Shown: positions 1-64,000 of the stretch, piece by piece
How the letters are laid out: each line of letters starts with the position of its first letter
How positions within the stretch are numbered: the stretch's first letter is position 1
Assembly: GCA_016928875.1 (NCBI GenBank)
Contig: JAFGJY010000089.1
Location: 3,625-67,624 of the forward strand
Source: Candidatus Omnitrophota bacterium
Lineage (GTDB): Bacteria > Omnitrophota > Omnitrophia > JAHJGZ01 > JAFGJY01
Length of the DNA: 64,000 nucleotides
Reading direction: 5' to 3'
Notes under the pieces: model-generated
Database searches by the model: none
Seen by the model: only the letters and a program-made list of their open reading frames with translations
Told to the model about the DNA's origin: nothing
Translations under genes and position numbers: made by a program

Positions 1-72
1 TCCGGCTTCCAACCTAAACGCTTTACGCATCTCCTGCGGTATTGTGATTCGGAACTGAGATGAAACACGCAC
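1..72 (-). CDS. AbrB/MazE/SpoVT-type DNA-binding (antitoxin-like) protein, first 24 codons only; gene runs off the window start
   Basis: Reverse complement of 1..72 reads VRVSSQFRITIPQEMRKAFRLEAG, matching the SpoVT-AbrB motif (..Q.TIPKE.R..L.L..GD). GTG at 72 lies ~11 nt after GAGGGGG. Absent from the ORF track because it is truncated; start uncertain. Confidence 0.4.
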   Translation of the reverse strand, partial: MRVSSQFRITIPQEMRKAFRLEAG

Positions 73-281
73 TTTTTCATACGCCCCCTCATGTCAATCT
101 AATTGCCAAAATGTAATTTCCCCTTTAGCTTCTTATATTTTATATAGTTACACTTTGCATAAAAGATTAACCTAATTCCTCAGCAGGTGAAAATTATACG
201 ATCTATTCGCAAACAATATAAAAAAATATCTGACCTATTTATTTCCTGCAAATTTAATATCTTATATTAAATTTGAAGCTT

Positions 282-509
282 TTATCGATCGATGTTTACT
301 GTCCCCGACCAATCAAGTTCAACTATCTCATGCGGGTCACCAATAAGACACGCTCTTTTCTTGAGACGAGCAAGCTTACCGATTGTCTCCACTCGAACGA
401 CCTGCAACAACTTCCCTTGGTATTCGAAACAGAACGACTCGCCTGACGTTGCCACCTTGTCAAGCAAACTGTAAATATTCTTACGAAATTGCGTTATTGA
501 CATTACCAT
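282..509 (-). CDS. Phd/YefM-family type II antitoxin (75 aa)
   Basis: MVMSITQFRKNIYSLLDKVATSGESFCFEYQGKLLQVV is typical of the Phd/YefM N-terminus. AAGGAGG lies 5 nt upstream of ATG 509. The ORF-track start at 590 would overlap the upstream gene. No toxin ORF follows (73..281 has no ORF). Confidence 0.7.
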   Translation of the reverse strand: MVMSITQFRKNIYSLLDKVATSGESFCFEYQGKLLQVVRVETIGKLARLKKRACLIGDPHEIVELDWSGTVNIDR

Positions 510-519
510 GCGTGCCTCC

Positions 520-966
520 TTATTCCAATTCGGCGTTCCTGACATCTTTGGCATGAAAACCGATCTTCTTCTTTGGCTGTACGTCTTCATGCCTCATAGC
601 CTCGATTATCTTAAAGATCTGAATGATCGCATCACGGTTTTCCTTTACCATTTTCGTCAACTCTTCATTCGTTGCTAAGAACTCTCGCATCTTTACAAAC
701 GCGCGCATGATCTGAATATTTATCTGGATTGCTCTTTTACTGCGCAATACGCTGGAGAGCATCGCCACACCTTCTTGCGTAAATACATGCACAACCTTTG
801 AGAATTTGATCTCTGAGGATATCACAGATTGTGATATCCTCATGACTTCATCTCGCGTTAATTGAAATATAAAGTCCGCAGGGAATCGATCGACATTTCT
901 CCTTACTGCCTGATTTAAAATCCTTGTTTCAACACCGTACAAAGCTGCCAGATCGCGATCTAACAT
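520..966 (-). CDS. ORF6N-domain (KilA-N-like) DNA-binding protein, C-terminal 148 aa of a split gene
   Basis: Starts MLDRDLAALYGVETRILNQAVRRNVDRFPADFIFQLTRDE, the core ORF6N motif. The expected preceding ~27 aa are encoded at 1259..1339. Confidence 0.8.
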   Translation of the reverse strand: MLDRDLAALYGVETRILNQAVRRNVDRFPADFIFQLTRDEVMRISQSVISSEIKFSKVVHVFTQEGVAMLSSVLRSKRAIQINIQIMRAFVKMREFLATNEELTKMVKENRDAIIQIFKIIEAMRHEDVQPKKKIGFHAKDVRNAELE

Positions 967-1221
967 TCACCCTGTGAAATAAGATTTGAGCCGATTCCTG
1001 ATAAACATCTTTCCATAATATGTCTTCAAATATTTTTCCCGTTTTATTACATCTCGTTGGCAAAGACACGCTTCATAATAGATCAATCTCAATGGCAATC
1101 TATGGCTCGTAGAATCCACCTTCCCGGAAACATGTTGCTCAAATCTTAATTTCAAATTTTGGGTATATCCCACATACATATTTTTATCCTTAACACTATG
1201 TAACACATAGGTATAAAACAT
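967..1221 (-). CDS. GIY-YIG nuclease family protein (84 aa, URI domain only)
   Basis: FYTYVLHS..NMYVGYTQNLKLRFEQH...REKYLK shows GIY/YVG, Arg and Glu spacing typical of small COG2827-type GIY-YIG proteins. Its TGA (967..969) abuts ATG 966 of the ORF6N C-fragment. Confidence 0.85.
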   Translation of the reverse strand: MFYTYVLHSVKDKNMYVGYTQNLKLRFEQHVSGKVDSTSHRLPLRLIYYEACLCQRDVIKREKYLKTYYGKMFIRNRLKSYFTG

Positions 1222-1258
1222 GATAACATCTCAAAATTTGAAATTATTTCACAGGGTA
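967..1258. mobile_element. 292-bp GIY-YIG mini-element bounded by terminal inverted repeats, inserted into the ORF6N gene
   Basis: Perfect 14-bp inverted repeat accctgtgaaataa (969..982) / ttatttcacagggt (1244..1257), 15/16 if extended to 16 bp. Removing 967..1258 joins ..LLIRGKRV to MLDRDLAALYGV.. and restores a canonical ORF6N reading frame. Confidence 0.7.
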
Positions 1259-1339
1259 AACTCTTTTCCCACGAATAAGTAAGATCTTATTCCCCACGAT
1301 CTCTACGGGAACTATGTCGTTTGGCTGTTTTTTATTCAT
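1244..1339 (-). pseudogene. ORF6N N-terminal fragment (27 native codons plus 4 element-derived codons and a stop)
   Basis: ATG 1339 gives MNKKQPNDIVPVEIVGNKILLIRGKRV, then YPVK and TAA inside the element TIR. This is too short for the ORF track. Confidence 0.7.
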
Positions 1340-1455
1340 AGCCTCATAGGATTTAATTATTTAATTATTGCAATATATTATTGCTATTTTACCAATGTTA
1401 AAAAGCAATGCAAATGATTTATGCAATTACAATATCTCTTTTTATTGTATCCACC

Positions 1456-1567
1456 GTGCACTATGAACTATGAACAATGAACCATGCACTATTTATTCCT
1501 TACTTTTGCCTTTTAACTTTTTACTTGGCAATGGACCGTCGACCATGGACTATGAACCATGCACCAT
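1456..1567. repeat. CATG-word low-complexity blocks (direct 13-mer atgaaccatgcac at 1477..1489 and 1552..1564) flanking an AT-rich core
   Basis: gtgcactatgaactatgaacaatgaaccatgcactat and ggaccgtcgaccatggactatgaaccatgcaccat. The same word class occurs at 39989..40010, 61119..61148 and 61524..61552, followed by ttcgtaattactaattcgtaatt (CGTAA-word class). Confidence 0.7.
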
Positions 1568-1614
1568 TTCCGCCATTCGTAATTACTAATTCGTAATTTC
1601 TAATTGTCTTTCCC

Positions 1615-2964
1615 TCACCATTTCCTCCCGACCCCGGCCACGAGCTCGCACGCCTTCTCTGACGCCAGCCCGCGCACGAACGCCTGCCCTGCGCCATTGA
1701 ATAGCTCTCGCTTAAGCTCCACCTCGATCCCGAGGTCCTTGCCGCGAACTGTCTTGAGCCTTGCCGAACATTCCGTATGGTCTGTAAGCGTACACGTGGC
1801 GCCAAACATAATACTGTAGACCGCACCATCACGATAGGTTATCTCAAAGATAAGCCCGAGTTTTTTGCTCACCCGCCATTTCCCCTTAAGAATGACCGTT
1901 CTCAGTGAAGGTTTCATCCCGACGCCGAGCGTGTACACCAACGCGCGCTTTTTTGCATCATACCGGCCGTATTCGACACTGAACTCAAGCCTCGTCTCGT
2001 CATCACCCTCCACCATATAGGCGATCCTGTTTCTATCGAGCACATCCCAATGCCCCTTGAGCGTAAGTGAGCGTGTTTCTTTTCGCGGCCCTTGCACATA
2101 TTTGTAGATGATCTCGTGGTGCTTATTTATTTCCCATTTTCCCCGAAGCTCAAGTTTATCGGAACGCCCGGCCGTGCGTTTAACGTCAAATGAAAGTTTA
2201 TTATATTTATTTACCTTCAAAGTTCCCGAGAGTGAAAGTACGTAAATCGTCTCCTTGCCGCGTGAATTTTTTGTCGTAAGCGCAACGCCGATCTTCCCGC
2301 CCTCAAGTGTGATCATCTCACCCGAGAGCTTTATCGTCTCAAGCCCGGTTTTTGTCCGCGTCCCTTCAAGCCGGTAGATAAGATCATGCTGCTTATCCAT
2401 CGCCCACGTCCCCTTGATCCTGATCTTCTTAAGCCCCTTGCCATCACGAGGACTATTATATTTTTCTGCCATCCTGGCGCCTTTTATTTCACTGTCATCC
2501 TGAGCCGAACGAAGTGAGGCGAAGGATCCAGGATAACCGTTCACATTGTTCGCATAACCTAGATTCTTCGCTTCGCTCAGAATGACAGCTTTGTCGTCCC
2601 CGCGCACTCCCATGTCGTCCCCGCGCACTCCCATGTCGTCCCCGCGCCTTTTTACGTCGTCCCGGAAAGCCGAAGGCTTATCCGGGACCTCGGTTCCTAG
2701 ATCCCGGCTCTTTCTTCTCCGCTGAAGCTTCGAAGCAACAATTTCTACGAAGCCTTGGCGAAGTAGAACGGCCGGGACGACGTTCTGTTCACTAACAATC
2801 CCCGCCCCCGTCACCGTATACACCAGCTGATTTCTCTTATCCACCGAGAATGTCCCCTCAGCGACCGTCCTGAACCCCGCCATCTTCCTGCCAAGCCCGG
2901 GCATATTCATGACCAGCCTGTTCTCAGGATCGATCTCGTATTTTATTTTTGTCTTTGTTTTCAT
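1615..2964 (-). CDS. Hypothetical beta-repeat protein (5 copies of an L.GxW....h.L.Y motif) carrying an in-frame repeat insertion
   Basis: Start MKTKTKIKYEI at 2964 (the ORF-track start at 3057 lies in the palindrome cluster). Repeats: AEGTFSVDKRNQLVYTV, IKGTWAMDKQHDLIYRL, LRGKWEINKHHEIIYKY, LKGHWDVLDRNRIAYMV, LKGKWRVSKKLGLIFEI. No family recognised. Confidence 0.6.
   Translation of the reverse strand: MKTKTKIKYEIDPENRLVMNMPGLGRKMAGFRTVAEGTFSVDKRNQLVYTVTGAGIVSEQNVVPAVLLRQGFVEIVASKLQRRRKSRDLGTEVPDKPSAFRDDVKRRGDDMGVRGDDMGVRGDDKAVILSEAKNLGYANNVNGYPGSFASLRSAQDDSEIKGARMAEKYNSPRDGKGLKKIRIKGTWAMDKQHDLIYRLEGTRTKTGLETIKLSGEMITLEGGKIGVALTTKNSRGKETIYVLSLSGTLKVNKYNKLSFDVKRTAGRSDKLELRGKWEINKHHEIIYKYVQGPRKETRSLTLKGHWDVLDRNRIAYMVEGDDETRLEFSVEYGRYDAKKRALVYTLGVGMKPSLRTVILKGKWRVSKKLGLIFEITYRDGAVYSIMFGATCTLTDHTECSARLKTVRGKDLGIEVELKRELFNGAGQAFVRGLASEKACELVAGVGRKW
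2493..2589. repeat. Hairpin MITE family A, copy 1 (inside CDS 1615..2964, in frame)
   Basis: tgtcatcctgag...gaaggatccaggata...ctcagaatgacagc with terminal inverted repeats and an internal gaaggatc/gattcttc stem. Translated as AVILSEAKNLGYANNVNGYPGSFASLRSAQDDS. Confidence 0.85.
2593..2688. repeat. 21-bp half-palindrome stutter array ending in a full palindrome (family B-like)
   Basis: gtcgtccccgcgcactcccat starts at 2593, 2614 and 2635 (period 21), then gtcgtcccggaaagccgaaggcttatccgggac (2656..2688; gtcccgg/ccgggac stem). Translated in frame as RGDDMGVRGDDMGVRGDD. Confidence 0.8.
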
Positions 2965-2970
2965 TTTATT

Positions 2971-3012
2971 ATTGGTGTCAGACACCGGTGTCAGGCACCA
3001 GTGCCTGACACC
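2971..3012. repeat. Cluster of GGTGYCWGRCACC palindromes
   Basis: attggtgtcagacacc (2971..2986), then ggtgtcaggcac-ca-gtgcctgacacc (2987..3012, perfect 12-bp arms). Related copies lie at 4201..4219 and 60943..60960. Confidence 0.7.
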
Positions 3013-3022
3013 ACGTGTATCG

Positions 3023-4189
3023 TTACTCCGTATACACCCTCGCCAACCCCTGATCAAGCAGTTCCTGATTTAAAAACGCCCCTTCCCGTGCCACACGCGC
3101 CGCATCATCCGCACCCGGCATATAGAATACATCGGCAAGATACCGCCCGTACTTATCAGCCTTGAACGTCCGTATCACGATCACCCGTTGCTTAGAATCC
3201 GTCTCCCCTTTTAAGGCGTAAAGCCTCGTTGAGGCAACGCCTCTTTTCGAGGGGAGTGTCGCGGAGCGACGAGGGGTTTTACGTTCAGACGCTTGCCCCT
3301 TGACCCTTGCACCTTGGCCCTTCACACCAAGCGCTCTTTCCACGTATTCCTTGGCCCTACGCCCCAGGATCGATTCTTGTTCAGGAGCATCGATCCCGCG
3401 TAAGCGTACTTTCATCTCGATCCACGTATAAAAACCAAGGTCGATCCGTAGGACGAGCGTATCGCCGTCAATGACTCGCGCAACCTCCGCCTTATAAATG
3501 TAGAGGTCGGCAGATCTGTTCACATCAGTGCCGAATGAAAATACCGCGCCATCCTTACGCACATGCGCAATATTCGATGCATTCTTATATTTGTTCTTAC
3601 AATCGATCTCGCGGTCAATACCAAATCCAAGATCGATGATCGCCCGCCGTTTCTCTTTCATAAGCTGGGGATTAAACCGCACGCGATAATAATACAACGT
3701 ACCGCGCGTAAACGCGATAACCGGCCGTTCTCCTCCCGGCCCGATCAACTCGACCCGGCACTCTTTCTGCCGCCTCAGGTCGGACATCAACTGTTGGAAC
3801 TGCTTAGGCTTGATCTTCTCGCGCCTAATGCGCGCCTCGAGCCGGCCCCGTTCACGGCCATCATCGATCGCGATCAGCACCTTATAATGCGTCCAATGCA
3901 GGCCATCATCGGGACACACCGGATAGAGCCGCTGGAATTTCGCGATCGAATAAAAATACTTCGTGCTGCTCTGATCAAAATCGCGTGTAAGCAAACGGAT
4001 GGTCTTCGCCCTCTCTGCCGCAGTCAGATCTGCCTCCATAACATGCTCATTGAGAACCTTGCCGATCCGCCAATACATGGCCACAAGCTCCTTACGCGCC
4101 GCATCCTCAACATTGACCCGCGCCCGTTCGAACTCAGACCTGATCGAATTACGTATCGTCGTGTACCGTGATTTTTCGAGGGTTTTCAT
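3023..4189 (-). CDS. DUF1016_N-like domain fused to a thermonuclease (SNase) domain
   Basis: N-terminus KELVAMYWRIGKVLNEHV...FYSIAKFQRLYP resembles the YhcG/DUF1016 N-domain. C-terminus VIDGDTLVLRID...KVRLRGIDAPE...ADKYGRYLADVF...LLDQGLARVY carries the SNase Ca/catalytic motifs. ATG 4189 overlaps the TGA of the upstream gene (ATGA). Confidence 0.75.
   Translation of the reverse strand: MKTLEKSRYTTIRNSIRSEFERARVNVEDAARKELVAMYWRIGKVLNEHVMEADLTAAERAKTIRLLTRDFDQSSTKYFYSIAKFQRLYPVCPDDGLHWTHYKVLIAIDDGRERGRLEARIRREKIKPKQFQQLMSDLRRQKECRVELIGPGGERPVIAFTRGTLYYYRVRFNPQLMKEKRRAIIDLGFGIDREIDCKNKYKNASNIAHVRKDGAVFSFGTDVNRSADLYIYKAEVARVIDGDTLVLRIDLGFYTWIEMKVRLRGIDAPEQESILGRRAKEYVERALGVKGQGARVKGQASERKTPRRSATLPSKRGVASTRLYALKGETDSKQRVIVIRTFKADKYGRYLADVFYMPGADDAARVAREGAFLNQELLDQGLARVYTE
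3188..3328. repeat. ~141-bp structured insertion translated in frame within the SNase domain
   Basis: It encodes GVKGQGARVKGQASERKTPRRSATLPSKRGVASTRLYALKGETDSKQ between the conserved ..EYVERAL and VIVIRTFKADKYGR segments. It contains the nested palindrome ctcccctttt aaggcg..gcctcgttgaggc..cgcct cttttcgaggggag and a 7-bp-periodic block ccccttgacccttgcaccttggccc. Confidence 0.6.
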
Positions 4190-5835
4190 AGGATATTATC
4201 ATTGGTGTCAGGCACCAATTGCTTTTTCTTGTAAATCAATATCTCGGGCGGAGGAAATTCGAGCGGCACATTGACATGGATGTAAAATCTTTTGACAACT
4301 TCGTACGGACTATCCTTTTTCATAAATACATCGTCATAAAACATGAATATTTCTGGCGTCGGACATGAATAACGATACCATTCGTTGGCGTATTTATCAT
4401 CGAGAACATAGTCTTCGTTCACCTTGTTATCTTTGATCGATTCTGTGACTTTATCGATATCATCCTGCCGCATAATTATGATGTCAGGATATTCTAATAA
4501 ATTCTTCTCAATGTATCGGTTAAAATCGAACTTTGGCATCCGCCAGGCATGCGTTTTCCACGTGTATTGCTCTGACACTGACCCCACGCCTACTGTCGTC
4601 CCTGCTGGTATAGTTTCTTCAATGTATTGTGAAGCAGTGATACGAGTATCATGAAGGCGTAAATATATCCCCGATACACAAGAATATATTGAAGAGCATA
4701 TGGTCAGAAAAACAAAGCTCCATCCTGCTATTTTCATGAATACATGTTTAGAACCAATAAACTGACAACACGTATATGCCGCGATTAAACATAAGAACGG
4801 TGCTATGGTCGCTATGTACCTAGCGACCGTGAAATAGCGCCAGAACATATAATATGCAATTAAAAAAACTACGAGTAAAAAAGCGTGAGGCCTCGCACCT
4901 CTTATAGAATAAAATAACCCTATGAAGGCAAGTACCGTAACATAAAGCCCCACTGCGATTCTTGTTTCCTCATACCATTGACAGATAACGTTCACCCCCA
5001 AGGATCGATACCGGTCTACCCAATGGATCTTCTCTCTGGTATAGAATCCCACATAGCCCGAAATGTCGCGAAAAATATGGGGATGAAATAAAATAAATAC
5101 AATACCTCCGACCAACAAAGATATACAAATTAACTTTAGCTGTCGGAAAAAGACTATTTGGTTAAAACCATCCTTTCGAAAAGCGGGCAATAAAAAGAAT
5201 ATACACGCAGGCGCTACGAACATTCCACTTGTTATCTTGGTCCCCATCAAGAGACCGATACACATACCGAATATCAAACTGCTGCCGATCGATTTCTTAT
5301 TATATAGATGTATAAATGAAATGAACGTCAGCAATAAGAAAAACCCCATCGTAATATCAACGGTACACAATGGACTATTTAACACATGATAGAATGAGCA
5401 ACTCAAGAATGCAGCCGCAATGATGCCTGTCATTGGGCTGAATAGCTTCTTTCCTAAAATATACACCAAATAAAGTGACCCCGTGCCGAATATCACCGAC
5501 GCTAATCTTCCCATTATTATTGCGATCAATTTATAGTAATCTCGTGCTGATAATATTTTTACAACAATGAACTTTATGGGCAACATAACCATCCCAACGA
5601 TATATTGCATCGTAGTACCATACGCAGGAAATTGTGATGTCTCCAGATAGACCGACGGGAAATTAATTATGGTCGTATACAATTTCACCTCGTCTGGATG
5701 GAATCTTTTTGAATATAACCCGATCGGAACCCCCCACGAAATAGGGATTATTCGCAAACAAAAAGACAACACCATTAAAACAAATATTAAATTATTATCT
5801 TTTATAAAATCCTTCACGACGCGTAACGTATTCAC
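4186..5835 (-). CDS. Membrane GT-C glycosyltransferase (GT39/ArnT/PMT_2-like)
   Basis: 549 aa. The N-terminal two thirds is polytopic membrane, with an early FHPDEVKLY loop, followed by a soluble C-terminal domain. The tail ..QLVPDTNDNIL is encoded by the palindrome at 4201..4219. Confidence 0.6.
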   Translation of the reverse strand: MNTLRVVKDFIKDNNLIFVLMVLSFCLRIIPISWGVPIGLYSKRFHPDEVKLYTTIINFPSVYLETSQFPAYGTTMQYIVGMVMLPIKFIVVKILSARDYYKLIAIIMGRLASVIFGTGSLYLVYILGKKLFSPMTGIIAAAFLSCSFYHVLNSPLCTVDITMGFFLLLTFISFIHLYNKKSIGSSLIFGMCIGLLMGTKITSGMFVAPACIFFLLPAFRKDGFNQIVFFRQLKLICISLLVGGIVFILFHPHIFRDISGYVGFYTREKIHWVDRYRSLGVNVICQWYEETRIAVGLYVTVLAFIGLFYSIRGARPHAFLLVVFLIAYYMFWRYFTVARYIATIAPFLCLIAAYTCCQFIGSKHVFMKIAGWSFVFLTICSSIYSCVSGIYLRLHDTRITASQYIEETIPAGTTVGVGSVSEQYTWKTHAWRMPKFDFNRYIEKNLLEYPDIIIMRQDDIDKVTESIKDNKVNEDYVLDDKYANEWYRYSCPTPEIFMFYDDVFMKKDSPYEVVKRFYIHVNVPLEFPPPEILIYKKKQLVPDTNDNIL

Positions 5836-5903
5836 TCAGCTAATCTCCTTATCGCACATGTAAGCAACTGACAGTATCCATACATTTAAATCTTAAAGTA
5901 AGG

Positions 5904-6902
5904 TTATGTTTTATTCCTTAATTCGTCGATAACCTCAGCCATCCCTTGCTCAAACGATATCGGTGTAAATCCCAAATCATCCTGAATACATTTTGAACTA
6001 CACCTTTGATTGCCCAATAAACGCCGAAGGATATTCCGATTTAAAGGCAACGTAAAAGGCGCTATAGGCTGGATCAATTCACATATTTCTGCTAGCAATG
6101 TAGCGAACGGAACAGGAATGGAAAAAGGATACAGCGAAACACGGAAGTGCTGTGCGACAACGTGTGCGATCTCACGTAATGATTTACATTCCCCATCCGT
6201 AACGATATAAACATTCCCATCCGCACGCGGAGCGAGTGTCACGCACAGCGCGGCATTAATAACATTGCGTACATACACCACGCTTCGGACTGTGCGGCCC
6301 CTATCGATCAGGACAAAACGCTTCGTGCGCACAGCTTCAATAAGCTTCATCATATTGCCCTTATCACCAATCCCATATACAACAACCAAACGTAATATCG
6401 TAGTACGGATATTATATTTTTCATGATATTCACTCACTAATCGTTCGGCAGCAAGCTTACTTTCTCCGTATTCAGAATGAGGCTCGCAAATACTGCTTTC
6501 GTCGGCCATTTCCATAGTCCCTTTCATGACCGCAACACTACTGAAATAAATGAACTGCGGGACATTCTCTGCCACGCATGCATCGAGAACACATTGTGTC
6601 CCACGCGTATTAATGTCATACAATTCATCATCAACCACTTTCTTGGAAGCACGCATTTTCCCTGCTAAATGGTATACAACGTCGGCATTATGGAGCAATT
6701 TCTTAAGAGACAATACGTCTCGTATGTCCCCCTGTACATATTCGACAGGCAAAGCTTTTATGCCCGAAGGGATCGCATGAACATCCCGGACAAGGAGTCG
6801 AACATTGTTTCCCATAGAAACAAGCTCTGAGACCAAATACGAACCAATAAATCCTGTCCCGCCTGTAACGGCTATTGTTTTACCCGTAAATTCGTATTTC
6901 AT
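5904..6902 (-). CDS. NAD-dependent sugar epimerase/dehydratase (extended SDR)
   Basis: VTGGTGFIGSYLVSEL Rossmann motif and YGESK catalytic YxxxK. Confidence 0.85.
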   Translation of the reverse strand: MKYEFTGKTIAVTGGTGFIGSYLVSELVSMGNNVRLLVRDVHAIPSGIKALPVEYVQGDIRDVLSLKKLLHNADVVYHLAGKMRASKKVVDDELYDINTRGTQCVLDACVAENVPQFIYFSSVAVMKGTMEMADESSICEPHSEYGESKLAAERLVSEYHEKYNIRTTILRLVVVYGIGDKGNMMKLIEAVRTKRFVLIDRGRTVRSVVYVRNVINAALCVTLAPRADGNVYIVTDGECKSLREIAHVVAQHFRVSLYPFSIPVPFATLLAEICELIQPIAPFTLPLNRNILRRLLGNQRCSSKCIQDDLGFTPISFEQGMAEVIDELRNKT

Positions 6903-6938
6903 ATCTTTTCTTCATAAGAATACCAAATGCGGCTGGGT

Positions 6939-8462
6939 TCATTCTATACTTTCCTGCCGACTATTCGGTTCAGTTCTCCATATGTTCGACGATAGTAATT
7001 GACCGATCTTTTCTATGATCCTTATCTTCCTGTTGACATAATAAATAAGGGGCACAATATAAATAATAAAAAATATCGTCCTTACGACATCAGTAATGAT
7101 AATGCGTCCATCCATGGTAAAACGCATAATATAAAGAAGGCCGATCGCCACATATGCGACAGGTACATGGATCCTTAATAAAGCGAGGCCGAATAATTTC
7201 CAACTCTTCCCAAATGACCGAAGGACATATGCATTTGTGAGCAACGATGCCGCATAAAATATCACTGACGTCGCTGCAGCGACTCCTACGATGCCATATC
7301 CACACGATACCATTACAATATCAACGATCGTTCCAATGGCCAAAAGAACTATCATTACATACAACAACTTTGCCTGCTTATTAAAAGCGATCAAAATGTC
7401 CATAGGGACCTTCAACAAAGACGTGAAGAACAATCCGACGAGCAATATTCTAAGGACGGTCAGCGACGGTATATACTTAGGCAAACAATAAAAGATGATC
7501 GAATCGATGTTGATAAAAATAAGGCCGAATACAATAGGTAAGAAACCCGATAATAGCATGATCGGTTTCGTGAAATATTCCTCAATTGCCGTTGTTTCTC
7601 CCGTACGGCCTAATTTATGCATCATTCGCGGCATGAGAACTGTCGCAATGGCATACGGAATAAAATGTACGATCTGTGAAATAAACGCTGCAAGGCCGTA
7701 ATACCCGGTCATGGACTTCCCGAGCATAAAATAGATAACGAACTGGTCAATGTGGGCCATTAAAAAAAAAGCGACATAGAGCACCATAATTGGGAAGCCT
7801 ATGTTCATCAATCCTTTTATCATTGTAAAATCAAAATTAAGCGCTAATGAAAATTCCCCTCTTACGCGCATCCAGACCATGAGAATAACGTTCGTGATAA
7901 TAAGCGCGACCAATAACCCATTTATCTTATAACTAAATAGCAAAATCAACCCAAAAACAGTATTCATAATGGCATAGAGAATATTGAACCTGCTCATCTC
8001 CATGATCTTACGCTCGCTATTGAATTTGAACGGCATGAATATCTTGAATGCGTTCAGGAAAAAGGCGCATGCGGCTAATATAAATTCAATGCGCCTATCA
8101 GTGTCTCTACACAAAAATGATAAAACAAGTAAAATAACGGAAACAACCCCGCACGAAAGCACATTCCACGCAAACGTTGCTTGCTGCATCTTTTCTCTGG
8201 CAGCATGGTTTCCGCGTCCTTCTTCAAGGGGAACCTGCCGCACCATCGCACTCGTTGTCCCTAGGCTCAGAAAATGCGCACTGCTTAAAAATGTCCGGTA
8301 TATAGTCCAGATCCCATACAACGCGGGTCCGAGGACACTCGCAATAATAAATCCGCGTATCATAAGCAGCCCCTGAGCAAAATAATTGGCCCCAGAGAAT
8401 GCCGCGGTCTCCTTGATGATCCTCATTTCCTCTTTATTTCTCTCTTTATGCATGATTGTCAC
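6939..8462 (-). CDS. Wzx-type oligosaccharide flippase (MOP superfamily)
   Basis: 507 aa and highly hydrophobic, about 12-14 TM segments, with the typical polysaccharide-biosynthesis-protein layout. Confidence 0.7.
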   Translation of the reverse strand: MTIMHKERNKEEMRIIKETAAFSGANYFAQGLLMIRGFIIASVLGPALYGIWTIYRTFLSSAHFLSLGTTSAMVRQVPLEEGRGNHAAREKMQQATFAWNVLSCGVVSVILLVLSFLCRDTDRRIEFILAACAFFLNAFKIFMPFKFNSERKIMEMSRFNILYAIMNTVFGLILLFSYKINGLLVALIITNVILMVWMRVRGEFSLALNFDFTMIKGLMNIGFPIMVLYVAFFLMAHIDQFVIYFMLGKSMTGYYGLAAFISQIVHFIPYAIATVLMPRMMHKLGRTGETTAIEEYFTKPIMLLSGFLPIVFGLIFINIDSIIFYCLPKYIPSLTVLRILLVGLFFTSLLKVPMDILIAFNKQAKLLYVMIVLLAIGTIVDIVMVSCGYGIVGVAAATSVIFYAASLLTNAYVLRSFGKSWKLFGLALLRIHVPVAYVAIGLLYIMRFTMDGRIIITDVVRTIFFIIYIVPLIYYVNRKIRIIEKIGQLLSSNIWRTEPNSRQESIE

Positions 8463-8471
8463 GTGAAATGG

Positions 8472-9608
8472 TTACACTCTATTTATGCGCCTATATTTAT
8501 GGCTCATCCATCGAAAATGAAACGCAAACCATGAGCGTATCACTTTATTCTGAATTGCATCATATGGTTTGAAGAATATATAAGCGTCTTCGACCTTGCA
8601 CCCTCTGCGCATCTTCACGGGATACATCCCATTACCATAATAAAATCGTTTTGCTTTTCGAGTGATCGCTCCCGTAATAGGTTCATAATAGCCAATATTA
8701 AAATAGGTGAAATCTCCTTTTGAAAGAGAATAATCAACCCCGAGATACGGCGTCAACCCCTCAGAACCATGATACACGGCCAGTGAGACCGCAACGATCT
8801 CGCCCTTTTTTTTTGCAATATAGGCAACACAATCATCACCGAAGTTATCCTTCATCTTTAAAATATAATTTTTATTAAAAGGTAATTCAAACCTGTTATA
8901 TTTCGCGAAATTCAGAGCAAGTAATTCCATCAACCGCTCATTGCAAACGGCAATATCGGCACACTCGCTTATTTCTATCCCTACTCGTGCAATCCTGTTG
9001 ATCTCGCGGTTAAGATTACGTTTCATTGAAGAATCTCGATCACGTATACATTTCTTATACTGGTCGAATGTATTCCATTCTATATCCAAATAGGCCGTCG
9101 GCAATGTTATGGTTTTTGCGTATCCCCTCTTCTCCAGTAATCCAATAAGGATTTTTTCCTTCTTCATAACGTTATTAAAACATATTCCACGCTTCATCTC
9201 CCGCTGAATCTCTTCTAAAGCACTCAACATAAATTCAGCTACTTGTATCTGTTCAGTCTCGGGCAGATCTACCTTAAACAAGAAATGCGTTCCATACCCC
9301 ATGCCCGGCCCGCAAAATATGGCAGGCAAAAATGACACACCGAATGGCCGAACAATTCTTTTAAGGCGGCCTAATAAGATATCATCAAGGTCTAGCTCGT
9401 TTACCGGTTTATCTATATACCACGCTGTTGCGCCGCATAACGTATCAACCTTATACACTAAAACATATCGACAACCATTACATTTATATAAGGTCTCCTC
9501 GCATGTCTTCATCCACGCGTAACACATAAATATATTATTATGCGCCATCGCATCCCACTGGTCCCGCGAAACATCATTGATCGTGTTAATTTTTTTTACA
9601 GTATACAT
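8472..9608 (-). CDS. FemAB-like / DUF482-type GNAT acyltransferase
   Basis: 378 aa. N-terminus ..VSRDQWDAMAHNNIFMCYAWMKTCEE plus a C-terminal acetyltransferase-like fold (..VAVSLAVYHGSEGLTPYLG..). This resembles the COG3146/FemAB_like family found in EPS loci. Confidence 0.5.
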   Translation of the reverse strand: MYTVKKINTINDVSRDQWDAMAHNNIFMCYAWMKTCEETLYKCNGCRYVLVYKVDTLCGATAWYIDKPVNELDLDDILLGRLKRIVRPFGVSFLPAIFCGPGMGYGTHFLFKVDLPETEQIQVAEFMLSALEEIQREMKRGICFNNVMKKEKILIGLLEKRGYAKTITLPTAYLDIEWNTFDQYKKCIRDRDSSMKRNLNREINRIARVGIEISECADIAVCNERLMELLALNFAKYNRFELPFNKNYILKMKDNFGDDCVAYIAKKKGEIVAVSLAVYHGSEGLTPYLGVDYSLSKGDFTYFNIGYYEPITGAITRKAKRFYYGNGMYPVKMRRGCKVEDAYIFFKPYDAIQNKVIRSWFAFHFRWMSHKYRRINRV

Positions 9609-9710
9609 ATTGCTCTATTTCTATTATCAATATTTTGGTTGAACCCTCACTGTGCCCAGCACAACGACATGCCGGTTTCTAATAAAAGCAAATCAGGATC
9701 AGTATCATGC

Positions 9711-10364
9711 TCATGCACGAGCAGAACTGAATGTATCATCACCGAAATGATATTTCTTCATGTGGAATATGATATGCCTCTTGCCGAAAAAGAATATCCT
9801 CATCCATAATTCTAATTTCTTAGCATTCAATTTCCTCAATACTTTAAGTGCTGGCCCGTTAAACACATCAACAGCGCTATACAAGAATGTCCTTCCTTCC
9901 TGTACCAATCGCATATAACATTCATATCTCAGATAAGGAGCGAAACCATATCCCCTGTATTTTGCAAATGTATAAGAATCATATAAATATGCCTCATTAT
10001 CATTTAATTTAAAACCGCATCCGGAAAGGTAGCATTTTTTATAATCGATCCAAATGAACGACGCAATTTCGCCGTTACATCGAAGAGCAAGGCATTTTTG
10101 CCCCTCATGGAGCCGTTCGATCAATTTTTCGGTCTTTACTTTTCTGAACGGCAGATCAGCGATCATACGCATATCATCCATTGTTAAACAATCGATCGAT
10201 ACGTGCCCACTCTCATACGTATGCTGCAATGATGCTCCTTCTTGAAAACGCTCTTCTACAATATAGATCGGCGATATCGATACACCGATCTTAGAAATCA
10301 CGTCACGTACAAGCCGTAATAAAGGGCTGTATTTGAATTTATTCCATATATTCATTAGATACAT
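9711..10364 (-). CDS. GNAT-family N-acetyltransferase
   Basis: ..AYLYDSYTFAKYRGYGFAPYLRYECYMRLVQEGRTFLYSAV..N.PALKVLRKL matches the GNAT motif A region (R/Q-x-x-G-x-G/A). Confidence 0.5.
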   Translation of the reverse strand: MYLMNIWNKFKYSPLLRLVRDVISKIGVSISPIYIVEERFQEGASLQHTYESGHVSIDCLTMDDMRMIADLPFRKVKTEKLIERLHEGQKCLALRCNGEIASFIWIDYKKCYLSGCGFKLNDNEAYLYDSYTFAKYRGYGFAPYLRYECYMRLVQEGRTFLYSAVDVFNGPALKVLRKLNAKKLELWMRIFFFGKRHIIFHMKKYHFGDDTFSSARA

Positions 10365-10419
10365 ATCGTCCTCCCTTTTAATGTACTGCGTGTTTCCAAA
10401 AATGCACTTTCACACAGGC

Positions 10420-11685
10420 CTAATCGATAAGAGACATAATAAGTTTGTATTTACCCACTTCCGTCCTCATGATACTATCAACATAGATAATCTTAACGGA
10501 CGATAATCCTATCACCCTTTTCAGTTCGCTAGTAATGACTTTTTCTGAATCTTCCCTGTACTGCACATTTTTAACGATCCTCACTATCAATTCACCTCTT
10601 TTTTCCTGTATCGCTTGGAACTCCTTGATACCCTTATTCTTAACCAACACTCCTTCAATTTGAGCAATACCCGGTATCTCTCGACCGTCATCTAAATGAA
10701 TACCGTCACTCTTCCTCCCATCGATCCTTTCGAGCATCGAAAACTGACGGCCGCAATCGCACTCCTTTGTTGAATAGACACCTTTATCTGCCATGGCATA
10801 CCGAATTAAGGGCATCGCAGTATTATATAGTCCGGTAATAACGATCTCGCCGCTCTCATTGTGAACACCCCGACCATTTCTATCGACCGTCTCTAAATAA
10901 ATAAGGTCATCATTAACATGTAATCCTTTATGTCGATCGCATTCCCACGCGACCGTACCGAACTCCCAGCAGTCATAAATACTGATCGGACCCACTTTGA
11001 AGGCACGCGTAATATTCTCTCTTTGAAAATCAAAAAGGGACTCTGAGTTCGTGAATATGAGTCGCGGAGCAATACCCGGATCATTCCTCTCGATCATATG
11101 CACTGCCAAACTGTTCAATCGGCTAGGATATCCTTCTAATATAGTAGGCCTTATTTCCTTTAATAATGCTGCCTGTTCAGACACCGTGAAGTTATACGGT
11201 ATTTCAATCCGCCTGCAAATACCAAAGCGATCGATCATCCTCTTTGGTATCGGGTGAAATTGAAGGACGGCGATCGTGTCTTGCATACGATAACCATGCA
11301 TGCAATACGATCTGAATACATTAGCGACCCGGATATCTTCTGTCTTATTATCAGCGAAAACACTCAACGCTATCCCCGTAGAACCGCCCGTCCTGTGCTC
11401 TTTAAGTTTCTTAGTTTTGACTTTGCACGATAATCTTTCGCTATTGTCAACATCCTTAATATCATTTTTTCTCGTAATGGGTATTTTTGACAGATCGTCA
11501 AGCGTTCGAATATCGTCCGGTGTAATCCCTGCCTTTTTAAATACTTTATTATAATAGGGAACCGTGGTGTACGCCTGGTTAATGACGTTCTTCGCCCTCG
11601 TAAATTGGTGTTCTTTAATTACCTTCCGGCTCATATGTGAATTCTTGCACAATTGATTAAGATAAAAGGCCCGTCTTAGCAACAT
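10420..11685 (-). CDS. Phenylacetate-CoA ligase-like (PaaK/CapK/F390-synthetase family) adenylate-forming enzyme
   Basis: HRTGGSTGIALS P-loop-like ANL motif, about 420 aa; paralogue of 12768..14021, 14040..15278 and 52412..53779. Confidence 0.7.
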   Translation of the reverse strand: MLLRRAFYLNQLCKNSHMSRKVIKEHQFTRAKNVINQAYTTVPYYNKVFKKAGITPDDIRTLDDLSKIPITRKNDIKDVDNSERLSCKVKTKKLKEHRTGGSTGIALSVFADNKTEDIRVANVFRSYCMHGYRMQDTIAVLQFHPIPKRMIDRFGICRRIEIPYNFTVSEQAALLKEIRPTILEGYPSRLNSLAVHMIERNDPGIAPRLIFTNSESLFDFQRENITRAFKVGPISIYDCWEFGTVAWECDRHKGLHVNDDLIYLETVDRNGRGVHNESGEIVITGLYNTAMPLIRYAMADKGVYSTKECDCGRQFSMLERIDGRKSDGIHLDDGREIPGIAQIEGVLVKNKGIKEFQAIQEKRGELIVRIVKNVQYREDSEKVITSELKRVIGLSSVKIIYVDSIMRTEVGKYKLIMSLID

Positions 11686-11689
11686 ACAT

Positions 11690-12781
11690 CTACCTCTTCT
11701 TTCGCAATAGCATTTTCTGAACTATGAGTTTCATGACGACGAAAGACGGCGGTACGCACCGTTCGCAGATAGCGAATGAACGTATCCCTTTTCGAAACTC
11801 TTCCCGTACACGCCGATAGCGTTCACCGTTCCATATGCTTGCAAATGGTTTTTGCAGGCAATTCCCAAGCGACGGAGCGTCTTTATCCCACACAAATACG
11901 GGACATGGCTTTACATTTCCTTTAACATCGATAAAGGCAGAGACCCATGGGAAATGGCACGTGATCCTATTGGGTATAAATTCATCCCGAGCCAACATCT
12001 TGTTATGAAGAGATTTCATGTGACGCATCCAATTATCAATATTCGTCGCAATTCCGTACCAGTCGGCTTTTCTCTTTGTCTCCGTGAGAATATCGGTCAA
12101 TTCTTGAATGCCTATACCGCATAACTCTTTTTTCATATCTTCAACGCTAAAATAATTAAGGTCCTGCACGTATACCATTTTCACATCGAATTCCTTTGCC
12201 AGTTCAATAAAACACGGAAGCTCATAAACATTTTCCTTCTCGAGACAGAAATTGAACCGTATCTCCGGTTTTGTAATGGACCTCTCTTTTTTGAGAGTAT
12301 TAATCAGTTTGATATTATTAATAACAACGTTAAATCTATCACATTGACGCACTTTTTTATAAACATCGGATGATGCCGCATCAAACGATACCTTTATCTG
12401 ATCGATCTCGCTATCGACCAATTTTTCGATAGCGCTCGACGACACCACTAAATTAGTCGGAAAATTAACGACACTACCCCGTTCAACGCAATATCGGATC
12501 ATTGTAAATATATCCGGGTTCAGCAAGGGCTCCCCGAGACCGCTCAAATTTATATTACGTGGCCGTATCTGATCATAGATCTTAACAAAATCATCAAATT
12601 TCATATGTAACGGTGTTTGCACAATAGACCGCCTGCCGCACGCAAGACAATTGAGGTTACAATAAGTCGTCACCTCGACCTGAACATGTTCGGGCATCGC
12701 AAACGCATTTACCGATTTCACTATCGCTTGAAAATAATTAAGACCAGAACGAACAATGTGTTTCATATTACGTATATTCAT
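11690..12781 (-). CDS. Radical SAM enzyme with C-terminal SPASM/twitch-like Cys cluster
   Basis: TTYCNLNCLACG (CxxxCxxC). C-terminus CHFPWVSAFIDVKGNVKPCP...GNC...CERCVPP. Paralogue of 57535..58557. Confidence 0.8.
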   Translation of the reverse strand: MNIRNMKHIVRSGLNYFQAIVKSVNAFAMPEHVQVEVTTYCNLNCLACGRRSIVQTPLHMKFDDFVKIYDQIRPRNINLSGLGEPLLNPDIFTMIRYCVERGSVVNFPTNLVVSSSAIEKLVDSEIDQIKVSFDAASSDVYKKVRQCDRFNVVINNIKLINTLKKERSITKPEIRFNFCLEKENVYELPCFIELAKEFDVKMVYVQDLNYFSVEDMKKELCGIGIQELTDILTETKRKADWYGIATNIDNWMRHMKSLHNKMLARDEFIPNRITCHFPWVSAFIDVKGNVKPCPVFVWDKDAPSLGNCLQKPFASIWNGERYRRVREEFRKGIRSFAICERCVPPSFVVMKLIVQKMLLRKKR

Positions 12782-14021
12782 TTACCTGTTTCGCAACCCT
12801 TTGTACGTTACAAATAACAGCTTTAAATTTATTCAGATCATTCTTAGGTATAGCATTAACGGTCATTATCCTAAATGTTAGTCCCGGCAGCTTATCTCTA
12901 ATGCATTCTGTAAAGCTTTCGATACTAAATGGACTATGAACGACCATAAACAGATCCGCTTCACCTTTTGTATCTTGAACAACTCTAAACGCTTTTACAT
13001 TCTTTTCTAAAGTAATTACATTTATAATGGCACATGGCGAAACAAGATCATCGTTCTTCAATACTAAAAAATCATCTTTGCGCCCCTGAATGGAAATAAT
13101 ATGCCTGAACGGTTTATCGCGGCTGTCATCACCAATCTCAACGATGTCTCTCAAATTATATTTTATCAGCGGCATCGCGAATTGATCAAGCGTAGTAACG
13201 ATCAACTCATTATCGTTATTAACTTCGAAAAAATATGCATCCTCGTTAAGATATAGTTTTCCGTCTTTGCTGTCTTCAAAGGCAAGCCGCCCCACTTCTC
13301 TCGCGCCATAATGCTCTTTAACTTTGGTCAAGAACTTCTCTTCTATAAATCTCTTGGTCTCGGCATCCAACATCTCTCCTAGCGCAATGACTGTTTTAAC
13401 ATGCAATGAGTTACCATCGACGATCTTGGCTATCTCACGGATATTGCTGGGAAACCCTACCAAGACCGATGGTTTATATTCCATAATTTGCTTCAATACA
13501 TAATCCGGGCTACGTACGCCATCTACAGCTTTCTTTCTGAATACACATAACTTAGCAAGAAGATTACTGCGAGGCTCATAAACAGCATCGCAATTGAACA
13601 TCTTCAAGAATGGATTATATCCTGAACACAGTAAGCTGCGTAATCGTATCGTATTTTTTTTGATAAATTCTCTTCGTGTTAAATAACAATCGAAACGCTT
13701 ACCCGAAGATCCGGATGTTGATTCGGCCTTTAATTCCGAGAGGACATACTCTCTTGTTATTAGATCGCTAACATTTCTAGCTAAAAGGTCATCTTTGCTT
13801 GATACAGGGATCTTTGAGTATAGTTCTTGAACTTGGCTAAGGCTCAGATCCTTACCAACAAATAATCCTGCCTTTTTAAAGAGATCACGATAGTAAGGTA
13901 CGTGCTTAGCAGCATAACATATAACTTTATTAAGCTTCCTCAGCTGCAATACACGCAACTCCTTACGCGACAGGAATAGATTCCTTACCGATAACACGAA
14001 AGATAAAAGTTTATAGATCAT
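12768..14021 (-). CDS. Phenylacetate-CoA ligase-like adenylate-forming enzyme
   Basis: ESTSGSSGKRF motif; 417 aa; overlaps the downstream radical SAM gene by 14 nt. Confidence 0.7.
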   Translation of the reverse strand: MIYKLLSFVLSVRNLFLSRKELRVLQLRKLNKVICYAAKHVPYYRDLFKKAGLFVGKDLSLSQVQELYSKIPVSSKDDLLARNVSDLITREYVLSELKAESTSGSSGKRFDCYLTRREFIKKNTIRLRSLLCSGYNPFLKMFNCDAVYEPRSNLLAKLCVFRKKAVDGVRSPDYVLKQIMEYKPSVLVGFPSNIREIAKIVDGNSLHVKTVIALGEMLDAETKRFIEEKFLTKVKEHYGAREVGRLAFEDSKDGKLYLNEDAYFFEVNNDNELIVTTLDQFAMPLIKYNLRDIVEIGDDSRDKPFRHIISIQGRKDDFLVLKNDDLVSPCAIINVITLEKNVKAFRVVQDTKGEADLFMVVHSPFSIESFTECIRDKLPGLTFRIMTVNAIPKNDLNKFKAVICNVQRVAKQVNEYT

Positions 14022-14039
14022 GCGCGAGTAGTCACGTTA

Positions 14040-15278
14040 CTAAGATTTATCAATACTATTTTTAACGACCTTATACTTCCCGTTCTTCTCAAGCTCTATT
14101 GACTCGCATCGTTCTATATCAACCTGCATAGTATGATGCGTTGTATCCTCAATGATCTTACGAACCTCATCACCGGCAGTATCATTATCCGTGATCACCT
14201 TAATGAACAGCGCATCGTAAGAGGTTTGCACGATCTGATATTTTAAAAGTCCTGCGATATATTCGATCGAGGTTGTTAATCGAAATGCTTCTATTAATTC
14301 ACCTGTTGGCAAATAAATGTTATCTGATGCTCTCCCACCGTATATCTTAAGCAAAGCAAGTGTCCGCCCACATGAACACGGCGTATCGATGAGCATTCCC
14401 TTATCCTGTGTATTAAAGCGAATAAGCGGCATGGCTTTATTATTTAGGTCCGTAACAACAATATCACCGATCTCTCCTGTAGCTACTGGGACGCCATCCT
14501 TCACGATCTCGCAGATCACTTCATCTTCATTAATATGATATCCTTCATGCCGCTCACATTCCCAGGCGATCTCTTTAAATTCGGTCGATCCATATACATC
14601 AAACACCTCTGCACGGAACGTTTTCTCGATATATGATCGTACCGGTTTTTCCAGATATTCCGAACTCGTAAAGATCAAACGCACGCTATCTATAGGTATA
14701 CCGTCCCTCTCCATCTCTCTCGCCAGGCGGAAGAGATAATTAGGCATACTATATATGATAGTCGGTTTACGGGTTCTTATCTTTTGTATCGTTATGGATA
14801 GCGGATCGAATATCGAAAATGCTCTCAGGTTCAAAAAAGGAAAGAGCAAAGCGAATAAACGATTTTTTTTCTTTAGCGCCTGGTCGCCGTCAGTATCGAT
14901 TATAGACACACGATCGCCAAAACGCATACCACATGCCCGTCGTGCTCGATATTTAACCCAGTATTTTTTCATGAACCATGAACGTCTATCAAAATATGTA
15001 TAAAACGGTTCACCTGTCGAACCGCTGGAACGGCTTTTTAAGCATCTCCGCTTGTCATACAATGGATGCAAACATCTATCACGTACGACGGATTTGTCCA
15101 CTATCGGCAGAGACGTAAGATCCCTCATGGTATGTACAACATCAGCATTGATGCCGTGCCTGTCATATAGCTCTTTATAGAACGGCACTTCCTGCACACA
15201 AAGCAGAAATTGTGCCCTTAATTTCTTGTTGCGCAATTCATCTAATTCCTCACGGGACGTATAAATGATGTTGTTCAT
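14040..15278 (-). CDS. Phenylacetate-CoA ligase-like adenylate-forming enzyme
   Basis: SRSSGSTGEPF motif, ..YGSTE.. and ..RFNTQD.. core motifs; 412 aa. Confidence 0.75.
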   Translation of the reverse strand: MNNIIYTSREELDELRNKKLRAQFLLCVQEVPFYKELYDRHGINADVVHTMRDLTSLPIVDKSVVRDRCLHPLYDKRRCLKSRSSGSTGEPFYTYFDRRSWFMKKYWVKYRARRACGMRFGDRVSIIDTDGDQALKKKNRLFALLFPFLNLRAFSIFDPLSITIQKIRTRKPTIIYSMPNYLFRLAREMERDGIPIDSVRLIFTSSEYLEKPVRSYIEKTFRAEVFDVYGSTEFKEIAWECERHEGYHINEDEVICEIVKDGVPVATGEIGDIVVTDLNNKAMPLIRFNTQDKGMLIDTPCSCGRTLALLKIYGGRASDNIYLPTGELIEAFRLTTSIEYIAGLLKYQIVQTSYDALFIKVITDNDTAGDEVRKIIEDTTHHTMQVDIERCESIELEKNGKYKVVKNSIDKS

Positions 15279-15312
15279 AAATTGTTTTAATCTAGATCGT
15301 AAGCGGCATGTT

Positions 15313-16527
15313 TTAAACTTTTAGAATATTCTTGTAGCACTCTTCATATTTCCGGGCGATCATGCGCCATGAATAGTGCTCACGTATTTTATTTCTTGAA
15401 GCTATGCCCATTGCGCATCGCCTTTCCGGGTCATTCTTAAGTATTCTGATCGCTTGTGCCAACGCCTGATGGTCACCCGGTTCAACTAAAATCCCATTTT
15501 GTTCATCAACAAGGTCAGGAATACCGCCTTCGCGTGCACCGATTATCGGAAGCCCGCATGACATCGCCTCTGCGAACACGATACCAAAGGACTCCGCCAG
15601 AGAAGGTAACACGAATATATCGGCACTATTGTAGAGCGCCGGAAGGTATTTTCGCTCACAATATCCGTAAAACGTGACACGGTCTATGAGTCCTAACTTA
15701 CTGCATAATCTTCGGAGTTCGGCTTCATAATTCCCGAGGCCTGCTATGGTCAATCTAATATTGGGATCATTTAAAACAGATAGCGCACGTAATATGTGTT
15801 GTATCCCCTTTCGCTCAATGAGGCGAGCTACACTGATCAACTGCAGGCTCGAAGTATCCCTCCCCCCGGATGGTCGTGGAGCAAAATGCTCGGTATTGAT
15901 CCCATTCGGGATCACGTCCATTGCCTGTGACGGTGCTGTCTTATGGGCCGTCTCGCGCAAACTCTTACTCAATGCAACTACAGTATCAGCACGACGCCAT
16001 ACCATGCGCGTTATAGGCAGTAATAAGCAGTGCATGAATTGCAACATTTTATTATGGACATCATAGAGTGGGACATCTGACCCACGCAATGATACAACAT
16101 ACGGAACACGTCGATGAAGACCGGGCCATAACGCCAACAATCCTGTCGGAAAACTGAAGAAATAATGGATCACGTCATATTTATTGCTTGCGATCAAGCG
16201 TATAAAAACAAAAAAAGCAAAAAAGACATACGTGACCGCACCGCGAAACCCGCAGTCGTGTATCCCTTTTCGCAGGCTGAACACACGGTAGACGGTAAAA
16301 CCTTCAAGCGCCTCTATTCTCTTCTGCCCTTTTATCCGTGAGGTTATAACATCGACGACATGCCCCATAGCCGCAAGTTCTTTCGCAATATTATACGTTG
16401 CGACTCCCGCACCGCCGCCCACTGGAGGGAATTCATAGTTGAGCATCAGTATTTTCAATGCATTGCGGGGAGACTTGGAATTAAGCCTCTTTTCTAAACC
16501 CTCTATTTCACTCTTTAAATTTTTCAT
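15313..16527 (-). CDS. Glycosyltransferase family 4 (GT-B)
   Basis: N-terminus EFPPVGGGAGV. C-terminus LPSLAESFGIVFAEAMSCGLPIIG (E-x7-E region). Confidence 0.85.
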   Translation of the reverse strand: MKNLKSEIEGLEKRLNSKSPRNALKILMLNYEFPPVGGGAGVATYNIAKELAAMGHVVDVITSRIKGQKRIEALEGFTVYRVFSLRKGIHDCGFRGAVTYVFFAFFVFIRLIASNKYDVIHYFFSFPTGLLALWPGLHRRVPYVVSLRGSDVPLYDVHNKMLQFMHCLLLPITRMVWRRADTVVALSKSLRETAHKTAPSQAMDVIPNGINTEHFAPRPSGGRDTSSLQLISVARLIERKGIQHILRALSVLNDPNIRLTIAGLGNYEAELRRLCSKLGLIDRVTFYGYCERKYLPALYNSADIFVLPSLAESFGIVFAEAMSCGLPIIGAREGGIPDLVDEQNGILVEPGDHQALAQAIRILKNDPERRCAMGIASRNKIREHYSWRMIARKYEECYKNILKV

Positions 16528-16565
16528 TTTAATCTTATATTTGTTTTGGCTTGTAACCAGCTTCG

Positions 16566-18122
16566 CTACTCATTAACAACCATGAGTGAAGTTTGTGGAA
16601 TACCGTCCATATCATCAGGGATCTCTTCCCCCATTAAGTATAGCAAGGTCGGTGCAATATCCCATATGTACATCTGCCCATTTAAAGACGCCTGCCGCCT
16701 GATGCCCTTCCCTGCAATTAAAAAGAAACCCTGATCTGTATGCGCGCCGGAACGTTTGTCAGGCAAATGATCACGCTCGATAAGCCCAACACGATCGGAA
16801 CATATTTTAGTAATTGGAGACGTGCCGTTCCATTTTATCACGAGATCGGGAAAATCATGATCATGATCACCGCTATATTTTTCTCGTACTCGTATTACGT
16901 CACTGACCACACTATTACCGGTATCAGGGTCTTTAAGTTCGATGAATGCCTTTGCAATATCATCACTAACCGTGTTATATTCCGCGGGGTCTAGAAGCCC
17001 TGACGGCTCGCGTCCTTTCAGATTGAGTCTGATCGTTCCCGTATTATCTCCTGGGATGTCGAATGCGCGGCTTTTAGCCCAGGTTGAACCCATATTAAGA
17101 AACCGTCGCGTCAATCCATCCCATAATATTGTTGGGATCAATTTCTTTATAAACATAATTGTCTCAATTCTCACTAACTTTTCTATCGTCTCTAGCGAAT
17201 ACACGTCAGCAGCCGGCAAAAAACGCGGTTGCTTTTTTTTATCGTCATTCGAATAATAATATCCTAATTTCTTTAACACCGGCTGCACAAAATGTCTACC
17301 ACTATAATTCGGCCCCATGCCCGTATTCGACCATACCGCAAGAACAGCGTCCGGATCGATCGCGCGGAACTCTGCGATCGCTGCATCGAATAGTTTATAC
17401 ACGTCCAATATGGGATCGCCGACATAGCGAGCGATATCCGGATCATGGTCAGGATGGTTTGTGTCGTGGATATGCCAAAAAAAGTGCGCCGCTAAATGAG
17501 TCTCGGCGCACGAAAGTAAACTGAATTCATATTTCTTTCGCGAGAGGATATCTTTCCAAATGCTGATCCTTTTCTTTGCCCCCTCGATCACTTTCTCGGC
17601 AAGTGCTTTCCATTCTTCCTTGGTCGCACATTTTCGCTGATAGTAATTCTTAAGAGGATGAGCGCCATACTTCTTATTGATCTCTTTGATCAACCCTTTC
17701 GGTGTCGACGATGTCGGCCACGCCTCAAAATCAAGGCCCCAACAAACGATCTGTAGTCCCTTCATATCCTCACACTTCGTCTCAGGCACATCCATAATCG
17801 CAATTGACTTGCCATTGTGATCGAGCGCGACCCAAAATGGTGTTCGGCCTGCCTCGCCTGCTCCTTTCTTGCGCACCTCATAGGTGCCTGACTTTAATTG
17901 CCTATGGCAAAATGCCATGCCGTGCTTGCCCGGTTTAACGCCGCAACTGATCGAAGACCATGTCGTACTACATGCAAGTTCGGCCGAGTTTGTGATGCGC
18001 GTGTATGCCCCCTGCTGCATGAGTGAAGCAATGGTCGGCAGATGCCCTTCACGCGCCCATTGTTCAATAAGCGAAGGCTCAGCTGCCTCAAGCCCGATCG
18101 CCATTATCCGTTTTCTCGTCAT
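16566..18122 (-). CDS. Alkaline-phosphatase-superfamily protein (type I phosphodiesterase/nucleotide pyrophosphatase-like)
   Basis: N-terminus MAIGLEAAEPSLIEQW..GHLPTIASL, then ACSTTWSSISCGVKPGKHGM (T-nucleophile/..G..P..HG motif) and C-terminus GAHTDQGFF. There is no sulfatase C/S-x-P-x-R motif. Confidence 0.55.
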   Translation of the reverse strand: MTRKRIMAIGLEAAEPSLIEQWAREGHLPTIASLMQQGAYTRITNSAELACSTTWSSISCGVKPGKHGMAFCHRQLKSGTYEVRKKGAGEAGRTPFWVALDHNGKSIAIMDVPETKCEDMKGLQIVCWGLDFEAWPTSSTPKGLIKEINKKYGAHPLKNYYQRKCATKEEWKALAEKVIEGAKKRISIWKDILSRKKYEFSLLSCAETHLAAHFFWHIHDTNHPDHDPDIARYVGDPILDVYKLFDAAIAEFRAIDPDAVLAVWSNTGMGPNYSGRHFVQPVLKKLGYYYSNDDKKKQPRFLPAADVYSLETIEKLVRIETIMFIKKLIPTILWDGLTRRFLNMGSTWAKSRAFDIPGDNTGTIRLNLKGREPSGLLDPAEYNTVSDDIAKAFIELKDPDTGNSVVSDVIRVREKYSGDHDHDFPDLVIKWNGTSPITKICSDRVGLIERDHLPDKRSGAHTDQGFFLIAGKGIRRQASLNGQMYIWDIAPTLLYLMGEEIPDDMDGIPQTSLMVVNE

Positions 18123-18123
18123 T

Positions 18124-19017
18124 TTATCGTGTCCTCAATCCTTCAAAAAAACCACGACACTGCGCTGTAATAACACGTGCATGGCCAGTAAGCACCATTT
18201 CACCAATAATATAAAGCCCTTTTAACGGGACCCCTATACAACAACATAATTTTTGGACTATGTTCGTATGCCGTTTTAATAACAATAAATAATTCTTTAT
18301 CTTATTCCGTTCATACGCAGGTTTTGGGTCCCGCCCCATTTTCGTTCCTTTGTGGACAACTACCGCTGTGGGCATATAAAACGTTCTATACCCCATATCA
18401 CGCGCACGCAAGCAAAGATCTGCATCTTCCCATCCATACGGGCTATAACTTTCATCAAAACCGCCTGCTGATTCAAAAAGATCTCTCCGGATGGCTATTG
18501 CAAATCCACCGCACGCGTCTCTATAACATGGCGTATCATGATGCCCTTCATCTTTTTGCCCGCGCCCTATATCATATATTAGACCTGTATAAAAATTGAC
18601 GGATAATCCAACTGAACAAAATATTTTTGTATTCCAATCAACATACGCTTTCGCCGTAATGATGCCTATATCGGATCGGTCTTGAAATACACGCACTACA
18701 TTACTAAAGTATTCGGGAGCCACCTCTACGTCATCATCTAAAAATATCAGGATCTCAGAATCGAAATTTTCTTTTGCGTAACGCCAGCCCATGTTCCGCC
18801 CCTTCGCCACCCCAACATTTTGTTTATTGCGAATAAGTGGGGTGTTTGGATATGTACTCGCGATCGCATCGGCCGACCCATCTGATGAATTATTATCGAC
18901 CACAACGACAGATATATTCGAGCAGTCCGATGCGTATATCGATCTCAAACAAGATAAACAATCATCCTTCTTATTATAATTTAGGGTAACAACTGCGATC
19001 TTCTTATTATTTGTCAT
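18124..19017 (-). CDS. Glycosyltransferase family 2
   Basis: IAVVTLNYNKKDD..VVVDNNSSDGS..LDDDV (GT-A DxD); 4-nt overlap with the upstream gene. Confidence 0.85.
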   Translation of the reverse strand: MTNNKKIAVVTLNYNKKDDCLSCLRSIYASDCSNISVVVVDNNSSDGSADAIASTYPNTPLIRNKQNVGVAKGRNMGWRYAKENFDSEILIFLDDDVEVAPEYFSNVVRVFQDRSDIGIITAKAYVDWNTKIFCSVGLSVNFYTGLIYDIGRGQKDEGHHDTPCYRDACGGFAIAIRRDLFESAGGFDESYSPYGWEDADLCLRARDMGYRTFYMPTAVVVHKGTKMGRDPKPAYERNKIKNYLLLLKRHTNIVQKLCCCIGVPLKGLYIIGEMVLTGHARVITAQCRGFFEGLRTR

Positions 19018-19907
19018 TGTGCTTGCACTTTATTTTGAGATTGCCACGCTGCATACGCATCACGCCATGACGGTGAGAGCATTTCCCGCTCGTGGCCCTT
19101 ATTGACTGCAACACAAAAATGGCCGCATAATGCACATAACTTCTGCATCTCATCATGCATAGGATCATCTTTACCAGGGATCGTATCCCGAGCCAGCCCA
19201 AAGTTGAATATACGGTCTACATTCCCTGCGATCACGCAGTAATAATATCCCCGCGGCGTAAGCCCCATGCCAAGCCCCTGCATGATCCAACACCCATTGC
19301 GGAAATCGCTGTTCTTGTGATCAGGCTCGTCGACCGGCGCAACGCTAAAAACATCAAAATCGCGATCTGCATTAGAAGTCTTAGCGGTATTCTCAACAAG
19401 GACGGTATGCGGAAGGTTCTTTAGCATTTCCCGCGTATGTTCTGTATATCCGTTTGAAATAACTGTAATGCGCATATAAGGCAGATGTGTCTTTTTGTAT
19501 TCTCTTAGCATATCTATTATTTCGCGGAACTGGGGATGCAATGTCGGCTCGCCGCCCAATATCCGAATGCCACTCCATCTGTAGTTTGATCGCACACTTT
19601 CGTTTATTAACTGTTGTATCTGCTCCAGGGAAATGCGTTCATCTGACGGCGCTTTATCGATCGATCGATTACACCCCGCACATTTCAAAGTACACGTGTA
19701 ATTGAGATCGATCTCAAGCAATGTCCTACTACGTGAAAATCGCGGTCCCATGACTCGTGTTACACCATTTGAAACCCGCCACAATTCATATGCCCTAAAC
19801 AATCTGTCTGTATGATTACGCAGCCATACCGGTAGTATTCTGCGACGACGTTCATATCGCCACCACAACGGTGATCTAAAATAATAATACATTTTCGTAA
19901 GATCCAT
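19014..19907 (-). CDS. Radical SAM protein (no SPASM extension recognised)
   Basis: NYTCTLKCAGCN CxxxCxxC, GGEPTLHP glycine-rich SAM motif. Confidence 0.75.
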   Translation of the reverse strand: MDLTKMYYYFRSPLWWRYERRRRILPVWLRNHTDRLFRAYELWRVSNGVTRVMGPRFSRSRTLLEIDLNYTCTLKCAGCNRSIDKAPSDERISLEQIQQLINESVRSNYRWSGIRILGGEPTLHPQFREIIDMLREYKKTHLPYMRITVISNGYTEHTREMLKNLPHTVLVENTAKTSNADRDFDVFSVAPVDEPDHKNSDFRNGCWIMQGLGMGLTPRGYYYCVIAGNVDRIFNFGLARDTIPGKDDPMHDEMQKLCALCGHFCVAVNKGHEREMLSPSWRDAYAAWQSQNKVQAQ

Positions 19908-20101
19908 GGTAAATGGTAATGAACTAACTTTGTAACATCTTATAAATAAAAGACTTATGACTCTTTGTGAAATCCTGTCTGGCCTTGCATTACCCTACAT
20001 CATATGTTACCCTTTGGTATTACGTACGTTAACCATCAAAAAACATTTCACTTTAGCCGATAATATATCATTACCACAACACTCAAAGGAATAGTTTACC
20101 T

Positions 20102-21400
20102 ATGGAAGAATGGATCAAGAAAAATAAAGGCATTGTGATTGTAGTCAGTATTAAATTTCTCTGCGTAATAATAGCTGCCGCTGCGTATGTCTGTTTCGGT
20201 CATACGCTGATCAGAGCCATGTACGAAGAACATGCTGTTGGTTTCCTTAATAACCTCATTGAGCATGATGGCGCCCACCAATTGGCCTATTATTACGCAA
20301 AAGCTGACCATATATTCAAACTTGGTGTGATCACATTCATAGTGATCGGCCTATTAGTCATTTCAACGTACAAACTGGTTCTTGCACATGCTAAAACTAT
20401 GTTCAAACTCCTTGTGATCAATCTTAGTATCACTGTTGTCTTCTTTGAATGTCTGACGGGCCTGCTTTTCGCCGTACCCGCATTATCTAATAACCTGCTC
20501 CATGATTTTATGTGCAGCCTTTACAGAAATGGCAACATCGCCATGCCGCAATATGAAGATCAAATGGCCATCTATGATAATGAACTTTTATATACGCTTA
20601 AACCAAACACTGAATTTGTATTCTCTAACCCTGAATTTAAAACCGCGTATACAACTAATAGCTTAGGGCTTAGGGACGATGAAGCATCATTACATAAGCC
20701 AGAGATCATATGCCTCGGCGATTCATATACTATGGGATGGGGTGTAGAACAGGATGAAACGTTCGCTCAACGACTCGAACAAATGAGCAACAAAAAAGTC
20801 CTCAATGCGGGTATTTCATCGTATGGAACAGTGCGTGAGATGAAATTATTAAACCGGCTCGACACATCCAATCTCGAATATCTGATCATCCAATATGACG
20901 GTAATGATTACAATGAAAACAACACCTTCTACCAAATGAAAAACGTATTAAATATAATGAGTCTTAATAACTACAATTCCGTTAAGGATGAATATTCTGA
21001 ACGGCTTCGCTATTATCCGGGCAAATATTTCATATTTGCGCTTACATCGATCTTTGCGAGTATAACAAACATGTCCGGGGAAAAACCTGATCACTCCTTC
21101 GGTGTGCCGAATACAGCAAAAAAAGCCGATGAATCAAAAGTATTTATAAACGCGATCATGCATGCAACCGATGTCGATCCTTCCAATATAAAGATAATCA
21201 TGACCGGCCGTAAAAATTTCTTGGATGCAGCACAGAGCACGATAGCATCCGGTGACTATCCTCTCTATATTCAAAATATCGTTTTTGTTCCTTTCCCAGA
21301 TGCAAAAACTCAACGCGATCACTATTTCACGATCGATGGCCATCTTAACGCCCGCGGCCATAATGGATTGGCTTACAAGCTATCAAACACACTAAACTAA
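20102..21400 (+). CDS. Membrane-anchored SGNH/GDSL hydrolase or acyltransferase-like protein
   Basis: N-terminal TM segments, then ICLGDSYTMGWGV (block I Ser), GISSYGT, and DGHLNARGH (block V D-x-x-H). It is the only plus-strand gene. Confidence 0.7.
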   Translation: MEEWIKKNKGIVIVVSIKFLCVIIAAAAYVCFGHTLIRAMYEEHAVGFLNNLIEHDGAHQLAYYYAKADHIFKLGVITFIVIGLLVISTYKLVLAHAKTMFKLLVINLSITVVFFECLTGLLFAVPALSNNLLHDFMCSLYRNGNIAMPQYEDQMAIYDNELLYTLKPNTEFVFSNPEFKTAYTTNSLGLRDDEASLHKPEIICLGDSYTMGWGVEQDETFAQRLEQMSNKKVLNAGISSYGTVREMKLLNRLDTSNLEYLIIQYDGNDYNENNTFYQMKNVLNIMSLNNYNSVKDEYSERLRYYPGKYFIFALTSIFASITNMSGEKPDHSFGVPNTAKKADESKVFINAIMHATDVDPSNIKIIMTGRKNFLDAAQSTIASGDYPLYIQNIVFVPFPDAKTQRDHYFTIDGHLNARGHNGLAYKLSNTLN

Positions 21401-21473
21401 TTAACCTTCGCATAAATAAAACCATCTAAAATTAAATACGTGTTGGAACTCTAAACCGACACATCGCAACCTG

Positions 21474-22421
21474 TCATTCCAACCACTGCGAGAGATCCCG
21501 CCCAATGAGCGATTGCAATTTTATAATATCGTCATGAAATATATTTATAAGACGCTGACGCGTTCTTTGCGGAAACTCGATTTTTCTTTTTTTTGCCATA
21601 ACAAAGTATTTACTTATCGTATCACGCGTTTTTCTCGATAGGATCGGCCTCAAGAGATCTCTTAGGCCATGTGATTTTGTCCAAATCAATCGCAATAACG
21701 GATTTTCAATGACGCCCGACACATTAAACTTTTCTCTCATGTCAGGAACAAAAGATTCTTCTACATTGAGGAACCGAAAAATATCTCTTAATACCATCTC
21801 TGGCGTTGCAATAAAATCATCGAATAAGTGAATAGACAGCTGTTCTTTTTTAAAAAGACGTAAATACACTGCCAATTGCGCACCATAAAAAGCGCTATAT
21901 AAATACGTATTTAACATCCATCCTTCCTCTATGCGGCGCTTCTCATCGTCAAGTGCCTCCTCAAGGGTCCGGCACGGTTCGTAACCATCACGAATTGCCA
22001 TGCTAAATGAGGAAAATACCCGTTCTATAGGATTACGCAAAATACAAATGAGTTTTACGTCCGGAATGGTTTTCTGTATTCGTTCTGCCGTACCCGGAAC
22101 CCATAAATACGTCGGTGAATTCTCTCCTATAGCACGCTCATGAGATACACCCTCAAACAATGCATGATAGTCTGCTTCTTTCCAAATCACATCATTATTA
22201 AATAGTTCCGCCCGCGGTCCGTTAAATGCCGGCTTTTTTCCGCCAAACGTAAAATAGTGAGTTTCTTTCACCGGCGCCATATAAATGTCCGGATGTTGCG
22301 CGAGATAATGATACAAAGAAGTCGTGCCTGACTTTCCCGCGCCGATAATCAGAAATGTAGGTACTCGTTTTTTCACATTATTTCCCTTGATAGACAAGAG
22401 GGGCAGATCTGACGATAACAA
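21474..22421 (-). CDS. PAPS-dependent sulfotransferase
   Basis: FLIIGAGKSGTTSLYHYL (5'-PSB loop) and ILRNPIERVFSSF (3'-PB motif). An alternative GTG start at 22376 lies just after the upstream stop. Confidence 0.8.
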   Translation of the reverse strand: MLSSDLPLLSIKGNNVKKRVPTFLIIGAGKSGTTSLYHYLAQHPDIYMAPVKETHYFTFGGKKPAFNGPRAELFNNDVIWKEADYHALFEGVSHERAIGENSPTYLWVPGTAERIQKTIPDVKLICILRNPIERVFSSFSMAIRDGYEPCRTLEEALDDEKRRIEEGWMLNTYLYSAFYGAQLAVYLRLFKKEQLSIHLFDDFIATPEMVLRDIFRFLNVEESFVPDMREKFNVSGVIENPLLRLIWTKSHGLRDLLRPILSRKTRDTISKYFVMAKKRKIEFPQRTRQRLINIFHDDIIKLQSLIGRDLSQWLE

Positions 22422-23631
22422 CGCGTATTCTCCTTCTTCCTCGCCGTTTCATAAAATCACTGGCAAAATCATCCCAGGCCCGGATCACCGTAGCGTTCTT
22501 GAACGAGCGTTGCAGCTCCTCATCCCGCAAAACCGACGATATGACGCTGAATCGCACGCTGAATTTCCGCAGCATCTTTACTATGTTAAATACACGTTCG
22601 GGGAGACAGAGCATCTCCTTAGTCGAAAAATGAGCGAGCCGGCGCTTGAGACGCTGCATGAAGGGTTGTTTTGTAGAAAAGAGTTCATGCCCACCCATCC
22701 CGTCTCTGCATTCTGCCAAAACCACCTTTTCCGTAGCAGTACCATAATGGAAAAGCGGCCAAAAGGCACGGTCCATAGCAAGGTTCACAGTACGGTCGCA
22801 TGGGTAGGTATCGATGATAAGCAGATCAACTGCACGCGGCAACTTCACGCTATGATGAGACCGTACATATTTAACCGCCTCTTTGAAACTCGACTCTGGA
22901 TCACCGCAAAAAAGTTCTACGATCTCTCTTTTACTGTTTATGATGACGTTCGCTGATAGATCAAGCCCGACCATCCCCGCGATCTCGTTTATGGTCGCGC
23001 GAAATTCGGTTTCTATCTTTCCCGCGCGCTGCTTACACCCCCGGCATTCATCATGTAATGCCCGGATCGTTTCGTATCCGCACACGCCCGGAGCGACTAT
23101 CTTGTTCCCGCCCGAGAACCCCGCTGCCGGATGCGGTACAACACAGCTTACGCCGATCCTAAGATCAGCCTCATAGACATGTTTGTTGACGCTCACGGGT
23201 ATGCCGTTAGAAGAAATACCCAACTGAACGCAATCATTACGACAGTCATGCGGGATGACCTTAAAACGCTCATGCATCGCCTCCCCGATCTTACTGCGCA
23301 TCATCGTTTCGCTATCAGGCGCATGTGTTCCATGCGATACGACAAAAAAGATGTTCTCATCGCGTATCCCCGTATCATGCAAACACGTCACAATATGCGT
23401 CACGATCACATTGGCCGGCGTCGGACGACTGGAGTCATCCACGATGATGCACGCACTTTTTTTATTACACGCACTCGCCATAACCTTATCGCTGAGACGC
23501 ACGATAATATCTTCGGTCGCTAATCGCTGTTTCGTCAAATTCCCCACGACAGTAACATCCCACGTCTTAGGCAGATCAAGGATTGTAGCAATATCTTTAT
23601 CCGCATCAGAATAAACGTAATTATACTGCAC
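22378..23631 (-). CDS. LarA-like (nickel-pincer-dependent lactate racemase family, DUF2088) protein
   Basis: IIVDDSSRPTP, VVSHGTHAP, and VVPHPAAGFSGGNKIVAPG (conserved Lys in the GGxK context); 417 aa. Confidence 0.7.
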   Translation of the reverse strand: MQYNYVYSDADKDIATILDLPKTWDVTVVGNLTKQRLATEDIIVRLSDKVMASACNKKSACIIVDDSSRPTPANVIVTHIVTCLHDTGIRDENIFFVVSHGTHAPDSETMMRSKIGEAMHERFKVIPHDCRNDCVQLGISSNGIPVSVNKHVYEADLRIGVSCVVPHPAAGFSGGNKIVAPGVCGYETIRALHDECRGCKQRAGKIETEFRATINEIAGMVGLDLSANVIINSKREIVELFCGDPESSFKEAVKYVRSHHSVKLPRAVDLLIIDTYPCDRTVNLAMDRAFWPLFHYGTATEKVVLAECRDGMGGHELFSTKQPFMQRLKRRLAHFSTKEMLCLPERVFNIVKMLRKFSVRFSVISSVLRDEELQRSFKNATVIRAWDDFASDFMKRRGRRRIRVVIVRSAPLVYQGK

Positions 23632-24937
23632 GATTCCTCTCTCTCAATCTCCCATATAATGATGCATAATCTCTTCGCACTTTATTTGTCAATTCATTGG
23701 ACAGATCATGCAATAATGAACGCACCGTGGCTCTGTCAGAATACAACGCATCGATATGAGACATCAACATATCGTAATGGTCCGCGTCAAGACGGGGTAT
23801 CGGCTTTATTGGGTAGTCGAACGACGCAAACATACCATCGATCTTGATCGTTTGCGGTGATATCGGCACCACCGGAGTATGGGCAAGGATCGAAAAGATC
23901 GCTGCATGATACCTATCGGTGACAACCAGATCAAAGTATGCCATTAGATCTTTCATTTCCGGATAATCGTACATTCTCGACAATGTCTTAAAGCGGCATT
24001 TCCCGCTTAATCCCTGTGCTATGTTATTATCATGAGCAATACAAGTACTGAGGACCCAGATCTGTTTCGTATAGCGCTTCCCTACCTCCTCTACCGCGCG
24101 ACTCCATAATTCAAGGTCTTGCGCACGATCGCCACGAATTATGAAAGCAATGTCTCCTTTTTCAACCCCCTCTCGCTCAGCGATGACCGCAACATCTTCA
24201 TGGGGAATATACGGTGCCGCAAAGGCGGAATCGCACGATGCGATGACCTTTTCCTGTGAAATCCCAAGTTCGATAAGCCGCTCCGAAGACCACGGCTCTC
24301 TTGTAACATGCATATCGAATAATGAATACACCGCTTTTATGACATTACGCGCTACAGGATGGCTTACGTCAACCGTCTGATTCAGCGAAATAACAGGTTT
24401 CCCTATTCTCTTAGCCAGATAGCACTCGAAAAGGCCTGTGACCATGTAATGCCGTAATCGATCTGATAGTAGACCTGCACCATTGTAAACAGCAACATCG
24501 GCAGCTTTAACAGCCTCGATAAAACGGCGCGCAAAATGTGCACGAAATACGAGTGGTAAGATCGTCTCGAACAATCCGCGGCTGTATTTCTTGCGGAACA
24601 CGTTCTCAAACGCATTCATAATCGGACTATTAAGTACATATTTGGAATTTAATATTTTCACTATCGCTGTCTCAACTGCGATACGTACGTTACTATAATT
24701 TAGAATGCGATCCGCGAAACGATCAAAAGACTTTAGCACATCCTCGGGTGTCGCCTGTTTCGGCAATACACTGATATTGATGTATGGAAACACCTTCCAG
24801 CCTGCCGAACGGATTTCACCATGCATCTGCTCACGCAGGAGCACCAAAGTTCCTTCTGTGAGTGCGCGGTCGCCGAGATTTATCAGGCTCTGTCGCAATC
24901 CCGTACGATCGCTTAAAATAATATATTTCTTTTTCAT
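23621..24937 (-). CDS. Polysaccharide pyruvyl transferase family protein
   Basis: C-terminal VVTDRYHAAIFSILAHTPVVPI signature (R-x-H-x-x-I) and a Rossmann-like N-terminus. Confidence 0.7.
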   Translation of the reverse strand: MKKKYIILSDRTGLRQSLINLGDRALTEGTLVLLREQMHGEIRSAGWKVFPYINISVLPKQATPEDVLKSFDRFADRILNYSNVRIAVETAIVKILNSKYVLNSPIMNAFENVFRKKYSRGLFETILPLVFRAHFARRFIEAVKAADVAVYNGAGLLSDRLRHYMVTGLFECYLAKRIGKPVISLNQTVDVSHPVARNVIKAVYSLFDMHVTREPWSSERLIELGISQEKVIASCDSAFAAPYIPHEDVAVIAEREGVEKGDIAFIIRGDRAQDLELWSRAVEEVGKRYTKQIWVLSTCIAHDNNIAQGLSGKCRFKTLSRMYDYPEMKDLMAYFDLVVTDRYHAAIFSILAHTPVVPISPQTIKIDGMFASFDYPIKPIPRLDADHYDMLMSHIDALYSDRATVRSLLHDLSNELTNKVRRDYASLYGRLRERNRAV

Positions 24938-24985
24938 TGAATTGATAACGTTGTATGGACAGGCATGAACAAAATAAATATTTTT

Positions 24986-26071
24986 CTATTCGGCAAGCAA
25001 TTTCTGATAGATATCAATATGCGCGTTCAGAGCGGTATTCATCTCGAAGGTCTTGGCTATCTCTCTTTGTCCTTCATCGCCAAGCCCCCTCCATCTATCG
25101 TTCTCCAAAAGGTAGCGTAGGCCTGCATCAAAATCATCACCAACCGCCCTATACCCATACTTTGAGGCATATTCATTAGGATCAACATAACTCAATAATG
25201 CACATTTATGTGCCAATGCCTCAATAAAAGCATTTGGCAGACCCTCACGTACCGCTGTGTTTACTAGGATCCAACTCTGTGACAAAAGCTCTGAAACCTT
25301 GTCTGAATTAAATTGATCGATAAAACCCAATATTTCCAGGTTTTTTAAATATCTATATTTCCCCACTAAATACCTTTCCCATTTTTTATCCCGCGACGTA
25401 CCTGCCAATAGAAATCTAACATGCGGGAATTTCTCGGCCAATTGCAGAAAAAGCTCAGGTCTCTTCCGTCTATCAAGACGTGCAAGATAGCATACCGTGG
25501 GCGTATTCGCCTTTTTGATCATATTTGGCAATAAAACAGGTGTAGGTAAAAACACCGGGGCCTCTTTTAGTTTATATACACGCATGGATTTTTCGCATAA
25601 ACATTCAGCGGCACAATACAAGCCGTCAAACTTCTGTAACGAACGATCTATAATAAAGTTATTCTCGAATATGCGGTTCAAAAGCACCTGTACTTTGCTC
25701 AGCGAATGGTCTTTATATTCGATATACCAATCTTCACTATCACGGGGATCTCTGAATGTTACGATGTGTTTCTTGCGTGGCCTAGCAATATGCGCCAGAA
25801 CTGAGATTAACGATGGTTCTTCGGAATGATAAATATCAGCATCGATCGTCTTCGCGTATTTAATTACCGCGAGCAGATCGTACGGCTTGAATCCGGAGAC
25901 CTTAATACCATCGAGCTCTTCATATTCATTCTGCCCTACGCGTCGTGGTACGATCGCGTACACATCGATACCGCGCTGAACGAGTTCCCGCCCGATCGTA
26001 CGCGTCGCACGGCCGAATCCGCCATACTTCCCCCATGCAAATATCTCGGTACACAAAAAGCATATTTTCAT
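24986..26071 (-). CDS. Glycosyltransferase family 4; paralogue of 28474..29577
   Basis: MKICFLCTEIFAWGKYGGFGRATRTIGREL.. versus MKVCLICVEIFAWGKMGGFGSATRTIARSL..; C-terminus ..VNTAVREGLPNAFIEALAHKCALLS. Confidence 0.8.
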   Translation of the reverse strand: MKICFLCTEIFAWGKYGGFGRATRTIGRELVQRGIDVYAIVPRRVGQNEYEELDGIKVSGFKPYDLLAVIKYAKTIDADIYHSEEPSLISVLAHIARPRKKHIVTFRDPRDSEDWYIEYKDHSLSKVQVLLNRIFENNFIIDRSLQKFDGLYCAAECLCEKSMRVYKLKEAPVFLPTPVLLPNMIKKANTPTVCYLARLDRRKRPELFLQLAEKFPHVRFLLAGTSRDKKWERYLVGKYRYLKNLEILGFIDQFNSDKVSELLSQSWILVNTAVREGLPNAFIEALAHKCALLSYVDPNEYASKYGYRAVGDDFDAGLRYLLENDRWRGLGDEGQREIAKTFEMNTALNAHIDIYQKLLAE

Positions 26072-26086
26072 ATAGTAATGGTCTTC

Positions 26087-27241
26087 CTATGTAACATGAT
26101 ACTTAATGCGATCGATAAAATCGCTATGTTGTTTAAGAGCTTCGGCACATTTTTGCGCAACATGTGGGGCAGTGTCCCGCACCCATTGTTCCTGTATTTC
26201 TTCACACGTACGTTTAAATCCTGTTATATCAAACCCCTCCATGAGCGTATTCTGATAGCACTGCGTAACACCGAATTCCTTAAGCAAACTATATATTTTA
26301 CTTTGGTCAATGCTCTGCGGCATGAATGGCTCGGTAGCAACGAATGGAATATTGTTCTTAAGACACATGACAGAACAATGGAATCGATCCGTTATACAAA
26401 AACTCAGTTTCTTAAAGAATGCAGCCCATTCATAGGGATCAACGCTGTGCCCTATGTTATAATCAGCAAACCTATTAAACATGTTGAAATTAAGTATGAT
26501 ATACCCCTTATCTCTATAATGTGTTGCGATATTAGCTGAAAACATAGGCTGACCGTATAATAAAAGCCCTAATATTGGTCTATCACCTGCTATCCCATAT
26601 TTACGCAAGATATCATCATCGTATTCGGGATACTCATACATGAACGCCGGATCGGCTATTCTTGAGACAGGGACCTCTTTATCGACCTTCGCTTCAAGCA
26701 TCATTGTCATAGTGATATCATCGCGCACACTGATCAACTTATATGAGCTCAATATTCGTCGTACCTGATCTTTATATTTACGGAAAATAGTAAGGTCTGA
26801 ACGATGGCCTGATATTGCATAAGCGATCTTTATTGCACTAATATCGCTTGCTAACCAATAAATATTCGGAAAGCGAGGGACAAACCACTTTGTCGAAAAA
26901 TCCCACAGCACTTTTGCTACTATAAGGGCATCATATGCACGTGAATGCATCTCACGTATATGTGACTCATATGTGCCGGTTACCGGGAAATTATCGATCA
27001 ACAGATTGTCATACTCAAAGTCAATTATCTTCTTGTATCTTCTCAGATTATAGAACGGTATTTTCATATTAGGCTTCATTGCCCGCAGGATCTCATATCC
27101 ATACCGATGTATAGATAAATGCCTGATGAAACGGACATCATAGTCGGGGGAACATCTTGCAAGCATGCGATTCAAAGCATTATTGAATATGCTCGACCCA
27201 TGATTAGCATCAACGGTCGTAAGTACGCCTATTTTTTTCAT
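26087..27241 (-). CDS. Polysaccharide pyruvyl transferase family protein
   Basis: CITDRFHCSVMCLKNNIPFVA signature; 384 aa. Confidence 0.65.
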   Translation of the reverse strand: MKKIGVLTTVDANHGSSIFNNALNRMLARCSPDYDVRFIRHLSIHRYGYEILRAMKPNMKIPFYNLRRYKKIIDFEYDNLLIDNFPVTGTYESHIREMHSRAYDALIVAKVLWDFSTKWFVPRFPNIYWLASDISAIKIAYAISGHRSDLTIFRKYKDQVRRILSSYKLISVRDDITMTMMLEAKVDKEVPVSRIADPAFMYEYPEYDDDILRKYGIAGDRPILGLLLYGQPMFSANIATHYRDKGYIILNFNMFNRFADYNIGHSVDPYEWAAFFKKLSFCITDRFHCSVMCLKNNIPFVATEPFMPQSIDQSKIYSLLKEFGVTQCYQNTLMEGFDITGFKRTCEEIQEQWVRDTAPHVAQKCAEALKQHSDFIDRIKYHVT

Positions 27242-27258
27242 TACAGTTCTCGTAATAA

Positions 27259-28473
27259 TTATTTTTTAAATAACGACTTCCACAAAAGGCGTGAATATCG
27301 TGCATTGATCAGCCCGGCGGGGAGTTGTTCATAGGTACGCGCATCTGTGCCTGCGCGTGGCTGGAATTTATATATTTCGACAAAATCAAAAGGCATTCTC
27401 TCTATCAACGCCTCGGTAGCTTTAAAATCGGCATCTGTTTCACCGGGGAAACCCACCATTATCTGTGAACGTACCTTAAGATGCGGATACCGTTCCTTCA
27501 ACAGCAAAATAGCATCTACGTATTCTTTTACTCCATGACTTCTTCGCATGCGTGCTAAAACTGAATCGCTGCCTGCTTCGATCGCTGAACAGAGTGTCGT
27601 GATCTTTCCGCTCTTGAGAACATCCAGCAAACCCGGAAGCATCTCAATAAGATACTTTGGATGTAAATTACGCAGCATGATCTCATAATCACCCTCGCGG
27701 CGTATCATTTCACGTAACAGATCCACTAATGTATGCCCTTCGTCTCGCCCGTATGCTCCGACATCCGTCCCGATTAAAAATATCTTTTTGTACCCTTGGC
27801 GCAATCCGTTCTCAAACTCATTGATCACCTTATCGATCGGCTTACTCTGAAGGTGTTTGCGTGATAACTTGACCGCACAAAACGAGCAGCTGCTCATACA
27901 CCCGCTTGATACTTTGATCGGGAAAACTCCCTTTGTATAAACGCCCGTATCACGGTTACCTCTTTTCATGTCAAGTATCTTTTTTATCACTTTTGAAAAT
28001 GTGGTAAACTCCAGCATGAATTCGACAAGATACTCCATTTTTGCCATTATGTTTTTATACGGATCATCTTTATAGAGGTCTGATCTGTCATTTATCCGAT
28101 CGGAATAACGATTAGCAGTGACCCGCGTACAGACTTCCGTCTCTTGTAATAATTCTTTGACATTCGGCAGTAAATCACTTTGATCCGGCAAATATTTTCG
28201 TTCTATAAGCGAACTGTTGATCTTAGGCAAGCACCCCCAAACATAAATTTTTGCATCTTTTTTCTTCAATAAAGCCAGCTCCTTAATAATGCTCATCGAA
28301 TACCTTTCAGCCTCATTCGTAAGCCCGCACGCATTAAACAATATCAGATCAGCCGCCTGGGCATTAGATGCCAGTTCCCATCCTTGCGCATGCATCTGTT
28401 CCTCGACATACGCACAGTCTAAGCGGTTTTCGGGACAACCGTTCGTAAATATATACACTGATCTATTATTCAT
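27259..28473 (-). CDS. MiaB/RimO-like radical SAM protein (methylthiotransferase N-domain + radical SAM core, no TRAM domain)
   Basis: N-domain Cys triad (TNGC.., FNACG, VWGC) with MTTase-like spacing. SSGCMSSCSFCAV is the CxxxCxxC motif. The protein ends shortly after the radical SAM core. Confidence 0.7.
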   Translation of the reverse strand: MNNRSVYIFTNGCPENRLDCAYVEEQMHAQGWELASNAQAADLILFNACGLTNEAERYSMSIIKELALLKKKDAKIYVWGCLPKINSSLIERKYLPDQSDLLPNVKELLQETEVCTRVTANRYSDRINDRSDLYKDDPYKNIMAKMEYLVEFMLEFTTFSKVIKKILDMKRGNRDTGVYTKGVFPIKVSSGCMSSCSFCAVKLSRKHLQSKPIDKVINEFENGLRQGYKKIFLIGTDVGAYGRDEGHTLVDLLREMIRREGDYEIMLRNLHPKYLIEMLPGLLDVLKSGKITTLCSAIEAGSDSVLARMRRSHGVKEYVDAILLLKERYPHLKVRSQIMVGFPGETDADFKATEALIERMPFDFVEIYKFQPRAGTDARTYEQLPAGLINARYSRLLWKSLFKK

Positions 28474-29577
28474 TTAGCCCACCGTTCCAGTGTTCGATCC
28501 TAATAGGTTTTCATAAAGTGTAATATGTTGGGTAATAACTATATCCAAAGACACGTGCTTATTTACAAACTCATATCCGCGTTCTCCGCATACCCTCCAC
28601 CTATCATCGTCTAACAGATAACGTATTCCCGCAGAATAGTCTTCATTATCAACGACTTTTCCGAATCGCGATGTGAAGCCGTCGGGATCCACAGAACTTA
28701 CTATCGCGCACCTATGCGCGGCTGCTTCTTCAAATGAAATAGGTAACGCTTCCTTCGCCGATGTATTTACCATTATCCAACTTTTACTCAATATTTTCGT
28801 AAGCCTATCTGAAGTGAACTGATCGATAAAACCTGTCATTTCGAGATTCGGCACATGCTTGTATTTATTTCTTATCCGCGCATCTACTTCTTTATCCTGT
28901 GCACTGCCGGTAGCAATAAAATTAATATCTGGCATCTTTGCCGCAAGCTGCAGAAACAGTTCCGGCCGTTTGACGCGATCCCATCGTCCGATAAAGCACA
29001 CTGTTGGAGTAGCGGATTTCTGAACGAATTCCGGCACCTCAACCGGATTAGGCATGAATCGAGGCGCACGATCAAGTTTGTATTTTTTATGTGCTTTATT
29101 GATCACGAGATCTGCCGCCGCACACAGTGCGTCTGCCTTTTTTACACATCCGCGTACGATCGGATTGTCCTCAAAAAGTATGTTTGACAGCACCTGTAAT
29201 TTATTGCGTGATGGATGAGTAAGCTCGGTGAGCCAATCGCTCAACACTCTTGTGTCTTGAAATGTGACCACATGCTTTTTCTCAGGCATCGACCGCATCG
29301 CTAAATATGTCGCGAATGATGGCTCTTGCGAATGATATATATCTGCATCACACTCTTTAAAGATCGTACGCGCATAGAATGGATCGTGCCGCGGATAGCT
29401 ATACACCGTAAAATTATCGAGCACCTCGACTTCTTTTTGATCTCGTCGTCGAGGCACCACCACACAAACATCGAGTCCGCGCGTTTTCAGCGAGCGCGCT
29501 ATAGTACGTGTCGCGCTGCCAAAACCACCCATCTTGCCCCACGCGAATATTTCCACACAGATCAAACAAACTTTCAT
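28474..29577 (-). CDS. Glycosyltransferase family 4; paralogue of 24986..26071
   Basis: See the 24986..26071 entry; the two are collinear along their full length. Confidence 0.8.
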   Translation of the reverse strand: MKVCLICVEIFAWGKMGGFGSATRTIARSLKTRGLDVCVVVPRRRDQKEVEVLDNFTVYSYPRHDPFYARTIFKECDADIYHSQEPSFATYLAMRSMPEKKHVVTFQDTRVLSDWLTELTHPSRNKLQVLSNILFEDNPIVRGCVKKADALCAAADLVINKAHKKYKLDRAPRFMPNPVEVPEFVQKSATPTVCFIGRWDRVKRPELFLQLAAKMPDINFIATGSAQDKEVDARIRNKYKHVPNLEMTGFIDQFTSDRLTKILSKSWIMVNTSAKEALPISFEEAAAHRCAIVSSVDPDGFTSRFGKVVDNEDYSAGIRYLLDDDRWRVCGERGYEFVNKHVSLDIVITQHITLYENLLGSNTGTVG

Positions 29578-30545
29578 GGCTTTATCACTCTCTGCTTCGG
29601 TTTATCGATAAGTTCAAGAACTCCGCCAACTAGCGATAAGATCGCGTTTTTGAGTAATATTAAGAATGAGAATGACAGCGCCAATGCCGGCACAATACCG
29701 AACTGCTCCATCATCACCACAAGGCTCGCTTCGCGAACACCTAAATTGCCGATCGAGATAGGCAGCATACCCAAAACTATTACCACAGACCGAATCCATG
29801 CCATGTCACTATATGAAACAGATATTGAAACAGCATGCGCCATAATAAGGAGTACGCCAATGCCGAGAAACTGTCTAACGACCGAATTGCCCAGTATATG
29901 AAGATGCGTTCGCAGGGGCAATTCATGCAACCGGGTAACGATCGTAAAGAGCTTTTCGATCTTCACTCGAATAAAATGCGGCAGAAAGCCGATGTTTGCA
30001 ACAAGCAGCTTGGCAACCCCAAGCATCCTCTCGCTAAAAGCACTGCAATACAGGGCAATGAATATCACACTTATTCCGATCAGTATCCATACTGTGGTAT
30101 AAAGTGCATTGCTGAGCAAATACGGGATCATAAATATGGCCCCAACGATGAAAACACTGCCTAATTCTATAAATCGGTTAAGAACGATGCTGATAAACAA
30201 CTCTGCCGGTCGTTTTATATACTGTTGCATCTTGACCCACTTTACTGCGCCACCGGCTAAATAACCCGGTAAGAACGAGGAATAAAATGTCGTGATAAGA
30301 TTTATTTTCAGGATCGTGACTGTTGGCAAGTCTATGGCAAACGGAAGGTTCAACACCCTGAACTGAAGCGCTGCTAAGTAACAACAAATAAGGTGTAATA
30401 TGAACGCTATACTATAAAGAACAAGGTCAGTCGTTCGTAAGGTTAGCCAAATATCAGCAAAGGGAACTTTGGTGAAAAGATACCATAGCAACCCACCCGA
30501 TATCAGGATCTTGACCACATACGACAGTGCCTTTTTATATTTCAT
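29574..30545 (-). CDS. UPF0104 / lysyl-PG-synthase-TM-region-like 'flippase-like' membrane protein
   Basis: 323 aa, about 8 TM segments. N-terminus KK..VKILISGGLLWYLF..V.F..I; 4-nt overlaps with both flanking GT4 genes. Confidence 0.6.
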   Translation of the reverse strand: MKYKKALSYVVKILISGGLLWYLFTKVPFADIWLTLRTTDLVLYSIAFILHLICCYLAALQFRVLNLPFAIDLPTVTILKINLITTFYSSFLPGYLAGGAVKWVKMQQYIKRPAELFISIVLNRFIELGSVFIVGAIFMIPYLLSNALYTTVWILIGISVIFIALYCSAFSERMLGVAKLLVANIGFLPHFIRVKIEKLFTIVTRLHELPLRTHLHILGNSVVRQFLGIGVLLIMAHAVSISVSYSDMAWIRSVVIVLGMLPISIGNLGVREASLVVMMEQFGIVPALALSFSFLILLKNAILSLVGGVLELIDKPKQRVIKP

Positions 30546-31669
30546 GATTTTCCGTGCTTTTTAGCGCTGTGATAGACTCTTAAATATTTCTCACAAACAA
30601 TATCCCAGCTAAACATCTTCTCTAATCGTTCACGAGCTTTTTTGCCAAGGGCAGTCCGCAATGCATCATCCTCTATCAATTTCACTAAAGCTCTTCTAAT
30701 TTCATCACTGCTCAGCGGTTGGACAAGGAGTGCCGCATCGCCTACAACTTCGGCACAGCCTGTGCCGCGCGTCGTTATTATCGCCATCTCTGCTGACATT
30801 GCTTCCAGGAGAACGATCGGAAAGTTTTCCATTGATGATGTGAAAACAAATATGCTCGACGTTTCGTATAATTCCTTTAATGTGGGGCCCTTATTATCAA
30901 GATGCCCCCAAAACGTAACAGCAACACCGTGTTTTTGTGCAAGGGCTTTGAGATCCTCTAAATATGGTCCATCACCGACAATATTAACTGCATGATCGAT
31001 CGGAAGTGAAGAAAGCGCCCGTATCAAGAACTGCACCCCCTTGCGTTCGAACATTCTGGTAACGACAAGAATGCTTTTTTCTTTCTTCACCTGCGGTGAA
31101 TATTTGTCTATATATATGCCGTTATTAATAACTTCTGTTCTGGCTTTTTTATGATGTGACACTACGAGCGTACGCAATCCGTTACTCGGACACACGATCA
31201 GGTCTACAGAGCGCACTATTATCTGCCATAGCGGATATAAGATCATATGCAGGACCTTAAATCGGTCAGGATTATACCCCGGGACATCAGAACCATGAGT
31301 GGTCACGACAACCGGCACGCGTGTGAGCAACGTCAGCATAAACGATATTATTCCATCCGGATAGATAAAATGCGTGTTAATAATATCATATTTCTTTGTC
31401 TTCATAAGTTTCAGCGCGCATGGAATAGCACACAGCACATACGGTATCATCTCAAACGGCGAACACACCGCTATATTCTTACGTGCCACCATGATCCTAT
31501 GCAATCGCACACCATTGACCGTCTCTTCTTTTTTTAGGCCATGACATCCCATGGTGACTATATCAATACTATGCCCTCGTCGCGTCAATTCTGTTGATAG
31601 ATCGTGCACCACTTTTGCCCCGCCACCGCCTAATGGCGGGAATTCATAGCAAAGTATCAGTATATTCAC
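30542..31669 (-). CDS. Glycosyltransferase family 4
   Basis: MNILILCYEFPPLGGGGAKV; C-terminus ..FTSSMENFPIVLLEAMSAEMAIITT. Confidence 0.85.
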   Translation of the reverse strand: MNILILCYEFPPLGGGGAKVVHDLSTELTRRGHSIDIVTMGCHGLKKEETVNGVRLHRIMVARKNIAVCSPFEMIPYVLCAIPCALKLMKTKKYDIINTHFIYPDGIISFMLTLLTRVPVVVTTHGSDVPGYNPDRFKVLHMILYPLWQIIVRSVDLIVCPSNGLRTLVVSHHKKARTEVINNGIYIDKYSPQVKKEKSILVVTRMFERKGVQFLIRALSSLPIDHAVNIVGDGPYLEDLKALAQKHGVAVTFWGHLDNKGPTLKELYETSSIFVFTSSMENFPIVLLEAMSAEMAIITTRGTGCAEVVGDAALLVQPLSSDEIRRALVKLIEDDALRTALGKKARERLEKMFSWDIVCEKYLRVYHSAKKHGKS

Positions 31670-33189
31670 TATTTATCCCCTGTTTCTTTTTTTAAATGCA
31701 AGACAAGATCATCGTTACATGATGGAAACAGCAATGATATCTTTTGACCAACGACCTCTGTTTGAAACGGGATCGTGCTCCCATCTGAAGGGAAATACCA
31801 ACACGCATCGTAGCTCCCATCCATTAGCTCTTTAAACACAACTGACGCCTGTTGTGGCCCATACGAATACCCGGCTGCACCGTTGGGTGACTCTAAATAA
31901 ATGACCGCCTGATCACGTGATTCAAGCGCATAGGTATGAGTCGCCGGATGCCCAATGACTATGTTCTCTCGAAGCTGCAATGATCCGTAATCACGGATAG
32001 TATCTACAAATTTTTTAAAGTTATAAAAATATCGTTCGGTAATTGTATTGAATCTGTATACCGGGATCACCCATCCGAATATATTGTTTTCATGCCCGAT
32101 CTTTCTAAACCCCGCATCACCAAGACCAAAAATTGTATGTATGTCACGTATAGCAAGGGCATCTGCGTAAGCCCCCGCGCTTTGGACCCCCGCCATGAAC
32201 ATGCGCCACCAGTATTTACGGCCGCGCACCTGATATTCATGCTCTGACGTTATTTCCAAGTTTTTTTCACCCCAGAAATAACATCGCTCTTTTTTTTGAT
32301 AATTCCAATCTATGTTTCTAACAGAAATCGTGGGTTTTTTATACGCTCTGCTTGTATCGCTATGTTCATCGTACCGTCCGAGGTCTTTTACTATAAGATC
32401 GAGCTTATCATACGCCAATGTAAAGCCACCGAGTTTCTGCCCTCCTTCATCATTAAGCGTAAGGAGAACATCGATATTATGCTCTCCTTCCCATGCATTG
32501 ATCTCGTTTACGATCTCCTTGACCCATTCCTGATCAGCACCTGTACCATTCCCGAGTTCATTCATAATATCATAAAAAACATTCCCCAAATCTGCAGTCG
32601 CATCCAGTATCTTGCGCACATACGCCTTTTGATGGGATAATAATGTTGGATTTGACATGGTAACAAACTCCTGTGGCCCCGCATGAAGCGACAGTTCCGG
32701 ATTTACATTGTTGTGCGGATTATAGTAGCACCTATCCCAGTTCTTCTTCCACGTCACCGCTTGCCACATCTGCAAGTGAACGACAATACCATTCTCTTTC
32801 AATAGTAAGCACGCGAGCCGCAGCGCTTCAAAATAACGTTCGTTCATGCGATCAAGATCGAATTTGTCCGGCTGGGTTAGATCACTTTCAAATAAATTGA
32901 ACGCCGCTCCTTCCACGATAAAGTGTGGCGGATAGGAGCGCACATGAGACATACCGTACTTGCGGGCCCACGTGGCCCAGTCACAGACATCGTTCCCGTT
33001 CCCTCGCGGAAGATACGTTAAAATATTTTGGGGACTTGGCCCGTACGCGAAACAGGGCGCACCTTCATAATACAAAAGTGGCCTTCCGGCATCGTTATCT
33101 CTGATCTCGAGACTTTGAGAAAAACATATAGCACCGATCATACAATTAGAAATAAGAAAAGCAACGACCGTTCTACCTAAACGATTCAT
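31669..33189 (-). CDS. Secreted TIM-barrel glycoside-hydrolase-like protein (GH5-like), putative EPS-processing enzyme
   Basis: Start MNRLGRTVVAFLISNCMIGAICFS (signal peptide) at 33189, in an ATGA overlap with the upstream stop. FYDIMNELGNG resembles the GH-A clan NE acid/base motif. Family assignment is tentative. Confidence 0.4.
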   Translation of the reverse strand: MNRLGRTVVAFLISNCMIGAICFSQSLEIRDNDAGRPLLYYEGAPCFAYGPSPQNILTYLPRGNGNDVCDWATWARKYGMSHVRSYPPHFIVEGAAFNLFESDLTQPDKFDLDRMNERYFEALRLACLLLKENGIVVHLQMWQAVTWKKNWDRCYYNPHNNVNPELSLHAGPQEFVTMSNPTLLSHQKAYVRKILDATADLGNVFYDIMNELGNGTGADQEWVKEIVNEINAWEGEHNIDVLLTLNDEGGQKLGGFTLAYDKLDLIVKDLGRYDEHSDTSRAYKKPTISVRNIDWNYQKKERCYFWGEKNLEITSEHEYQVRGRKYWWRMFMAGVQSAGAYADALAIRDIHTIFGLGDAGFRKIGHENNIFGWVIPVYRFNTITERYFYNFKKFVDTIRDYGSLQLRENIVIGHPATHTYALESRDQAVIYLESPNGAAGYSYGPQQASVVFKELMDGSYDACWYFPSDGSTIPFQTEVVGQKISLLFPSCNDDLVLHLKKETGDK

Positions 33190-34346
33190 GACAACTCCTT
33201 TTCTATCGCACCATACAACAAGTGGACTGAGTCCCGAAGACATGCATAAACATGATGTTCTTCAATAAATGCAACGGCATTATGAGTGATGCGCCGTTGC
33301 AGTTCTTTATCCTCGATAAGCGCAAGCATGCCCCGCGAGAACTCTTCCGAACGCGGTTCTGCCAAATAGGCGATATCAGTGGTAACGACTTGTGTATGAG
33401 TGTAGAGATTGGTCGCTAATACCGGAATACCGGAATGAAGATATGTATAGATCTTCATCGGAGTATTGTCTCCATGCACCCTCGATGAGACCAAGATATC
33501 TGCCTGCTGCATATAGCCCTGTACTTGATCTGTCGGTTTGGGGCCCAAGAAAAAAACGCTCTCCTCACACCCCAATGACTGCGCGAGACTTCTGTACTTG
33601 GATATATCATCGGGACGTCCTCCTATGATGACGAGTGCAAGACATCGTTCCTTTCTCGCCAACGCAAAGCTCTGTATCAAGAGGTCTATCCCCTGATAAC
33701 TCTCAAGATTACCAATGTACATGATGATAGGAGCATTTATCGAATGAACGGTCCGTATATCCATCAGGCCGTCATGGGTATCATTATCATGTAAAAGCGA
33801 AATATCTTGCCATAGCGATATCCAACGCGCACCTAGCTTCCGTGCTTCCTGGCCTAAAGCCTTGCATACCGGTGCGACAGCTATCGCTTTTTTTATCGGG
33901 ATAGATTCCAGATAACGAAAGATCCCCTCAAAAGGCCGTAAATATTTATATTTATCTACCAACTGACGTGATAACAATGAATCCATATCATAAACAAATG
34001 GCACCCTGAATAAGGATCCTACGAGCAAAGCGATGAATGAAGCCTCTTCCATCGCGTGTATAATGTCGTATTCATTTCTGCGCATGAGCTTGATCGTCTT
34101 GTAACACAGCAGCATATCACATAAAACTTTTTTCCATGAGAACCCCGGCCTTATATTTGTCAAATATCGTGAATGAAATATCCTGTACAAACGTACATTG
34201 GGATATGACATGTCCAGGCCTTCATGGAATGCAAGCACATCTACAGAATCCCCGCGCTCGCTCATGGCCCTGATCGCCAGATGAGCATCGATGGGAGATC
34301 CTCGCTCCTGGTAAAACGGTTGTGGAAGCAAAAAAAGGATTTTCAT
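33186..34346 (-). CDS. Glycosyltransferase family 4/1 (GT-B)
   Basis: MKILFLLPQPFYQERGSPI..; C-terminus ..VSSRVHGDNTPMKIYTYLHSGIPVLAT. Confidence 0.75.
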   Translation of the reverse strand: MKILFLLPQPFYQERGSPIDAHLAIRAMSERGDSVDVLAFHEGLDMSYPNVRLYRIFHSRYLTNIRPGFSWKKVLCDMLLCYKTIKLMRRNEYDIIHAMEEASFIALLVGSLFRVPFVYDMDSLLSRQLVDKYKYLRPFEGIFRYLESIPIKKAIAVAPVCKALGQEARKLGARWISLWQDISLLHDNDTHDGLMDIRTVHSINAPIIMYIGNLESYQGIDLLIQSFALARKERCLALVIIGGRPDDISKYRSLAQSLGCEESVFFLGPKPTDQVQGYMQQADILVSSRVHGDNTPMKIYTYLHSGIPVLATNLYTHTQVVTTDIAYLAEPRSEEFSRGMLALIEDKELQRRITHNAVAFIEEHHVYACLRDSVHLLYGAIEKELS

Positions 34347-34361
34347 GTATCTCTCCTCGAT

Positions 34362-36224
34362 TTAGAAAAAACGTCTATGCCATACTGCAAGATTAATAAG
34401 TGCCCATAACACATGGTTATAATTGGCTCTCTTGGAAATGTGCTCGCTCATAATATGCTCAAGATAGTTCATATCGAGAACGCTTTTTAACAGTGGGGAA
34501 TTACGCAATGTTTCATACATATAGTCACGAAGGCCTTCACGCAGCCAATTCTTCGAAGGGAAACTATAGCCTTGTTTGCCGCGCCAGACTATCTTATCGG
34601 GCAAAAGCCCTTCCAATGCTTTTCTGAAAATATATTTTGTAGTAAAACCCTTGAGCTTCATATCCCCCGGTATCGATGCTGCACATTCAACAACGCGATG
34701 GTCAAGGAACGGTACGCGTACTTCTAGGGCATACGCCATGCTCATCTTATCAACTTTCATTAATATACTGTCGGTCATGGTAAATCGCACATCGATAAAC
34801 GACTCCTGTGCTGATCTATTTTCAGAGTTGCATCGTTCCGCAACCTTACGGACCAGATCGAGCCCGTCCATCACAACAGAATCTTTAATGGACTTATTGA
34901 ATAATGCGCGTTCCATACGCTCATTCATGAAATACTGCCATTTCATATGATAGCCATGGTCAGGCAGTTCAGCTCCTTCCATGAAGCGCTTCATAATGTT
35001 AACAAGGCCCTTCTTCTCAGGCCTGTCCGGTAATGCCCCGATAAGCGGCGCTATGAGTTTATGCCTGATAAACGACGGGATAAGGCAATAATAATTGTTA
35101 TAAAATTTGCTTGCTTTAAAACGGTCATAGCCAAGAAATATCTCATCCCCGCCTTCACCGCTAAGGCACACGGTGATATCCTGCCGAGCCCGTTTACTGA
35201 TCATACGATATGGTATGGTCGATAAGTCGGTCATCGGCTCATCGAGGGACCATAGAGTATCCTCGATATCGTTGGCCGTTATGTGTTCGATCATGAGAAC
35301 ATTGTGTTCCGCGCCGAAATGACGAGCGACAAGTTCTGCATAATCCAGCTCACTATAGGTCTTGTCCGGATAGCCGATAGAATATGTCCTGATCGGTGTA
35401 TTAATATGCTTTCTCATGAAGGCAAGTATGGTGCTGGAATCAAGGCCTCCCGAAAGGAACATCCCCAGCGGAACGTCACTTAAAAGCCGCAGCCGCACTG
35501 CCGATTCAATGACATCACGCAATTTTTCTACGTACGCATTTTCATCCTTTTCCCTTTTTTCTTCAAAAGAAAGTTCCCAATATTGATGTATCGTAAATGA
35601 CGCATCTTTAAAGATAAGATAATGACCTGGCTGTAACTTATAAATATTCTCGAACATAGTGCGCGGGCCGGGCACGAACTCATACCCCAAATAATAATAC
35701 AAAGATTGATGATCTACCTTCTTTTTAACGCGATCGCTCTTTAAGATCGATTTTATTTCTGACCCGAATACGAACGCCTTGCCATCCCAGTAATAATAAA
35801 GCGGCTTAATACCGATCCTATCCCGCGCTATAAAAAGCTCCTTGGTCTTAAGATCTAATAGTGCAAACGTGAACATGCCATTAAAATGATGTACGCAATC
35901 ATGTCCCCACTCTTCAAAAGCATGCATCAGCGCCTCTGTATCAGTTGTGCTGTAAAATGTATGCCCTTTTTGTTCCAGTTCTTTTTTGAGCGCCGGGTAA
36001 TTGTATATCTCCCCGTTATACACCACACACTTAGAGCGGTCTTCATTAAAGATCGGCTGATCGCCCTTTTCGGACAGGTCGAGAATACTAAGCCGTCTGT
36101 TGCCGATCGAAAATCCGTGGCCGATGTAACAACCGTCCGAATCAGGGCCGCGATGTGCGATCACATCGGTCATTTCCTTAATAAGACCCGGATCTTCATA
36201 GTTATAACCACATATCCCGCACAT
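34362..36224 (-). CDS. asnB: Asparagine synthase (glutamine-hydrolysing) family amidotransferase
   Basis: MCGICGY Cys2 nucleophile (Ntn GATase) and SGGLDSS PP-loop; 620 aa. Confidence 0.9.
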   Translation of the reverse strand: MCGICGYNYEDPGLIKEMTDVIAHRGPDSDGCYIGHGFSIGNRRLSILDLSEKGDQPIFNEDRSKCVVYNGEIYNYPALKKELEQKGHTFYSTTDTEALMHAFEEWGHDCVHHFNGMFTFALLDLKTKELFIARDRIGIKPLYYYWDGKAFVFGSEIKSILKSDRVKKKVDHQSLYYYLGYEFVPGPRTMFENIYKLQPGHYLIFKDASFTIHQYWELSFEEKREKDENAYVEKLRDVIESAVRLRLLSDVPLGMFLSGGLDSSTILAFMRKHINTPIRTYSIGYPDKTYSELDYAELVARHFGAEHNVLMIEHITANDIEDTLWSLDEPMTDLSTIPYRMISKRARQDITVCLSGEGGDEIFLGYDRFKASKFYNNYYCLIPSFIRHKLIAPLIGALPDRPEKKGLVNIMKRFMEGAELPDHGYHMKWQYFMNERMERALFNKSIKDSVVMDGLDLVRKVAERCNSENRSAQESFIDVRFTMTDSILMKVDKMSMAYALEVRVPFLDHRVVECAASIPGDMKLKGFTTKYIFRKALEGLLPDKIVWRGKQGYSFPSKNWLREGLRDYMYETLRNSPLLKSVLDMNYLEHIMSEHISKRANYNHVLWALINLAVWHRRFF

Positions 36225-37255
36225 TATGATGTCTCCCTCTCCAGCACATTATCTACCTCTGCCGCTAGACTCACTACCTCGTTCTTTGTGGCAGCGCTCA
36301 GGCCGCTCATGTACCATAGCATGATACTTGTAGCAACAATGACAACCTCTGATGCCCTGATAATAAGTGCCGTCGAAAGCGCCTCCGCAGCAGTTAAGCC
36401 GTGAGATGTAAATATGGCAACGTATAATCCCTCCCTGACACCGACCGATGAAAATGATATCGGCAATCTCTCTAATAGCGATATCAAGGGGACAACGCCA
36501 AGCACTGCTAAGTAAGAAAATTCATGCCCTATTGCCCGCAAAGAAAAGAACGCCGCCGTGCCATACAGCGTTTTTTCCGCGACCGAGGCAAGAAAATAAA
36601 TGAAGACGAGCCGTTTCGCCTGATGCACCTGGAAAAGGACTGTAAAAAAAGCTTTCACCTTATGTTTCAAGGACTCCGGAATGAATGGAATACGGACCTT
36701 TACAATTGCACTATATTTAACAAGATCAAGCGATAGCAGCACTAGTATGCACAAGGCGAGAAAGCACGTTAGGCCGGCACCCCACCAGTTCATATTATTT
36801 CCCGGGAATACAACAGGAATGCTAAATGGCAAAAGGAGAGAAATTATACCGAACGATGAAACCATACCTATGGTGCGCTCAACAATGATCGATGATAATA
36901 CGCTCGGAATATCACCCGCTTTGTGTTTGACCATAAAGTATGTTTTGTACGAATCGATCCCGATCGTCGAAGGTAAAAAAAAGCTAAACCCACGGCCGGT
37001 AAAATACGCGATCACCGGCATTCTTACCGGCACGCGGATCCCGAACGCATACAGCAGTATATTCCATTTACTCCCCATCACTGCCAGATCGAGAATACAC
37101 GTGAGAAGCACCAGGACCGCAAAGCCCCAAGAGACCCCAGAAAATACATCTACGAGTTCTCTGAAATCTACCAACCGGACAAGCAAGTAGATGAGCACAC
37201 ACAAAAATAGCGTGCGTACAATAAAACTCAAACGTTTCTTTTTATGTTTTTGCAT
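36224..37255 (-). CDS. UPF0104 'flippase-like' membrane protein (second copy)
   Basis: 343 aa, polytopic. N-terminus KKRLSFIVRTLFLCVLIYLLVRLVDF..; its start overlaps the asnB stop region. Confidence 0.6.
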   Translation of the reverse strand: MQKHKKKRLSFIVRTLFLCVLIYLLVRLVDFRELVDVFSGVSWGFAVLVLLTCILDLAVMGSKWNILLYAFGIRVPVRMPVIAYFTGRGFSFFLPSTIGIDSYKTYFMVKHKAGDIPSVLSSIIVERTIGMVSSFGIISLLLPFSIPVVFPGNNMNWWGAGLTCFLALCILVLLSLDLVKYSAIVKVRIPFIPESLKHKVKAFFTVLFQVHQAKRLVFIYFLASVAEKTLYGTAAFFSLRAIGHEFSYLAVLGVVPLISLLERLPISFSSVGVREGLYVAIFTSHGLTAAEALSTALIIRASEVVIVATSIMLWYMSGLSAATKNEVVSLAAEVDNVLERETS

Positions 37256-37263
37256 GATTTGAT

Positions 37264-37791
37264 CTAACGACGTGTAAAGATCACTTTTGCGGGATTACCC
37301 TGAACGATCGAATTATCAGGGATCGTTGATGAAACAACAGAATTAGGTGTAATAATAGAACCGGCACCAACAGACGCCCCGTCAAGGATCACCGCGCCGG
37401 CACCTATCCAAACATTGCCTCCAATAACAATACCTTTAGAGGTCTTTTCCTGCTCCAGTATCGGCATATCAATGCGATCATACCGATAATCTCCGGCCAC
37501 AATTGATACATTCGGACTTATCAAACATTTATCACCGATCTTCAGCCCCTTTTTGCCGCTCGAGATAAATGAAGAAACTCCGATCGATGTATTTTCTCCT
37601 ATTTCGATAGTGCCGTCAGTAGCTTTGATCTTAGTAAATGAACTGACAAACGTATTCTTCCCGATCATAAGATTCGAACTTAATTCGACTTCGGCACGAT
37701 GGCTGATAAAACATCTAAATTTCAAAAAATAAATAAGCGATGTCAACCACTGCGGGATCAAGAATCGTTGAGCGAACTTTTTTATGTTCAT
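37264..37791 (-). CDS. Left-handed beta-helix (hexapeptide) O-acetyltransferase
   Basis: Hexapeptide repeats ..IGGNVWIGAGAVILDGASVGAGSIITPNSVV.. . Confidence 0.8.
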   Translation of the reverse strand: MNIKKFAQRFLIPQWLTSLIYFLKFRCFISHRAEVELSSNLMIGKNTFVSSFTKIKATDGTIEIGENTSIGVSSFISSGKKGLKIGDKCLISPNVSIVAGDYRYDRIDMPILEQEKTSKGIVIGGNVWIGAGAVILDGASVGAGSIITPNSVVSSTIPDNSIVQGNPAKVIFTRR

Positions 37792-37814
37792 ATATCACCC
37801 TTTCTTACTATTGA

Positions 37815-38798
37815 TTACAAATACCCATTTGAAACATACCACTCATAGGTGCGTTTAAGTCCTTCTTCAATGCCGATACGTGGCGTATAGCCAAGATCCT
37901 GCGCAGCCTTTTTATTGGAAAAACCTCTGTTCTCCCAATACCACTCGGCACGCCGCTTAAAAAGGGGTGGCGTAATACCAAAGGGTTTACATACCCATTC
38001 ACAGGCGCATGAGACCCATAACAAAAGCCAATACGGTGCATATATGAATTTGAACTTCTTATTCATCACCTTGCCGACATATGTCACCAGATCGATCAAA
38101 GAATAATAATGTTCGTCCCCTATTAAATAGGCATTTCCAACGGCCGTTGCCGATACCATTGATTCCATGAACGCATCAACGAGATTATCTATATATACCG
38201 GATGATAGGTTATCTTCCCCGATCCAAACATCGGAAAATACCCCTTCTTGACCTGCTTGAAAATCATGAGAAAGCGTCCCGGATCACCCGGACCGTAAAT
38301 AGCGGTCGGCCTCAAAATAACAGTGGTAAGACCGTTTCCCTTAAATTCTTTGACGACTTTCTCCCCTTCATATTTTGAAAACTCATAATAATCCTTAGGG
38401 TTTATCGGTGCGTTTTCATCAGCCGGCGTTATATCAACTTTGCCATGAACACCTTCGGTACTACAATATATAAGACGCTTGACACCCGCATTCATCGCAG
38501 CATTACACACAATACGTGTGCCTTCGACATTAACTGACCAATAAACAGCTTTCGGCAGATCAACACCGCGAAAGGCAGCGGCTAAATGAAATACGATCTC
38601 ACATCCCTCCATTGCGCGCTCGACAGCATCTTTATCTGTAACGCTTCCATAGATGATCTCTACTCCAAGGCTTTTTAATTCTTTATCAAAAAGCCCCTCC
38701 TGATTATCAAGGCTCCTTACCTGATGCCCGTCATGCACCAATCGTCTTACCAAATGATGCCCCGTAAATCCCGTTCCGCCAGTGACTAGTATTTTCAT
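37815..38798 (-). CDS. NAD-dependent sugar epimerase/dehydratase (extended SDR)
   Basis: VTGGTGFTGHHLVRRL, YEFSKYEGEK (YxxxK). GGAGAG RBS before ATG 38798. Confidence 0.85.
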   Translation of the reverse strand: MKILVTGGTGFTGHHLVRRLVHDGHQVRSLDNQEGLFDKELKSLGVEIIYGSVTDKDAVERAMEGCEIVFHLAAAFRGVDLPKAVYWSVNVEGTRIVCNAAMNAGVKRLIYCSTEGVHGKVDITPADENAPINPKDYYEFSKYEGEKVVKEFKGNGLTTVILRPTAIYGPGDPGRFLMIFKQVKKGYFPMFGSGKITYHPVYIDNLVDAFMESMVSATAVGNAYLIGDEHYYSLIDLVTYVGKVMNKKFKFIYAPYWLLLWVSCACEWVCKPFGITPPLFKRRAEWYWENRGFSNKKAAQDLGYTPRIGIEEGLKRTYEWYVSNGYL

Positions 38799-38812
38799 AT
38801 ACTCTCCTGTAA

Positions 38813-39158
38813 TTTAGTTATTCGTAAATCGTAATTCGTAAAAAGTAATGCGTAAATCGTGGTTAGTATCTAGTGCCTCGTGTATCCTAATAATAAGCCA
38901 AATATCGGGACGTGCACTCCTTAAAATATATCTATTTTGAGGATAACGTCAAAACTTTAATCAGGGAAACATTTTTAGGATTTATATTTTGCGCACAGAT
39001 TAGTTGATGCGATAACTCTTTTATTTCAATTACGTTATGAACATACACCACGTTTTACGCCTTACGTTTTACGCATTACGCTTCACGCCTCACGTTTTAC
39101 GCATCGCGCCTCACAATTCACCAACCACAATCCACCAGCCACGATTCACCAACCACCT
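38813..39158. repeat. ORF-less inverted-repeat cassette: CGTAA-word arm (38813..38860), ~185-nt core, TTACG-word arm (39049..39113) plus CACCAACC-word block (39114..39158)
   Basis: The arms are mutually complementary word arrays. The 16-mer gtaattcgtaaaaagt (38831..38846) is identical to 39404..39419. The 22-mer gccttacgttttacgcattacg (39059..39080) is identical to 41863..41884. Confidence 0.75.
38925..38952 (-). promoter_or_regulatory. Candidate sigma70-type promoter inside the ORF-less cassette core
   Basis: The minus strand reads TTGACG (38952..38947) - 16 nt - TATATT (38930..38925), ~125 nt upstream of the epimerase ATG. The context is AT-rich, so a chance match is possible. Confidence 0.2.
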
Positions 39159-39382
39159 ACATTATTCCTGACCTTTTCTTTTATCGCCCTATACGTTGTC
39201 ATCTGTTGTATTTCAGCCATCGTGAATTTCATCGAAAACTCGTTTTCAAGCGCTGTGATCATACGTAAATGTGTCATCGAATCCCAATCACCATGAGACA
39301 CCTGGGAAAAATCGTCATTAATAGACTTTACATCAATATCAAAAAAATCCGCCAGAAATTCTTTTAATTGGTCTTCCATCAT
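39146..39382 (-). CDS. Acyl carrier protein
   Basis: 78 aa with GDWDSMTHLRMITALENEF (the DS phosphopantetheine-attachment Ser context). The last codons VGGW-stop are encoded by the CACCAACC-word block. Confidence 0.85.
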   Translation of the reverse strand: MMEDQLKEFLADFFDIDVKSINDDFSQVSHGDWDSMTHLRMITALENEFSMKFTMAEIQQMTTYRAIKEKVRNNVGGW

Positions 39383-39425
39383 ATACCTCGTAAGTCGTAA
39401 AATGTAATTCGTAAAAAGTTAATTG

Positions 39426-39785
39426 TTAGCGTTTCAACGAAAATATCAAACCATTTAACATCTTTTTTATGTCTGTTATTTCTTGTTCAATCTTAAAGGC
39501 ATCTTTAACATAACCCTGTTTTTGTGCTATCACAATATGTGTATCTAATTCTGCAAGAGAACCGAGAGCCACATACAAGAACTGCGCAAACTCCTTTTTT
39601 GATTGCCTGCCTGCACCCTCGGCTATATTGGCCGGGATCGATACAGCAGCACGACGCATTTGACTAATCATCCCAAACTTTTCATCATCAGGAAAAGCTT
39701 TCACTAATACATAGATGTCGCTTACAAGTTCTATGCTTCTTTTCCATACATCGAGATCTTTATGACTTTTGTAAGTACTCATCAC
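39426..39785 (-). CDS. Four-helix-bundle protein (23S rRNA intervening-sequence protein family), copy 1
   Basis: ..KDLDVWKRSIELV..FPDDEKFGMISQMRRAAVSIPANIAEGAGRQSKKEF.QFL.VALGSLAELDT.. is the hallmark of this family. Start is GTG 39785 or ATG 39782. Confidence 0.9.
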   Translation of the reverse strand: MMSTYKSHKDLDVWKRSIELVSDIYVLVKAFPDDEKFGMISQMRRAAVSIPANIAEGAGRQSKKEFAQFLYVALGSLAELDTHIVIAQKQGYVKDAFKIEQEITDIKKMLNGLIFSLKR

Positions 39786-39802
39786 GCCTCACGTTTTACG
39801 CC

Positions 39803-41668
39803 TTACGTCTTACGAATTACCTCGATCCACGGCGTCTCAGTAATGCTACCTTTAACATCAGTACACTCGTACTCTACCGTCCCGTCATCCAGCTTCATCA
39901 CGACCTCAAACCCATGTTCATCAAAAAACGTCTTACACGGCATATTCTTCTTCGTCGGCACATACTCCGCCTTTATCTTATCTATGCCCCATGCACCATG
40001 CACTATGCACTTTTTCAGCACTCCCATCGCCGCCGCCTCTATCCCTCGCCCGAGCGCTCGGCAACTTATTATAAAACTATCTATTACCGCTTCTTTATTT
40101 TCAATTTTTACGAGGTATGTCCCAATAATGCCCAAATTCCCGAACTTATCTTCTGCTTCAACTACATGAAGAATACAATTATTATCTTTATAAAAAATCT
40201 CAATATCGCCAATATCGTAGCGTTTTGTAGTTACATTAAACTGATTGGTTTTAATAAATAACTGGTGAACACGCGCAAGCTGGTCTGTGTTGGGTTTATA
40301 GACCCGCACGGATGTACCTAGCGAATGCAAATACTCATTAATGTCAGTAATAGCACTTTTCTCCTCTTCCCGCTTCCGTTGCTGTTTGTATTGGATTGAC
40401 TTGGTCGCATCTTCGGCCGTGATAGTCAAACGTTCAAAGCACGGCAACGAATAAATAAGAGGTGCATATTCAACGGGGTCATCAGATAACTGTATGGTCA
40501 TGACATCAGGCTGCGCTTCCCTCATAAGCTCGCATTCCGCCGGATTGTCATCTATAAAGACAATACTATCGAGCCCAATATTAAGCTGCCCCGCGATCTT
40601 TGCTATATTCACCGCTTTAGGCTCCCAATCGACCATGATCGCGGAAAAATCATCCAATGAAAGGGGCATCTCTGATGCACGCAGTTTAAAAAGCTCTTCA
40701 ACATCCGCCATATTGTTCTTACTGCAAATCGCTAACAGTATCCCTCTCGCCTTAAGTGACTTTATTGCATATTGGAACGCCCTAAAGGCTTCAGCCTGCG
40801 GATTACCCTGTCCTATCAACACACCCTGCGGCCCATCTTCACCTACTATACCGTCCCACAATGTATTGTCCAGATCAACAACTAAACACTTCATTGCGCA
40901 TCCCTTGATCACTTGAATATATCGAGCAATATCAGCAGCCATAAACCGCATGAAATCATCCGACCATTCGATCTTGGATAAATAATAAAAGGTATCGTCA
41001 CATGCACGTTCACTGCCAAACCGATTAACGGCACCCGCAAGATCATAAATAACAACGCGTGGATCCTTCTTAAATGCCGTACTCAACATAGTGTTAAGGT
41101 GAGCGTAAAATGCACTTTCACCAGCCTCACTTTTTGTATCAGCGATCCCATACGCTTTACGTGCCGGCATTGCAAAATTTGCCACCATGATCATCGACTT
41201 TGTGCTCTTAGAAACCATTTGAACCCACTGTTTACATTCATCGATGATACGGGCAGCCTCAGCTTTATGTTCTGCCGATGATAAAGAGCTATACTGATAA
41301 TAAATATCCGGAGACAATTCTCGCAGTGATAATTGGAAGAAAATGACGCTAGGCTTAGCGGCATATAGGCCAGATTGCGGATTAAGCGCCTCCTGTTGGT
41401 ACTGTCCATAGGGGGCTACATATTCAGAGATCGATATCCCTCTGCACAGCGCTGATGCAATAACATTACGTGAAATTACATCAAGGGTAGTATTTCCCAC
41501 AAATGAAACTTTAATATCCGTTTTATCAGCCTCTTTATTCTTTTTATAAATCAAATCAATGTCCTTTGAGGAAAGGTCTTCAGAAGCAACAGACACAAGT
41601 ATCTTCTTCAACGCAGAAATCGACTCACTATTTTTTATCGACTCTCTTAATTGCTTATTATCACTCAT
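39803..41668 (-). CDS. FkbH-like HAD-IIIC phosphatase/acyl-loading protein with C-terminal GNAT-like domain
   Basis: CLVVDLDNTLWDG (HAD DxDxT) and IFIDDNP. 621 aa. The last codons VIRKT-stop are encoded by the TTACG-word arm. Confidence 0.8.
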   Translation of the reverse strand: MSDNKQLRESIKNSESISALKKILVSVASEDLSSKDIDLIYKKNKEADKTDIKVSFVGNTTLDVISRNVIASALCRGISISEYVAPYGQYQQEALNPQSGLYAAKPSVIFFQLSLRELSPDIYYQYSSLSSAEHKAEAARIIDECKQWVQMVSKSTKSMIMVANFAMPARKAYGIADTKSEAGESAFYAHLNTMLSTAFKKDPRVVIYDLAGAVNRFGSERACDDTFYYLSKIEWSDDFMRFMAADIARYIQVIKGCAMKCLVVDLDNTLWDGIVGEDGPQGVLIGQGNPQAEAFRAFQYAIKSLKARGILLAICSKNNMADVEELFKLRASEMPLSLDDFSAIMVDWEPKAVNIAKIAGQLNIGLDSIVFIDDNPAECELMREAQPDVMTIQLSDDPVEYAPLIYSLPCFERLTITAEDATKSIQYKQQRKREEEKSAITDINEYLHSLGTSVRVYKPNTDQLARVHQLFIKTNQFNVTTKRYDIGDIEIFYKDNNCILHVVEAEDKFGNLGIIGTYLVKIENKEAVIDSFIISCRALGRGIEAAAMGVLKKCIVHGAWGIDKIKAEYVPTKKNMPCKTFFDEHGFEVVMKLDDGTVEYECTDVKGSITETPWIEVIRKT

Positions 41669-41703
41669 ATTTTGGAATATTAAAGGTAGGGTTTCTTATA
41701 TAT

Positions 41704-41833
41704 GTCGCGTCCCGGCTTGTTTTATGTCATTCCCGACTTACTTCACGTCATTTCCGACTTGCTTCACATCATTCCCGACTTGCTTCATGTCATTCCCGAC
41801 TTGCTTCATGTCATTCCCGCGAACGCGGGAATC
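41704..41833. repeat. 21-bp half-palindrome stutter array (about 6 units) ending in a full palindrome
   Basis: Units start at 41704, 41726, 41747, 41768 and 41789 (gtcattcccgacttgcttcat and variants). The terminal unit is gtcattcccgcgaacgcgggaatc (41810..41833). Confidence 0.85.
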
Positions 41834-41862
41834 TATATTGATGTTTCCGTTTAACTTCCCAT

Positions 41863-41949
41863 GCCTTACGTTTTACGCATTACGTCTTACTCCCCGCTAT
41901 CCACCAAGCACTAATCACCAACCACCAACCACTAACCACCATCCACCAA
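41863..41949. repeat. Second copy of the composite TTACG-word + CACCAACC-word block
   Basis: gccttacgttttacgcattacgtcttac, then atccaccaagcactaatcaccaaccaccaaccactaaccaccatccaccaat. It has the same order and orientation as 39049..39158. Confidence 0.8.
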
Positions 41950-44022
41950 TTACTCCACCGCATTCACAACTTTTTGAAGATCAATGCTATCCACTGTGCC
42001 GCTACTGTCAACATCACCGTCAGCAGTGGCCGGCGTTCTTTCGATCACTTGATCTTTTACAATAGTAACATCATCAGCATCGATATCACCGTCCTTGTCT
42101 ACATCTTCTACTAATAATGCTCCAAGATCAGTAATCACTACATCGTCAAAGCTTGCAGCGTCATTATAACTACCGAAACCCACTCTGCCTTGCGGAAGAG
42201 TAACTCCGGTAGCTTGCATAACAAGATTTGTATCAAAGTAAACAGATACGGTGCTACCTTGATAAATAACTCTGACAGGATGAAATGCATTATCCGTTAC
42301 AAGGGCAGCTGCTGTATAACTGGTCAATTCTGTCCTTGTACCATTTACAATCCTAAACAGCTGATTTGAAGCAGCATTAGCATTAAATATTGCATAATAA
42401 TAATTGCTCGCATCTGTATACCCAAACACAACAGCATAGTCTGCATATCCATTCGCCACTAAGTCTTCATCAGAACGAGCATCAAGTTCGATATCAAACG
42501 TATCAAATGATTGGCTATTGAATAATGTATACTCCCCCAACATATCACCGTCTTGGTTAAAATCGGTGGTATTTATCGAATATACGATATTGCCTCCCTC
42601 ATCAACAGTTTCCCATCTACTCCCTGTTTTAGGGGAATAATTTACGGCATTCCCCGCTGTCCCGGGAGCAAAGATAGCATTTGCCGGCGCAGATTCTATA
42701 GTGAACTGATAATTTACCTGCGGCATTACATTAGCCGGATCATGAAGGTCCTGAGCATTAACCTTAATGTCAACATTTTGACCATAACTAAACGGCTGAG
42801 CAGGAGTAAATGTCACTAAATAGTCATTTTGTGAACCTGATATTGTGGGATTAACAAGCTGATCATTTACATACAAACGGATCGATGATTGATCAACCCC
42901 TTCACCCGCATCTAACACATGAAAACTAATTGGAGTATTTGCAGAAACATTAGTACTATTAGCTGTAGGAATGTGCGACGAAATATACGGAGAAGAAAAA
43001 TCATCACCCCCTGATTGACCAATAGTAACTGGGAACCCTACGCTTGGATCTCCATTATTATCAATCACAAACAAATACACTTGATTACCACTCTGAAAAG
43101 TCCCTGTGTTTACTTCTACACTAATGGACGACGCATTCCACGATGTCGGGATTTGTAGCTCACGATGAGTGCAAGCGTTATAGCTCATATTGTTACCTAT
43201 GACAACGCGTGACCAGCTTGAATCTATATATGCATCATCCATTTGAAGCAATGAGCCATCTGTTATGTCACCATAATTGCTATGCCATCCGAACCTATAA
43301 AATCTCCAGGACCCAAGAGAAGTAGAACCACCTAACCACTGGAGATTATCAGATGGATCCAAGTTACAACCACTCTTTAACTCACCATCAACATACCATC
43401 GGGCATATCCATCAGTGGCTATATTTGACGATGGAACACGAATAATAAATTCAAATAAATGCCATTGGTGGAGAGACATATCCCTTGGCGTCCATCCATC
43501 AATCATACTATATGCCGGATTGGCGTTGTTTGGGGTTAAATATGCTGAGCCGCTGACTTCTGACCAACAAAATTCAGCACCAATATCACCACCATGAAAT
43601 CTCATCCACTTATATCCATTTCCCCAGCCTGCATCCGACCAATTCCAGTTGCCAGTACATTTATACCACACAGCAGCATAAAACTTTCCACCATAGGTCG
43701 GTGGCATTGAATTCTTATTATCAAGTGCGCGAGCCCAATTTGTACCCATATCACCCTGCGCAACACCGCCACGCTGCCCATCACTTACAGTTGTAAGCTG
43801 GTAAGGATTGCTCCACTCACTTATATCAATACCATCTTCAAAGTCATCAAAAACCTGAGGAGCTGCTGTTGTTTTAGTCCCAAAGGAACTTCCTCCAATT
43901 GTGACAATTGCCTCATCAGAAAATTCACCACTTACATTATTAATTATTGGAGCAGCACAAACAGAAGAACCACAAGCCACTAGAATTAAAGAAAGAAAAA
44001 GCATGATATATTTATTTTGCAT
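41950..44022 (-). CDS. Secreted multidomain protein: ConA-like/LamG-type jelly-roll domains, Ig-like domain, C-terminal type-I dockerin
   Basis: Start MQNKYIMLFLSLILVACGSSVCAAP (signal peptide; GGAG RBS) at 44022. C-terminus DVDKDGDIDADDVTIV...DGDVDSSGTVDSIDLQKVVNAV is a duplicated Ca-binding dockerin repeat. The middle ..ISFHVLDAGEGVD..IRLYVNDQLV.. is Ig-like. Confidence 0.6.
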   Translation of the reverse strand: MQNKYIMLFLSLILVACGSSVCAAPIINNVSGEFSDEAIVTIGGSSFGTKTTAAPQVFDDFEDGIDISEWSNPYQLTTVSDGQRGGVAQGDMGTNWARALDNKNSMPPTYGGKFYAAVWYKCTGNWNWSDAGWGNGYKWMRFHGGDIGAEFCWSEVSGSAYLTPNNANPAYSMIDGWTPRDMSLHQWHLFEFIIRVPSSNIATDGYARWYVDGELKSGCNLDPSDNLQWLGGSTSLGSWRFYRFGWHSNYGDITDGSLLQMDDAYIDSSWSRVVIGNNMSYNACTHRELQIPTSWNASSISVEVNTGTFQSGNQVYLFVIDNNGDPSVGFPVTIGQSGGDDFSSPYISSHIPTANSTNVSANTPISFHVLDAGEGVDQSSIRLYVNDQLVNPTISGSQNDYLVTFTPAQPFSYGQNVDIKVNAQDLHDPANVMPQVNYQFTIESAPANAIFAPGTAGNAVNYSPKTGSRWETVDEGGNIVYSINTTDFNQDGDMLGEYTLFNSQSFDTFDIELDARSDEDLVANGYADYAVVFGYTDASNYYYAIFNANAASNQLFRIVNGTRTELTSYTAAALVTDNAFHPVRVIYQGSTVSVYFDTNLVMQATGVTLPQGRVGFGSYNDAASFDDVVITDLGALLVEDVDKDGDIDADDVTIVKDQVIERTPATADGDVDSSGTVDSIDLQKVVNAVE

Positions 44023-44070
44023 AGAAAATCTCCTTTTTTTATGTTTTAAATGCAACATTTGTTCCATCAT

Positions 44071-45009
44071 TTATATTTTTATTGTATTACTTAATAATCG
44101 TTTATGTATCATATATAAAACATTCGGCCTTTGCTTATCAATCTTTTTTAAGATTAATTTTGTGTAATCATTCATAACCTCACGCTCTGAAATGACTTCC
44201 GAACATTGTCTGAGTGCGTCTAATATCCCTTTAAACCAATATCTTAGGTACCCATCTCTCAATGAATATACAAACATTGCACCTAAGCCAACGACGAGCA
44301 TTCTCACTGCGTAGAAAAATGAATAGTGTCGAATAACAAGCCAAATCAAGTTCCGCGTGTCATAATAATATCGCCTCCAGTCAGCTCTCGCAACACTTGT
44401 ATGCCAGTGCGTAACCTCAATAGTGGGTGAGTATATAATTGTATATCCCTTATTCATCAGCTGGATCGCAAGATCTGGCCCCTCATGACTTATAAAATAT
44501 CTTTTGGGATATAAATCCGTTTTTAGAAGTGCTTCTTTCCGAAAAGCAACTGCCCCTTCAGTGATCTCATTTGTAAGAAAAACCTTGTTAGCAAAATCCT
44601 CTACCTTGCAGTGATGACACCAATTTATATTCTTTTTTGTTTCAGGATGAAGAACCTTAAAACATATTCCTCCCAGTTGTTTATCTTGATCAAATAGATT
44701 AATTATTAAATTGATCTGCTCTTCATGAATACCTAGCACGTCATCATCAAGACAGATAATAATATCTCCCTTTGCTTGTCGTATCCCAACGTTTCTAGCT
44801 TCTACACCCACGTTTTGATCTTGTTTAAGATATGTGATGTTCTTGTTATTTAGATTTTGGAAAAGATGAGAATTATCGACCTCATTACTATTATCAACAA
44901 CTATCAATTCAACCCAAGGCAAACCAAGCCTCAAGTACTCCTGGAGACTTTTAGCAATATATTCTTTACGATTGAACGTGAGTTTAATTATCGATACTTT
45001 AATTCCCAT
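44071..45009 (-). CDS. Glycosyltransferase family 2
   Basis: VSIIKLTFNRKEY..VVDNSNE..CLDDDV (DxD). Confidence 0.85.
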   Translation of the reverse strand: MGIKVSIIKLTFNRKEYIAKSLQEYLRLGLPWVELIVVDNSNEVDNSHLFQNLNNKNITYLKQDQNVGVEARNVGIRQAKGDIIICLDDDVLGIHEEQINLIINLFDQDKQLGGICFKVLHPETKKNINWCHHCKVEDFANKVFLTNEITEGAVAFRKEALLKTDLYPKRYFISHEGPDLAIQLMNKGYTIIYSPTIEVTHWHTSVARADWRRYYYDTRNLIWLVIRHYSFFYAVRMLVVGLGAMFVYSLRDGYLRYWFKGILDALRQCSEVISEREVMNDYTKLILKKIDKQRPNVLYMIHKRLLSNTIKI

Positions 45010-45018
45010 TTACTCTCC

Positions 45019-45579
45019 TTAAAGTTCATCTCTCATCTTAATTACTCTGGCAGGATTCCCGGCAACAATTGCATTATCAGGAACATCTTTCGTAACAACC
45101 GACCCCGCACCTACAACAGCGTTATTGCCGACAGTTATTCCTTTTAGTAATATAACTCTTCCGCCGATCCAAACATGATCTTTTATGGTGACCGCCCCCA
45201 CACTATACCCATCGAATCCTTCTCTTGTGATCCTATGATCCTGCGTGTATATTACAACATCTTCACCCATCATAACATGATTTCCAATGATCAATTCGCC
45301 GTTACCTCTGACCCATGCATAATTACCTAAATTCGCACATTCACCCAATGAAATCAAATTGCCATTAAATCCAAAATCAACGCCTTTATTTACACTGAAT
45401 GTTTTTCCAGTTTTTTTGAATAATGGCTTACATAAAACCGCACGTATTCTGTTTGATATCGCCCCTACGACTCCCCATCTGTCGCCATAGGGCAAATGAA
45501 TGGCGATGAAATAATAAAGGGAGTAACATAATAATTGCAAAATACCAAGTTTATTCATTCGATCAATAATGTTTTTCAT
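45019..45579 (-). CDS. Hexapeptide-repeat (LbH) acyl/acetyltransferase, WcaF-like
   Basis: ..IGNHVMMGEDVVIYT..VWIGGRVILLKGITVGNNAVVGAGSVV.. . Confidence 0.8.
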   Translation of the reverse strand: MKNIIDRMNKLGILQLLCYSLYYFIAIHLPYGDRWGVVGAISNRIRAVLCKPLFKKTGKTFSVNKGVDFGFNGNLISLGECANLGNYAWVRGNGELIIGNHVMMGEDVVIYTQDHRITREGFDGYSVGAVTIKDHVWIGGRVILLKGITVGNNAVVGAGSVVTKDVPDNAIVAGNPARVIKMRDEL

Positions 45580-45595
45580 ATTTCACCACCTATGT

Positions 45596-46837
45596 CTATT
45601 CCGTTACTAGCCCTGTTCTTTCTTCAGAGTCTGCTGATTGTTTTTCCACGATTGAATAGCAGGCCATAACTATTCCGGAAATTAACCACCAATAATTTTC
45701 AAATAGATCATGGCCGAACATACCGACGGCTAAACGCATAATGATAAACATTTGGCAACCTATCAACACGTGCCAAGTAAAAGATTTATGCCTCCCGACC
45801 ATGATCAACCTATTTTTTGTGTAAACAATATATTGAAAAAGGGTCCTCAAGAGGTATAAAAATGCCACCATCCCGAAGATGCCAAGATTGGTAAGAATTT
45901 GCAAATATAAATTATGAGATTGTTGCCATCTGCCATAAATCTTCCCACGTAATTGATAGAAGCTATCTAACCCACATCCAACAATCGGATATTTAAGAAA
46001 AACACCCCAGGCGTCCTTAATGATTTGCCATCGAGTATACATTGAGTCGTTTATTTTCTCCCCCTCGACAACATCCACAGACTGTTTAATCGAAATAAAT
46101 CTATCCCGATATTGATCCGGCATAAATGAATAAATAATTATGCCTAAAACACTTACAATAATTAAATTTCTTATTCTATATTTGCCAAAGAAAATGGCCA
46201 ATAATGCGAGCACTAAAGCCCCAACATAGGCTGTCCTTGATCCTGTTAAAATTATTACTCGAATCCCAATCGCAGAAAATAGCAATAACAGTATCTTAAA
46301 TAGAATGTTTTTTGTAAATAGAAACCACTGGATCATAAATGAGAGATTTGATGCAGTAATACCGCCGAGGGAATTATAATGAGCAAATTGACCAACACCA
46401 AAAAGATGTGAAACCCCCTGCTTATATTCAAAATTCATGCCCTGCAATGATAACAAAAAAGGCTCAGTAAAAAGAATAAATATACAGCCCAGATAAACTA
46501 TCATAAATTTTTTAAGTTTTTTCTCACTATCTACAGTTGCTACAATCATAATGTAGATAGAAAAGAACTTAAGCATTCCTATAAACACTTCTATAGAGTG
46601 AGATGCCGTATGCGTCCACAAAGCTCCGCCCATCGACAAACAAACTGATACAAAGAATAAGGCTATGGCTTTATTAAGTTTTGTTTTTCTAAAAATCTTT
46701 GTGCCCCTTTGTGCAAATAATATCAATAGAAGTAATCCCCCTATCACTAATTCTATACGAAGAGTACCTAAGGAGCGGATACGACTGCCGGGTTGAATAT
46801 AAAATATTATGAGGTATAGTAATACAGCATTGAACAT
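45596..46837 (-). CDS. O-antigen polymerase/ligase family (Wzy-like) membrane protein
   Basis: 413 aa, about 10-12 TM segments, with a central ..LTGSRTAYVGALVLALL.. Wzy_C-type motif and a large loop after it. Confidence 0.65.
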   Translation of the reverse strand: MFNAVLLYLIIFYIQPGSRIRSLGTLRIELVIGGLLLLILFAQRGTKIFRKTKLNKAIALFFVSVCLSMGGALWTHTASHSIEVFIGMLKFFSIYIMIVATVDSEKKLKKFMIVYLGCIFILFTEPFLLSLQGMNFEYKQGVSHLFGVGQFAHYNSLGGITASNLSFMIQWFLFTKNILFKILLLLFSAIGIRVIILTGSRTAYVGALVLALLAIFFGKYRIRNLIIVSVLGIIIYSFMPDQYRDRFISIKQSVDVVEGEKINDSMYTRWQIIKDAWGVFLKYPIVGCGLDSFYQLRGKIYGRWQQSHNLYLQILTNLGIFGMVAFLYLLRTLFQYIVYTKNRLIMVGRHKSFTWHVLIGCQMFIIMRLAVGMFGHDLFENYWWLISGIVMACYSIVEKQSADSEERTGLVTE

Positions 46838-46852
46838 ATAACACTCTAGAGG

Positions 46853-48019
46853 TTAATTTGATAGTAAACTTTCATATAAAGATTGATACTTGTAAGCTAT
46901 GATATTAAAATCAAATACTTTCTTGGCCTTTTCCCTTGCAGACGTCCCAAATGCTTCCCTTGTTTCTTCTAAACGTAGCAACTCTAATATCCGCCTTTTC
47001 ATATCTGTTCTATTTTTCACAATATATCCATTATTCTTATCATCTATCGTATCATAAGCAACGCCATTCATCTCACTGACAACCGAAGGTAAACCACACG
47101 CCATAGCTTCAATAATAACATTACCAAAACCTTCTAAACGAGAAGGGAAAACGAAAATATCACTTAACTTCATATATTCTTCAACATTTTCAACACGACC
47201 AATAAGTCTAACATTTAAACGCTGCTTCTCGATTTTCTTTTTTATAGTTTCTATAAAATCTTGGTTGTCTTTAAAATCATAAGGACCTACTAAAAGTAAA
47301 CAAATTTTATGGTCTTTATCTTGAATATCTCTCCAAACATTAATTAGATCTCCTATCCCTTTTCTCTCGATAATAGCCCCAACAAATAAAATTACTTTTA
47401 CATCGGGATGAATCCCATATTGTTTTTTCAACTTCATTTTTTTATCTGTATTCACTACTGGACAAAATTTATTAGTATCAACCCCTTGTGGTATTTGTAT
47501 TACCACATTCTTACTAAATCCTGCGTCCAAGCATCGTTGAGTTAATGGGGATGATATTGTTATAAAAGAATCAAACAAGTTAAATAATTTTAAACGTAGA
47601 TTGGCAAATTTATAAGTCCGCATAAAATAAATGGGATCATCCGCATCCATCAATACCATTTGCATAATACACGGTTTATGCATCATTTTGCACACAAAAG
47701 CAATAATTCCATATTTATCGAAAAATCCATGTGCATGCACTATTGAGTAATATTTATTTTTGGTAAAAAGATAAAAAACGACATGAACACAGTACTCAAG
47801 AAATTTAAGATTTTTATTCCACCTTTGAGGAATACGAATAACCTCTAAATAATCGCTTCTTTTCTCCTTATCTAATTCCTTATTCGAGTGGTTTGGTGTA
47901 ACTATTGTAAAGTTATAGCCACTCTTAGACATATATGCTGCAAGTTTCTCAATATAAATACCATGTCCCGTGTAAAATGGGGCAAAATCCATAATTAACC
48001 ATACAACATTTTTTCTCAT
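46853..48019 (-). CDS. Glycosyltransferase family 4
   Basis: The start MRKNVVWLIMDFAPFYTGHG at 48019 forms an ATGA overlap with the upstream stop. C-terminus ..FPSRLEGFGNVIIEAMACGLPSVV. Confidence 0.85.
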   Translation of the reverse strand: MRKNVVWLIMDFAPFYTGHGIYIEKLAAYMSKSGYNFTIVTPNHSNKELDKEKRSDYLEVIRIPQRWNKNLKFLEYCVHVVFYLFTKNKYYSIVHAHGFFDKYGIIAFVCKMMHKPCIMQMVLMDADDPIYFMRTYKFANLRLKLFNLFDSFITISSPLTQRCLDAGFSKNVVIQIPQGVDTNKFCPVVNTDKKMKLKKQYGIHPDVKVILFVGAIIERKGIGDLINVWRDIQDKDHKICLLLVGPYDFKDNQDFIETIKKKIEKQRLNVRLIGRVENVEEYMKLSDIFVFPSRLEGFGNVIIEAMACGLPSVVSEMNGVAYDTIDDKNNGYIVKNRTDMKRRILELLRLEETREAFGTSAREKAKKVFDFNIIAYKYQSLYESLLSN

Positions 48020-48702
48020 TCGCTTTTTCCCACTAATTTCATTATTTGCGCTTGATATTCCTCGATATACCAACGTAGATTTGATTTAAACCAATATAAT
48101 TTTTTACTAAAATATTGTTTTTTTGTTAACATTAACGATTTCTTTTCTAGTCGCTGAAATACAACAATACTCCCAGCTTCTCGATCAGAAATTACTCGCC
48201 ATTCTCCCGGCTTAGATAGTACACATTTAAAGACGGCCGACCACACCTCATTAAAACCATGCTCAGCGCTAGGATAATCATGAAAAGCCATAAATCCACC
48301 GGGAATGACGTATTTGCTCCAATTACGAATATCAGAGATAACACCGTTTTTTCGATGATCACCATCAATCCACAACAATGCGATTGGTCTTTTCCATTCT
48401 ACAGCTACGAGAGAAGACCTTTTTAAAACTCGAGTCACATACATATCAACACCTGCTTTTTTTAAATTAGATCCAACATCAGGGTGCTCATAAATATCTA
48501 TCGTAATAATCGGATTTCCACCTCTTTCTTTTTGCGCGTATCCAAGAGCTATCGTAGATTTACCCGCGCAAGTTCCAATTTCTACTATCTCACCTTTTTC
48601 TGATGTTTTTTTTGCGAGTGAATATAAAAACTCTGGTTGAGGATGAGAACACATTGATTCTGGAATGGAATGAATAAAACTAAATAAACTATCTTTTTCC
48701 AT
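48016..48702 (-). CDS. Class I SAM-dependent methyltransferase (Methyltransf_24/O-MT-like)
   Basis: IVEIGTCAGKSTIALGY (motif I), LLWIDGDH. Confidence 0.7.
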   Translation of the reverse strand: MEKDSLFSFIHSIPESMCSHPQPEFLYSLAKKTSEKGEIVEIGTCAGKSTIALGYAQKERGGNPIITIDIYEHPDVGSNLKKAGVDMYVTRVLKRSSLVAVEWKRPIALLWIDGDHRKNGVISDIRNWSKYVIPGGFMAFHDYPSAEHGFNEVWSAVFKCVLSKPGEWRVISDREAGSIVVFQRLEKKSLMLTKKQYFSKKLYWFKSNLRWYIEEYQAQIMKLVGKSE

Positions 48703-48721
48703 ATTATCTCCTTCAAGTTTG

Positions 48722-49861
48722 CTATAGTGCTAAATTTTTAGTAATTATCTTAATAACTTCTTTAATTCTATTAGCCCACGAATTTTCAATCCCATACTGT
48801 TGCCTTATCCATACAAGATTTGAATCGTCACATGAAATGCGTCGAACTATAGCCTCACAAAAGTCTTCATAATTGTCACATATATCTACAATATCAAGGA
48901 ATTTGTCCGCACCAGCAGTGCGAGTAGTCACAATGGGCTTCCCTAAATAAAGATAATCATAAAATTTTATAGGGTCATTTCCGTCAGTATAAGAATTTAC
49001 GTTATTAGGAAGAATACATATATCAAACGAATTAATAACATTTGGAAGCTCTTCGAAAGGAACAGGCTTTTTGTAATATATATTTGTAGGAGCAGAACAT
49101 AAGCGTAATGGATCTTTTTCTACCTTCGGACCGACAAAAACAAAATCATATTCCGGCAATGTTTTCGCGCACATATGTATGAGCTCAACATCAAGTCTAT
49201 CTGGAACAAGCCACCCGGCGTATCCAATTACGGGCCGGCTATTCTTTTGTTTAGGCTGCATCCGCACATGAAACATAGCCAAGTTTGTACCATTACAAAT
49301 AGGATAACTGTTGGTATTAATTTTCAGCGCACGTTTAAGCAACTTTTCGTTAACCGTAAATACAATATCAACAGATTTTATGAAGTGATTGATTTTTTTT
49401 TGTACACGCTCTTTATCATCTTCATCACCAGCAAACTGTGCGAAATCATCCGACCAATCGTATATAGAAAGTACAGAATTAGAAGTAAGTTTATCCAAAT
49501 CAACACCTCTTGGCATAACTCCGTTAATTAGCAAAATATAAGGTGTGTTCGTATACGTAGCAAGCAAATGATTTATATATAATTCTGTCCATTTAGCACA
49601 TTTTGGAATGTATACAGGTGTATAGACTTTAATATTTGACCTAACTTTATGTGGAAAACATGCACGCCAATACGCCTTTCGTAAACTTGAAAATTCTTGA
49701 AGAGGGGCTCTGAGCGACTGCTCAAACCATATAGAGGGATTTACAAAAAAAACTTCCCCAATCCATGTCTCTTCGGATAAATAATAGACCATGGTCTGGT
49801 TCCGTTTCCAAAAATCGCTCCAAGGATTATACCCAAATACAATCAGATTATATTTCTCCAT
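48722..49861 (-). CDS. GT-B-fold glycosyltransferase (GT1-like, divergent)
   Basis: C-terminal half VIGYAGWLVPDRLD...FVFVGP...ILPNNVNSYTDGNDPIKFYDYLYLGKPIVTT resembles a GT-B donor-binding domain. Confidence 0.55.
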   Translation of the reverse strand: MEKYNLIVFGYNPWSDFWKRNQTMVYYLSEETWIGEVFFVNPSIWFEQSLRAPLQEFSSLRKAYWRACFPHKVRSNIKVYTPVYIPKCAKWTELYINHLLATYTNTPYILLINGVMPRGVDLDKLTSNSVLSIYDWSDDFAQFAGDEDDKERVQKKINHFIKSVDIVFTVNEKLLKRALKINTNSYPICNGTNLAMFHVRMQPKQKNSRPVIGYAGWLVPDRLDVELIHMCAKTLPEYDFVFVGPKVEKDPLRLCSAPTNIYYKKPVPFEELPNVINSFDICILPNNVNSYTDGNDPIKFYDYLYLGKPIVTTRTAGADKFLDIVDICDNYEDFCEAIVRRISCDDSNLVWIRQQYGIENSWANRIKEVIKIITKNLAL

Positions 49862-49865
49862 AACC

Positions 49866-51335
49866 TTATTTTTTCCTTATTGACTCAAGAACAATGTCTT
49901 TAACATCAATAAATATTTTATTATCTATCACTAAAAGGGTCGTTAGGTACGTTATTACTCCTGTTATAATTACAAGAAATAATTGAGAGTAATCGGATAC
50001 TATATATTTGCATAGGAAAAACTGGAAAAGGCATATTGCGATAATCATAGATAAAGTGCTAATCAGTGGAGAACGTATAAGTAATACCAAACTTGAAAAC
50101 TTAATATTTAATATTTTTATGCAGATTTCCTTATACGCATAAATCAATCCTATACCTTTCACAATACAAATGGCCAAACAAAATCCATTCAACCCCTTCA
50201 TTACACCTAACACTGGAAATATGGTAGCCATTAATAACAGAGTTATAACAGATAGCTTTAATTTGATTTGAAATTTACCAACAGCATCGCTTACCGGGCC
50301 AAACATCTGCCCTAACGAATCAAATAACATTGCAATTAGCATGACCCTAAGAGGAACAATTACCGGCAACCACTTTGCTCCTAATAGCACCCTCACAAAA
50401 TCCGGTGCTATTAAGTAAAAACCAACAAAAAAAGGCATAATAACTGGAATTGTATATTTTATTGTTTTTGTGAAAGCTAATGACATTCGCCCAATATTAT
50501 CTTGAATTTGTGCATATGTTGGAAAAAGAACCTGAGTTATATAAACAAATAAATTATCGAGAAAATAGCGGCCCCATTGTCGCGCGACAGCATAATACCC
50601 TAACACTACCATTCCGCTTATTTTACCAATCATCATAGTATCCAGTGACGAATTAAGATAAGTAACTATAGCCGTAACATAAATCACAATGCCAAATTTA
50701 AAGTATTGCTTAACAATTGATTTTACTAAATACAGCCTTGCCTCGAGTTTTGAATAATATAGATACACTATGCTCTGGGTAAACTTTCCAACAAGTGTCC
50801 CAATAATAATACTCCAAAATGACAAACCAAGAAAAGCACAACCCACGGTTATGATGGTACTTAGCAAACTGGTAAAAAAAGTCACTGATTCCACTATTTT
50901 AAATTGTAATGATTTTTGTAACATAACACGAGGAATAAAACCAAGTATCTGAAGAAGCAATTCAATGCCCAATAATCTAATAACTAGGATCAAGTCGGCA
51001 TTGCCATAAAACCTAGCGACAAATGGAGCCCCTAAATACATGATTCCATAAAATAACACATTTTGAATACAGTTTAATGTAAACGCAGTATTAAGCTCAT
51101 CTGACGACAAAGTTTTCTTATGTATTAAGACCTTGCTAAATCCAAACGTAAACATTTGCTCTATTAAGTAAATGAATGAATAAGCAAGCGCAATAATCGC
51201 GAAATCCTCGGGAAATAGAAGTCTCGCAATAATTATACTCCTTACAAAATTAATCCCCATCCATAATACTTTAAATGAGTAAACGACGAATAAGTTTCTA
51301 ATTGTCTTTGATCTTAAATTCTCAGCGTCAATCAT
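49866..51335 (-). CDS. Wzx-type flippase (MOP superfamily), second copy
   Basis: 489 aa and polytopic. The N-terminus ..NLFVVYSFKVLWMGINFVRSIIIARLL is typical of Wzx. Confidence 0.7.
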   Translation of the reverse strand: MIDAENLRSKTIRNLFVVYSFKVLWMGINFVRSIIIARLLFPEDFAIIALAYSFIYLIEQMFTFGFSKVLIHKKTLSSDELNTAFTLNCIQNVLFYGIMYLGAPFVARFYGNADLILVIRLLGIELLLQILGFIPRVMLQKSLQFKIVESVTFFTSLLSTIITVGCAFLGLSFWSIIIGTLVGKFTQSIVYLYYSKLEARLYLVKSIVKQYFKFGIVIYVTAIVTYLNSSLDTMMIGKISGMVVLGYYAVARQWGRYFLDNLFVYITQVLFPTYAQIQDNIGRMSLAFTKTIKYTIPVIMPFFVGFYLIAPDFVRVLLGAKWLPVIVPLRVMLIAMLFDSLGQMFGPVSDAVGKFQIKLKLSVITLLLMATIFPVLGVMKGLNGFCLAICIVKGIGLIYAYKEICIKILNIKFSSLVLLIRSPLISTLSMIIAICLFQFFLCKYIVSDYSQLFLVIITGVITYLTTLLVIDNKIFIDVKDIVLESIRKK

Positions 51336-52377
51336 TTCTATAAACCTCTATAGTCTTGAGAGCGATTCTTTTCCAGCTATTAATAGCAATTCTGCGAAGA
51401 TTATTCTGCCCAAGATTATCACTAGTATTCTGGTAAAGCTGGAGTAAGGCTTTACACAAAGAGCCAATATCATCATGCTCATAAAGTATGCCTCCATCTT
51501 CATGTAAATAATCTCGGATACAACCTAAATTTGGCGCAATTACCGGTCTTCCATACGACATCGCCAATATAACGCTCCCTGATGTAAAAATACCGTTATA
51601 TGAGCAAACGACCGCATCACTTGCATTCATATAATATTGAATCTCATCATTATCTATATATTTCAAAAAGTAATATATGCTGTTAAGCTTTGATAAACTA
51701 AGAACTTTTTCCATAAATGAATCATTCAACGGTTTCCCCGCAATTACAAGAGCTATATCATCATTCTTGATTAATTCAAACGCTTTAATTAACACATCCA
51801 ACCCTTTATATGGTCGAACTGCTCCAAAAAATAAATAAATAAACTTACTTTTAGGCAATCCTAACATTTCTCTTGATTCATCTTTTGTAACATTATTTTT
51901 ATATGCGCCAATATAATGGCCATGCGGCACAACGACCACCTTGTCCTCAATCTTTCCTTTGAAATATTTGTTTTCAACTATAGTCTTCCCGGTTTTTGAA
52001 TGCACAATAATTGCATGAGACAAAGAAACAAGAACTATATTAATTATATCATTCATAAACGGATTTTTTGTATCATGCTCTCTTAGATTATGAACCGTCC
52101 ATATAATTCTTATGCCAATAATTCTCAAAAGATAAAGTTTAATTGTTGATTGTAATAGCTTAAAACTCTTGAAAAAGATATTATTGACCTTTGACGAAAG
52201 GAGAGGCTTAATCCAGTGAATATGTAGTACATGTGTGCCATTTCTATTTAATAAAAGATGTTTGATTGGTATGTCATGAGAAAAACCAACAACAACCGAT
52301 TCACTACGTAATTCGTTTGCCAACAAAGATTGATATAGATTTGATCCTCTGTAATCTGGTACAAATAAAACTTTCAT
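51328..52377 (-). CDS. Glycosyltransferase family 4
   Basis: The preferred start MKVLFVPDY at 52377 matches other GT4 N-termini (ATG 52410 is also possible). C-terminus ..CSYNGIFTSGSVILAMSYGRPVIAP. Confidence 0.75.
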   Translation of the reverse strand: MKVLFVPDYRGSNLYQSLLANELRSESVVVGFSHDIPIKHLLLNRNGTHVLHIHWIKPLLSSKVNNIFFKSFKLLQSTIKLYLLRIIGIRIIWTVHNLREHDTKNPFMNDIINIVLVSLSHAIIVHSKTGKTIVENKYFKGKIEDKVVVVPHGHYIGAYKNNVTKDESREMLGLPKSKFIYLFFGAVRPYKGLDVLIKAFELIKNDDIALVIAGKPLNDSFMEKVLSLSKLNSIYYFLKYIDNDEIQYYMNASDAVVCSYNGIFTSGSVILAMSYGRPVIAPNLGCIRDYLHEDGGILYEHDDIGSLCKALLQLYQNTSDNLGQNNLRRIAINSWKRIALKTIEVYRND

Positions 52378-52411
52378 ATTTAATATCTTCTTAACCCAAT
52401 CTTGAGACATA

Positions 52412-53779
52412 TTATAGATTACATACAGCAAACCGATATTTACCATTCTTATCTTGATCGATTTTCTCAACAGTCAAAATATCAATCTTAACACCTTGGA
52501 ACACAGCAGCTAACTCGTCAATAAGACGCTGATTGGTTATTGATGAATATGCGTCGCCATGAACAATTTTCACAATCAAGCAATCTATCTTGTCTTGAAT
52601 TATTTGCATCTGCTTTATCCCAACTACCTTCGTCAAAGTTCTTTCAATAAGTGAAATGCCAGCAACTTTAGTTCCATCCTTTTTGATCAAGAAGTCAGCT
52701 ACTCTCCCAACAACCTTCTCAAGCAATGGCAATGTTCGCCCACAAGAACATTTCTTTACTGCCATTACTCCATAATCACCTACTTCATAACGAATAAAAG
52801 GCATCCCGTAATTAATAAGGTCAGTAACAATTATACGCCCCATTTCGCCATGTTGCGCTTTTATGCCATCATCTTTAATTATTTCTACAAAAACGTGATC
52901 AGTATTAACATGCAAACCATCGTAACAACTACATTCTGAGGCGATTAAACTTACTTCTTCACATCCGTAGCGGTTTTGGACTTTGCATTGAAAAGCATCT
53001 TCGATAATGCGTCTTTCATTATCAATGAGCATCATTGATGTTGCAACGATTGATTCCATCACCAAAGAAATTTTATGAAACAAACAATAATCAGCAAATA
53101 AGAATAGTGAATGTGAATGTCCAAACAAGTGCTTAATTGCCTTCGCCTGAAGTGTATTAGCAAAAGCACTCAAAGTTGCGTCATTCATAGTTATGGTATC
53201 TAATACTTCAACTCGTTGAATACACATACTATATAATCTTTTTTTAAGAGTGTCCGGCTTCGTCGGATTCCCCCATAAAGCTCCCCTCATAGCCCCCAAT
53301 CTCCATCCTGCCCACATATCACTACGTATAGCCGCCGCATTTCTCCTTTCTACGCATTCCTTATCAGCCCATACCTCAAGAGAGGTGCCAGTCGAACCTC
53401 CTGTCTTTGATTTAAGCAATACACTTTTACCATATGCGAGAGATATAAGATTTTCGGTTCTATTTCTAATATCGTCTTTTCTAAGGATAGGAATGGATTC
53501 AATTTCTCTTGGTAATTCTAATTTGTCGATATCAATACCTAGTTTATCAAATAACTCCTTGTAATATCGTGTTGTCTCATATGCATGTTTAATTATTGCC
53601 GTGAGCTTTCGAGATATCATTACACTTCGTTTTTCAAGAGGCATCCATTGCGCCTTATTAAGCTCTTTCAAAGATCTTAAACGAACACTGCGATCTTTAA
53701 TATCCCATAAAGGATAAAATAAATGCTTCGACAGCGCCTCACCTATAAACTGTGACATTTTTTCATATACTCTCAGCAT
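52412..53779 (-). CDS. Phenylacetate-CoA ligase-like adenylate-forming enzyme (fourth paralogue)
   Basis: SKTGGSTGTSL motif, ..YGCEE.. and ..RYEVGD..; 455 aa. Confidence 0.75.
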   Translation of the reverse strand: MLRVYEKMSQFIGEALSKHLFYPLWDIKDRSVRLRSLKELNKAQWMPLEKRSVMISRKLTAIIKHAYETTRYYKELFDKLGIDIDKLELPREIESIPILRKDDIRNRTENLISLAYGKSVLLKSKTGGSTGTSLEVWADKECVERRNAAAIRSDMWAGWRLGAMRGALWGNPTKPDTLKKRLYSMCIQRVEVLDTITMNDATLSAFANTLQAKAIKHLFGHSHSLFLFADYCLFHKISLVMESIVATSMMLIDNERRIIEDAFQCKVQNRYGCEEVSLIASECSCYDGLHVNTDHVFVEIIKDDGIKAQHGEMGRIIVTDLINYGMPFIRYEVGDYGVMAVKKCSCGRTLPLLEKVVGRVADFLIKKDGTKVAGISLIERTLTKVVGIKQMQIIQDKIDCLIVKIVHGDAYSSITNQRLIDELAAVFQGVKIDILTVEKIDQDKNGKYRFAVCNL

Positions 53780-53983
53780 CAGGATTACATGCTTTAATTA
53801 GCTTCGTAGGCCACCCTCTAAAATGCAGCCGCCGCTGGATCTTTCGTTAACACACCCTTATAGAAGTCATTCCTCCTGCCTTGGCAAACACCGTCTTATG
53901 TGCGCCGACACATGGCATCTTAATGTTAGACCATAATCGGGGATAATATTGTTTTAATACAATGTTGTACTAGTAATCGTATG

Positions 53984-55102
53984 CTATGCTTCTTTCAAGA
54001 AGCGCTCATAGTAAATTTCGTGTTTTGAAACCATTGCATCTAATAAAAACTCCTTCTTTACATAATTAAAAGCTTTGTCTGTTAAATCTGTCCTTAATTT
54101 TTCATCATCTAATAATGAAATTATCGCATCTGCTATAGAATCGGCATTCCCTCGCTCGGCGAGCAATCCATTCTCTCTATCTTTAATGATTTCCATATTC
54201 CCAGGATTATTAGTCACAATCACAGCACACTTGCATGCCATATACTCAAGCACAGCATTAGACAATCCTTCAGTATCAGACGTATTAACCGCTATATCAA
54301 ATACACACATGACAGGTAAAACATCATCAACTAATCCAAGAAATTGCATTTTATCTCCAAATTTTCCTTCTCTCGCCATTTCTTGCAAACATTCTCTTTG
54401 ATATCCATCACCAACGACAAGAAATACTAAGTCCCTCTTTAGTTCATAAACTCGTTTTGCAGCTTGTATGAATAGGTCTACTCGCTTAACCACTCTATTG
54501 AAATTCGAAACTATACCTACTACAGGAATGCCTTCAGCTATCTTTAAGTTATGTCGAATACGCTGATTATTAATACATATATCCTTTATATTGAGGGCCG
54601 CATCTAAACCATTATGTATTACAGAGATGAAATCAGTCGTTATTTTTTCGTTTTTAATAACACTCTGCTTAACTGCTTCAGAATTAGCTAACACACCATG
54701 AGACAACATATTGGCTAACTTCATCAGAAACTTTGTCTTTGTATTATACCAAAACCCCAAGTCACGTCGTGATGAAATCCGGACAGGAACTCCTGATAAA
54801 TATGCGCATAATATCCCGACGACTGTTGCATCAATAAAATATGTATGAACAACATCTGGTTTGATTCTTTTTAAGTACTGAACAATGCGAACAATACGTC
54901 TTATTGTCTTGAAAGACATCAATTTATCTATCTTAAATAAATTAACCGTGAAATCAAGTTCTCCTTGGTTTTTCCCCGGTTGATCTTTAAGGCAACAAAG
55001 CTCAACCTCGTGCCCTCGTTCAATTAACTTTCTAACCAAAAGAATTAGCTGCCTTTCAGTTCCTCCACAACCTAAAGAATCGATAAAATAAATGATTTTC
55101 AT
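53984..55102 (-). CDS. Glycosyltransferase family 4
   Basis: MKIIYFIDSLGCGGTERQL; C-terminus ..NTSDTEGLSNAVLEYMACKCAVIVT. Confidence 0.85.
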   Translation of the reverse strand: MKIIYFIDSLGCGGTERQLILLVRKLIERGHEVELCCLKDQPGKNQGELDFTVNLFKIDKLMSFKTIRRIVRIVQYLKRIKPDVVHTYFIDATVVGILCAYLSGVPVRISSRRDLGFWYNTKTKFLMKLANMLSHGVLANSEAVKQSVIKNEKITTDFISVIHNGLDAALNIKDICINNQRIRHNLKIAEGIPVVGIVSNFNRVVKRVDLFIQAAKRVYELKRDLVFLVVGDGYQRECLQEMAREGKFGDKMQFLGLVDDVLPVMCVFDIAVNTSDTEGLSNAVLEYMACKCAVIVTNNPGNMEIIKDRENGLLAERGNADSIADAIISLLDDEKLRTDLTDKAFNYVKKEFLLDAMVSKHEIYYERFLKEA

Positions 55103-56640
55103 TGTCCAATACTCTCGTAAATATTGATATCAAGTTTTCTATCGAAATGAAGTTGCTTAAAGTTCTCTTCTAAGAATTTCTTAACCTCAGGTTTAAAATA
55201 CCTCTTATCATCAAGATCATCAAATCTTGATACAAAATAAACTTTTTTATGGGCTAAGACTTTTCTTATTATATTTAAATCCTCAATTCTTTTTGGGTTT
55301 CTGACTGATTCATCAAGTGACTCCATAAAACTCCATAGATAATCAGGTTCTTTACCAAAATAATAACAAAAATGTTCCCATTCTGTTGATACAAATACAG
55401 CATCCCTATCGATCTTATCTTTTATTGATTCATAGAAAGCCTTATAATCCCCCCAAGTACATTTAATTGCTCTATCGATAGCGGGAAGTGCAATAGGAAC
55501 AGTAATTATAAATATGAATACAAGTATAAAAAGACTCAAACCCGCCTTGATGGCCATTGCCTTTTCTTTCATGCTTTTCATCGCTCTATTAATGATAACT
55601 GACGCAAAAACAGCAGGAATAAGCAAATAAAATGAAATCCCATAAAAGAAATATCTCTCTTGTTTGACTCGAAACAAAAATGAATGCAATAGCACTAACG
55701 TTAAGAAAACAATACTGAAATACAAACCGCGACGTTTATACTTTTGGATCATACAAACTATGCCAAAAGGGAGAAAATATATCATAACCCCATAATAATC
55801 GGTTAATATCCATCGATAATAATGAGGAGAGAACGTCATATATTTGTCCCACCCTAATCCATAACGCGCTATTGTGTAGAACTCGATCATGTATTCTTTC
55901 TTCACAAAATAGCAGATCATAAATAATAAAGGAATTCCTACTAAAGTAAGTAAATATTTATACCACACCCCGGAAAACCGCTCCTCTCTGTCATAGGTAA
56001 CAATTACGAAGCGAATAATGGCATAAAAGAATAGAACAAAAGAAAAGTTTGCTGCCAACGGCTGAAGAATGAACGCAACTCCAAAGGCAAGACATGATAA
56101 AAAAAGCATTGTCGGTGATATCTGCATTTTATTTATGATTGGAATTCCCTTGATAATATGTTTGTCTCGATTTTGTTCATAGCCTTCGAAGAAGAACCAA
56201 ACCCCCGTAAAAAAGAATAGGTTAAAAAGAGCATACATCCGGCAACCGCGAGCGAAGTGAATGTTCAATGGGCTAAGTGCCAAGAATAACATAAATATAA
56301 ATGCCACATTAAGCCCAAAAACACTTCTCACCAAAAGAAATCCTATAATTATAAAAGCGATATCGAATATTACCGAAGGGAACCGAGCAGACCATTCATC
56401 CCTTCCAAAAAGTTTAAACGAAGCAGCAACACTATATGTGAATGGCAGAGCTCGCGTATAAAGTCGTTCTGGTGGAATTATGGGTTGACCCGTCTCAATA
56501 ATACCCTTGGCGGCCAACACATGAAAAAACTCATCTTGCCAAAAGCCGAACTTCCCAAGGTCCCACAATCTCAAACAAAGAGCTACACCGATAATCAAAA
56601 TGAACAAAGCAACATAAATAGTTTTATTATGTATTTTCAT
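55099..56640 (-). CDS. Membrane GT-C glycosyltransferase (ArnT/GT39/GT83-like), second copy
   Basis: The start MKIHNKTIYVALFILIIGVALCLRLWDLGKFGFWQDEFFH at 56640 forms an ATGA overlap and follows a GGGAGG RBS. The D-E loop after TM1 is typical of GT-C. The protein is polytopic with a soluble C-terminus. Confidence 0.65.
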   Translation of the reverse strand: MKIHNKTIYVALFILIIGVALCLRLWDLGKFGFWQDEFFHVLAAKGIIETGQPIIPPERLYTRALPFTYSVAASFKLFGRDEWSARFPSVIFDIAFIIIGFLLVRSVFGLNVAFIFMLFLALSPLNIHFARGCRMYALFNLFFFTGVWFFFEGYEQNRDKHIIKGIPIINKMQISPTMLFLSCLAFGVAFILQPLAANFSFVLFFYAIIRFVIVTYDREERFSGVWYKYLLTLVGIPLLFMICYFVKKEYMIEFYTIARYGLGWDKYMTFSPHYYRWILTDYYGVMIYFLPFGIVCMIQKYKRRGLYFSIVFLTLVLLHSFLFRVKQERYFFYGISFYLLIPAVFASVIINRAMKSMKEKAMAIKAGLSLFILVFIFIITVPIALPAIDRAIKCTWGDYKAFYESIKDKIDRDAVFVSTEWEHFCYYFGKEPDYLWSFMESLDESVRNPKRIEDLNIIRKVLAHKKVYFVSRFDDLDDKRYFKPEVKKFLEENFKQLHFDRKLDINIYESIGQ

Positions 56641-57551
56641 ACCTCCCACCGCTTCATTTTTACTATCAATTTGTGGCCTGATAAAAAGAATATCAAATGA
56701 TCGAATTGCGCGAAGAGCCAAAATAACGGATATGTCAGTGAATACGCCATAAATAGTTTCTTGTATTTATTCATGTCATGTGAAGTCACGACGTTGCCTT
56801 TGGATGGTTCTGTGTTCTGGGTTGCACGCTCGGATAAGTTCTGAGTTCCGAGTTCTGAGTTCTGGGTAGCGACATTGGATGAGTTCGGGGTTCGGGGTTC
56901 GGGGTTCTGAGATGTACACTCTGAACTCTGAACTCTGAACTCAGAACCTTTTAACAATCCCATCCCAAAACAAATAATGATGTCTATCAATTCCGAAAAG
57001 AAACGTGAATAGGCCCGGGATGTGGCTACATCAAAGCTATCGAAGAGCTCTGCAAGCTCTTTTTTTGTATACCCGGGGCGTACATGCCCGTGCTTTTCGT
57101 CTGTTAACCCTAGCATATATTGTAAAGGCCGTATGAGTGACCACGATACTTTATGCGGCGCAAGTACTATTAATTCACCTTCCGGCTTCAATATGCGTTT
57201 AATTTCCAGCGCAAAAGCGTGATCGTCCTCTACGTGTTCTAGCATATCAACGATAACGATAACGTCAAAAGCATGATCAGCAAATGGCAGATGAGGCGGA
57301 TTGTCGATATGCACGACATTAGTTTTAACCAATGACTCGATCGAGTTAACCGTTTCCATACTGAGATCCGCACTCGTCCATTGACCACCTTGCTGTCGCA
57401 ATAAATAACTGATAACACCATTATCAGAACCCAGATCAAGACAGGCCTTGTTATCTAGGTTAGGTAGTAAACGATTAATCTGGTGCCATTTTTCTTTCTT
57501 GAGCACTGATTTTGAGAATAATTTTAAATGCCAATTATCCATTGCGTTCAC
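56637..57551 (-). CDS. Class I SAM-dependent methyltransferase (type 11) with an in-frame repeat insertion near the C-terminus
   Basis: CLDLGSDNGVISYLL (motif I), FDVIVIVDMLEHVEDD. The segment SEFRVQSSECTSQNPEPRTPNSSNVATQNSELGTQNLSERATQNTEP is encoded by the repeat at 56807..56948. Confidence 0.8.
   Translation of the reverse strand: MNAMDNWHLKLFSKSVLKKEKWHQINRLLPNLDNKACLDLGSDNGVISYLLRQQGGQWTSADLSMETVNSIESLVKTNVVHIDNPPHLPFADHAFDVIVIVDMLEHVEDDHAFALEIKRILKPEGELIVLAPHKVSWSLIRPLQYMLGLTDEKHGHVRPGYTKKELAELFDSFDVATSRAYSRFFSELIDIIICFGMGLLKGSEFRVQSSECTSQNPEPRTPNSSNVATQNSELGTQNLSERATQNTEPSKGNVVTSHDMNKYKKLFMAYSLTYPLFWLFAQFDHLIFFLSGHKLIVKMKRWEV
56807..56948. repeat. ORF-less GTTCTGAG-word palindromic element inside the methyltransferase CDS
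   Basis: The left arm gttctgagttccgagttctgagttctggg (56838..56866) matches the reverse complement of the right arm ctctgaactctgaactctgaactcagaacc (56919..56948) at about 25/29 positions. The centre holds a gttcggg x3 tandem (56883..56905). Confidence 0.8.
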
Positions 57552-58557
57552 TCGTCCCTACTAATTTACGTAATGCCCCATACCCCAAATACTGATCGGC
57601 CAAAAATGTTATTGCATATTGAAACGGAATCCCGCCGATCTGCTTACGGCACAGGCGGTCGCATTTCTTACAAAGTGAAAGCTCGTTAACGTTCCCTGCT
57701 AAATTACGCCGGAGCGTTGTATACGCCGCGCCGTTCCATATTTCTTTAATAGAACTCTTGCTGACGTTCCCGAGGTTCATACACGCCATAAAGTCCTGAG
57801 GACAAGGCGTTACGGTTCCATCCCAACATATGACCATTGCGTACCATGGGAACGTGCATACATTACCGTTCAGGATCTCGCCGCCTTTATTCGATTCAAC
57901 GGCCCAGTCATATTCCTGCTTAGTAATGATCTCATTTACCCCAAGGTCACGGAATTCCTGCTCAAGCGCGCGCGTCTCAGCCGTGTCAACGTTCATGCTC
58001 TCATCTTTAAAATGAATACGTTCGATAACAATGTACGGGAGTGCCTCCCTCAACTGTTTCTTGCGTTTGAGGAGTTCTTTTATGTTCGCCACCGTTGTCT
58101 CAAAATTCCCGCCGCGACGGACCTTTTCGTATACATCCTTGGTAAAACCGTCAAAAGAAATAGATACTAAATTCGGGGCGGCTTCGATAAGGAGTTCTGA
58201 CTTATCAAGCGAAAGCAACCCGGCATTGGTGTGAAAACGCACTGCAATCCCTCTATTCTTTGCATATATGATCATTTTAAAGAGGTCTTTGTTCGTAAGC
58301 GGTTCCCCGCGATGATGCAAATAGACATCATTCACAAAATCTTTAGCCTCATCAATGATCTTTTTAAAGAGTTCAAAACTCATCTTCCCTTTCTTCTCTG
58401 CGGCCAAATCTTTGTTTGGGCACATCACACATTTGAGGTTACAGATCAGGCTTGACTCGATCCACAGCTTGATGGGCATGGTATCGAGCGTGGTCTTACG
58501 GCGCTTAAAGTTCGCGAGTATTTTGGCGAGGGTGTAGGTCTTATGTATAAAGTTCAT
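57535..58557 (-). CDS. Radical SAM enzyme with SPASM/twitch-like C-terminal Cys cluster
   Basis: SSLICNLKCVMCP (CxxxCxxC). C-terminus CTFPWYAMVICWDGTVTPCPQDF..C...CKKCDRLC. Paralogue of 11690..12781. Confidence 0.8.
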   Translation of the reverse strand: MNFIHKTYTLAKILANFKRRKTTLDTMPIKLWIESSLICNLKCVMCPNKDLAAEKKGKMSFELFKKIIDEAKDFVNDVYLHHRGEPLTNKDLFKMIIYAKNRGIAVRFHTNAGLLSLDKSELLIEAAPNLVSISFDGFTKDVYEKVRRGGNFETTVANIKELLKRKKQLREALPYIVIERIHFKDESMNVDTAETRALEQEFRDLGVNEIITKQEYDWAVESNKGGEILNGNVCTFPWYAMVICWDGTVTPCPQDFMACMNLGNVSKSSIKEIWNGAAYTTLRRNLAGNVNELSLCKKCDRLCRKQIGGIPFQYAITFLADQYLGYGALRKLVGTSERNG

Positions 58558-58580
58558 AGTTCTGGGTTCTGGGTTCTGGG

Positions 58581-58943
58581 TTATTTTAATTTTTGTGAAA
58601 AAGTAAATATCATTCGTGATAATATGTCTAATTCTTCTAATAGAGCCTTTTGTTTATCATCAGTAATATATCCTTGGTTCGCGGAAATAAACACTTGCGT
58701 TTCAAGTTCTGCGATAGAGCCACGTGCTACTGCTAAAAATTGTTTAAATTCCTTCGCATGATTTCTTCTGAATCCCTCAGCAATATTTGATGGGACCGAA
58801 ACTGAAGCCCGTCTCATTTGAGATATCATCCCAAACTTCTCGTCTTCTGGATATTTTTTCGTGATCTCATATATAGCATTGACGATATCCATCCCTTTCT
58901 GCCATATTTTTAAATCTTTATAGTGCTTTATTCCTTCTGTCAT
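58581..58943 (-). CDS. Four-helix-bundle protein (23S rRNA IVS protein family), copy 2
   Basis: ..YKDLKIWQKGMDIV..YPEDEKFGMISQMRRASVSVPSNIAEGFRRNHAKEFKQFLAVARGSIAELET.. . Confidence 0.9.
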   Translation of the reverse strand: MTEGIKHYKDLKIWQKGMDIVNAIYEITKKYPEDEKFGMISQMRRASVSVPSNIAEGFRRNHAKEFKQFLAVARGSIAELETQVFISANQGYITDDKQKALLEELDILSRMIFTFSQKLK

Positions 58944-58966
58944 AGTTAATTATAACTTTCTACTAA

Positions 58967-59100
58967 GTCCTGGGTTCAGCGTTCTGTGTCCTGAGTTAAT
59001 TCAACTTCTTTGCGAATGTTAATATCAAATGCTTTTTTCTTCTCTTATTCTAATATCCTAGCGTTCAACCCAGAACCCAGAACGCTGTACTCTGAACTCA
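58967..59100. repeat. GTTCTGGG-word arms upstream of 4HB copy 2 (an inverted pair around an AT-rich ~65-nt loop)
   Basis: gtcctgggttcagcgttctgtgtcctgagtt (58967..58997) pairs with gttcaacccagaacccagaacgctgtactctgaactca (59063..59100). There is a perfect 10-mer pair at 58977..58986 / 59078..59087. A third arm, gttctgggttctgggttctgggtt, lies at 58559..58582. Confidence 0.8.
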
Positions 59101-60036
59101 TTCAATGATCTCCGCGATGTGATATTCTTTGATATTCCGCGCGTGTGTAAAAATGATCAATTCCCCGAGCAACCCCAGGGAGGAAACCTGTACACCAAGG
59201 ACCATGAGGAGCATTCCCAACAATACCATGGGACGGTCAGCCAATGCCTCGTTCAGAAAAAGTCTCGCGTAGCCTAAATATGCCGTAATGAGCGTCCCCA
59301 TTACAAACACGGTGCTTCCTATCAATCCAAAAAATCTCAAGGGTTTGCGGGTGAATTTGATGATAAAAAAGAGTGAAATGATATCGATCATCCGCCGTAC
59401 ATATACTCCAATGCCATAAAACCTTAGTTTTTTATCTTCTTCGCGTTGCTGTGCCGGCAGCTCGCTGATCTTGTATCCCTGCTGGAACGCAAGGATCGGT
59501 ATAAAACGATGCATGTCCCCCGTCAGATTAAGGCCTTTCGCAACCTCAGCCCGCATGCACCTGAGACCGCAGGAAATATCTTTAAATGAAAAGTTCGTGA
59601 AATTCTTAATGAGCCCATGGAACACCGCGGCTTGTACCCTATTAATGATATTGTCCTGGCGCGGTTCGCGACGCGTTATAACGAGGTCATAACCGTGCTC
59701 AAGTTCATCGAGCATAGTGTTCATGACGTCCGGTACGACCTGAAAGTAGGCTGACAGCGTGAAGATTATATCTCCGCGGGCGTGTTCGAAGCCTACCATA
59801 AGGGCAACCGCTTCAAAGAAGTTTCGTGCGAATTTGATGATACGTATCTCGGGGAATTCCTGGCGTAATCCTTTGAGTGCCTGGAATGCGTCATTATGCA
59901 CGCCATCAACGACGAAAATGAATTCGAACGTCAAACCGCGTGCTTTTAAGGGTTGTGAGTATTCGGTGAAGAGTTTACGCAAATCGTGATAGCGTTCGAT
60001 CACAGGAACCACTACGGAAATCTTTGGATTATTCAT
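59098..60036 (-). CDS. GT2 polyprenol-phosphate glycosyltransferase-like (DPM1/GtrB/ArnC-type, C-terminal TM helices)
   Basis: ISVVVPVIERYHD...FIFVVDGVHND..; two C-terminal TM helices (..FFGLIGSTVFVMGTLITAYL.., ..VLLGMLLMVLGVQVSSLGLLGELII); GAGGAG RBS. Confidence 0.7.
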   Translation of the reverse strand: MNNPKISVVVPVIERYHDLRKLFTEYSQPLKARGLTFEFIFVVDGVHNDAFQALKGLRQEFPEIRIIKFARNFFEAVALMVGFEHARGDIIFTLSAYFQVVPDVMNTMLDELEHGYDLVITRREPRQDNIINRVQAAVFHGLIKNFTNFSFKDISCGLRCMRAEVAKGLNLTGDMHRFIPILAFQQGYKISELPAQQREEDKKLRFYGIGVYVRRMIDIISLFFIIKFTRKPLRFFGLIGSTVFVMGTLITAYLGYARLFLNEALADRPMVLLGMLLMVLGVQVSSLGLLGELIIFTHARNIKEYHIAEIIE

Positions 60037-60082
60037 TTATGTTCTCCTCTTGTAATTATAATTGGTGCGGGTTGTTTTTTAT

Positions 60083-60185
60083 TGTCATCCTGAGACGAGC
60101 GAAGCGAGGCGAAGGATCCAGGATAAGCATTCACGTGGTACTTGTAGCCTAGATCCTTCGCCCCTCCGGGGCTCAGGATGACAGC
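60083..60185. repeat. Hairpin MITE family A, copy 2 (intergenic, abutting the stop of 60187..61146)
   Basis: tgtcatcctgagacgagcgaagcgaggcgaaggatccaggataagc...cctagatccttcgcccctccggggctcaggatgacagc. The minus-strand frame AVILSPGGAKDLGYKYHVNAYPGSFASLRSSQDD is open. Confidence 0.85.
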
Positions 60186-60186
60186 A

Positions 60187-61146
60187 TTATTTAATTATTT
60201 CAGCTGTAACTGTACTTAATTTTTCCGCTTTGTATTTTCCTTGCCGTAAAATGATCACGCTTAATAACGCTAAAAAAATAAAATGCGTCACCAGCATGAG
60301 CATCAGCAATGTCGCTCCGGGAAAGACGATGCCCGGCGTATGCGCAAAGATATAATGTTCTATGGTCGCGATGAGACAGAGCACGCTTAATGCCAGGAAC
60401 GGTAATGTCCAGAACGCGAAGAATAATGCCGGCTTTGTTGAGAAACGAGTTAAAAGCACCATAGTAAATAGATCCGCAAACACCTTGAACGTCCGTGAAA
60501 GCCCGTATTTTGATTTCCCATACACCCTCGCATAATGGTTCACCGGCATCTCCGCGGTACGAGCACCGGTGATCGAAGCCACTGCCGGGAAAAAGCGATG
60601 CATCTCAGCGTATGCCTGCACTTCCCTGATACATTCCCGTTTGTATGCCTTGAGCGAACAACCGTAATCGTGCAAATGAACGCCGGTGAGGATCGATATG
60701 AGCTTATTGGCACACATTGAGGGTAACTTGCGCGTTAAGAATTTATCCTGGCGTTTGTACCGCCACCCGCTCACGACCTCATAGCCTTCGTCCATCTTAT
60801 CAAGCAACTTTTTCATATCAGCCGGATCGTTCTGCAGATCGCCGTCCATGGTAATAATGATATCGCCGCGTGCGTGATCGAAACCCGCGACCATGGCCGG
60901 CGTCTGGCCGTAATTCTTTCTGAAGCGGATAACGCGCAGGTCATTGGTGCCTGACACCAACTGTTTCAATATCTCAGGTGTCTTGTCACTCGAGCCATCA
61001 TCGATCAATATGATCTCATACGAACGCCCAAGCTTTACCGCTTCATCGTGGACACGCTCATAGAGCTTCTTAACGCATTCTTGTTCGTTGTAAATAGGAA
61101 TTACGATCGACAGATCAGGGTTCATGGTGCATAGTTCATGGTTCAT
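60187..61146 (-). CDS. GT2 polyprenol-phosphate glycosyltransferase (ArnC/GtrB-like)
   Basis: LSIVIPIYNEQE..ILIDDGSSDKT..ITMDGDLQNDP plus C-terminal TM helices. ATG 61146 forms ATGA with the 4HB stop. The first 7 codons (MNHELCT) lie in the repeat arm; an alternative start is ATG 61125 (MNPDLSIVIP). Confidence 0.85.
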   Translation of the reverse strand: MNHELCTMNPDLSIVIPIYNEQECVKKLYERVHDEAVKLGRSYEIILIDDGSSDKTPEILKQLVSGTNDLRVIRFRKNYGQTPAMVAGFDHARGDIIITMDGDLQNDPADMKKLLDKMDEGYEVVSGWRYKRQDKFLTRKLPSMCANKLISILTGVHLHDYGCSLKAYKRECIREVQAYAEMHRFFPAVASITGARTAEMPVNHYARVYGKSKYGLSRTFKVFADLFTMVLLTRFSTKPALFFAFWTLPFLALSVLCLIATIEHYIFAHTPGIVFPGATLLMLMLVTHFIFLALLSVIILRQGKYKAEKLSTVTAEIIK

Positions 61147-61508
61147 GGTACGATACTCTTCATTAATGCTGTAATTTTACGGCCTAATTGAGACAGCAAG
61201 CTCAATAATCGTTCTTTAATTTCATTATTTAAAAATCCCAAATTATATGAAAGCATTACTTGCGTTTCTAATTCAGCTAACGACCCTCGCGCGATACTCA
61301 AAAACTGCTTAAACTCTTTCTTGTGTGAACGTCGAAACCCTTCTGCAATATTCGAAGGAATTGAAACCGCAGCTCTTTTCATTTGTATAACAATTCCATA
61401 TTTTTCTTCATCGGGATAATTGCTACAGACCTCGTAGACAAATTTAGCCAAGACCATCCCCTCTTGCCACACGATCAAATCTTGATATGTCTGTATCTTT
61501 TTATTCAT
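61143..61508 (-). CDS. Four-helix-bundle protein (23S rRNA IVS protein family), copy 3
   Basis: MNKKIQTYQDLIVWQEGM..YPDEEKYGIVIQMKRAAVSIPSNIAEGFRRSHKKEFKQFLSIARGSLAELET.. . The start at 61508 was chosen by alignment with copies 1 and 2; the ORF-track GTG at 61535 lies in the repeat arm. Confidence 0.9.
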   Translation of the reverse strand: MNKKIQTYQDLIVWQEGMVLAKFVYEVCSNYPDEEKYGIVIQMKRAAVSIPSNIAEGFRRSHKKEFKQFLSIARGSLAELETQVMLSYNLGFLNNEIKERLLSLLSQLGRKITALMKSIVP

Positions 61509-61552
61509 ATTCTTTATTGCTTTACCATGCACCACGCACTATGCACCATGCA

Positions 61553-62386
61553 CTATACTTTCAGGGAATCCCCATACTCCGCGATGGTCATGAATTCATT
61601 GCCCGACATGATCGCACGCAATTTTGATTCTGTTTTATCAAGGTTTATATAATGTCGGAATGCTGCTAACGCGTTCGTCGTTATGCGCGGCTGTTCCGGA
61701 TCGAATTCCCACGGATGAAAGTACATATTCACAACCTGCTCTGCGGCATTGACCTGTTGCATACATTTTTTTATTACCCATAAAGGCAACATTCTAAAGT
61801 AACCGCCGCCGGCAAAGGGTATCCTCTTACCTAATACTTCTGCGGTTGATATTGGTATCTCCTGCAACTGCCCTTTTTGCGTTTTTATGACATACGGATA
61901 ACGCTCTTTACTCGGCAAGCCATAATGATCATGATGCATCGGGAACAATGATGAGTCGAACTCAATCCCAAGTTCTTTTATAACATCATATGCCCACATG
62001 GTCTTCCGTGATATTGAAAAGCATGGCGCTCGATAGGACCTTATCTTCTTCTGCGCCAAGGTGCCTAATATCTGCAGAGACCTTTCTACATCTTTCTTAT
62101 ATTCTTCTTGAGTTTGTTTGTATACGAGTTCATGCCCATAGCCATGAGAGGCGATCTCATGGCCACGTTCGGCAATGTGTCTTATCACATCAGGACGTTT
62201 TTCTGCCACACACCCAAGCACAAAAAAGGTCGCCTTGGCATTATGATCATCGAGGATACGCAATATTCTCATGAGGCCTACGGTAAGACGTGAGTCGAAG
62301 TTCTTCCACTCGTCCTGACGTATGACAGACTTGAAGTTCTCCACTTGGTAATATTCTTCGACGTCGAAGGTGAGTATGATCTTCAC
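61553..62386 (-). CDS. Polysaccharide deacetylase (NodB-type; resembles the DUF3473/PEP-CTERM-locus subfamily)
   Basis: VKIILTFDVEEYYQVENF.., ..IASHGYGHE.., C-terminal ..YFHPWEFDPEQP. GTG 62386 is preceded by AAGGAG at 6-nt spacing. The ORF-track ATG 62440 lies in a repeat (IRYTIY words). Confidence 0.8.
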   Translation of the reverse strand: MKIILTFDVEEYYQVENFKSVIRQDEWKNFDSRLTVGLMRILRILDDHNAKATFFVLGCVAEKRPDVIRHIAERGHEIASHGYGHELVYKQTQEEYKKDVERSLQILGTLAQKKIRSYRAPCFSISRKTMWAYDVIKELGIEFDSSLFPMHHDHYGLPSKERYPYVIKTQKGQLQEIPISTAEVLGKRIPFAGGGYFRMLPLWVIKKCMQQVNAAEQVVNMYFHPWEFDPEQPRITTNALAAFRHYINLDKTESKLRAIMSGNEFMTIAEYGDSLKV

Positions 62387-62444
62387 TTGGTGCTCCTTGT
62401 ATATCGTATAGCGTATTGCGTCGTGCGTATTGCGTTGCACCCCT

Positions 62445-62555
62445 CGTCATCATTACGAAAGAGTGCAGGGCCCTTGCTTCCGTCGTCATTGCGAAAGAGT
62501 GCAGGGCCCTTACTTCCGTCGTCATTGCGAGTGAACACAGCGCTCTTACTCTTCA
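62445..62555. repeat. 36-bp half-element stutter array (about 3 units) leading into MITE A copy 3
   Basis: Units cgtcatcattacgaaagagtgcagggcccttgcttc (62445..62480), cgtcgtcattgcgaaagagtgcagggcccttacttc (62481..62516), and a degenerate third unit. Confidence 0.8.
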
Positions 62556-62664
62556 TGTCATCCTGAGACGAGCGCAGCGAGGCGAAGGATCCAGGATATT
62601 TGTTCACTAGGTTCGCATAACCTGGGTCCTTCGTCACGCCTTTGGCGTGACTCAGGATGACAGC
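62556..62664. repeat. Hairpin MITE family A, copy 3 (intergenic)
   Basis: tgtcatcctgagacgagcgcagcgaggcgaaggatccaggatatttg...cctgggtccttcgtcacgcctttggcgtgactcaggatgacagc. The frame VILSHAKGVTKDPGYANLVNKYPGSFASLRSSQDD is open. Confidence 0.85.
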
Positions 62665-62687
62665 GGTATCATTATGCATTACTTGAA

Positions 62688-62789
62688 TCATGTCCTCGGG
62701 CTCCAGGTAACCAGTTTTTTGCCTCTAAGCCACTCAACCCCGGCGACCATGGAGGCGTAGTTGACGAGGCAAAGATAATAACATAAACG
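62688..62789 (-). pseudogene. Detached second copy of the last 33 codons + stop of the GT2 gene at 62932..64000
   Basis: It encodes RLCYYLCLVNYASMVAGVEWLRGKKLVTWSPRT-stop, against RLCYYLCLVNYASMVAGIQWLRGKKLVTWNPRT-stop at 62932..63033. That is 3 aa changes despite many nucleotide (mostly synonymous) differences. No upstream coding continuation exists. Confidence 0.75.
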
Positions 62790-62801
62790 TACAATCTTCC
62801 T

Positions 62802-62905
62802 TGTCGTCCTCAGCCTCTTCCCTTTGTCGTCCCGGAATTCTTCTGTCGTCCCCGCGGAAGCGGGGATCTCGGTACTTAGGTCCCCGCTTTCGCGGGGACG
62901 ACATG
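62802..62905. repeat. Family B palindromic element, copy 1, preceded by about 21-bp tgtcgtcc stutter units
   Basis: tgtcgtcc starts at 62802, 62824 and 62844, then gtccccgcggaagcggggat-ctcggtacttag-gtccccgctttcgcggggac (62844..62905). Confidence 0.8.
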
Positions 62906-62931
62906 AAGATGAAATGGGACGACGTGCTACG

Positions 62932-64000
62932 TTATGTTCTCGGATTCCACGTAACTAATTTCTTCCCCCTCAGCCACTGGATGCCGGCGACCATAGAGGC
63001 GTAGTTGACAAGGCACAAATAGTAACAGAGACGGATAACTGAGTATATCGTATTTCGTATATCGTATTTCGTCGCACCATTGTCGTCATTGCGTCTCTTG
63101 CTGTCATCCTGAGGAGTTTCGCCTTCAGGCGGAACGACGAAGGATCCAGGATATTCGTTCACTTGATTCAAGTAACCTGGGTCCTTCGCCCCTTCGGGGC
63201 TCAGGATGACAGCGGCTGCGCCGGAACGAACATATCCATACACCGCCAATGCATAAAATACCAACTGCAGCGTAAACAGCACGTGATACAACGTACCGGC
63301 CGGGATGAGAAAATAATTGGTTATAAAGACGACGAGCTGCATCCAGCCTATATCATAACGGAATCCCTTGTGTGAGATGATCTGCCAGCTTACAAGGCCA
63401 TTATTAAAAACGTTAAACGATAAGTCCTTAAATTTCATGAGCGCATGAATGCTGCGGAGCGCCACGCGCACACGCATCGAAAATTCTTCTTCATGGGTCT
63501 CATTTGCATCTTCAACGATCACCGCTTCGGGCTCATAGACAACGCGGTAATTTTTCTGCATAACTGTTAAAGGCAATACGAAATCCGGTAGGTCTTCAGC
63601 GTCCATATCTTCATAAAGCTCTAGACGACAGGCGTCTATACCGCCGTCAACGCCGATCACAGAGCCGACCTTGGTCTCGAGTTTGCGCAATGTGTTCTCA
63701 TAGGCCATGTAGGCGCCGCAGCCTTCACTGACACCGCTGTCTGTCTTTGTCTGATAGACCATTTTACCCGTTACGTAGCCGACGGTCGGGTCTGCGAAAT
63801 TACGGATAAGGGCTTTTATAGCTCCTGGTTTATATATAGAATTAGCATCGCTGAAGATAAGAATAACATCACCGTTATCACCTATTGTCGTCCCCGCGGA
63901 AGCGGGGATCTCGGTACTTAGGTCCCGGCTCTGCGGCCGGGATGACATGGCTAGGTCCCCGCTTTCGCGGGGACGACATGAATCGGTGCCGGGACGACCT
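62932..64000 (-). CDS. GT2 glycosyltransferase with C-terminal TM helices, partial (N-terminus beyond window end), carrying two in-frame repeat insertions
   Basis: ..DVILIFSDANSIYKPGAIKALIRNFADPTVGYVTG.. (GT-A D-x-D/DAN region), ..EDLPDF.., and C-terminal TM segments. The frame stays open upstream of ATG 63948 to position 64000, so the true start lies outside the window. Confidence 0.7.
   Translation of the reverse strand, partial: GRPGTDSCRPRESGDLAMSSRPQSRDLSTEIPASAGTTIGDNGDVILIFSDANSIYKPGAIKALIRNFADPTVGYVTGKMVYQTKTDSGVSEGCGAYMAYENTLRKLETKVGSVIGVDGGIDACRLELYEDMDAEDLPDFVLPLTVMQKNYRVVYEPEAVIVEDANETHEEEFSMRVRVALRSIHALMKFKDLSFNVFNNGLVSWQIISHKGFRYDIGWMQLVVFITNYFLIPAGTLYHVLFTLQLVFYALAVYGYVRSGAAAVILSPEGAKDPGYLNQVNEYPGSFVVPPEGETPQDDSKRRNDDNGATKYDIRNTIYSVIRLCYYLCLVNYASMVAGIQWLRGKKLVTWNPRT
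63102..63213. repeat. Hairpin MITE family A, copy 4 (inside the GT2 CDS, in frame)
   Basis: tgtcatcctgaggagtttcgccttcaggcggaacgacgaaggatccaggatattcg...cctgggtccttcgccccttcggggctcaggatgacagc. Translated as AVILSPEGAKDPGYLNQVNEYPGSFVVPPEGETPQDDS. Confidence 0.85.
63886..63980. repeat. Family B palindromic element, copy 2 (inside the GT2 CDS, in frame)
   Basis: Same as 62844..62905 but with an extra internal palindrome, gtcccggctctgcggccgggat. Translated as ..RESGDLAMSSRPQSRDLSTEIPASAGTT.. . Confidence 0.8.

Follow-up and report, generated by a model that had tools for sequence, protein, structure and literature searches.

Free-standing GIY-YIG homing genes, such as the seg and mob genes of phage T4 with I-TevI as the enzymatic model, are mobile units that consist essentially of a GIY-YIG nuclease gene, as does the element described here. 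Both insert precisely and without target duplication, recur at one site in homologous genes, are younger than their hosts, and are co-oriented and co-transcribed with a host gene that they are able to split. The homing nucleases, however, comprise ~200–250 residues with a DNA-binding domain, whereas the present protein has 84 residues and only the core, and their long sequence-specific target is not seen here, where the flanks conform to R-T-T/A (the slash marks the insertion point throughout). The element further differs in a predicted three-way junction that uses internal codons, in ORF-less hairpin relatives, in near-identical copies at unrelated sites, and in residing on the chromosomes of many phyla while hardly ever occurring in phage and plasmid collections.

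The 23S rRNA intervening sequences, which carry an S23p/23S_rRNA_IVP ORF in Leptospira and Coxiella, are likewise small selfish units with a terminal complementary stem around a single small ORF and a sporadic, horizontally spread distribution (PMC4990558). Unlike the element, they encode a four-helix-bundle protein rather than a nuclease, lie in rRNA helices rather than in protein-coding genes and between genes, and lack its two extra helices that use coding sequence; the element often interrupts genes of the IVP family, the very family that intervening sequences encode. Insertions encoding GIY-YIG proteins in the rRNA genes of CPR bacteria (Patescibacteria) are sparse, occupy poorly conserved sites and reportedly look like introns of neither group I nor group II (J Bacteriol 2024, PMC11270868). 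CPR genomes are also major carriers of the present family, of which, in contrast, none of 160 loci lies inside an rRNA gene.

IS200/IS605 and REP/RAYT elements share with it the absence of target duplication, a short fixed target, very small size, intrastrand pairing as the cis signal and hairpin-only non-autonomous relatives scattered in genomes. It differs from them in lacking an HUH (Y1) transposase, in that its two ends pair with each other instead of each bearing a separate subterminal hairpin, and in a nuclease chemistry without a covalent intermediate for strand transfer. Insertion sequences and DNA transposons are comparable in their terminal inverted repeats (14–17 bp at the limits of the element in the window, with the same ends at 148 loci), in near-identical copies at unrelated sites and in miniature non-autonomous derivatives, but not in target-site duplication or in a transposase of known class. 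The nearest solved relatives of the nuclease are Slx1 and UPF0213 proteins, at a sequence identity of only 23–29%. Slx1 is a branched-DNA nuclease, and the element is predicted to form a branched fold; Slx1, however, acts in cellular repair, contains a RING domain and is partnered by Slx4, and the solved UPF0213 proteins have no described mobile context. No description of the element was found in the searchable literature; the three-way junction fold, its covariation, the recent movement, the recurrent split sites, the hairpin derivatives and the kinship of the nuclease with UPF0213 and Slx1 are new here.

Insertion site in the ORF6N gene

Within the window, i.e. the whole 64-kb stretch of DNA that was analysed, a 292-bp insert on the minus strand (1258..967) separates codon V27 of an ORF6N gene from codon M28; it entered GTT/ATG at the T/A step and has the orientation of the gene itself (Table 1). 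The joined N- and C-terminal pieces match the entire Pfam ORF6N profile (1–86 of 86, E 7e-29), of which the C-fragment alone covers 12–86. The N-piece, which thus completes the profile and is 97% identical in DNA to an intact homologue (locus L081), belongs to ORF6N, as the initial annotation had proposed. The homologous proteins P0002 and P0003 read KILLIRGKRVMLDRDLA and are gap-free at the insertion point in the protein alignment. The DNA encoding P0002 (L081), ~90% identical to the window around the site, is uninterrupted at ..GAGTT/ATGTT.., with CGTGGGAAACGAGTT/ATGTTGGATCGCGATCT as the empty site compared with CGTGGGAAAAGAGTT / ATGTTAGATCGCGATCT in the window. The predicted intact junction, RV directly followed by MLD, is therefore found in both proteins and in the DNA. 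Since the homologue reads through GAGTT/ATGTT, no target duplication occurred and no base was lost. The exact cut positions are defined by this one DNA-level empty site, and junctions at other loci, read at the protein level, are 1–2 nt different.

Table 1. Features of the interrupted ORF6N locus and of the inserted element (window coordinates).
Feature	Position	Strand	Details
Promoter-like hexamers upstream of ORF6N	1372..1414	-	consensus matches only; region conserved in L081
ORF6N N-terminal 27 codons (host)	1259..1339	-	ORF prediction, Pfam, homologue protein and DNA alignment
N-fragment ORF	1339..1244	-	MNKKQPNDIVPVEIVGNKILLIRGKRV + YPVK + TAA (1246..1244); TAA inside element
Mobile element, 292 bp	967..1258	-	5'-TACCCTGTGAAATAA ... 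TTATTTCACAGGGTGA-3'; limits from L081 and protein alignment
P1 5' arm	1246..1257	-	ACCCTGTGAAAT; perfect inverted repeat spans 1244-1257; covariation
P2 5' arm	1237..1245	-	AATTTCAAA; 5' untranslated part; reaches 1232 in window copy
GIY-YIG nuclease gene, 84 codons + TGA (969..967)	967..1221	-	Pfam PF01541, 54 bits
P2 3' arm	1148..1156	-	within codons ..NLKL.. of catalytic motif
P3 5' arm	1139..1147	-	codons ..KLRFE..
P3 3' arm	981..989	-	codons ..LKSY..
P1 3' arm	969..980	-	ATTTCACAGGGT; also codes nuclease C-terminus ..YFTG
ORF6N C-terminal 148 codons (host)	520..966	-	first residues MLDRDLAALYGVETR; starts at native Met28
Double-stranded empty-site sequence			..GGGAAAAGAGTTATGTTAGATCG..

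The ATG of the C-fragment directly abuts the nuclease stop codon (TGAATG). Both halves were originally described as remaining translatable, which is correct for the window copy, where the insertion point happens to be followed by a native ATG. It is not general, as a start codon past the element is missing from most of the split 23S_rRNA_IVP genes. Consensus matching found no promoter-like or terminator-like site within the element.

The inverted repeat at the limits of the element is perfect over 14 bp (969–982 / 1244–1257) and extends to 17 bp with one mismatch (966–982 / 1244–1260), rather than to 15 of 16 as first reported; all other coordinates of the initial annotation hold. The 64-kb window contains no copies of the repeat beyond these two and a single copy of the nuclease gene, and a metagenome scan returned no relative of this element above 80% identity, so recent movement was established with other family members. 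None of the known transposase classes (DDE, HUH, Ser, Tyr) is represented in the element, whose sole ORF is the GIY-YIG gene, and no recombinase gene was found near it in the window. The ends read TTYACCC / GGGTRAA and do not fit the consensus of attC core sites (RYYYAAC / GTTRRRY), and an integron gene cassette was accordingly rejected.

The 84-residue nuclease

Residues 1–71 of the 84-residue product match PF01541 with 54.4 bits (cut-off 22.6), and its catalytic residues Y5, Y16, G18, R26, H30 and E62 are invariant among 25 diverse members. The AF2 model has a pLDDT of 95; according to this model and Pfam, the protein is all catalytic domain and has no DNA-binding domain. A profile search against the PDB identified 1ZG2 (E 1e-7) and 1YWL (E 7e-6) as the nearest solved relatives, and Foldseek ranked 1ZG2 first, followed by six Slx1 entries (7CQ2, 6SEI and 4XM5 among them) and then I-TevI and UvrC. 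By sequence and predicted fold, the nuclease thus appears nearest to the UPF0213/Slx1 URI-only branch, with modest Foldseek E-values to Slx1 (9e-3 to 6e-2). Its dN/dS of 0.03–0.15 denotes strong purifying selection.

A three-way junction within the element

The terminal repeat forms the closing arm (P1) of a perfect three-way junction of 12 + 9 + 9 bp with zero unpaired junction bases. What had been called a TIR is the closing helix of this conserved junction rather than a simple pair of protein-binding ends. Across the family, the 36 tested pairs are paired in 93% of cells, and 19 pairs have changed on both sides, some from synonymous to synonymous codons. Compensatory cells number 167, compared with 38.7 +/- 5 in shuffles (0/500) and 16–43 in slid controls. 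In P1, 97.7% of cells are paired, and G/T/C at 1250 covaries with C/A/G at 976. The 5' arm of P2 is complementary to 1147–1161 at 15/15 positions in the window, with compensatory changes at nine pairs in the family, and that of P3 to 977–991 at 14/15, with AGA/CGA covarying with TCT/TCG, both synonymous. The same three-way junction without unpaired junction bases was independently recovered by RNAalifold, and the covariation analysis yielded no conserved helix beyond P1–P3. Two of the three helices use nuclease codons, so that the gene is interlocked with the cis structure, and the P1 arms lie 260 nt apart in the full element.

The covariation points to a three-way junction as the conserved fold and is equally compatible with DNA and RNA. 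The DNA fold reaches -42 kcal/mol (z = -6.6), and the RNA fold is significant as well (z = -3.8). Wobble counts in the helices, which are weak evidence on this question, gave 40 G-T against 62 A-C mismatches; G-T being no commoner than A-C is expected of Watson-Crick-only selection (on DNA or on both strands) and leans slightly against RNA. Group I and group II introns and small ribozymes were rejected, as nothing in Rfam matched, including at E values as high as 10, and only three helices are conserved; a junction without an unpaired core is also not hammerhead-like.

Distribution and recurrent split sites

The nuclease family comprises 4,454 protein clusters from Bacteroidota, Patescibacteria, Desulfobacterota, Omnitrophota and others. 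Identical ends surround a homologous nuclease gene in 148/148 end-mapped loci (160 fetched), which shows that the repeat in the window is not due to chance and that, as anticipated, it flanks essentially all copies examined. The ORF is present in every ~290-bp unit. Chromosomes of many phyla carry the family, and phage and plasmid collections almost never do: a single one of 2.9 million viral contigs carries it, and it is found in 0/50,697 phage and 0/72,556 plasmid records. Among the 160 loci, the one designated L067 sits 1.3 kb downstream of a 16S gene.

Split genes, which were called by fixed limits +/-2 nt and HMM coordinates after a free-offset scan had been discarded as too permissive, recur independently in independent assemblies, isolate genomes included, and the element is always in the sense orientation relative to them. 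Cultured carriers of the family are Psychroflexus longus CAK8W (L072), Ancylomarina sp. DW003 (L008) and Marinifilum caeruleilacunae (P0124). At ~20 non-redundant loci, genes for 23S_rRNA_IVP (four-helix-bundle) proteins are split at one codon, between HMM positions 52 and 53 (N-I/A-E-G); the codons next to the element read NT/TEG and intact genes NIAEG. PDDEXK_3 and ORF6N genes have several different split sites. No convincing inverted repeats bracket the IVP host genes themselves. A palindromic target was considered and rejected, as flank pairing beyond -2/+1 is at chance level (35/132 at -3/+2). Long complementary flanks were observed at a few loci (L056, L044, L074).

Recent movement and hairpin derivatives

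Several pairs of elements are more similar than their surroundings. Element identity is 100% for L144/L152, whose flanks show 74% identity or no relationship; it is 97% for L124/L125 (flanks 74–79%) and for L099/L119 (flanks 74%), and 94% for L101/L103, which have unrelated flanks. Element dS is 0.09–0.28, compared with host-gene dS from 0.55 to saturated, and the elements are thus much younger than the host genes and have moved recently. In addition, ORF-less repeat-loop-repeat hairpins of 29–101 nt are present in at least 12 loci. Their arms are only 20–30 nt apart, and they preserve the ends, including the T-R-A that no longer serves as a stop codon. The initial reading of the locus, in which a mobile unit bounded by repeats was caught after insertion, finds support in the empty allele, the near-identical copies, the dS values, the many split genes and the hairpins.

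The window element is almost certainly an intact, autonomous mobile element of ~290 bp, made up of a short leader plus a single 84-codon GIY-YIG gene restricted to the catalytic core and inserted in sense orientation in ORF6N. An old resident gene with a regulatory RNA structure, in which the ORF6N split would be a one-off rearrangement or an assembly artefact, could explain the single copy in the window and the lack of a >80% relative in the metagenome scan. This explanation has a negligible probability given the exact empty allele, the identical elements in diverged or unrelated flanks, and the many independent split genes.

As a further alternative, the unit might be a non-autonomous cassette, whose folded ends would be recognised by an enzyme of the host or of another mobile element (HUH, tyrosine or serine recombinase, integron-type), with the GIY-YIG gene as cargo, e.g. 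a defence or repair nuclease. The hairpin-only derivatives, which move or persist without an ORF, would fit a cassette, as would a GIY-YIG chemistry that has no joining step, and single-strand transposons driven by HUH enzymes typically insert without target duplication at short fixed targets. Such a cassette is nevertheless quite improbable, as the ORF is invariably present in the ~290-bp units, is under strong purifying selection and contributes codons to two of the three helices; moreover, the many phyla concerned have no obvious common recombinase, none lies nearby in the window, and the ends are unlike attC core sites.

One ORF6N gene (L021) contains both a full element and a 47-nt hairpin, and all three of its pieces keep an open, conserved frame. 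This finding bears on an intervening-sequence or intron-like explanation, according to which RNase III or another enzyme would cleave the P1 stem of the transcript, and DNA mobility would follow a separate route; in its boldest form, the flanks would be rejoined and the genes would stay functional. The strictly sense orientation, the terminal stem around one small ORF as in 23S rRNA intervening sequences (PMC4990558) and the non-intron GIY-YIG-encoding insertions reported in CPR rRNA genes (PMC11270868) argue in the same direction. However, neither a ribozyme core nor a conserved helix past P1–P3 is present, RNase III cutting would destroy the mRNA rather than repair it, and none of the 160 loci is inside an rRNA gene. 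The open frames, in turn, may reflect recent insertion and the method by which split genes were detected. We also know of no bacterial mRNA ligation pathway of such a kind, and we consider this explanation improbable.

Proposed mechanism

The account we favour, with a confidence somewhat short of an even chance, is that the nuclease would recognise the fold of its own element and cut at its base, and that host repair would then copy the element. The element would be read from the promoter of the host gene, as it has no promoter-like site of its own. When single-stranded, for instance on a replication template or as the loop of a heteroduplex formed with a homologous gene that lacks the element, its leader, catalytic-motif codons and last seven codons would pair into the perfect three-way junction, whose closing helix P1 would bring both ends together. 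P2 and P3 would serve to join the P1 arms across the intervening 260 nt; in the ORF-less derivatives, with their short arm spacing, they would be unneeded. As the nuclease is Slx1-like and has no DNA-binding domain, it is proposed to recognise the branched fold rather than a long sequence, and its cuts would fall at the P1 base (TT^YACCC ... GGGTRA^A). The empty strand would then acquire a copy of the element through repair, which amounts to homing among paralogous small genes, and occasional capture at unrelated AT-rich TT/A sites would amount to transposition without target duplication. We infer that the fold acts as DNA and is cut by the nuclease, and the cut positions and the manner in which the copy is joined are likewise conjectural. 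Several points count against this scheme: GIY-YIG enzymes form no covalent intermediate, which leaves the joining step without a known catalyst here; pairing with the host flanks is limited to 1–2 bp (TT / A); the covariation fits RNA as well as DNA; the Foldseek E-values to Slx1 are modest; and a classical homing enzyme with sequence specificity would be expected to occupy one codon across diverse IVP genes, as is seen.

Such an enzyme is itself a possible, if rather doubtful, explanation. A free-standing homing endonuclease, which might dimerise or join with a host protein, would break both strands of empty alleles in a sequence-specific manner, recombinational repair would copy the element, and the junction would act in RNA only, by limiting or timing translation or by stabilising or processing the transcript. 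Beyond the IVP site shared by ~20 diverged genes, classical homing would account for elements far younger than their hosts, for the absence of target duplication and for NT/TEG next to the element versus NIAEG in intact genes, as co-conversion would leave; sense orientation and the missing promoter-like site fit promoterless homing genes, and the RNA fold is significant too. It is opposed by a catalytic core of 84 residues without a DNA-binding domain, by a flank consensus of merely R-T-T/A, by ORF-less hairpins that keep their ends with nothing to translate and, as weak evidence, by the lack of the G-U enrichment usual in RNA helices. The 94%-identical copies in unrelated flanks are impossible by homology-dependent homing.

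Implications

In Bacteroidota, Patescibacteria, Desulfobacterota and related MAGs, few unexplained ORFs are as common as the small genes annotated as 'GIY-YIG nuclease family protein'. At least the 84-residue subfamily either drives or rides on a discrete mobile unit that has defined ends and was active recently, and many seemingly truncated ORF6N, four-helix-bundle and GxxExxY genes can be directly re-annotated as interrupted. The element also connects three poorly understood families of 'selfish small genes' with the puzzle of rRNA intervening sequences.

It is possible, though we hold this with limited confidence, that the element represents a new class of prokaryotic mobile element, perhaps the smallest autonomous one (~290 bp), in which a bare GIY-YIG core would recognise the three-way junction formed by its own gene and act by a 'fold-and-cut' mechanism with host-assisted copying. 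In a bolder variant, the fold may be removed from transcripts, with the interrupted genes still working. The 84-residue protein and a 30-bp three-way junction offer a compact test system for how a nuclease without a binding domain chooses its sites. If structure-directed recognition holds, it would constitute a new principle of DNA mobility and potentially a minimal insertion tool; if fold-and-cut is true, the abundant URI-only GIY-YIG proteins would gain a biological role, and it would hint at how elements of the intervening-sequence type move.

An exact insertion in an ORF6N gene

The initial annotation described an ORF6N gene split by a GIY-YIG unit with a perfect terminal inverted repeat, and both the minus-strand reading frames and the repeat were confirmed (see table). 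When joined, the N- and C-pieces gave 175 residues matching the full-length ORF6N domain in Pfam (profile positions 1-86 of 86, E 7e-29), compared with positions 12-86 for the C-piece by itself, and the 84-aa ORF scored 54 bits for the GIY-YIG domain (cut-off 22.6). Within the window, the nuclease gene occurs once and no further copies of the 14-bp repeat were found. The uninterrupted orthologues suggested as a check also exist: the nearest ORF6N homologues run ungapped through KILLIRGKRVMLDRDLA across the insertion point, and L081, the DNA of one intact homologue, shares 90-97% identity with the window across the 5' region and junction, reading ..CGTGGGAAACGAGTT/ATGTTGGATCGCGATCT.. without interruption (slashes mark junctions). 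The insert limits are exact because of this L081 junction and the gap-free homologues, placing the element between T and A with zero bases duplicated and zero lost.

Promoter-like hexamers precede the window ORF6N gene, and no promoter-like or terminator-like sites were found inside the window element. The minus strand carries nearly all of the window's long ORFs. The same-strand neighbours comprise a Phd/YefM-antitoxin-like ORF directly downstream of ORF6N (a weak match, E 1e-3, under cut-off), a 480-aa ORF without a Pfam match, a DUF1016_N and SNase-domain protein, and a PMT_2 glycosyltransferase.

Coordinates of the element, its surroundings and selected copies at other loci
Feature	Sequence	Coordinates	Details
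ORF6N N-piece	window	from 1339 (-)	MNKKQPNDIVPVEIVGNKILLIRGKRV, then YPVK; TAA at 1246..1244
Element	window	1258..967 (-)	292 bp, 5'-TACCCTG...CAGGGTGA-3'
Nuclease ORF	window	1221..967 (-)	84 codons; TGA 969..967
ORF6N C-piece	window	966..520 (-)	148 codons, begins MLDRDLAALYGVETR; ATG directly follows nuclease stop
Terminal inverted repeat	window	969-982 / 1244-1257	perfect 14 bp; 17 bp with one mismatch when extended
Second inverted repeat	window	1232-1246 with 1147-1161	15/15 paired
Third inverted repeat	window	1137-1151 with 977-991	14/15 paired
Helix P1	window	1257-1246 with 980-969	12 bp, RNAalifold
Helix P2	window	1245-1237 with 1156-1148	9 bp, RNAalifold
Helix P3	window	1147-1139 with 989-981	9 bp, RNAalifold
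Direct repeats	window	1453-1602	spacer from 480-aa ORF (3057..1615) to ORF6N promoter region
Repeat unit	window	1453-1567	~33 nt, three times; rich in ATGAAC / CATGGAC
Tandem repeat	window	1575-1602	14 nt, ATTCGTAATTNCTA
Neighbouring ORFs	window	within 282-590 and 1615-5835	four, same strand
Full element in ORF6N	L021	2463-2758	after ..EKIENS
Hairpin in ORF6N	L021	3158-3205	47 nt, after ..RAIEI
Paired elements	L159	1963-2252; 3576-3865	1.6 kb apart
Rossmann-site loci	five loci	L047:1785-2234; L060:2255-2755; L065:2332-2833; L076:2371-2821; L028:2442-2830	

The nuclease family and its shared ends

The AlphaFold model of the 84-aa protein is confident (pLDDT 95), and its nearest solved structures are UPF0213 protein BH0048 (1ZG2) followed by Slx1 in several complexes, both ranking above I-TevI and UvrC. 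This length has room for the catalytic core only. With residues Y5, Y16, G18, R26, H30 and E62 invariant and the ORF under strong purifying selection (dN/dS 0.03-0.15), the protein is a conserved and probably active nuclease.

Relatives number 4,454 at 90% clustering, mostly exactly 84 aa long and ~70% identical. The gene was located at at least 80 loci in species-representative genomes, those listed spanning Bacteroidota, Patescibacteria, Desulfobacterota, Gammaproteobacteria, Bdellovibrionota, Planctomycetota, Nitrospirota and Ignavibacteriota, and the set was extended by another 80 loci from metagenomes. Viral contigs yielded 1 match in 2.9 million, and phage and plasmid collections none. 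The same repeat flanks the other copies: at all loci with mappable ends (148/148), TT[CT]ACCCTGT[GTC]AAATAATTTTAAAT precedes the gene and CTCAAATCTTATTT[CAG]ACAGGGT[AG]A closes it. In two MAGs, of Bdellovibrionales (L010) and of the CPR lineage Moraniibacteriota (L013), the element is flanked by the same two genes, the upstream ending ..EHPEAGIT.. and the downstream starting ..KKIIH.IQSLGNGGCENMLLR.., which reflects either inter-phylum transfer of the whole segment or a binning error.

Recent movement and hairpin derivatives

In four pairs of loci, elements were much better conserved than their surroundings: 100% identity in L144/L152, with a left flank at 74%, an unrelated right flank and identity ending at TGA/A; 97% in L124/L125 (flanks 74-79%); 97% in L099/L119 (flanks 74%); and 94% in L101/L103 (flanks unrelated). 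Across L107, L119 and L099, host-gene dS ranged from 0.55 to saturation (dN/dS about 0.1), compared with 0.09-0.28 for the elements. Judged from these alignments, the element moves and did so recently; the data contradict the alternative of an immobile element. The captured insertion of a repeat-bounded unit originally proposed is thus supported by the exact empty site, the family-wide ends and the near-identical copies in diverged flanks.

ORF-less derivatives consisting of repeat, loop and repeat (29-101 nt) occur at at least 12 loci and fold as hairpins. One ORF6N gene (L021) carries both a full element and a hairpin, all three coding pieces still being open and conserved. The identical 283-bp elements of L144 and L151/L152 share a homologous left flank, the N-terminal part of an IVP gene (74%), and have unrelated right flanks from exactly one base past the element TGA, which resembles a rearrangement breakpoint located at the element 3' end. 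The two L159 elements were rejected as independent insertions, being 100% identical with identical flanks; they represent either duplication of the entire segment in tandem or an artefact of assembly.

A conserved three-way junction

Two more inverted repeats adjoin the terminal one in the window. Covariation of the three helices was tested on an alignment of 69 elements, in which 93% of helix cells were paired and 19/36 pairs showed both-sided changes. Compensatory cells numbered 167, compared with 38.7 +/- 5 in column shuffles (0/500 reaching 167) and 16-43 with the partner slid 1-3 columns out of register. RNAalifold independently returned the same fold, with zero unpaired bases at the junction and no conserved helices beyond P1-P3. 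By this alignment and fold, the terminal inverted repeat is the closing helix, P1, of a three-way junction.

P1 pairs the leader with codons Y-F-T-G, P2 the untranslated leader with the N-L-K-L codons of the catalytic motif, and P3 the K-L-R-F-E with the L-K-S-Y codons. Because covariation includes synonymous sites, with AGA/CGA (Arg) changing alongside TCT/TCG (Ser) and the leader alongside TTA-AAA-TTA / CTC-AAG-CTA, selection acts on the nucleic acid itself. Folding energies for the window copy are -42 kcal/mol as DNA (z = -6.6) and -80 kcal/mol as RNA (z = -3.8). G-T pairs (40) were no commoner than A-C mismatches (62); this weak evidence lends no preference to an RNA-only structure. An RNA role like that of an intervening sequence or intron is improbable, with a ribozyme core missing and no ligation route known.

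The pair at window 1258/968, the first element base and the middle base of the stop T-R-A, adjoins the invariant A-CCC / GGG-T core and is anti-correlated with Watson-Crick pairing. Among 132 non-redundant elements it was C/A in 49, T/G in 34, T/A in 22 and C/G in 1 (~15 expected), and ORF-less hairpins obey the same rule. T-G and C-A are wobble-geometry pairs, and the position may be a recognition feature beside the proposed cut site. Protein P0122 (134 aa) is an in-frame fusion of two diverged element ORFs, the first ending ..KYFKTGF and the second resuming T-RDLKSRFEQH; the join therefore lies inside sequences forming P3 and P2, suggesting that the junction was a site of recombination or of nested insertion.

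Host genes and target sites

Two approaches identified split genes: flanks were joined at window-like limits (+/- 2 nt), and their translations were placed on family HMMs. The four-helix-bundle family 23S_rRNA_IVP (NCBIfam TIGR02436) was split at HMM 52/53 (N-I/A-E-G) in ~20 non-redundant loci, and also at 56/59 and 72/73; PDDEXK_3 (GxxExxY, TIGR04256) at 33/34 and 90-92; and ORF6N at 17/18, 26/27 (the window), 110/111 and about 160. Rejoined host proteins gave single full-length Pfam matches. Genes of these families in the flanks lay on the nuclease strand in 50/50 loci and on the opposite strand in 0; one antisense insertion was seen, in an RHS/YD-type gene (loci L008, L018). Outside split genes, the element sits within co-oriented gene arrays: a long ORF starts <=12 nt from its 3' end in 45/124 loci, often as TAAATG or TGAATG (opposite-strand control, 3), and an upstream ORF enters and stops in its 5' arm in 43/124.

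The flanks share only the consensus R-T-T/A. Intact IVP genes read AAT ATT GCT GAA GGA at the target and filled sites AAC ACY / ... / A(CA) GAA GG, suggesting that flanking codons were co-converted or altered; a search around the IVP genes themselves revealed no convincing inverted repeats. By these comparisons, diverged homologous genes have acquired the element at the same site, and it has also spread to unrelated AT-rich TT/A sites. The main rival explanation is classical homing by a sequence-specific enzyme, with the fold operating in mRNA; the recurrent IVP site speaks for it, but we consider it rather unlikely because a binding domain is missing, the target consensus is weak, copies occur at unrelated sites and hairpin derivatives exist.

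IVP, PDDEXK_3 (GxxExxY), ORF6N and GIY-YIG genes also occur together, sometimes in tandem, in islands of small multi-copy genes (L034, L099, L110, L145, L161 and others). Among dTDP-glucose-dehydratase / epimerase-like genes of Bacteroidota, the Rossmann motif holds the left junction (GGAGF/IG), and the 5' UTR and first 13 codons (X, ~84 nt) recur after the element (E), giving X-E-X; an intact gene therefore follows. Identity between the X copies is 100% in three genomes and 79-81% in two, and the upstream X of L060 and L065 also has the last ~50 nt of an element. X-E-X may have arisen as a long duplication, as tandem (E+X) units or through rescue of an essential gene.

Proposed mechanism and relation to known systems

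The compared loci define a discrete mobile unit that has precise limits, causes no duplication and shows intrastrand pairing under selection. We tentatively favour, at somewhat less than even confidence, a structure-directed mechanism in which the fold would act as DNA, forming on the single-stranded element strand or when that strand loops out across from an empty homologue; the branched fold would be recognised by the Slx1-like nuclease, which would cut at the base of P1, and repair would then copy the element. P2 and P3 would join the P1 arms across the ORF, which fits their absence from short hairpin derivatives. Mobilisation by another enzyme seems improbable.

In its mode of operation the element is closest to a cross between a free-standing homing endonuclease gene and a hairpin-dependent single-strand transposon. 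Unlike a homing enzyme, however, its nuclease has neither binding module nor long target; it lacks the target duplication and known transposase class of insertion sequences, the HUH enzyme of IS200/IS605 and the ribozyme of introns. It resembles the 23S rRNA intervening sequence in its terminal stem and one small ORF (PMC4990558), but is not in rRNA. GIY-YIG-encoding, non-intron insertions reported in CPR rRNA genes (PMC11270868) may be relatives. No description of the element, its fold or its targets was found in the full-text literature covered, which includes a minority of subscription journals. The element combines known kinds, homing nuclease gene and small transposon, and there is a realistic, if less than even, chance of its embodying a new principle. 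It is a widespread, recently active, ~290-bp, nuclease-only element with a covariation-supported three-way junction and miniature derivatives, and it favours three families of small 'selfish-looking' genes.

What the first reader, a model, noticed from the sequence alone, without database searches (positions are those of the whole stretch)
22378..23631. LarA-like (nickel-pincer racemase family) homologue embedded among pyruvyl transferases and a sulfotransferase
**Seen in the sequence**
- The 417-aa protein carries DSSRPTP, SHGTH and PHPAAGFSGGNK motifs.

**Established knowledge**
- LarA uses a covalently Lys-tethered nickel-pincer nucleotide cofactor made by LarB/C/E.
- LarA homologues have been shown to racemise or epimerise various 2-hydroxy acids.

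**Inference**
- The context includes two ketal-pyruvyl transferases downstream and an FkbH/ACP pair that can deliver glyceryl or lactyl units.
- This enzyme might therefore epimerise a 2-hydroxy-acid substituent (lactyl or glyceryl) or a sugar-acid C2. That would be a new role for the family in glycan tailoring.
- No larB/C/E genes are in the window.
Basis: partly seen in the sequence, partly recalled or inferred. Interest (0 to 1): 0.6.

Follow-up and report, generated by a model that had tools for sequence, protein, structure and literature searches.

The report
Nickel-pincer LarA-type epimerase in glycan loci
This gene encodes a genuine relative of the nickel-dependent lactate racemase LarA, and it belongs to an undescribed branch of that family that, in at least six bacterial phyla, sits inside gene clusters for cell-surface glycoconjugates, which points to a new, still untested job for the nickel-pincer cofactor.

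Summary
Window 22378-23631 (-) encodes a 417-aa LarA-superfamily protein (Pfam Lar_N 5e-44; AF2 model pLDDT 91.8, TM 0.79 to holo-LarA). Every catalytic and cofactor residue is kept: D66, R69, H103, H167, K177 (cofactor tether) and H193 (Ni ligand).

It matches no characterised subfamily; the best NCBIfam hit is malate racemase at 220 bits against a cut-off of 500. It belongs to a monophyletic clade (NJ bootstrap 94/100) in which the LarA motif Y294-Q295-x-V297-K298 is replaced by F/L-A-x-D-R.

The clade is linked to glycan genes. 23 of 26 distinct clade loci have an orthologue of the window's GT4 at 28474-29577 nearby, usually with a flippase-like LPG_synthase_TM protein. About nine loci also have a translationally coupled pyruvyl transferase. 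None of 57 loci of more distant LarA homologues has these neighbours (P~1e-17).

One clade locus (L027) carries a complete larB-larE-larC operon inside the cassette. The window has no larBCE, and the rest of this MAG could not be searched.

Best reading: an NPN-dependent epimerase/racemase that serves as an accessory module of a GT4-based glycoconjugate pathway. The substrate is unknown.

The parts
22378..23631 (-). LarA-superfamily (nickel-pincer nucleotide-type) epimerase/racemase homologue of the glycan-linked clade, 417 aa
   Evidence: Pfam Lar_N 5e-44. AF2 pLDDT 91.8 with Foldseek TM 0.79 to holo-LarA. D66, R69, H103, H167, K177 and H193 align to LarA D72, R75, H108, H174, K184 and H200 and are 93/93 conserved in the clade. 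Clade bootstrap 94/100.
23621..24937 (-). Pyruvyl transferase PvT1, translationally coupled upstream gene; its stop lies 11 nt inside the LarAH gene
   Evidence: Pfam PS_pyruv_trans 5.8e-27 and NCBIfam CsaB 65 bits, below cut-off. Junction sequence. The same PvT1-like then LarAH order occurs in a second Omnitrophota MAG.
24986..26071 (-). GT4a, a paralogue of GT4b (47% identity)
   Evidence: Pfam Glycos_transf_1 / Glyco_transf_4. Falls in cluster C1 with GT4b. BLASTP 46.8% over 361 aa.
26087..27241 (-). Pyruvyl transferase PvT2, orthologue of the PvT that directly follows the LarAH in compact cassettes elsewhere
   Evidence: Pfam PS_pyruv_trans 3.3e-22. Cluster C7 found in 9 loci, jackhmmer about 600-650 bits.
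27259..28473 (-). MiaB/RimO-family radical-SAM enzyme inserted in the cassette; specific to this window and not conserved with the clade
   Evidence: Pfam UPF0004 + Radical_SAM. NCBIfam TIGR00089 242 bits against cut-off 251. No orthologue in other clade loci.
28474..29577 (-). GT4b, the constant partner of the LarAH clade; a highly conserved retaining GT4/GT5-like glycosyltransferase
   Evidence: Orthologue present in 23/26 distinct clade loci and 0/57 distant loci. 51-58% identity across phyla. AF2 pLDDT 91.5; nearest structures are MshA, BshA with L-malate, sucrose-phosphate synthase, GlgM and PimA.
29574..30545 (-). LPG_synthase_TM (HpnL/MprF-type, flippase-like) membrane protein
   Evidence: Pfam PF03706 4e-25. 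Orthologue clusters C4/C10 occur in 19 clade loci. The Nitrospira orthologue hits HpnL at 157 bits and passes flippase-like TIGR00374 at 65 bits against cut-off 43.
30542..31669 (-). GT4c, second conserved glycosyltransferase
   Evidence: Pfam GT4. Cluster C2 in 13 loci. Best NCBIfam hit is BshA at 108 bits against cut-off 274, which is only a lead.
21474..22376 (-). Sulfotransferase, downstream gene that starts at the LarAH stop codon
   Evidence: Pfam Sulfotransfer_3 9e-16. Gene call 11256-12158 in L001. Junction sequence. Orthologous sulfotransferases occur in L009 and L091.

Best explanation
The gene encodes a nickel-pincer-nucleotide (NPN)-dependent enzyme of the LarA superfamily. It belongs to a distinct, so far uncharacterised clade that works as an accessory module of a glycoconjugate pathway built around a conserved GT4 glycosyltransferase (GT4b) and a flippase-like LPG_synthase_TM membrane protein.

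Shown here:
- It has the full LarA two-domain fold.
- The NPN-tethering Lys, the Ni-ligand His, both catalytic His and the anion-binding Arg are strictly conserved.
- The clade is monophyletic.
- It is genomically linked to GT4b, LPG_TM, a second GT4, pyruvyl transferase, sulfotransferase and other glycan genes across several phyla.
- A larB-larE-larC operon is embedded in one such cassette.

Inferred:
- Like LarA, it removes a hydride from a carbinol carbon next to an anionic group onto the pincer cofactor and returns it to the opposite face, using His103 and His167 as alternating acid and base. This would invert one stereocentre.
- The preferred substrate class is a 2-hydroxy-acid-type building block, free, phosphorylated or activated (for example of the glycerate, malate or lactate class), that GT4b or its partners then incorporate. 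It could also be the immediate product of that step.
- Because GT4b cassettes also exist without it, it is an optional tailoring or precursor-supply step, not a core step.
- The replaced pocket motif (Y294-Q295-x-V297-K298 becomes F/L-A-x-D-R, and F175-F176 becomes P-A) implies a substrate different from, and probably bulkier than, those of all characterised LarA homologues.
For: Fold and residues:
- Pfam, NCBIfam and PDB hits.
- AF2 model pLDDT 91.8, with Foldseek TM 0.79 to LarA bound to D-lactate.
- HMMER profile and MAFFT alignments both map D72, R75, H108, H174, S180, G181, G182, K184 and H200 to identical residues in 93/93 clade sequences.

Distinct clade:
- Bit-score gap in the homologue search, 231 bits (P0071) to 161 bits (P0074).
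- NJ bootstrap 94/100, with LarA of I. pallida (the one solved enzyme kept in that tree) outside the clade; Mar2 and the L. plantarum and T. thermosaccharolyticum LarAs were dropped from it, but their nearest neighbours are non-clade sequences.
- About 49 of the top 150 representatives at 50% identity carry the clade motif, out of about 2,450 superfamily representatives.

Context:
- The LarAH is followed by an overlapping PvT gene, with GT4b and LPG_TM alongside, in unrelated neighbourhoods.
- Nitrospira-type loci carry an NTP-transferase, a CDP-alcohol transferase, LPG_TM, GT2, GT4c, GT4b, Wzx, GT2, the LarAH and a PMT_2 protein.
- GT4b is nearby in 23/26 clade loci against 0/57 distant loci, P=1.4e-17.
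- Junction sequences in the window show an operon.

Cofactor supply:
- In L027, larB (235 bits against cut-off 175), larE (243/150) and larC (180/90, plus LarC2 at 111/50) lie between the LarAH-GT4b-ligase genes and GT4c.

Accessory status:
- L091 has LPG_TM, GT4b, a sulfotransferase, an unrelated 422-aa protein and PvT, but no LarAH.

Small anionic acceptor:
- GT4b's nearest structures are MshA, BshA with L-malate bound, and sucrose-phosphate synthase.
- GT4c's best NCBIfam hit is BshA.
- The LarAH's nearest characterised relatives are malate racemases.

Roles of the LarA residues are taken from PMC11851776 and PMC7583248.
Against: - No biochemical data exist for any clade member.
- larBCE is absent from the 64-kb window, and the rest of this MAG could not be searched.
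- The larBCE-linked member (L027) belongs to a sub-clade with a different pocket (H-D-[A/G]; W-F-V-x-P-W), so cofactor supply for the main group is extrapolated.
- Q295 and Y294, which bind the carboxylate and the 2-OH in LarA, are lost, so the substrate may not be a classical 2-hydroxy acid.
- No enzyme that obviously makes or activates a hydroxy acid is conserved across the clade. CapK-like ligases and a kinase occur only in some architectures.
- The structural similarity of GT4b to BshA and MshA is only marginally better than to PimA or glycogen synthases.
- The model's coordinates could not be inspected, so pocket geometry is inferred from alignments only.
Confidence: 0.6

Rival explanations
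1. The enzyme acts late, on a sugar- or lipid-linked intermediate, not on a free hydroxy acid. It would epimerise a carbinol next to an anionic handle that is not a simple alpha-carboxylate. Candidates are a sugar hydroxyl near a pyruvate-ketal carboxylate installed by the coupled pyruvyl transferase, an aldonic or furanosiduronic acid residue, or an inositol-phosphate head group of a PIM-like glycolipid.
For: - LarAH and PvT genes overlap in about nine loci.
- Loss of Q295 and Y294, the K298-to-R change and the small P-A loop suggest a larger, differently anchored substrate.
- Invariant W291 and H315 could stack on or bind a sugar.
- In Nitrospira-type loci the CDP-alcohol transferase's best hits are all inositol-phosphate transferases, and GT4b resembles MshA and PimA.
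- GT4b cassettes exist without the LarAH, as expected for an optional tailoring step.
Against: - All characterised LarA homologues act on free 2-hydroxy acids (PMC7583248, PMC11770544).
- PvT is missing from about two thirds of clade loci although the pocket residues are the same as in PvT-type loci.
- The inositol-type hits are far below their cut-offs.
- A ketal C2 has no hydrogen to abstract.
Confidence: 0.22
2. It uses the NPN cofactor for a hydride-mediated reaction that is not a stereoinversion. Examples would be an internal redox isomerisation or hydride shuttling within a glycan precursor, such as converting an enolpyruvyl ether to a lactyl ether at the expense of a neighbouring carbinol.
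For: - Desguin et al. (PMC7583248) note that LarAHs lacking K298-type residues might catalyse other hydride-mediated reactions.
- The substrate-side motif here is rewritten.
- The gene is coupled to a PEP-dependent transferase family.
Against: Both catalytic histidines, which are needed for two-faced proton-coupled hydride transfer, are strictly conserved. K298 is replaced conservatively by Arg, not lost. LarA-fold enzymes offer no precedent for such a reaction.
Confidence: 0.1
3. It is an ordinary metabolic malate or lactate racemase that happens to lie in a polysaccharide cluster, with no functional link to glycan synthesis.
For: The best database hits are malate racemases.
Against: - Scores are less than half of every equivalog cut-off.
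- The signature motifs of malate and lactate racemases (the HYK or HFF loop; YQxxK) are absent.
- The gene neighbourhood is conserved across at least six phyla, and the gene is translationally coupled to glycan genes.
Confidence: 0.05
4. It is a cofactor-less or non-catalytic relic, a pseudo-enzyme or structural subunit, in genomes that cannot make NPN.
For: No larBCE lies in the window or within +/-10 kb of most clade loci.
Against: All NPN-binding and catalytic residues are invariant in 93 sequences that are only 32-38% identical overall, which indicates strong purifying selection on the active site. larBCE is embedded in one clade cassette. lar biosynthetic genes are commonly unlinked to larA homologues.
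Confidence: 0.03

Closest known systems
Malate racemase Mar2 / LarAH6 (Thermoanaerobacterium thermosaccharolyticum; PDB 6d6z, 7s91; NCBIfam NF052593)
   Same: It is the best sequence match (phmmer 5e-38; NCBIfam 219.6 bits). It has the same fold and the same D, R, H, H, K, H catalytic and NPN-binding set.
   Different: The query scores less than half of the 500-bit equivalog cut-off. The loop after the second His is Y-K in Mar2 and P-A here. Mar2 has Y-Q-A-Q-K where the query has L-A-M-D-R. Mar2 falls outside the clade by distance: its nearest neighbour is a non-clade sequence, and it was dropped from the bootstrapped tree by the occupancy filter. Mar2-type genes are metabolic, and its relatives do not have the glycan neighbourhood.
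Lactate racemase LarA (Lactiplantibacillus plantarum 5huq/6c1w; Isosphaera pallida 9eia/9eid)
   Same: Same two-domain fold, TM 0.78-0.79. Lys184 tether, His200 Ni ligand, His108 and His174 catalytic pair and Arg75 are all conserved. The proton-coupled hydride-transfer mechanism is presumed to be the same.
   Different: About 20% identity. F175/F176 (or L/M) become P/A, Y294 becomes L/F, Q295 becomes A, V297 becomes D and K298 becomes R. The C-terminal 'PDQW' specificity helix is not recognisable. Pfam LarA_C does not hit the clade. The context is glycan assembly, not the lar operon or lactate metabolism.
Single-histidine LarA-like enzymes (PDB 9q2u, 9q3j, 9q3k; PMC12611868)
   Same: They are LarA-fold NPN enzymes with a rewritten substrate site and a proposed carbohydrate-related role.
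   Different: Those enzymes replace a catalytic His by Asn, are octameric, are about 500 aa long and sit next to glycolytic or sugar-catabolic genes. The present clade keeps both His residues, is about 420 aa long and sits in biosynthetic glycoconjugate loci. Similarity is much weaker (E about 1e-12; TM 0.6-0.68).
BshA/MshA-type GT4 pathways, in which a small anionic acceptor is glycosylated (L-malate in bacillithiol synthesis, inositol phosphate in mycothiol synthesis)
   Same: GT4b's nearest solved structures are MshA and BshA with L-malate bound. GT4c's best NCBIfam hit is BshA. A hydroxy-acid racemase feeding such a GT is chemically sensible.
   Different: Similarities are far below family cut-offs. 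No BshB/BshC or MshB/C/D genes are present. The cassette includes a flippase-like membrane protein, pyruvyl and sulfo transferases, Wzx and GT-C enzymes, so the product is an envelope glycoconjugate and not a cytoplasmic thiol.

Membership tests
[quoted passage not shown] | Lar_N domain and the two-domain LarA fold | tested here: met
   Pfam PF09861 at 150 bits against cut-off 23.3. AF2 pLDDT 91.8 with Foldseek TM 0.79 to 9eia and 6c1w.
LarA superfamily | Lysine that tethers the NPN cofactor covalently (Lys184 of L. plantarum LarA) in the S-G-G-x-K motif | tested here: met
   K177 within FSGGNK. K is present in 93/93 clade sequences, by both HMMER profile and MAFFT alignments.
LarA superfamily | Histidine ligand of nickel (His200) | tested here: met
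   H193 (TIRALHDE), conserved in 93/93.
LarA superfamily | Two catalytic histidines (His108 and His174) | tested here: met
   H103 (SHGTH) and H167 (VPHP), conserved in 93/93.
LarA superfamily | N-terminal-domain Asp72 and Arg75 (NPN and carboxylate binding) | tested here: met
   D66 and R69 in DDSSRPTP, conserved in 93/93.
LarA superfamily | C-terminal-domain residues binding the carboxylate and 2-OH: Tyr294, Gln295 and Lys298 | tested here: not met
   The query has L284, A285 and R288. In the clade these positions are F in 76/93, A in 75/93 and R in 85/93, whereas distant LarAHs keep Q in 102/130 and K in 119/130. K to R is conservative; Y and Q are lost.
LarA superfamily | NPN biosynthesis genes larB, larC and larE in the same genome | not testable with these tools
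Indirect support: a complete larB/larE/larC operon sits inside the cassette of clade member L027 and next to sister-group LarAHs in L084 and L043.
LarA superfamily | NPN loading and racemase or epimerase activity | not testable with these tools
   This needs expression with larBCE and an assay, for example the Duet system and CD assay of PMC11796402.
Malate racemase, LarAH6 (NF052593) or LarAH5 (NF052595) | Equivalog score cut-off and signature residues (the H-Y/Q-K loop and Y-Q-x-Q-K) | tested here: not met
   219.6 bits against cut-off 500 and 188.7 against 462. The loop is P-A and the motif is L-A-M-D-R.
Lactate racemase LarA (NF033504) | Equivalog score cut-off and the F175/F176 and Y294/Q295/K298 signature | tested here: not met
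   166.7 bits against cut-off 460. Signature residues differ.
Glycan-linked LarAH clade (defined here) | Motif YPxD-x(6-10)-[R/K]-G-x-W-P, an H-P-[A/I/F] loop, and a GT4b orthologue in the neighbourhood | tested here: met
   The query has YPCDRTVNLAMDRAFWP and PHPA. GT4b lies at 28474-29577. The query falls inside the clade supported at 94/100.

The most novel reading that the evidence does not exclude
The clade is the first nickel-pincer (LarA-fold) enzyme family that works in cell-envelope glycoconjugate biosynthesis and acts on something other than a free 2-hydroxy acid. It would epimerise a sugar-, lipid- or phosphate-linked carbinol, such as a pyruvylated or acidic sugar residue or an inositol-phosphate head group, in a GT4b/flippase-dependent glycolipid or lipoglycan pathway shared by Nitrospirota, Chloroflexota, Omnitrophota and other phyla.
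Probability: 0.25. Interest if true: 0.8.

Novelty: new variant of a known kind. Interest (0 to 1): 0.62.

Why it matters
All characterised LarA homologues racemise or epimerise free 2-hydroxy acids in central or catabolic metabolism. A clade that keeps the complete nickel-pincer machinery but has a rewritten substrate site, and that is embedded in glycoconjugate assembly loci in many mostly uncultured phyla, would extend organometallic Ni-pincer catalysis to cell-envelope biosynthesis. In one locus the larBCE cofactor genes sit inside the cassette itself.

It also gives the field a concrete, testable target. It defines a sequence signature and a constant partner enzyme (GT4b) with which to search for the substrate. 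It flags an uncharacterised, highly conserved GT4/flippase-like cassette present in Nitrospira and Chloroflexota. It also suggests that nickel availability could influence surface-glycan structure in these organisms.

Tried and rejected
- **Prior description in the LarAH groups.** I asked whether the clade was already one of Desguin's groups with a glycan context. Searching the 2020 supplements for pyruvyl, polysaccharide, flippase, COG0438, COG2327, COG0392, COG1807 and COG2244 returned nothing relevant. The 2024 JBC paper has no mention of pyruvyl, polysaccharide or glycosyl.
- **Literature.** Full-text searches that combined lactate racemase, DUF2088 or nickel-pincer with pyruvyl, polysaccharide, glycan or glycosyltransferase found nothing pertinent.
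- **FkbH/ACP as the supplier of a glyceryl or lactyl unit.** I rejected this as a general explanation because FkbH is absent from all other clade loci.
- **Pyruvate ketal as the substrate.** Rejected on chemical grounds, because C2 carries no hydrogen.
- **PvT as an obligatory partner.** Rejected: it is present in only about 9 of about 30 loci, while the pocket residues are the same with and without it.
- **The 422-aa protein in L091 as a divergent LarAH.** Rejected: hhalign probability 1% and no Lar_N hit.
- **First tree.** It appeared non-monophyletic. This was traced to two fragments I had mislabelled, L034 (truncated at a contig end) and P0108 (a chimeric partial). It was re-run without fragments.
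- **Partner enzymes against solved structures.** Sequence searches of GT4b and PvT2 against PDB sequences gave no hits.
- **Promoter and terminator scan.** It gave no more sites than shuffled sequence.
- **Not possible.** The AF2 coordinates could not be inspected to measure the pocket.
Full report
**1. The observation**

The minus-strand ORF at 22378-23631 is real. It is 417 aa with a GTG start, and a GAGG-type ribosome-binding site lies 5-8 nt upstream. Its translation contains DDSSRPTP, SHGTH and PHPAAGFSGGNK exactly as reported.

It matches Pfam Lar_N at E=5e-44. It also matches the solved malate racemase Mar2 (5e-38), LarA of Isosphaera pallida (1e-31) and LarA of L. plantarum (1e-22). 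An AlphaFold2 model built on 66 homologues is confident (pLDDT 91.8, pTM 0.91). It superposes on holo-LarA structures over both domains, with Foldseek E=1.5e-33 and TM 0.79.

The gene sits in a tight operon. The upstream pyruvyl transferase ends 11 nt inside it, and the downstream sulfotransferase starts at its stop codon. The 64-kb window is one large glycan-assembly region in which nearly every gene lies on the minus strand. It holds many GT4 and GT2 enzymes, two Wzx-like flippases, a Wzy, two PMT_2 GT-C enzymes, two pyruvyl transferases, a sulfotransferase, FkbH with an ACP-like ORF, four CapK-like ligases and several radical-SAM enzymes. It has no larB, larC or larE. The source is a Candidatus Omnitrophica/Omnitrophota MAG.

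**2. Active-site anatomy**

A profile of the protein's close relatives was aligned by HMMER to L. plantarum LarA. An independent MAFFT alignment included four solved enzymes. The two agree on this mapping:

| LarA (L. plantarum) | Query |
|---|---|
| D72 | D66 |
| R75 | R69 |
| H108 | H103 |
| H174 | H167 |
| S180-G181-G182 | S173-G174-G175 |
| K184 (cofactor tether) | K177 |
| H200 (Ni ligand) | H193 |

All of these are identical in 93 of 93 clade sequences, although overall identity within the clade is only 32-38%.

The substrate side is rewritten:
- The two residues after the second His contact the C-alpha substituent in LarA (PMC11851776). They are P-A here, against F-F in LarA, L-M in I. 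pallida LarA and Y-K in Mar2.
- The C-terminal-domain motif Y294-Q295-x-V297-K298 binds the 2-OH and the carboxylate. It is L284-A285-M-D287-R288 in the query and F-A-x-D-R in the clade consensus.
- More distant LarA homologues keep Q in 102/130 and K in 119/130 sequences.
- The 'PDQW' specificity helix of LarA is not recognisable, and Pfam's LarA_C model does not hit the clade.
- W291 and H315 are conserved residues specific to the clade.

The protein scores below half of every NCBIfam equivalog cut-off. The best is malate racemase LarAH6 at 219.6 bits against a cut-off of 500.

**3. A distinct clade**

The homologue search shows a tier of about 70 clusters at 32-38% identity over the full length. 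More remote LarAHs follow after a drop in score, from 231 bits (P0071) to 161 bits (P0074). In a neighbour-joining tree of 192 sequences the tier is monophyletic with 94/100 bootstrap support. The query lies inside the clade, not as its sister. LarA of I. pallida, the one solved enzyme retained in that tree, falls outside the clade. Mar2 and the two other LarAs were dropped by the occupancy filter, but by distance their nearest neighbours are non-clade sequences.

An exhaustive profile search of 1.84 billion representatives found about 2,450 LarA-superfamily representatives at E<=1e-30. About 49 of the 150 best carry the broader clade signature YPxD...[R/K]G.WP. The clade is therefore a small part of the superfamily, on the order of 2%.

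**4. Gene neighbourhood**

This is the main new result. I examined about 30 clade loci and 57 loci of more distant LarAHs.

An orthologue of the window's GT4 at 28474-29577 (GT4b) lies within the held flank in 23 of 26 distinct clade loci. The three exceptions are truncated contigs. It lies in none of the 57 distant loci (P=1.4e-17). A flippase-like LPG_synthase_TM protein accompanies 19 clade loci and a second GT4 (GT4c) accompanies 13.

Three architectures recur:
- **(a) Compact cassette.** LarAH-PvT-GT4b-LPG_TM, in Chloroflexota/Anaerolineae and in metagenomes. The LarAH and PvT genes overlap, and the flanking genes are unrelated from locus to locus.
- **(b) Nitrospira/Bacteroidota type.** NTP-transferase, CDP-alcohol transferase, LPG_TM, GT2, GT4c, GT4b, Wzx, GT2, LarAH, sometimes an FkbM methyltransferase, and PMT_2. 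The CDP-alcohol transferase's best matches are all inositol-phosphate transferases, below their cut-offs. The GT2 is of the PgfS/ArnC type, a polyprenyl-phosphate-sugar synthase. The LPG_TM protein is HpnL-like. This looks like a membrane-anchored, PIM- or lipoglycan-like pathway.
- **(c) Gemmatimonadota/Steroidobacteraceae type.** Kinase-like protein, LarAH, GT4b and a CapK-like ligase.

The window combines the core (GT4c, LPG_TM, GT4b, PvT2) with a duplicated GT4a-PvT1 pair, the LarAH and a sulfotransferase. GT4a is 47% identical to GT4b. A second Omnitrophota MAG has the same PvT1-like then LarAH order.

GT4b is far more conserved than the LarAH: 51-58% identity across phyla, with more than 1,100 relatives. 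It also occurs without the LarAH. In L091 the order is LPG_TM, GT4b, sulfotransferase, an unrelated 422-aa protein and PvT. The LarAH is therefore an optional accessory of a GT4b-centred system, like the pyruvyl and sulfo transferases.

**5. Cofactor supply**

larBCE could not be searched genome-wide. In clade locus L027 (a Steroidobacteraceae MAG), however, a complete operon lies between LarAH-GT4b-ligase and GT4c. It comprises larB (235 bits, cut-off 175), larE (243 bits, cut-off 150) and larC (180 bits, cut-off 90, plus LarC2 at 111 bits, cut-off 50). Sister-group LarAHs in L084 and L043 also have adjacent lar genes. Together with the invariant tether and Ni-ligand residues, this makes NPN dependence of the clade very likely.

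There is a caveat. L027 belongs to the kinase/ligase sub-clade, whose pocket differs: H-D-[A/G] and W-F-V-x-P-W.

**6. Mechanism**

*Shown:* the fold, the catalytic and cofactor residues, the clade, the linkage and the larBCE embedding.

*Inferred:* proton-coupled hydride transfer as in LarA. That means hydride abstraction from a carbinol carbon adjacent to an anionic group bound by R69 and R288, followed by return of the hydride to the opposite face, with H103 and H167 acting as alternating acid and base.

I favour a 2-hydroxy-acid-type building block or early intermediate as the substrate. The reasons are these:
- Every known family member acts on such acids (PMC7583248, PMC11770544).
- The nearest characterised relatives are malate racemases.
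- GT4b's nearest solved structures include BshA with L-malate bound and MshA, which are GT4 enzymes with small anionic acceptors. GT4c's best family hit is BshA.

These partner similarities are weak leads. The loss of Q295 and Y294, the small P-A loop and the coupling to PvT leave real room for a bulkier substrate linked to a sugar, a lipid or a phosphate. A pyruvate ketal itself cannot be the substrate, because its C2 carries no hydrogen. The FkbH/ACP idea is not supported by conservation.

**7. Comparison and novelty**

The protein meets the defining cofactor and catalytic features of the LarA superfamily. It fails the substrate-binding Y/Q/K feature and the cut-offs of every characterised subfamily. 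It is best described as a new variant of a known kind: a LarA-fold NPN enzyme with a new pocket and a new biological context.

No paper in the searchable library links LarA or DUF2088 to polysaccharide, pyruvyl-transferase or glycosyltransferase loci. The closest precedent for a rewritten LarA site with a carbohydrate role is the single-histidine subfamily (PMC12611868). That subfamily differs in residues, size and context, which is catabolic.

**8. Verdict**

The glycan link is strongly supported by comparative genomics. The specific substrate ideas are untested, and the FkbH link is unsupported.
- Interest is moderate to high. The finding is a clear, testable prediction of a new role for the nickel-pincer cofactor, with a defined sequence signature and partner enzyme, but it has no biochemical evidence yet.

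Noticed in passing
L090 5318-7291 (protein P0085; ENA ERZ27251135 k141_801841): A 657-aa fusion of a CMP-sugar-acid synthetase domain (PF02348 CTP_transf_3) with a LarA-like domain. It sits in a NeuB/NeuC (nonulosonic acid) cluster with SIS, HAD phosphatase and methyltransferase genes. It lies outside the clade studied here, so it is a second, independent recruitment of a LarA homologue to glycan-precursor synthesis.
   Followed up: partly
L027 5692-8537 (Steroidobacteraceae MAG JAYRRR010000133.1): A complete larB-larE-larC operon lies on the opposite strand in the middle of a LarAH-GT4b-CapK-like-ligase ... GT4c cassette. This LarAH sub-clade (also L025 and L028) has a different pocket (H-D-[A/G]; W-F-V-x-P-W) and a kinase-like gene upstream.
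   Followed up: yes
L091 11973-13241 (1.35-Mb contig, ERZ25039514 contig_6205): A 422-aa protein with no Pfam family and no similarity to LarA occupies the position of the LarAH in an LPG_TM-GT4b-sulfotransferase-X-PvT cassette. It may be a non-homologous replacement or an unrelated tailoring enzyme.
   Followed up: partly
window 27259-28473 (-): A MiaB/RimO-family radical-SAM enzyme (UPF0004 + Radical_SAM; 242 bits against cut-off 251 for TIGR00089) is inserted between GT4b and PvT2. This is an odd place for a methylthiotransferase-type enzyme. It is not conserved in other clade loci.
   Followed up: no
window 10420-11685, 12768-14021, 14040-15278, 52412-53779 (all -): Four paralogous CapK/PaaK-like adenylate-forming enzymes lie in one glycan region. 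Related ligases directly follow GT4b in L027 and L028. They could attach carboxylic acids, possibly hydroxy acids, to the glycan.
   Followed up: partly
window 22000-24000: There is a local GC peak over the LarAH gene: 0.506 in the 1-kb window at 22500-23499 and 0.494 for the gene, against 0.417 for the whole window. This may reflect amino-acid constraints or a separate evolutionary origin of the gene.
   Followed up: no
L087 2006-3148 and L086 1-864 (Omnitrophota MAG GCA_042576765.1): P0108 is a LarAH N-terminus of about 145 aa joined to an aminoacyl-tRNA-ligase-related domain. P0002 is a LarAH C-terminal 287 aa at a contig start. Both come from the same MAG and look like one gene split or made chimeric by assembly. 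NCBI names P0108 'amino acid--tRNA ligase-related protein'.
   Followed up: partly
L042-L083 (Candidatus Poribacteria and Caldilineaceae MAGs): Many Poribacteria genomes carry two LarA homologues in tandem or within about 2 kb of each other, with none of the glycan partners. They represent a different, unexamined LarAH system in sponge symbionts.
   Followed up: no
window 39146-39785 (-): Between FkbH (39803-41668) and a 78-aa ACP-like ORF (39146-39382, DSM motif) lies a 119-aa ORF (39426-39785) that, by eye only, resembles the four-helix-bundle proteins found in 23S rRNA intervening sequences. No tool was run on it, and it is an unexpected insertion in an FkbH-ACP pair.
   Followed up: no
window 29574-30545 and 36224-37255 (-): Two divergent LPG_synthase_TM (flippase-like) paralogues lie in one cluster, 25% identical over 113 aa. 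Each is adjacent to glycosyltransferases, which suggests two separate lipid-linked branches in this region.
   Followed up: no

Follow-up and report, generated by a model that had tools for sequence, protein, structure and literature searches.

The open reading frame on the minus strand at positions 27259..28473 of the window (the whole 64,000-nucleotide stretch of Candidatus Omnitrophota DNA that was analyzed) codes for a protein that, judged from its sequence, is a genuine and well-supported member of a functionally uncharacterized, TRAM-less variant of the radical SAM methylthiotransferases (MTTases). As the best overall explanation of its role we propose the modification, possibly by methylthiolation, of a sugar or lipid-linked intermediate of the surface glycan specified by its operon, with a probability of about 0.45.

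Domain architecture and predicted fold

The frame (P0001) is free of internal stop codons and encodes 404 aa followed by a stop. Pfam searches identified the N-terminal MTTase domain UPF0004 (PF00919, residues 6-92, positions 28198..28458, minus strand, E-value 2e-18) and the radical SAM core (PF04055, residues 186-354, positions 27412..27918, minus strand, E-value 1e-19), with no further Pfam domain at E <= 1. The former domain carries the auxiliary-cluster cysteines in the motifs FTNGC13PEN, FNAC49GLT and VWGC81LPK, which line up with those of MiaB and RimO in the alignment, and the latter carries the C192xxxC196xxC199 signature within GC192MSSC196SFC199. The protein keeps every cysteine of both MTTase [4Fe-4S] sites, and the two patterns noticed in the sequence-only reading, i.e. 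the three-Cys arrangement of the N-terminal domain (NGC, NACG, WGC) and the radical SAM motif CMSSCSFC, are both confirmed. All six cysteines are invariant in 104 TRAM-less family members with 26-63% identity. No hydrophobic segments were found in the target, which is a soluble, intact two-domain enzyme. The intact auxiliary cluster is compatible with methylthiolation and with other chemistries too.

Assignment to the class-B (B12-dependent) radical SAM enzymes was considered and rejected: the target lacks PF02310 at E <= 1 and the class-B NCBIfam models match only its radical SAM part, with scores far below their cut-offs. Class-B enzymes such as MgmA (9ccb) and AprD4 (6fd2) resemble the target in combining a Rossmann-like N-terminal domain with a barrel (Z-scores 21-24), and some of them act on sugars; unlike them, the target has no B12-binding domain and its N-terminal domain carries the MTTase three-Cys cluster site.

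The sequence-only reading also held that the protein ends without the TRAM domain, and the domain scan, the ends of the profile alignments and the superposition of the AF2 model all bear this out. The alignments of all NCBIfam MTTase models to the target break off at profile positions ~347-355 (of 416-432), the point from which TRAM would follow. The last 50 residues (positions 27262..27411, minus strand) finish the barrel with a terminal helix (residues 386-401) in place of a TRAM β-barrel, and the C-terminus lies ~12 residues past R392, the last arginine conserved in the family. The TRAM models PF01938 and PF18693, run against the whole genome from which the window derives, gave no match in the target or its contig; the matches are confined to other contigs, with TRAM_2 matching RimO only. 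The pyruvyl transferase gene that begins 17 nt downstream of the target is homologous to its family from residue 13 onward, which argues against a split TRAM. Taken together, the Pfam, NCBIfam and genome-wide TRAM scans, the AF2 model and the superposition led us to reject a cryptic, split or nearby-encoded TRAM.

The AF2 model of the target is confident (pLDDT 92.2, pTM 0.91). VIA-align reported MtaB (9a6d, an integrative model; Z-score 33.0, rmsd 2.1 over 335 residues, chain 1-367 of 451), MiaB (7mjw, Z-score 31.6, chain 17-388 of 441) and RimO (4jc0, Z-score 31.4, chain 2-362 of 424) as the best structural matches, and the Foldseek ranking agrees with this order. The superposed region comprises the two domains that the target has in common with these three proteins and reaches no further than the start of their TRAM. 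MtaB, the closest by structure, differs from the target by the TRAM that follows residue 367 and by its placement in a separate clade. MiaB (7MJV-7MJZ) shares the two-cluster architecture and the fold (Z-scores 30-32) and likewise differs by its TRAM. In the sequence search of solved structures RimO was the best match (4JC0, E-value 2e-35), and MiaB (7MJV) also aligns over the radical SAM core. The SFLD defines the MTTase subgroup, with four families, by a three-domain architecture including a C-terminal TRAM (10.1101/717249); the TRAM part of this architecture is absent from the target.

The linker between the two domains (residues 93-185, positions 27919..28197, minus strand) is delineated by the alignment, the AF2 model and the conservation profile, and contains a family-specific helical insert. 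Compared to MiaB and RimO it has ~45 additional aa, and the insert occurs throughout the family with a poorly conserved sequence. The helices predicted by AF2 (residues 138-154, 158-169 and 171-176) have pLDDT values of 65-87, and ~65 residues of the model that do not align to MiaB, RimO or MtaB correspond to this insert.

Family relationships and distribution

A search of 5.8 billion proteins with the target as a query returned more than 5,000 matches. The best 120 of these contain UPF0004 and Radical_SAM only, are ~390-480 aa long, align at full coverage with 36-62% identity, and come from Omnitrophota, Helarchaeota, Eisenbacteria, KSB1, Dehalococcoidia and other taxa; the database matches P0002 and P0003 are 61-62% identical to the target. 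The exhaustive HMMER search of representatives clustered at 50% identity identified 1,337 clusters at E <= 1e-30, and among the best 150 of them nearly all members are ~400 aa long and exhibit the same architecture, with which the clusters from the ESM Atlas agree. Members of the family share the motifs TNGCPENRID, FNACGLT, GCLPKIN, IKVSTGC..C.FCAVKLSRG and GTDVGAYGRD. The target exhibits the features of this clade in its motifs, the inter-domain insert, the end of the chain ~12 aa after R392, and its position in the tree.

None of the NCBIfam models recognizes the target above its cut-off. The general MTTase model TIGR00089 comes close (242.4 bits versus a cut-off of 251), and the equivalog models score lower: e-MtaB (TIGR01578) 208 bits versus 314.7, MtaB (TIGR01579) 187 versus 357, MiaB (TIGR01574) 170 versus 355, and RimO (TIGR01125) 167 versus 357. 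The phylogeny was inferred with IQ-TREE (LG+C20 PMSF) from an alignment in which the fill filter left out the TRAM columns, with NCBIfam-labeled canonical MTTases taken from the window's genome and five other carrier genomes. All 47 TRAM-less rows form a single clade (SH-aLRT 100), sister to e-MtaB (support 96), and MiaB (99), RimO (98) and MtaB (100) form separate clades outside it. The target thus lies outside all four of these clades, including those that modify tRNA or S12. The "loss of TRAM" of the sequence-only reading is no local event, the TRAM-less state being ancestral to a large and old family that is the sister clade of e-MtaB. The e-MtaB/CDKAL1-type enzymes, which methylthiolate tRNA to ms2t6A, have UPF0004, the radical SAM domain and all six cysteines in common with the target, and provide the best match at the equivalog level. 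Unlike e-MtaB, the target is devoid of TRAM, contains the ~45-aa helical insert between the domains, and is accessory and glycan-linked instead of universal.

The window derives from a sediment-metagenome MAG of 1.73 Mb and 78% completeness. Both MiaB (467 bits) and RimO (503 bits) are encoded there at full length, TRAM regions included, and the target is an accessory gene on top of these housekeeping enzymes. MiaB, MtaB and RimO also occur in addition to TRAM-less members in three other carrier genomes, those of a Syntrophales MAG, Desulfosediminicola flagellatus and Syntrophus buswellii. Relatives of the target occur in 395 stretches of a collection comprising one genome for each of 185,579 species. 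A survey of 200 genomes from the phylum to which the window belongs yielded no close ortholog (the best match has 27% identity and 159 bits), and a metagenome scan for close orthologs yielded two distant loci only. The nearest ortholog (62% identity) is found in a MAG labeled Desulfobacteraceae, which fits lateral movement.

This distribution bears on the possibility that the target is still a methylthiotransferase of RNA or ribosomal proteins that needs no TRAM and, by itself or together with a partner, acts on tRNA, rRNA or protein, which we consider highly improbable. The separate clade, the very patchy distribution and the complete canonical sets already present in the carrier genomes speak against it. 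In its favor, the TRAM-less member from Syntrophus buswellii lies ~1.2 kb from the canonical MtaB, and all three domains of MiaB, not TRAM alone, contact the tRNA (PMC10702137). The isoelectric points can be counted on the same side: the target has a pI of 8.8 and the TRAM-less family a median of 9.2, unlike RimO, which is acidic (~5.7). As the family is basic, its charge leaves room for an RNA substrate, and the pI comparison does not tell RNA from other anionic substrates.

The same genome contains a second TRAM-less paralog (L004:496-1758), in which two of the three auxiliary-cluster cysteines are gone. This is the one observation that would agree with the target being a decaying paralog devoid of any catalytic role. 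We regard the probability of this as close to negligible, since the target frame is intact and translationally coupled, retains all residues invariant in the family, is predicted to fold with high confidence, and is conserved at 62% identity together with its neighbors in another lineage.

Genomic neighborhood and the conserved cassette

In the window, the target belongs to an operon of co-directional, tightly packed genes separated by -58 to +48 nt. Immediately upstream (0-nt gap) is a gene for a divergent GT4 glycosyltransferase (positions 28474..29577, minus strand), which overlaps by 4 nt with a gene for a UPF0104/LPG_synthase_TM flippase-like membrane protein with ~9 hydrophobic segments (positions 29574..30545, minus strand). 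The gene 17 nt downstream (positions 26087..27241, minus strand) codes for a polysaccharide pyruvyl transferase, so that the tight packing between GT4 and pyruvyl transferase noted in the sequence-only reading is confirmed. The operon is set in a glycan locus of more than 50 kb with many GT4 and GT2 genes, Wzx, Wzy, two GT-C, two UPF0104 and two pyruvyl transferases, as well as a sulfotransferase, a LarA-like gene, AsnB, FkbH and two further radical SAM genes. The GT4 adjacent to the target has a 47%-identical paralog at positions 24986-26071; the two pyruvyl transferases exhibit no similarity to each other in BLAST. An ORF of the same length as the target at positions 15313-16527 was considered as its paralog and rejected, as it encodes an unrelated GT4.

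In the locus of the closest ortholog (L007), the order of UPF0104 (67% identical), GT4 (77%) and target (62%) is kept and all other genes differ, the pyruvyl transferase lying outside the conserved part. The persistence of these three genes amid unrelated neighbors indicates that they form a portable unit, and this cassette ties the target to a glycosyltransferase and a flippase-like membrane protein. In L007 the cassette is immediately preceded, in the same direction, by the tRNA-modification genes queA and tgt, which could be taken as a hint at an RNA substrate. They are weak counter-evidence to a role in glycan synthesis, because queA and tgt commonly occur as a pair of housekeeping genes and because the membrane protein and the glycosyltransferase intervene before the target. 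The identity of these cassette partners itself argues against an RNA or protein substrate.

Downstream of the cassette in L007 is a convergent gene encoding a PMT_2/TPR GT-C protein. The NCBIfam scan reported nothing above the cut-offs for the cassette partners, the best match of the GT4 being the LTA glycolipid-anchor glycosyltransferase model with 30 bits versus a cut-off of 460. These observations can be read in terms of a membrane lipid or glycolipid, and not the polysaccharide repeat unit, as the substrate; the cassette would then be a self-contained glycolipid module and the target would functionalize an acyl or isoprenoid chain or a head-group. The cassette of L007 indeed stands alone, outside any large glycan locus and facing the GT-C/PMT_2 gene, the best NCBIfam match of the GT4, if far sub-threshold, is to the LTA-anchor model, polytopic membrane proteins recur beside the members from Pirellulales, and radical SAM enzymes with Rossmann-like N-terminal domains are known lipid modifiers (review: PMC13459092). 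However, the target is devoid of hydrophobic segments, the LTA-anchor match is far below its cut-off, and in the window the cassette has GT4s and pyruvyl transferases on its sides, as part of a polysaccharide operon of the Wzx/Wzy type. We consider a lipid substrate decidedly unlikely.

To find out what accompanies the family in general, genes around its members were tallied by Pfam family. Among the two genes on each side in the 35 closest loci (140 families in 113 ORFs), Glycos_transf_1 (5), DegT (4) and Epimerase (4) were the most frequent, and in 40 more distant loci the most frequent were Radical_SAM (15/115), Glycos_transf_1 (13) and GT2 (4). In addition, we counted glycan markers with HMMs built from seed sequences of the window (GT4, GT2, GT-C, Wzx, Wzy, epimerase, hexapeptide transferase, AsnB and UPF0104). 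They account for 94/921 genes (10.2%) in the family loci and for 48/372 (12.9%) at no more than three positions from the homolog, compared to 4.1% in the window's genome with the window contig excluded and 2/198 (1.0%) within ±10 kb of ten canonical MTTases from the same five genomes. At least two markers are present in 24 of the 42 family loci with at least 12 genes, in ~10% of random 18-gene windows of the window's genome, and in none of the ten canonical neighborhoods. Fisher tests gave p = 1e-7 and 1e-3, values that overstate the significance, as related loci do not count as independent observations.

The survey of genomic contexts therefore supports an enrichment in glycan genes near the TRAM-less members (12.9% versus 1.0% near canonical MTTases), a contrast that again disfavors an RNA or protein substrate, and shows that the enrichment is not universal. 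In 18 of the 42 well-sampled loci fewer than two markers were found, and none was found in the family loci of Pirellulales, Syntrophus and Desulfosediminicola. In Pirellulales a 7-8-TM protein recurs upstream of the family members; PDB sequence searches with the neighbor proteins from this order reported no match. The glycan association of the TRAM-less family is real but partial.

Predicted substrate and chemistry

An independent pointer comes from P0223 (1,245 aa), in which full-length MurB is followed by two TRAM-less family modules. Residues 14-295 match the structure of S. aureus MurB (1hsk, E-value 3e-31), and in the tree the two modules group within the TRAM-less clade (support 100), where they occupy a long branch; the fusion is represented by a single cluster. 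The substrate of MurB is a UDP-sugar that carries a carboxylate substituent at C3, and by analogy the fusion may be taken as one independent pointer to substrates of the nucleotide-sugar type.

We regard it as highly probable that the substrate of the target is something other than tRNA, rRNA or S12. Since the TRAM-less branch tends to sit among genes for sugar polymers, the target probably modifies a glycan building block, and we consider a glycan-pathway intermediate as its substrate somewhat more likely than not. The sequence-only reading had arrived at a non-RNA substrate in glycan assembly from the missing TRAM and the packing of the genes; this part is now backed by the separate clade, the genome's own MiaB and RimO, the patchy distribution, the marker enrichment, the cassette and the MurB fusion, all of which are indirect, and is tempered by an association seen in only 24 of 42 loci and by the position of the L007 cassette beside queA and tgt. 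The chemistry is more tentative: methylthiolation, predicted by analogy to the characterized MTTases, falls somewhat short of even odds, and its combination with a glycan-pathway substrate must be called doubtful.

RimO, the S12 Asp methylthiotransferase, is the one MTTase known to attack an sp3 C-H outside RNA, and therefore provides the best mechanistic precedent for the target. In the MTTase mechanism a sulfide on the auxiliary cluster is methylated at the expense of SAM, a 5'-deoxyadenosyl radical abstracts a hydrogen atom, and the substrate radical captures the -SCH3 group (PMC10702137). We propose that the likeliest substrate of the target would be the sugar that is attached by the translationally coupled GT4 conserved together with it. 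This sugar would be carried by a nucleotide or a polyprenyl phosphate on the cytoplasmic side of the membrane, with the variable helical insert between the domains standing in for TRAM as the element of substrate specificity. A first SAM would methylate a sulfide on the auxiliary cluster, and a second would be cleaved at the radical SAM cluster to the 5'-deoxyadenosyl radical, which would take a hydrogen from a C-H of the sugar or its substituent; the resulting carbon radical could capture the methylthio group to yield a C-SCH3 decoration, and the UPF0104 flippase-like protein may then move the modified intermediate outward. In its most specific form, which we consider rather unlikely, the target would be the first radical SAM methylthiotransferase acting on a carbohydrate, placing C-SCH3 on a sugar, its pyruvyl group or another of its substituents in a nucleotide- or polyprenyl-linked repeat unit.

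The same class of substrate, a glycan or nucleotide-sugar intermediate, could also undergo a different reaction, an option that we find similarly unlikely. As a sacrificial or relay donor of sulfur, the auxiliary cluster may support thiolation or the closure of a C-S ring with no methyl group being transferred. Alternatively it may be an electron conduit only, in a reaction that is redox-neutral or oxidative (for example, epimerization, dehydrogenation, dehydration or C-C bond formation), like in other radical SAM enzymes that act on sugars. The sugar-acting diol dehydratase AprD4 (Z-score 21.4) and the class-B enzymes are the next structural neighbors after the MTTases, and the frequent radical SAM genes beside family members (15/115, see above) point in the same direction. 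On the other hand, the whole clade strictly retains the three-Cys site and all motifs common to the MTTases, and the nearest relatives by both sequence and fold are all true methylthiotransferases, which argues against such a different reaction.

To our knowledge, no methylthio-sugar is known to be made by a radical SAM enzyme; the methylthioxylose of mycobacterial lipoarabinomannan derives from methylthioadenosine. Our literature searches found no paper describing a characterized TRAM-less MTTase or a methylthio glycan made by a radical SAM enzyme, and a paper on the Riemerella CPS was dropped as a precedent, because rimO is used there only as a locus boundary. The only known substrates of MTTases are tRNA and S12 (PMC10702137, 2023). 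If the methylthiolation of a glycan intermediate is correct, it would add a third class of substrate beside tRNA adenosines and S12, and possibly a new kind of sulfur-containing sugar decoration, with exopolysaccharide receiving its methylthio groups by a route unrelated to that of the mycobacterial methylthioxylose. By extension, the TRAM-less clade, with more than 1,000 clusters at 50% identity, would comprise enzymes that thiolate C-H bonds of small molecules or glycans, which would bear on the cell-surface chemistry of uncultured bacteria and archaea from sediments and on enzymatic C-H thiolation in general. The three-gene cassette of UPF0104, GT4 and the target constitutes a compact, directly testable unit for heterologous expression.

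Other genes of the glycan locus in the window

The two divergent GT4 genes that border the region (window 24986-26071 and 28474-29577, both on the minus strand) are paralogs, with 47% identity over 361 aa. Each is followed by a pyruvyl transferase gene (23621-24937 and 26087-27241, respectively), and BLAST found no similarity between these two transferases; the term "duplicated module" therefore applies to the GT4s only. Besides the TRAM-less MTTase-like enzyme, the same locus encodes a radical SAM protein of the SPASM/twitch type (window 11690-12781, minus strand) and a small one of the Fer4_12 type (window 19014-19907, minus strand), which brings the number of radical SAM enzymes in this one glycan locus to three. 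The operon of the TRAM-less enzyme also includes a 524-aa ORF (window 31669-33243, minus strand), for which no Pfam or NCBIfam family was identified, the match to DUF6298 being sub-threshold only.

A second TRAM-less paralog in the same genome

The genome from which the window derives encodes another, very divergent TRAM-less MTTase-like protein of 420 aa on contig C36 (L004:496-1758, minus strand). It scores 125 bits against TIGR00089 and is placed within the TRAM-less clade on a very long branch; two of its three auxiliary-cluster cysteines are gone, with GC replaced by GN and GV. Its gene adjoins that of a B12-binding radical SAM protein (L004:1798-3018, minus strand).

Family members in other genomic contexts

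In L007, the locus of the closest ortholog, the UPF0104-GT4-rSAM cassette is directly preceded by queA and tgt (queuosine tRNA modification; L007:5661-7939, plus strand) and is faced by a convergent GT-C gene (PMT_2 and TPR; L007:11303-13234, minus strand).

The Pirellulales loci L009, L012 and L013 contain no glycosyltransferase markers. Shortly before the family member, and in the same direction, all three encode a membrane protein of ~310 aa that has 7-8 hydrophobic segments (L009:2939-3862, L012:2364-3302 and L013:3796-4722, all on the plus strand), and large convergent proteins of the Laminin_G_3 type (~1,100-1,190 aa) are encoded downstream.

In three Bacteroidales MAGs (L067, L070 and L074) the family member, matched at about position 10001, stands at the end of a series of four genes that share one direction, encode ~410-440 aa each and extend upstream from it. 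Since the tally for the group that covers these loci is rich in radical SAM neighbours, these series probably represent radical SAM arrays.

In Syntrophus buswellii (G003 C1:1207078-1212020; loci L098, L102 and L115) a TRAM-less member is separated by ~1.2 kb from the canonical MtaB gene, with another radical SAM gene close by, and a Syntrophus sp. MAG (L032) shows the same arrangement.

A natural fusion with MurB

In the metagenomic protein P0223 (1245 aa) a full-length MurB (UDP-N-acetylenolpyruvoylglucosamine reductase) is joined to two TRAM-less MTTase-like modules, which are arranged in tandem and share 48% identity.
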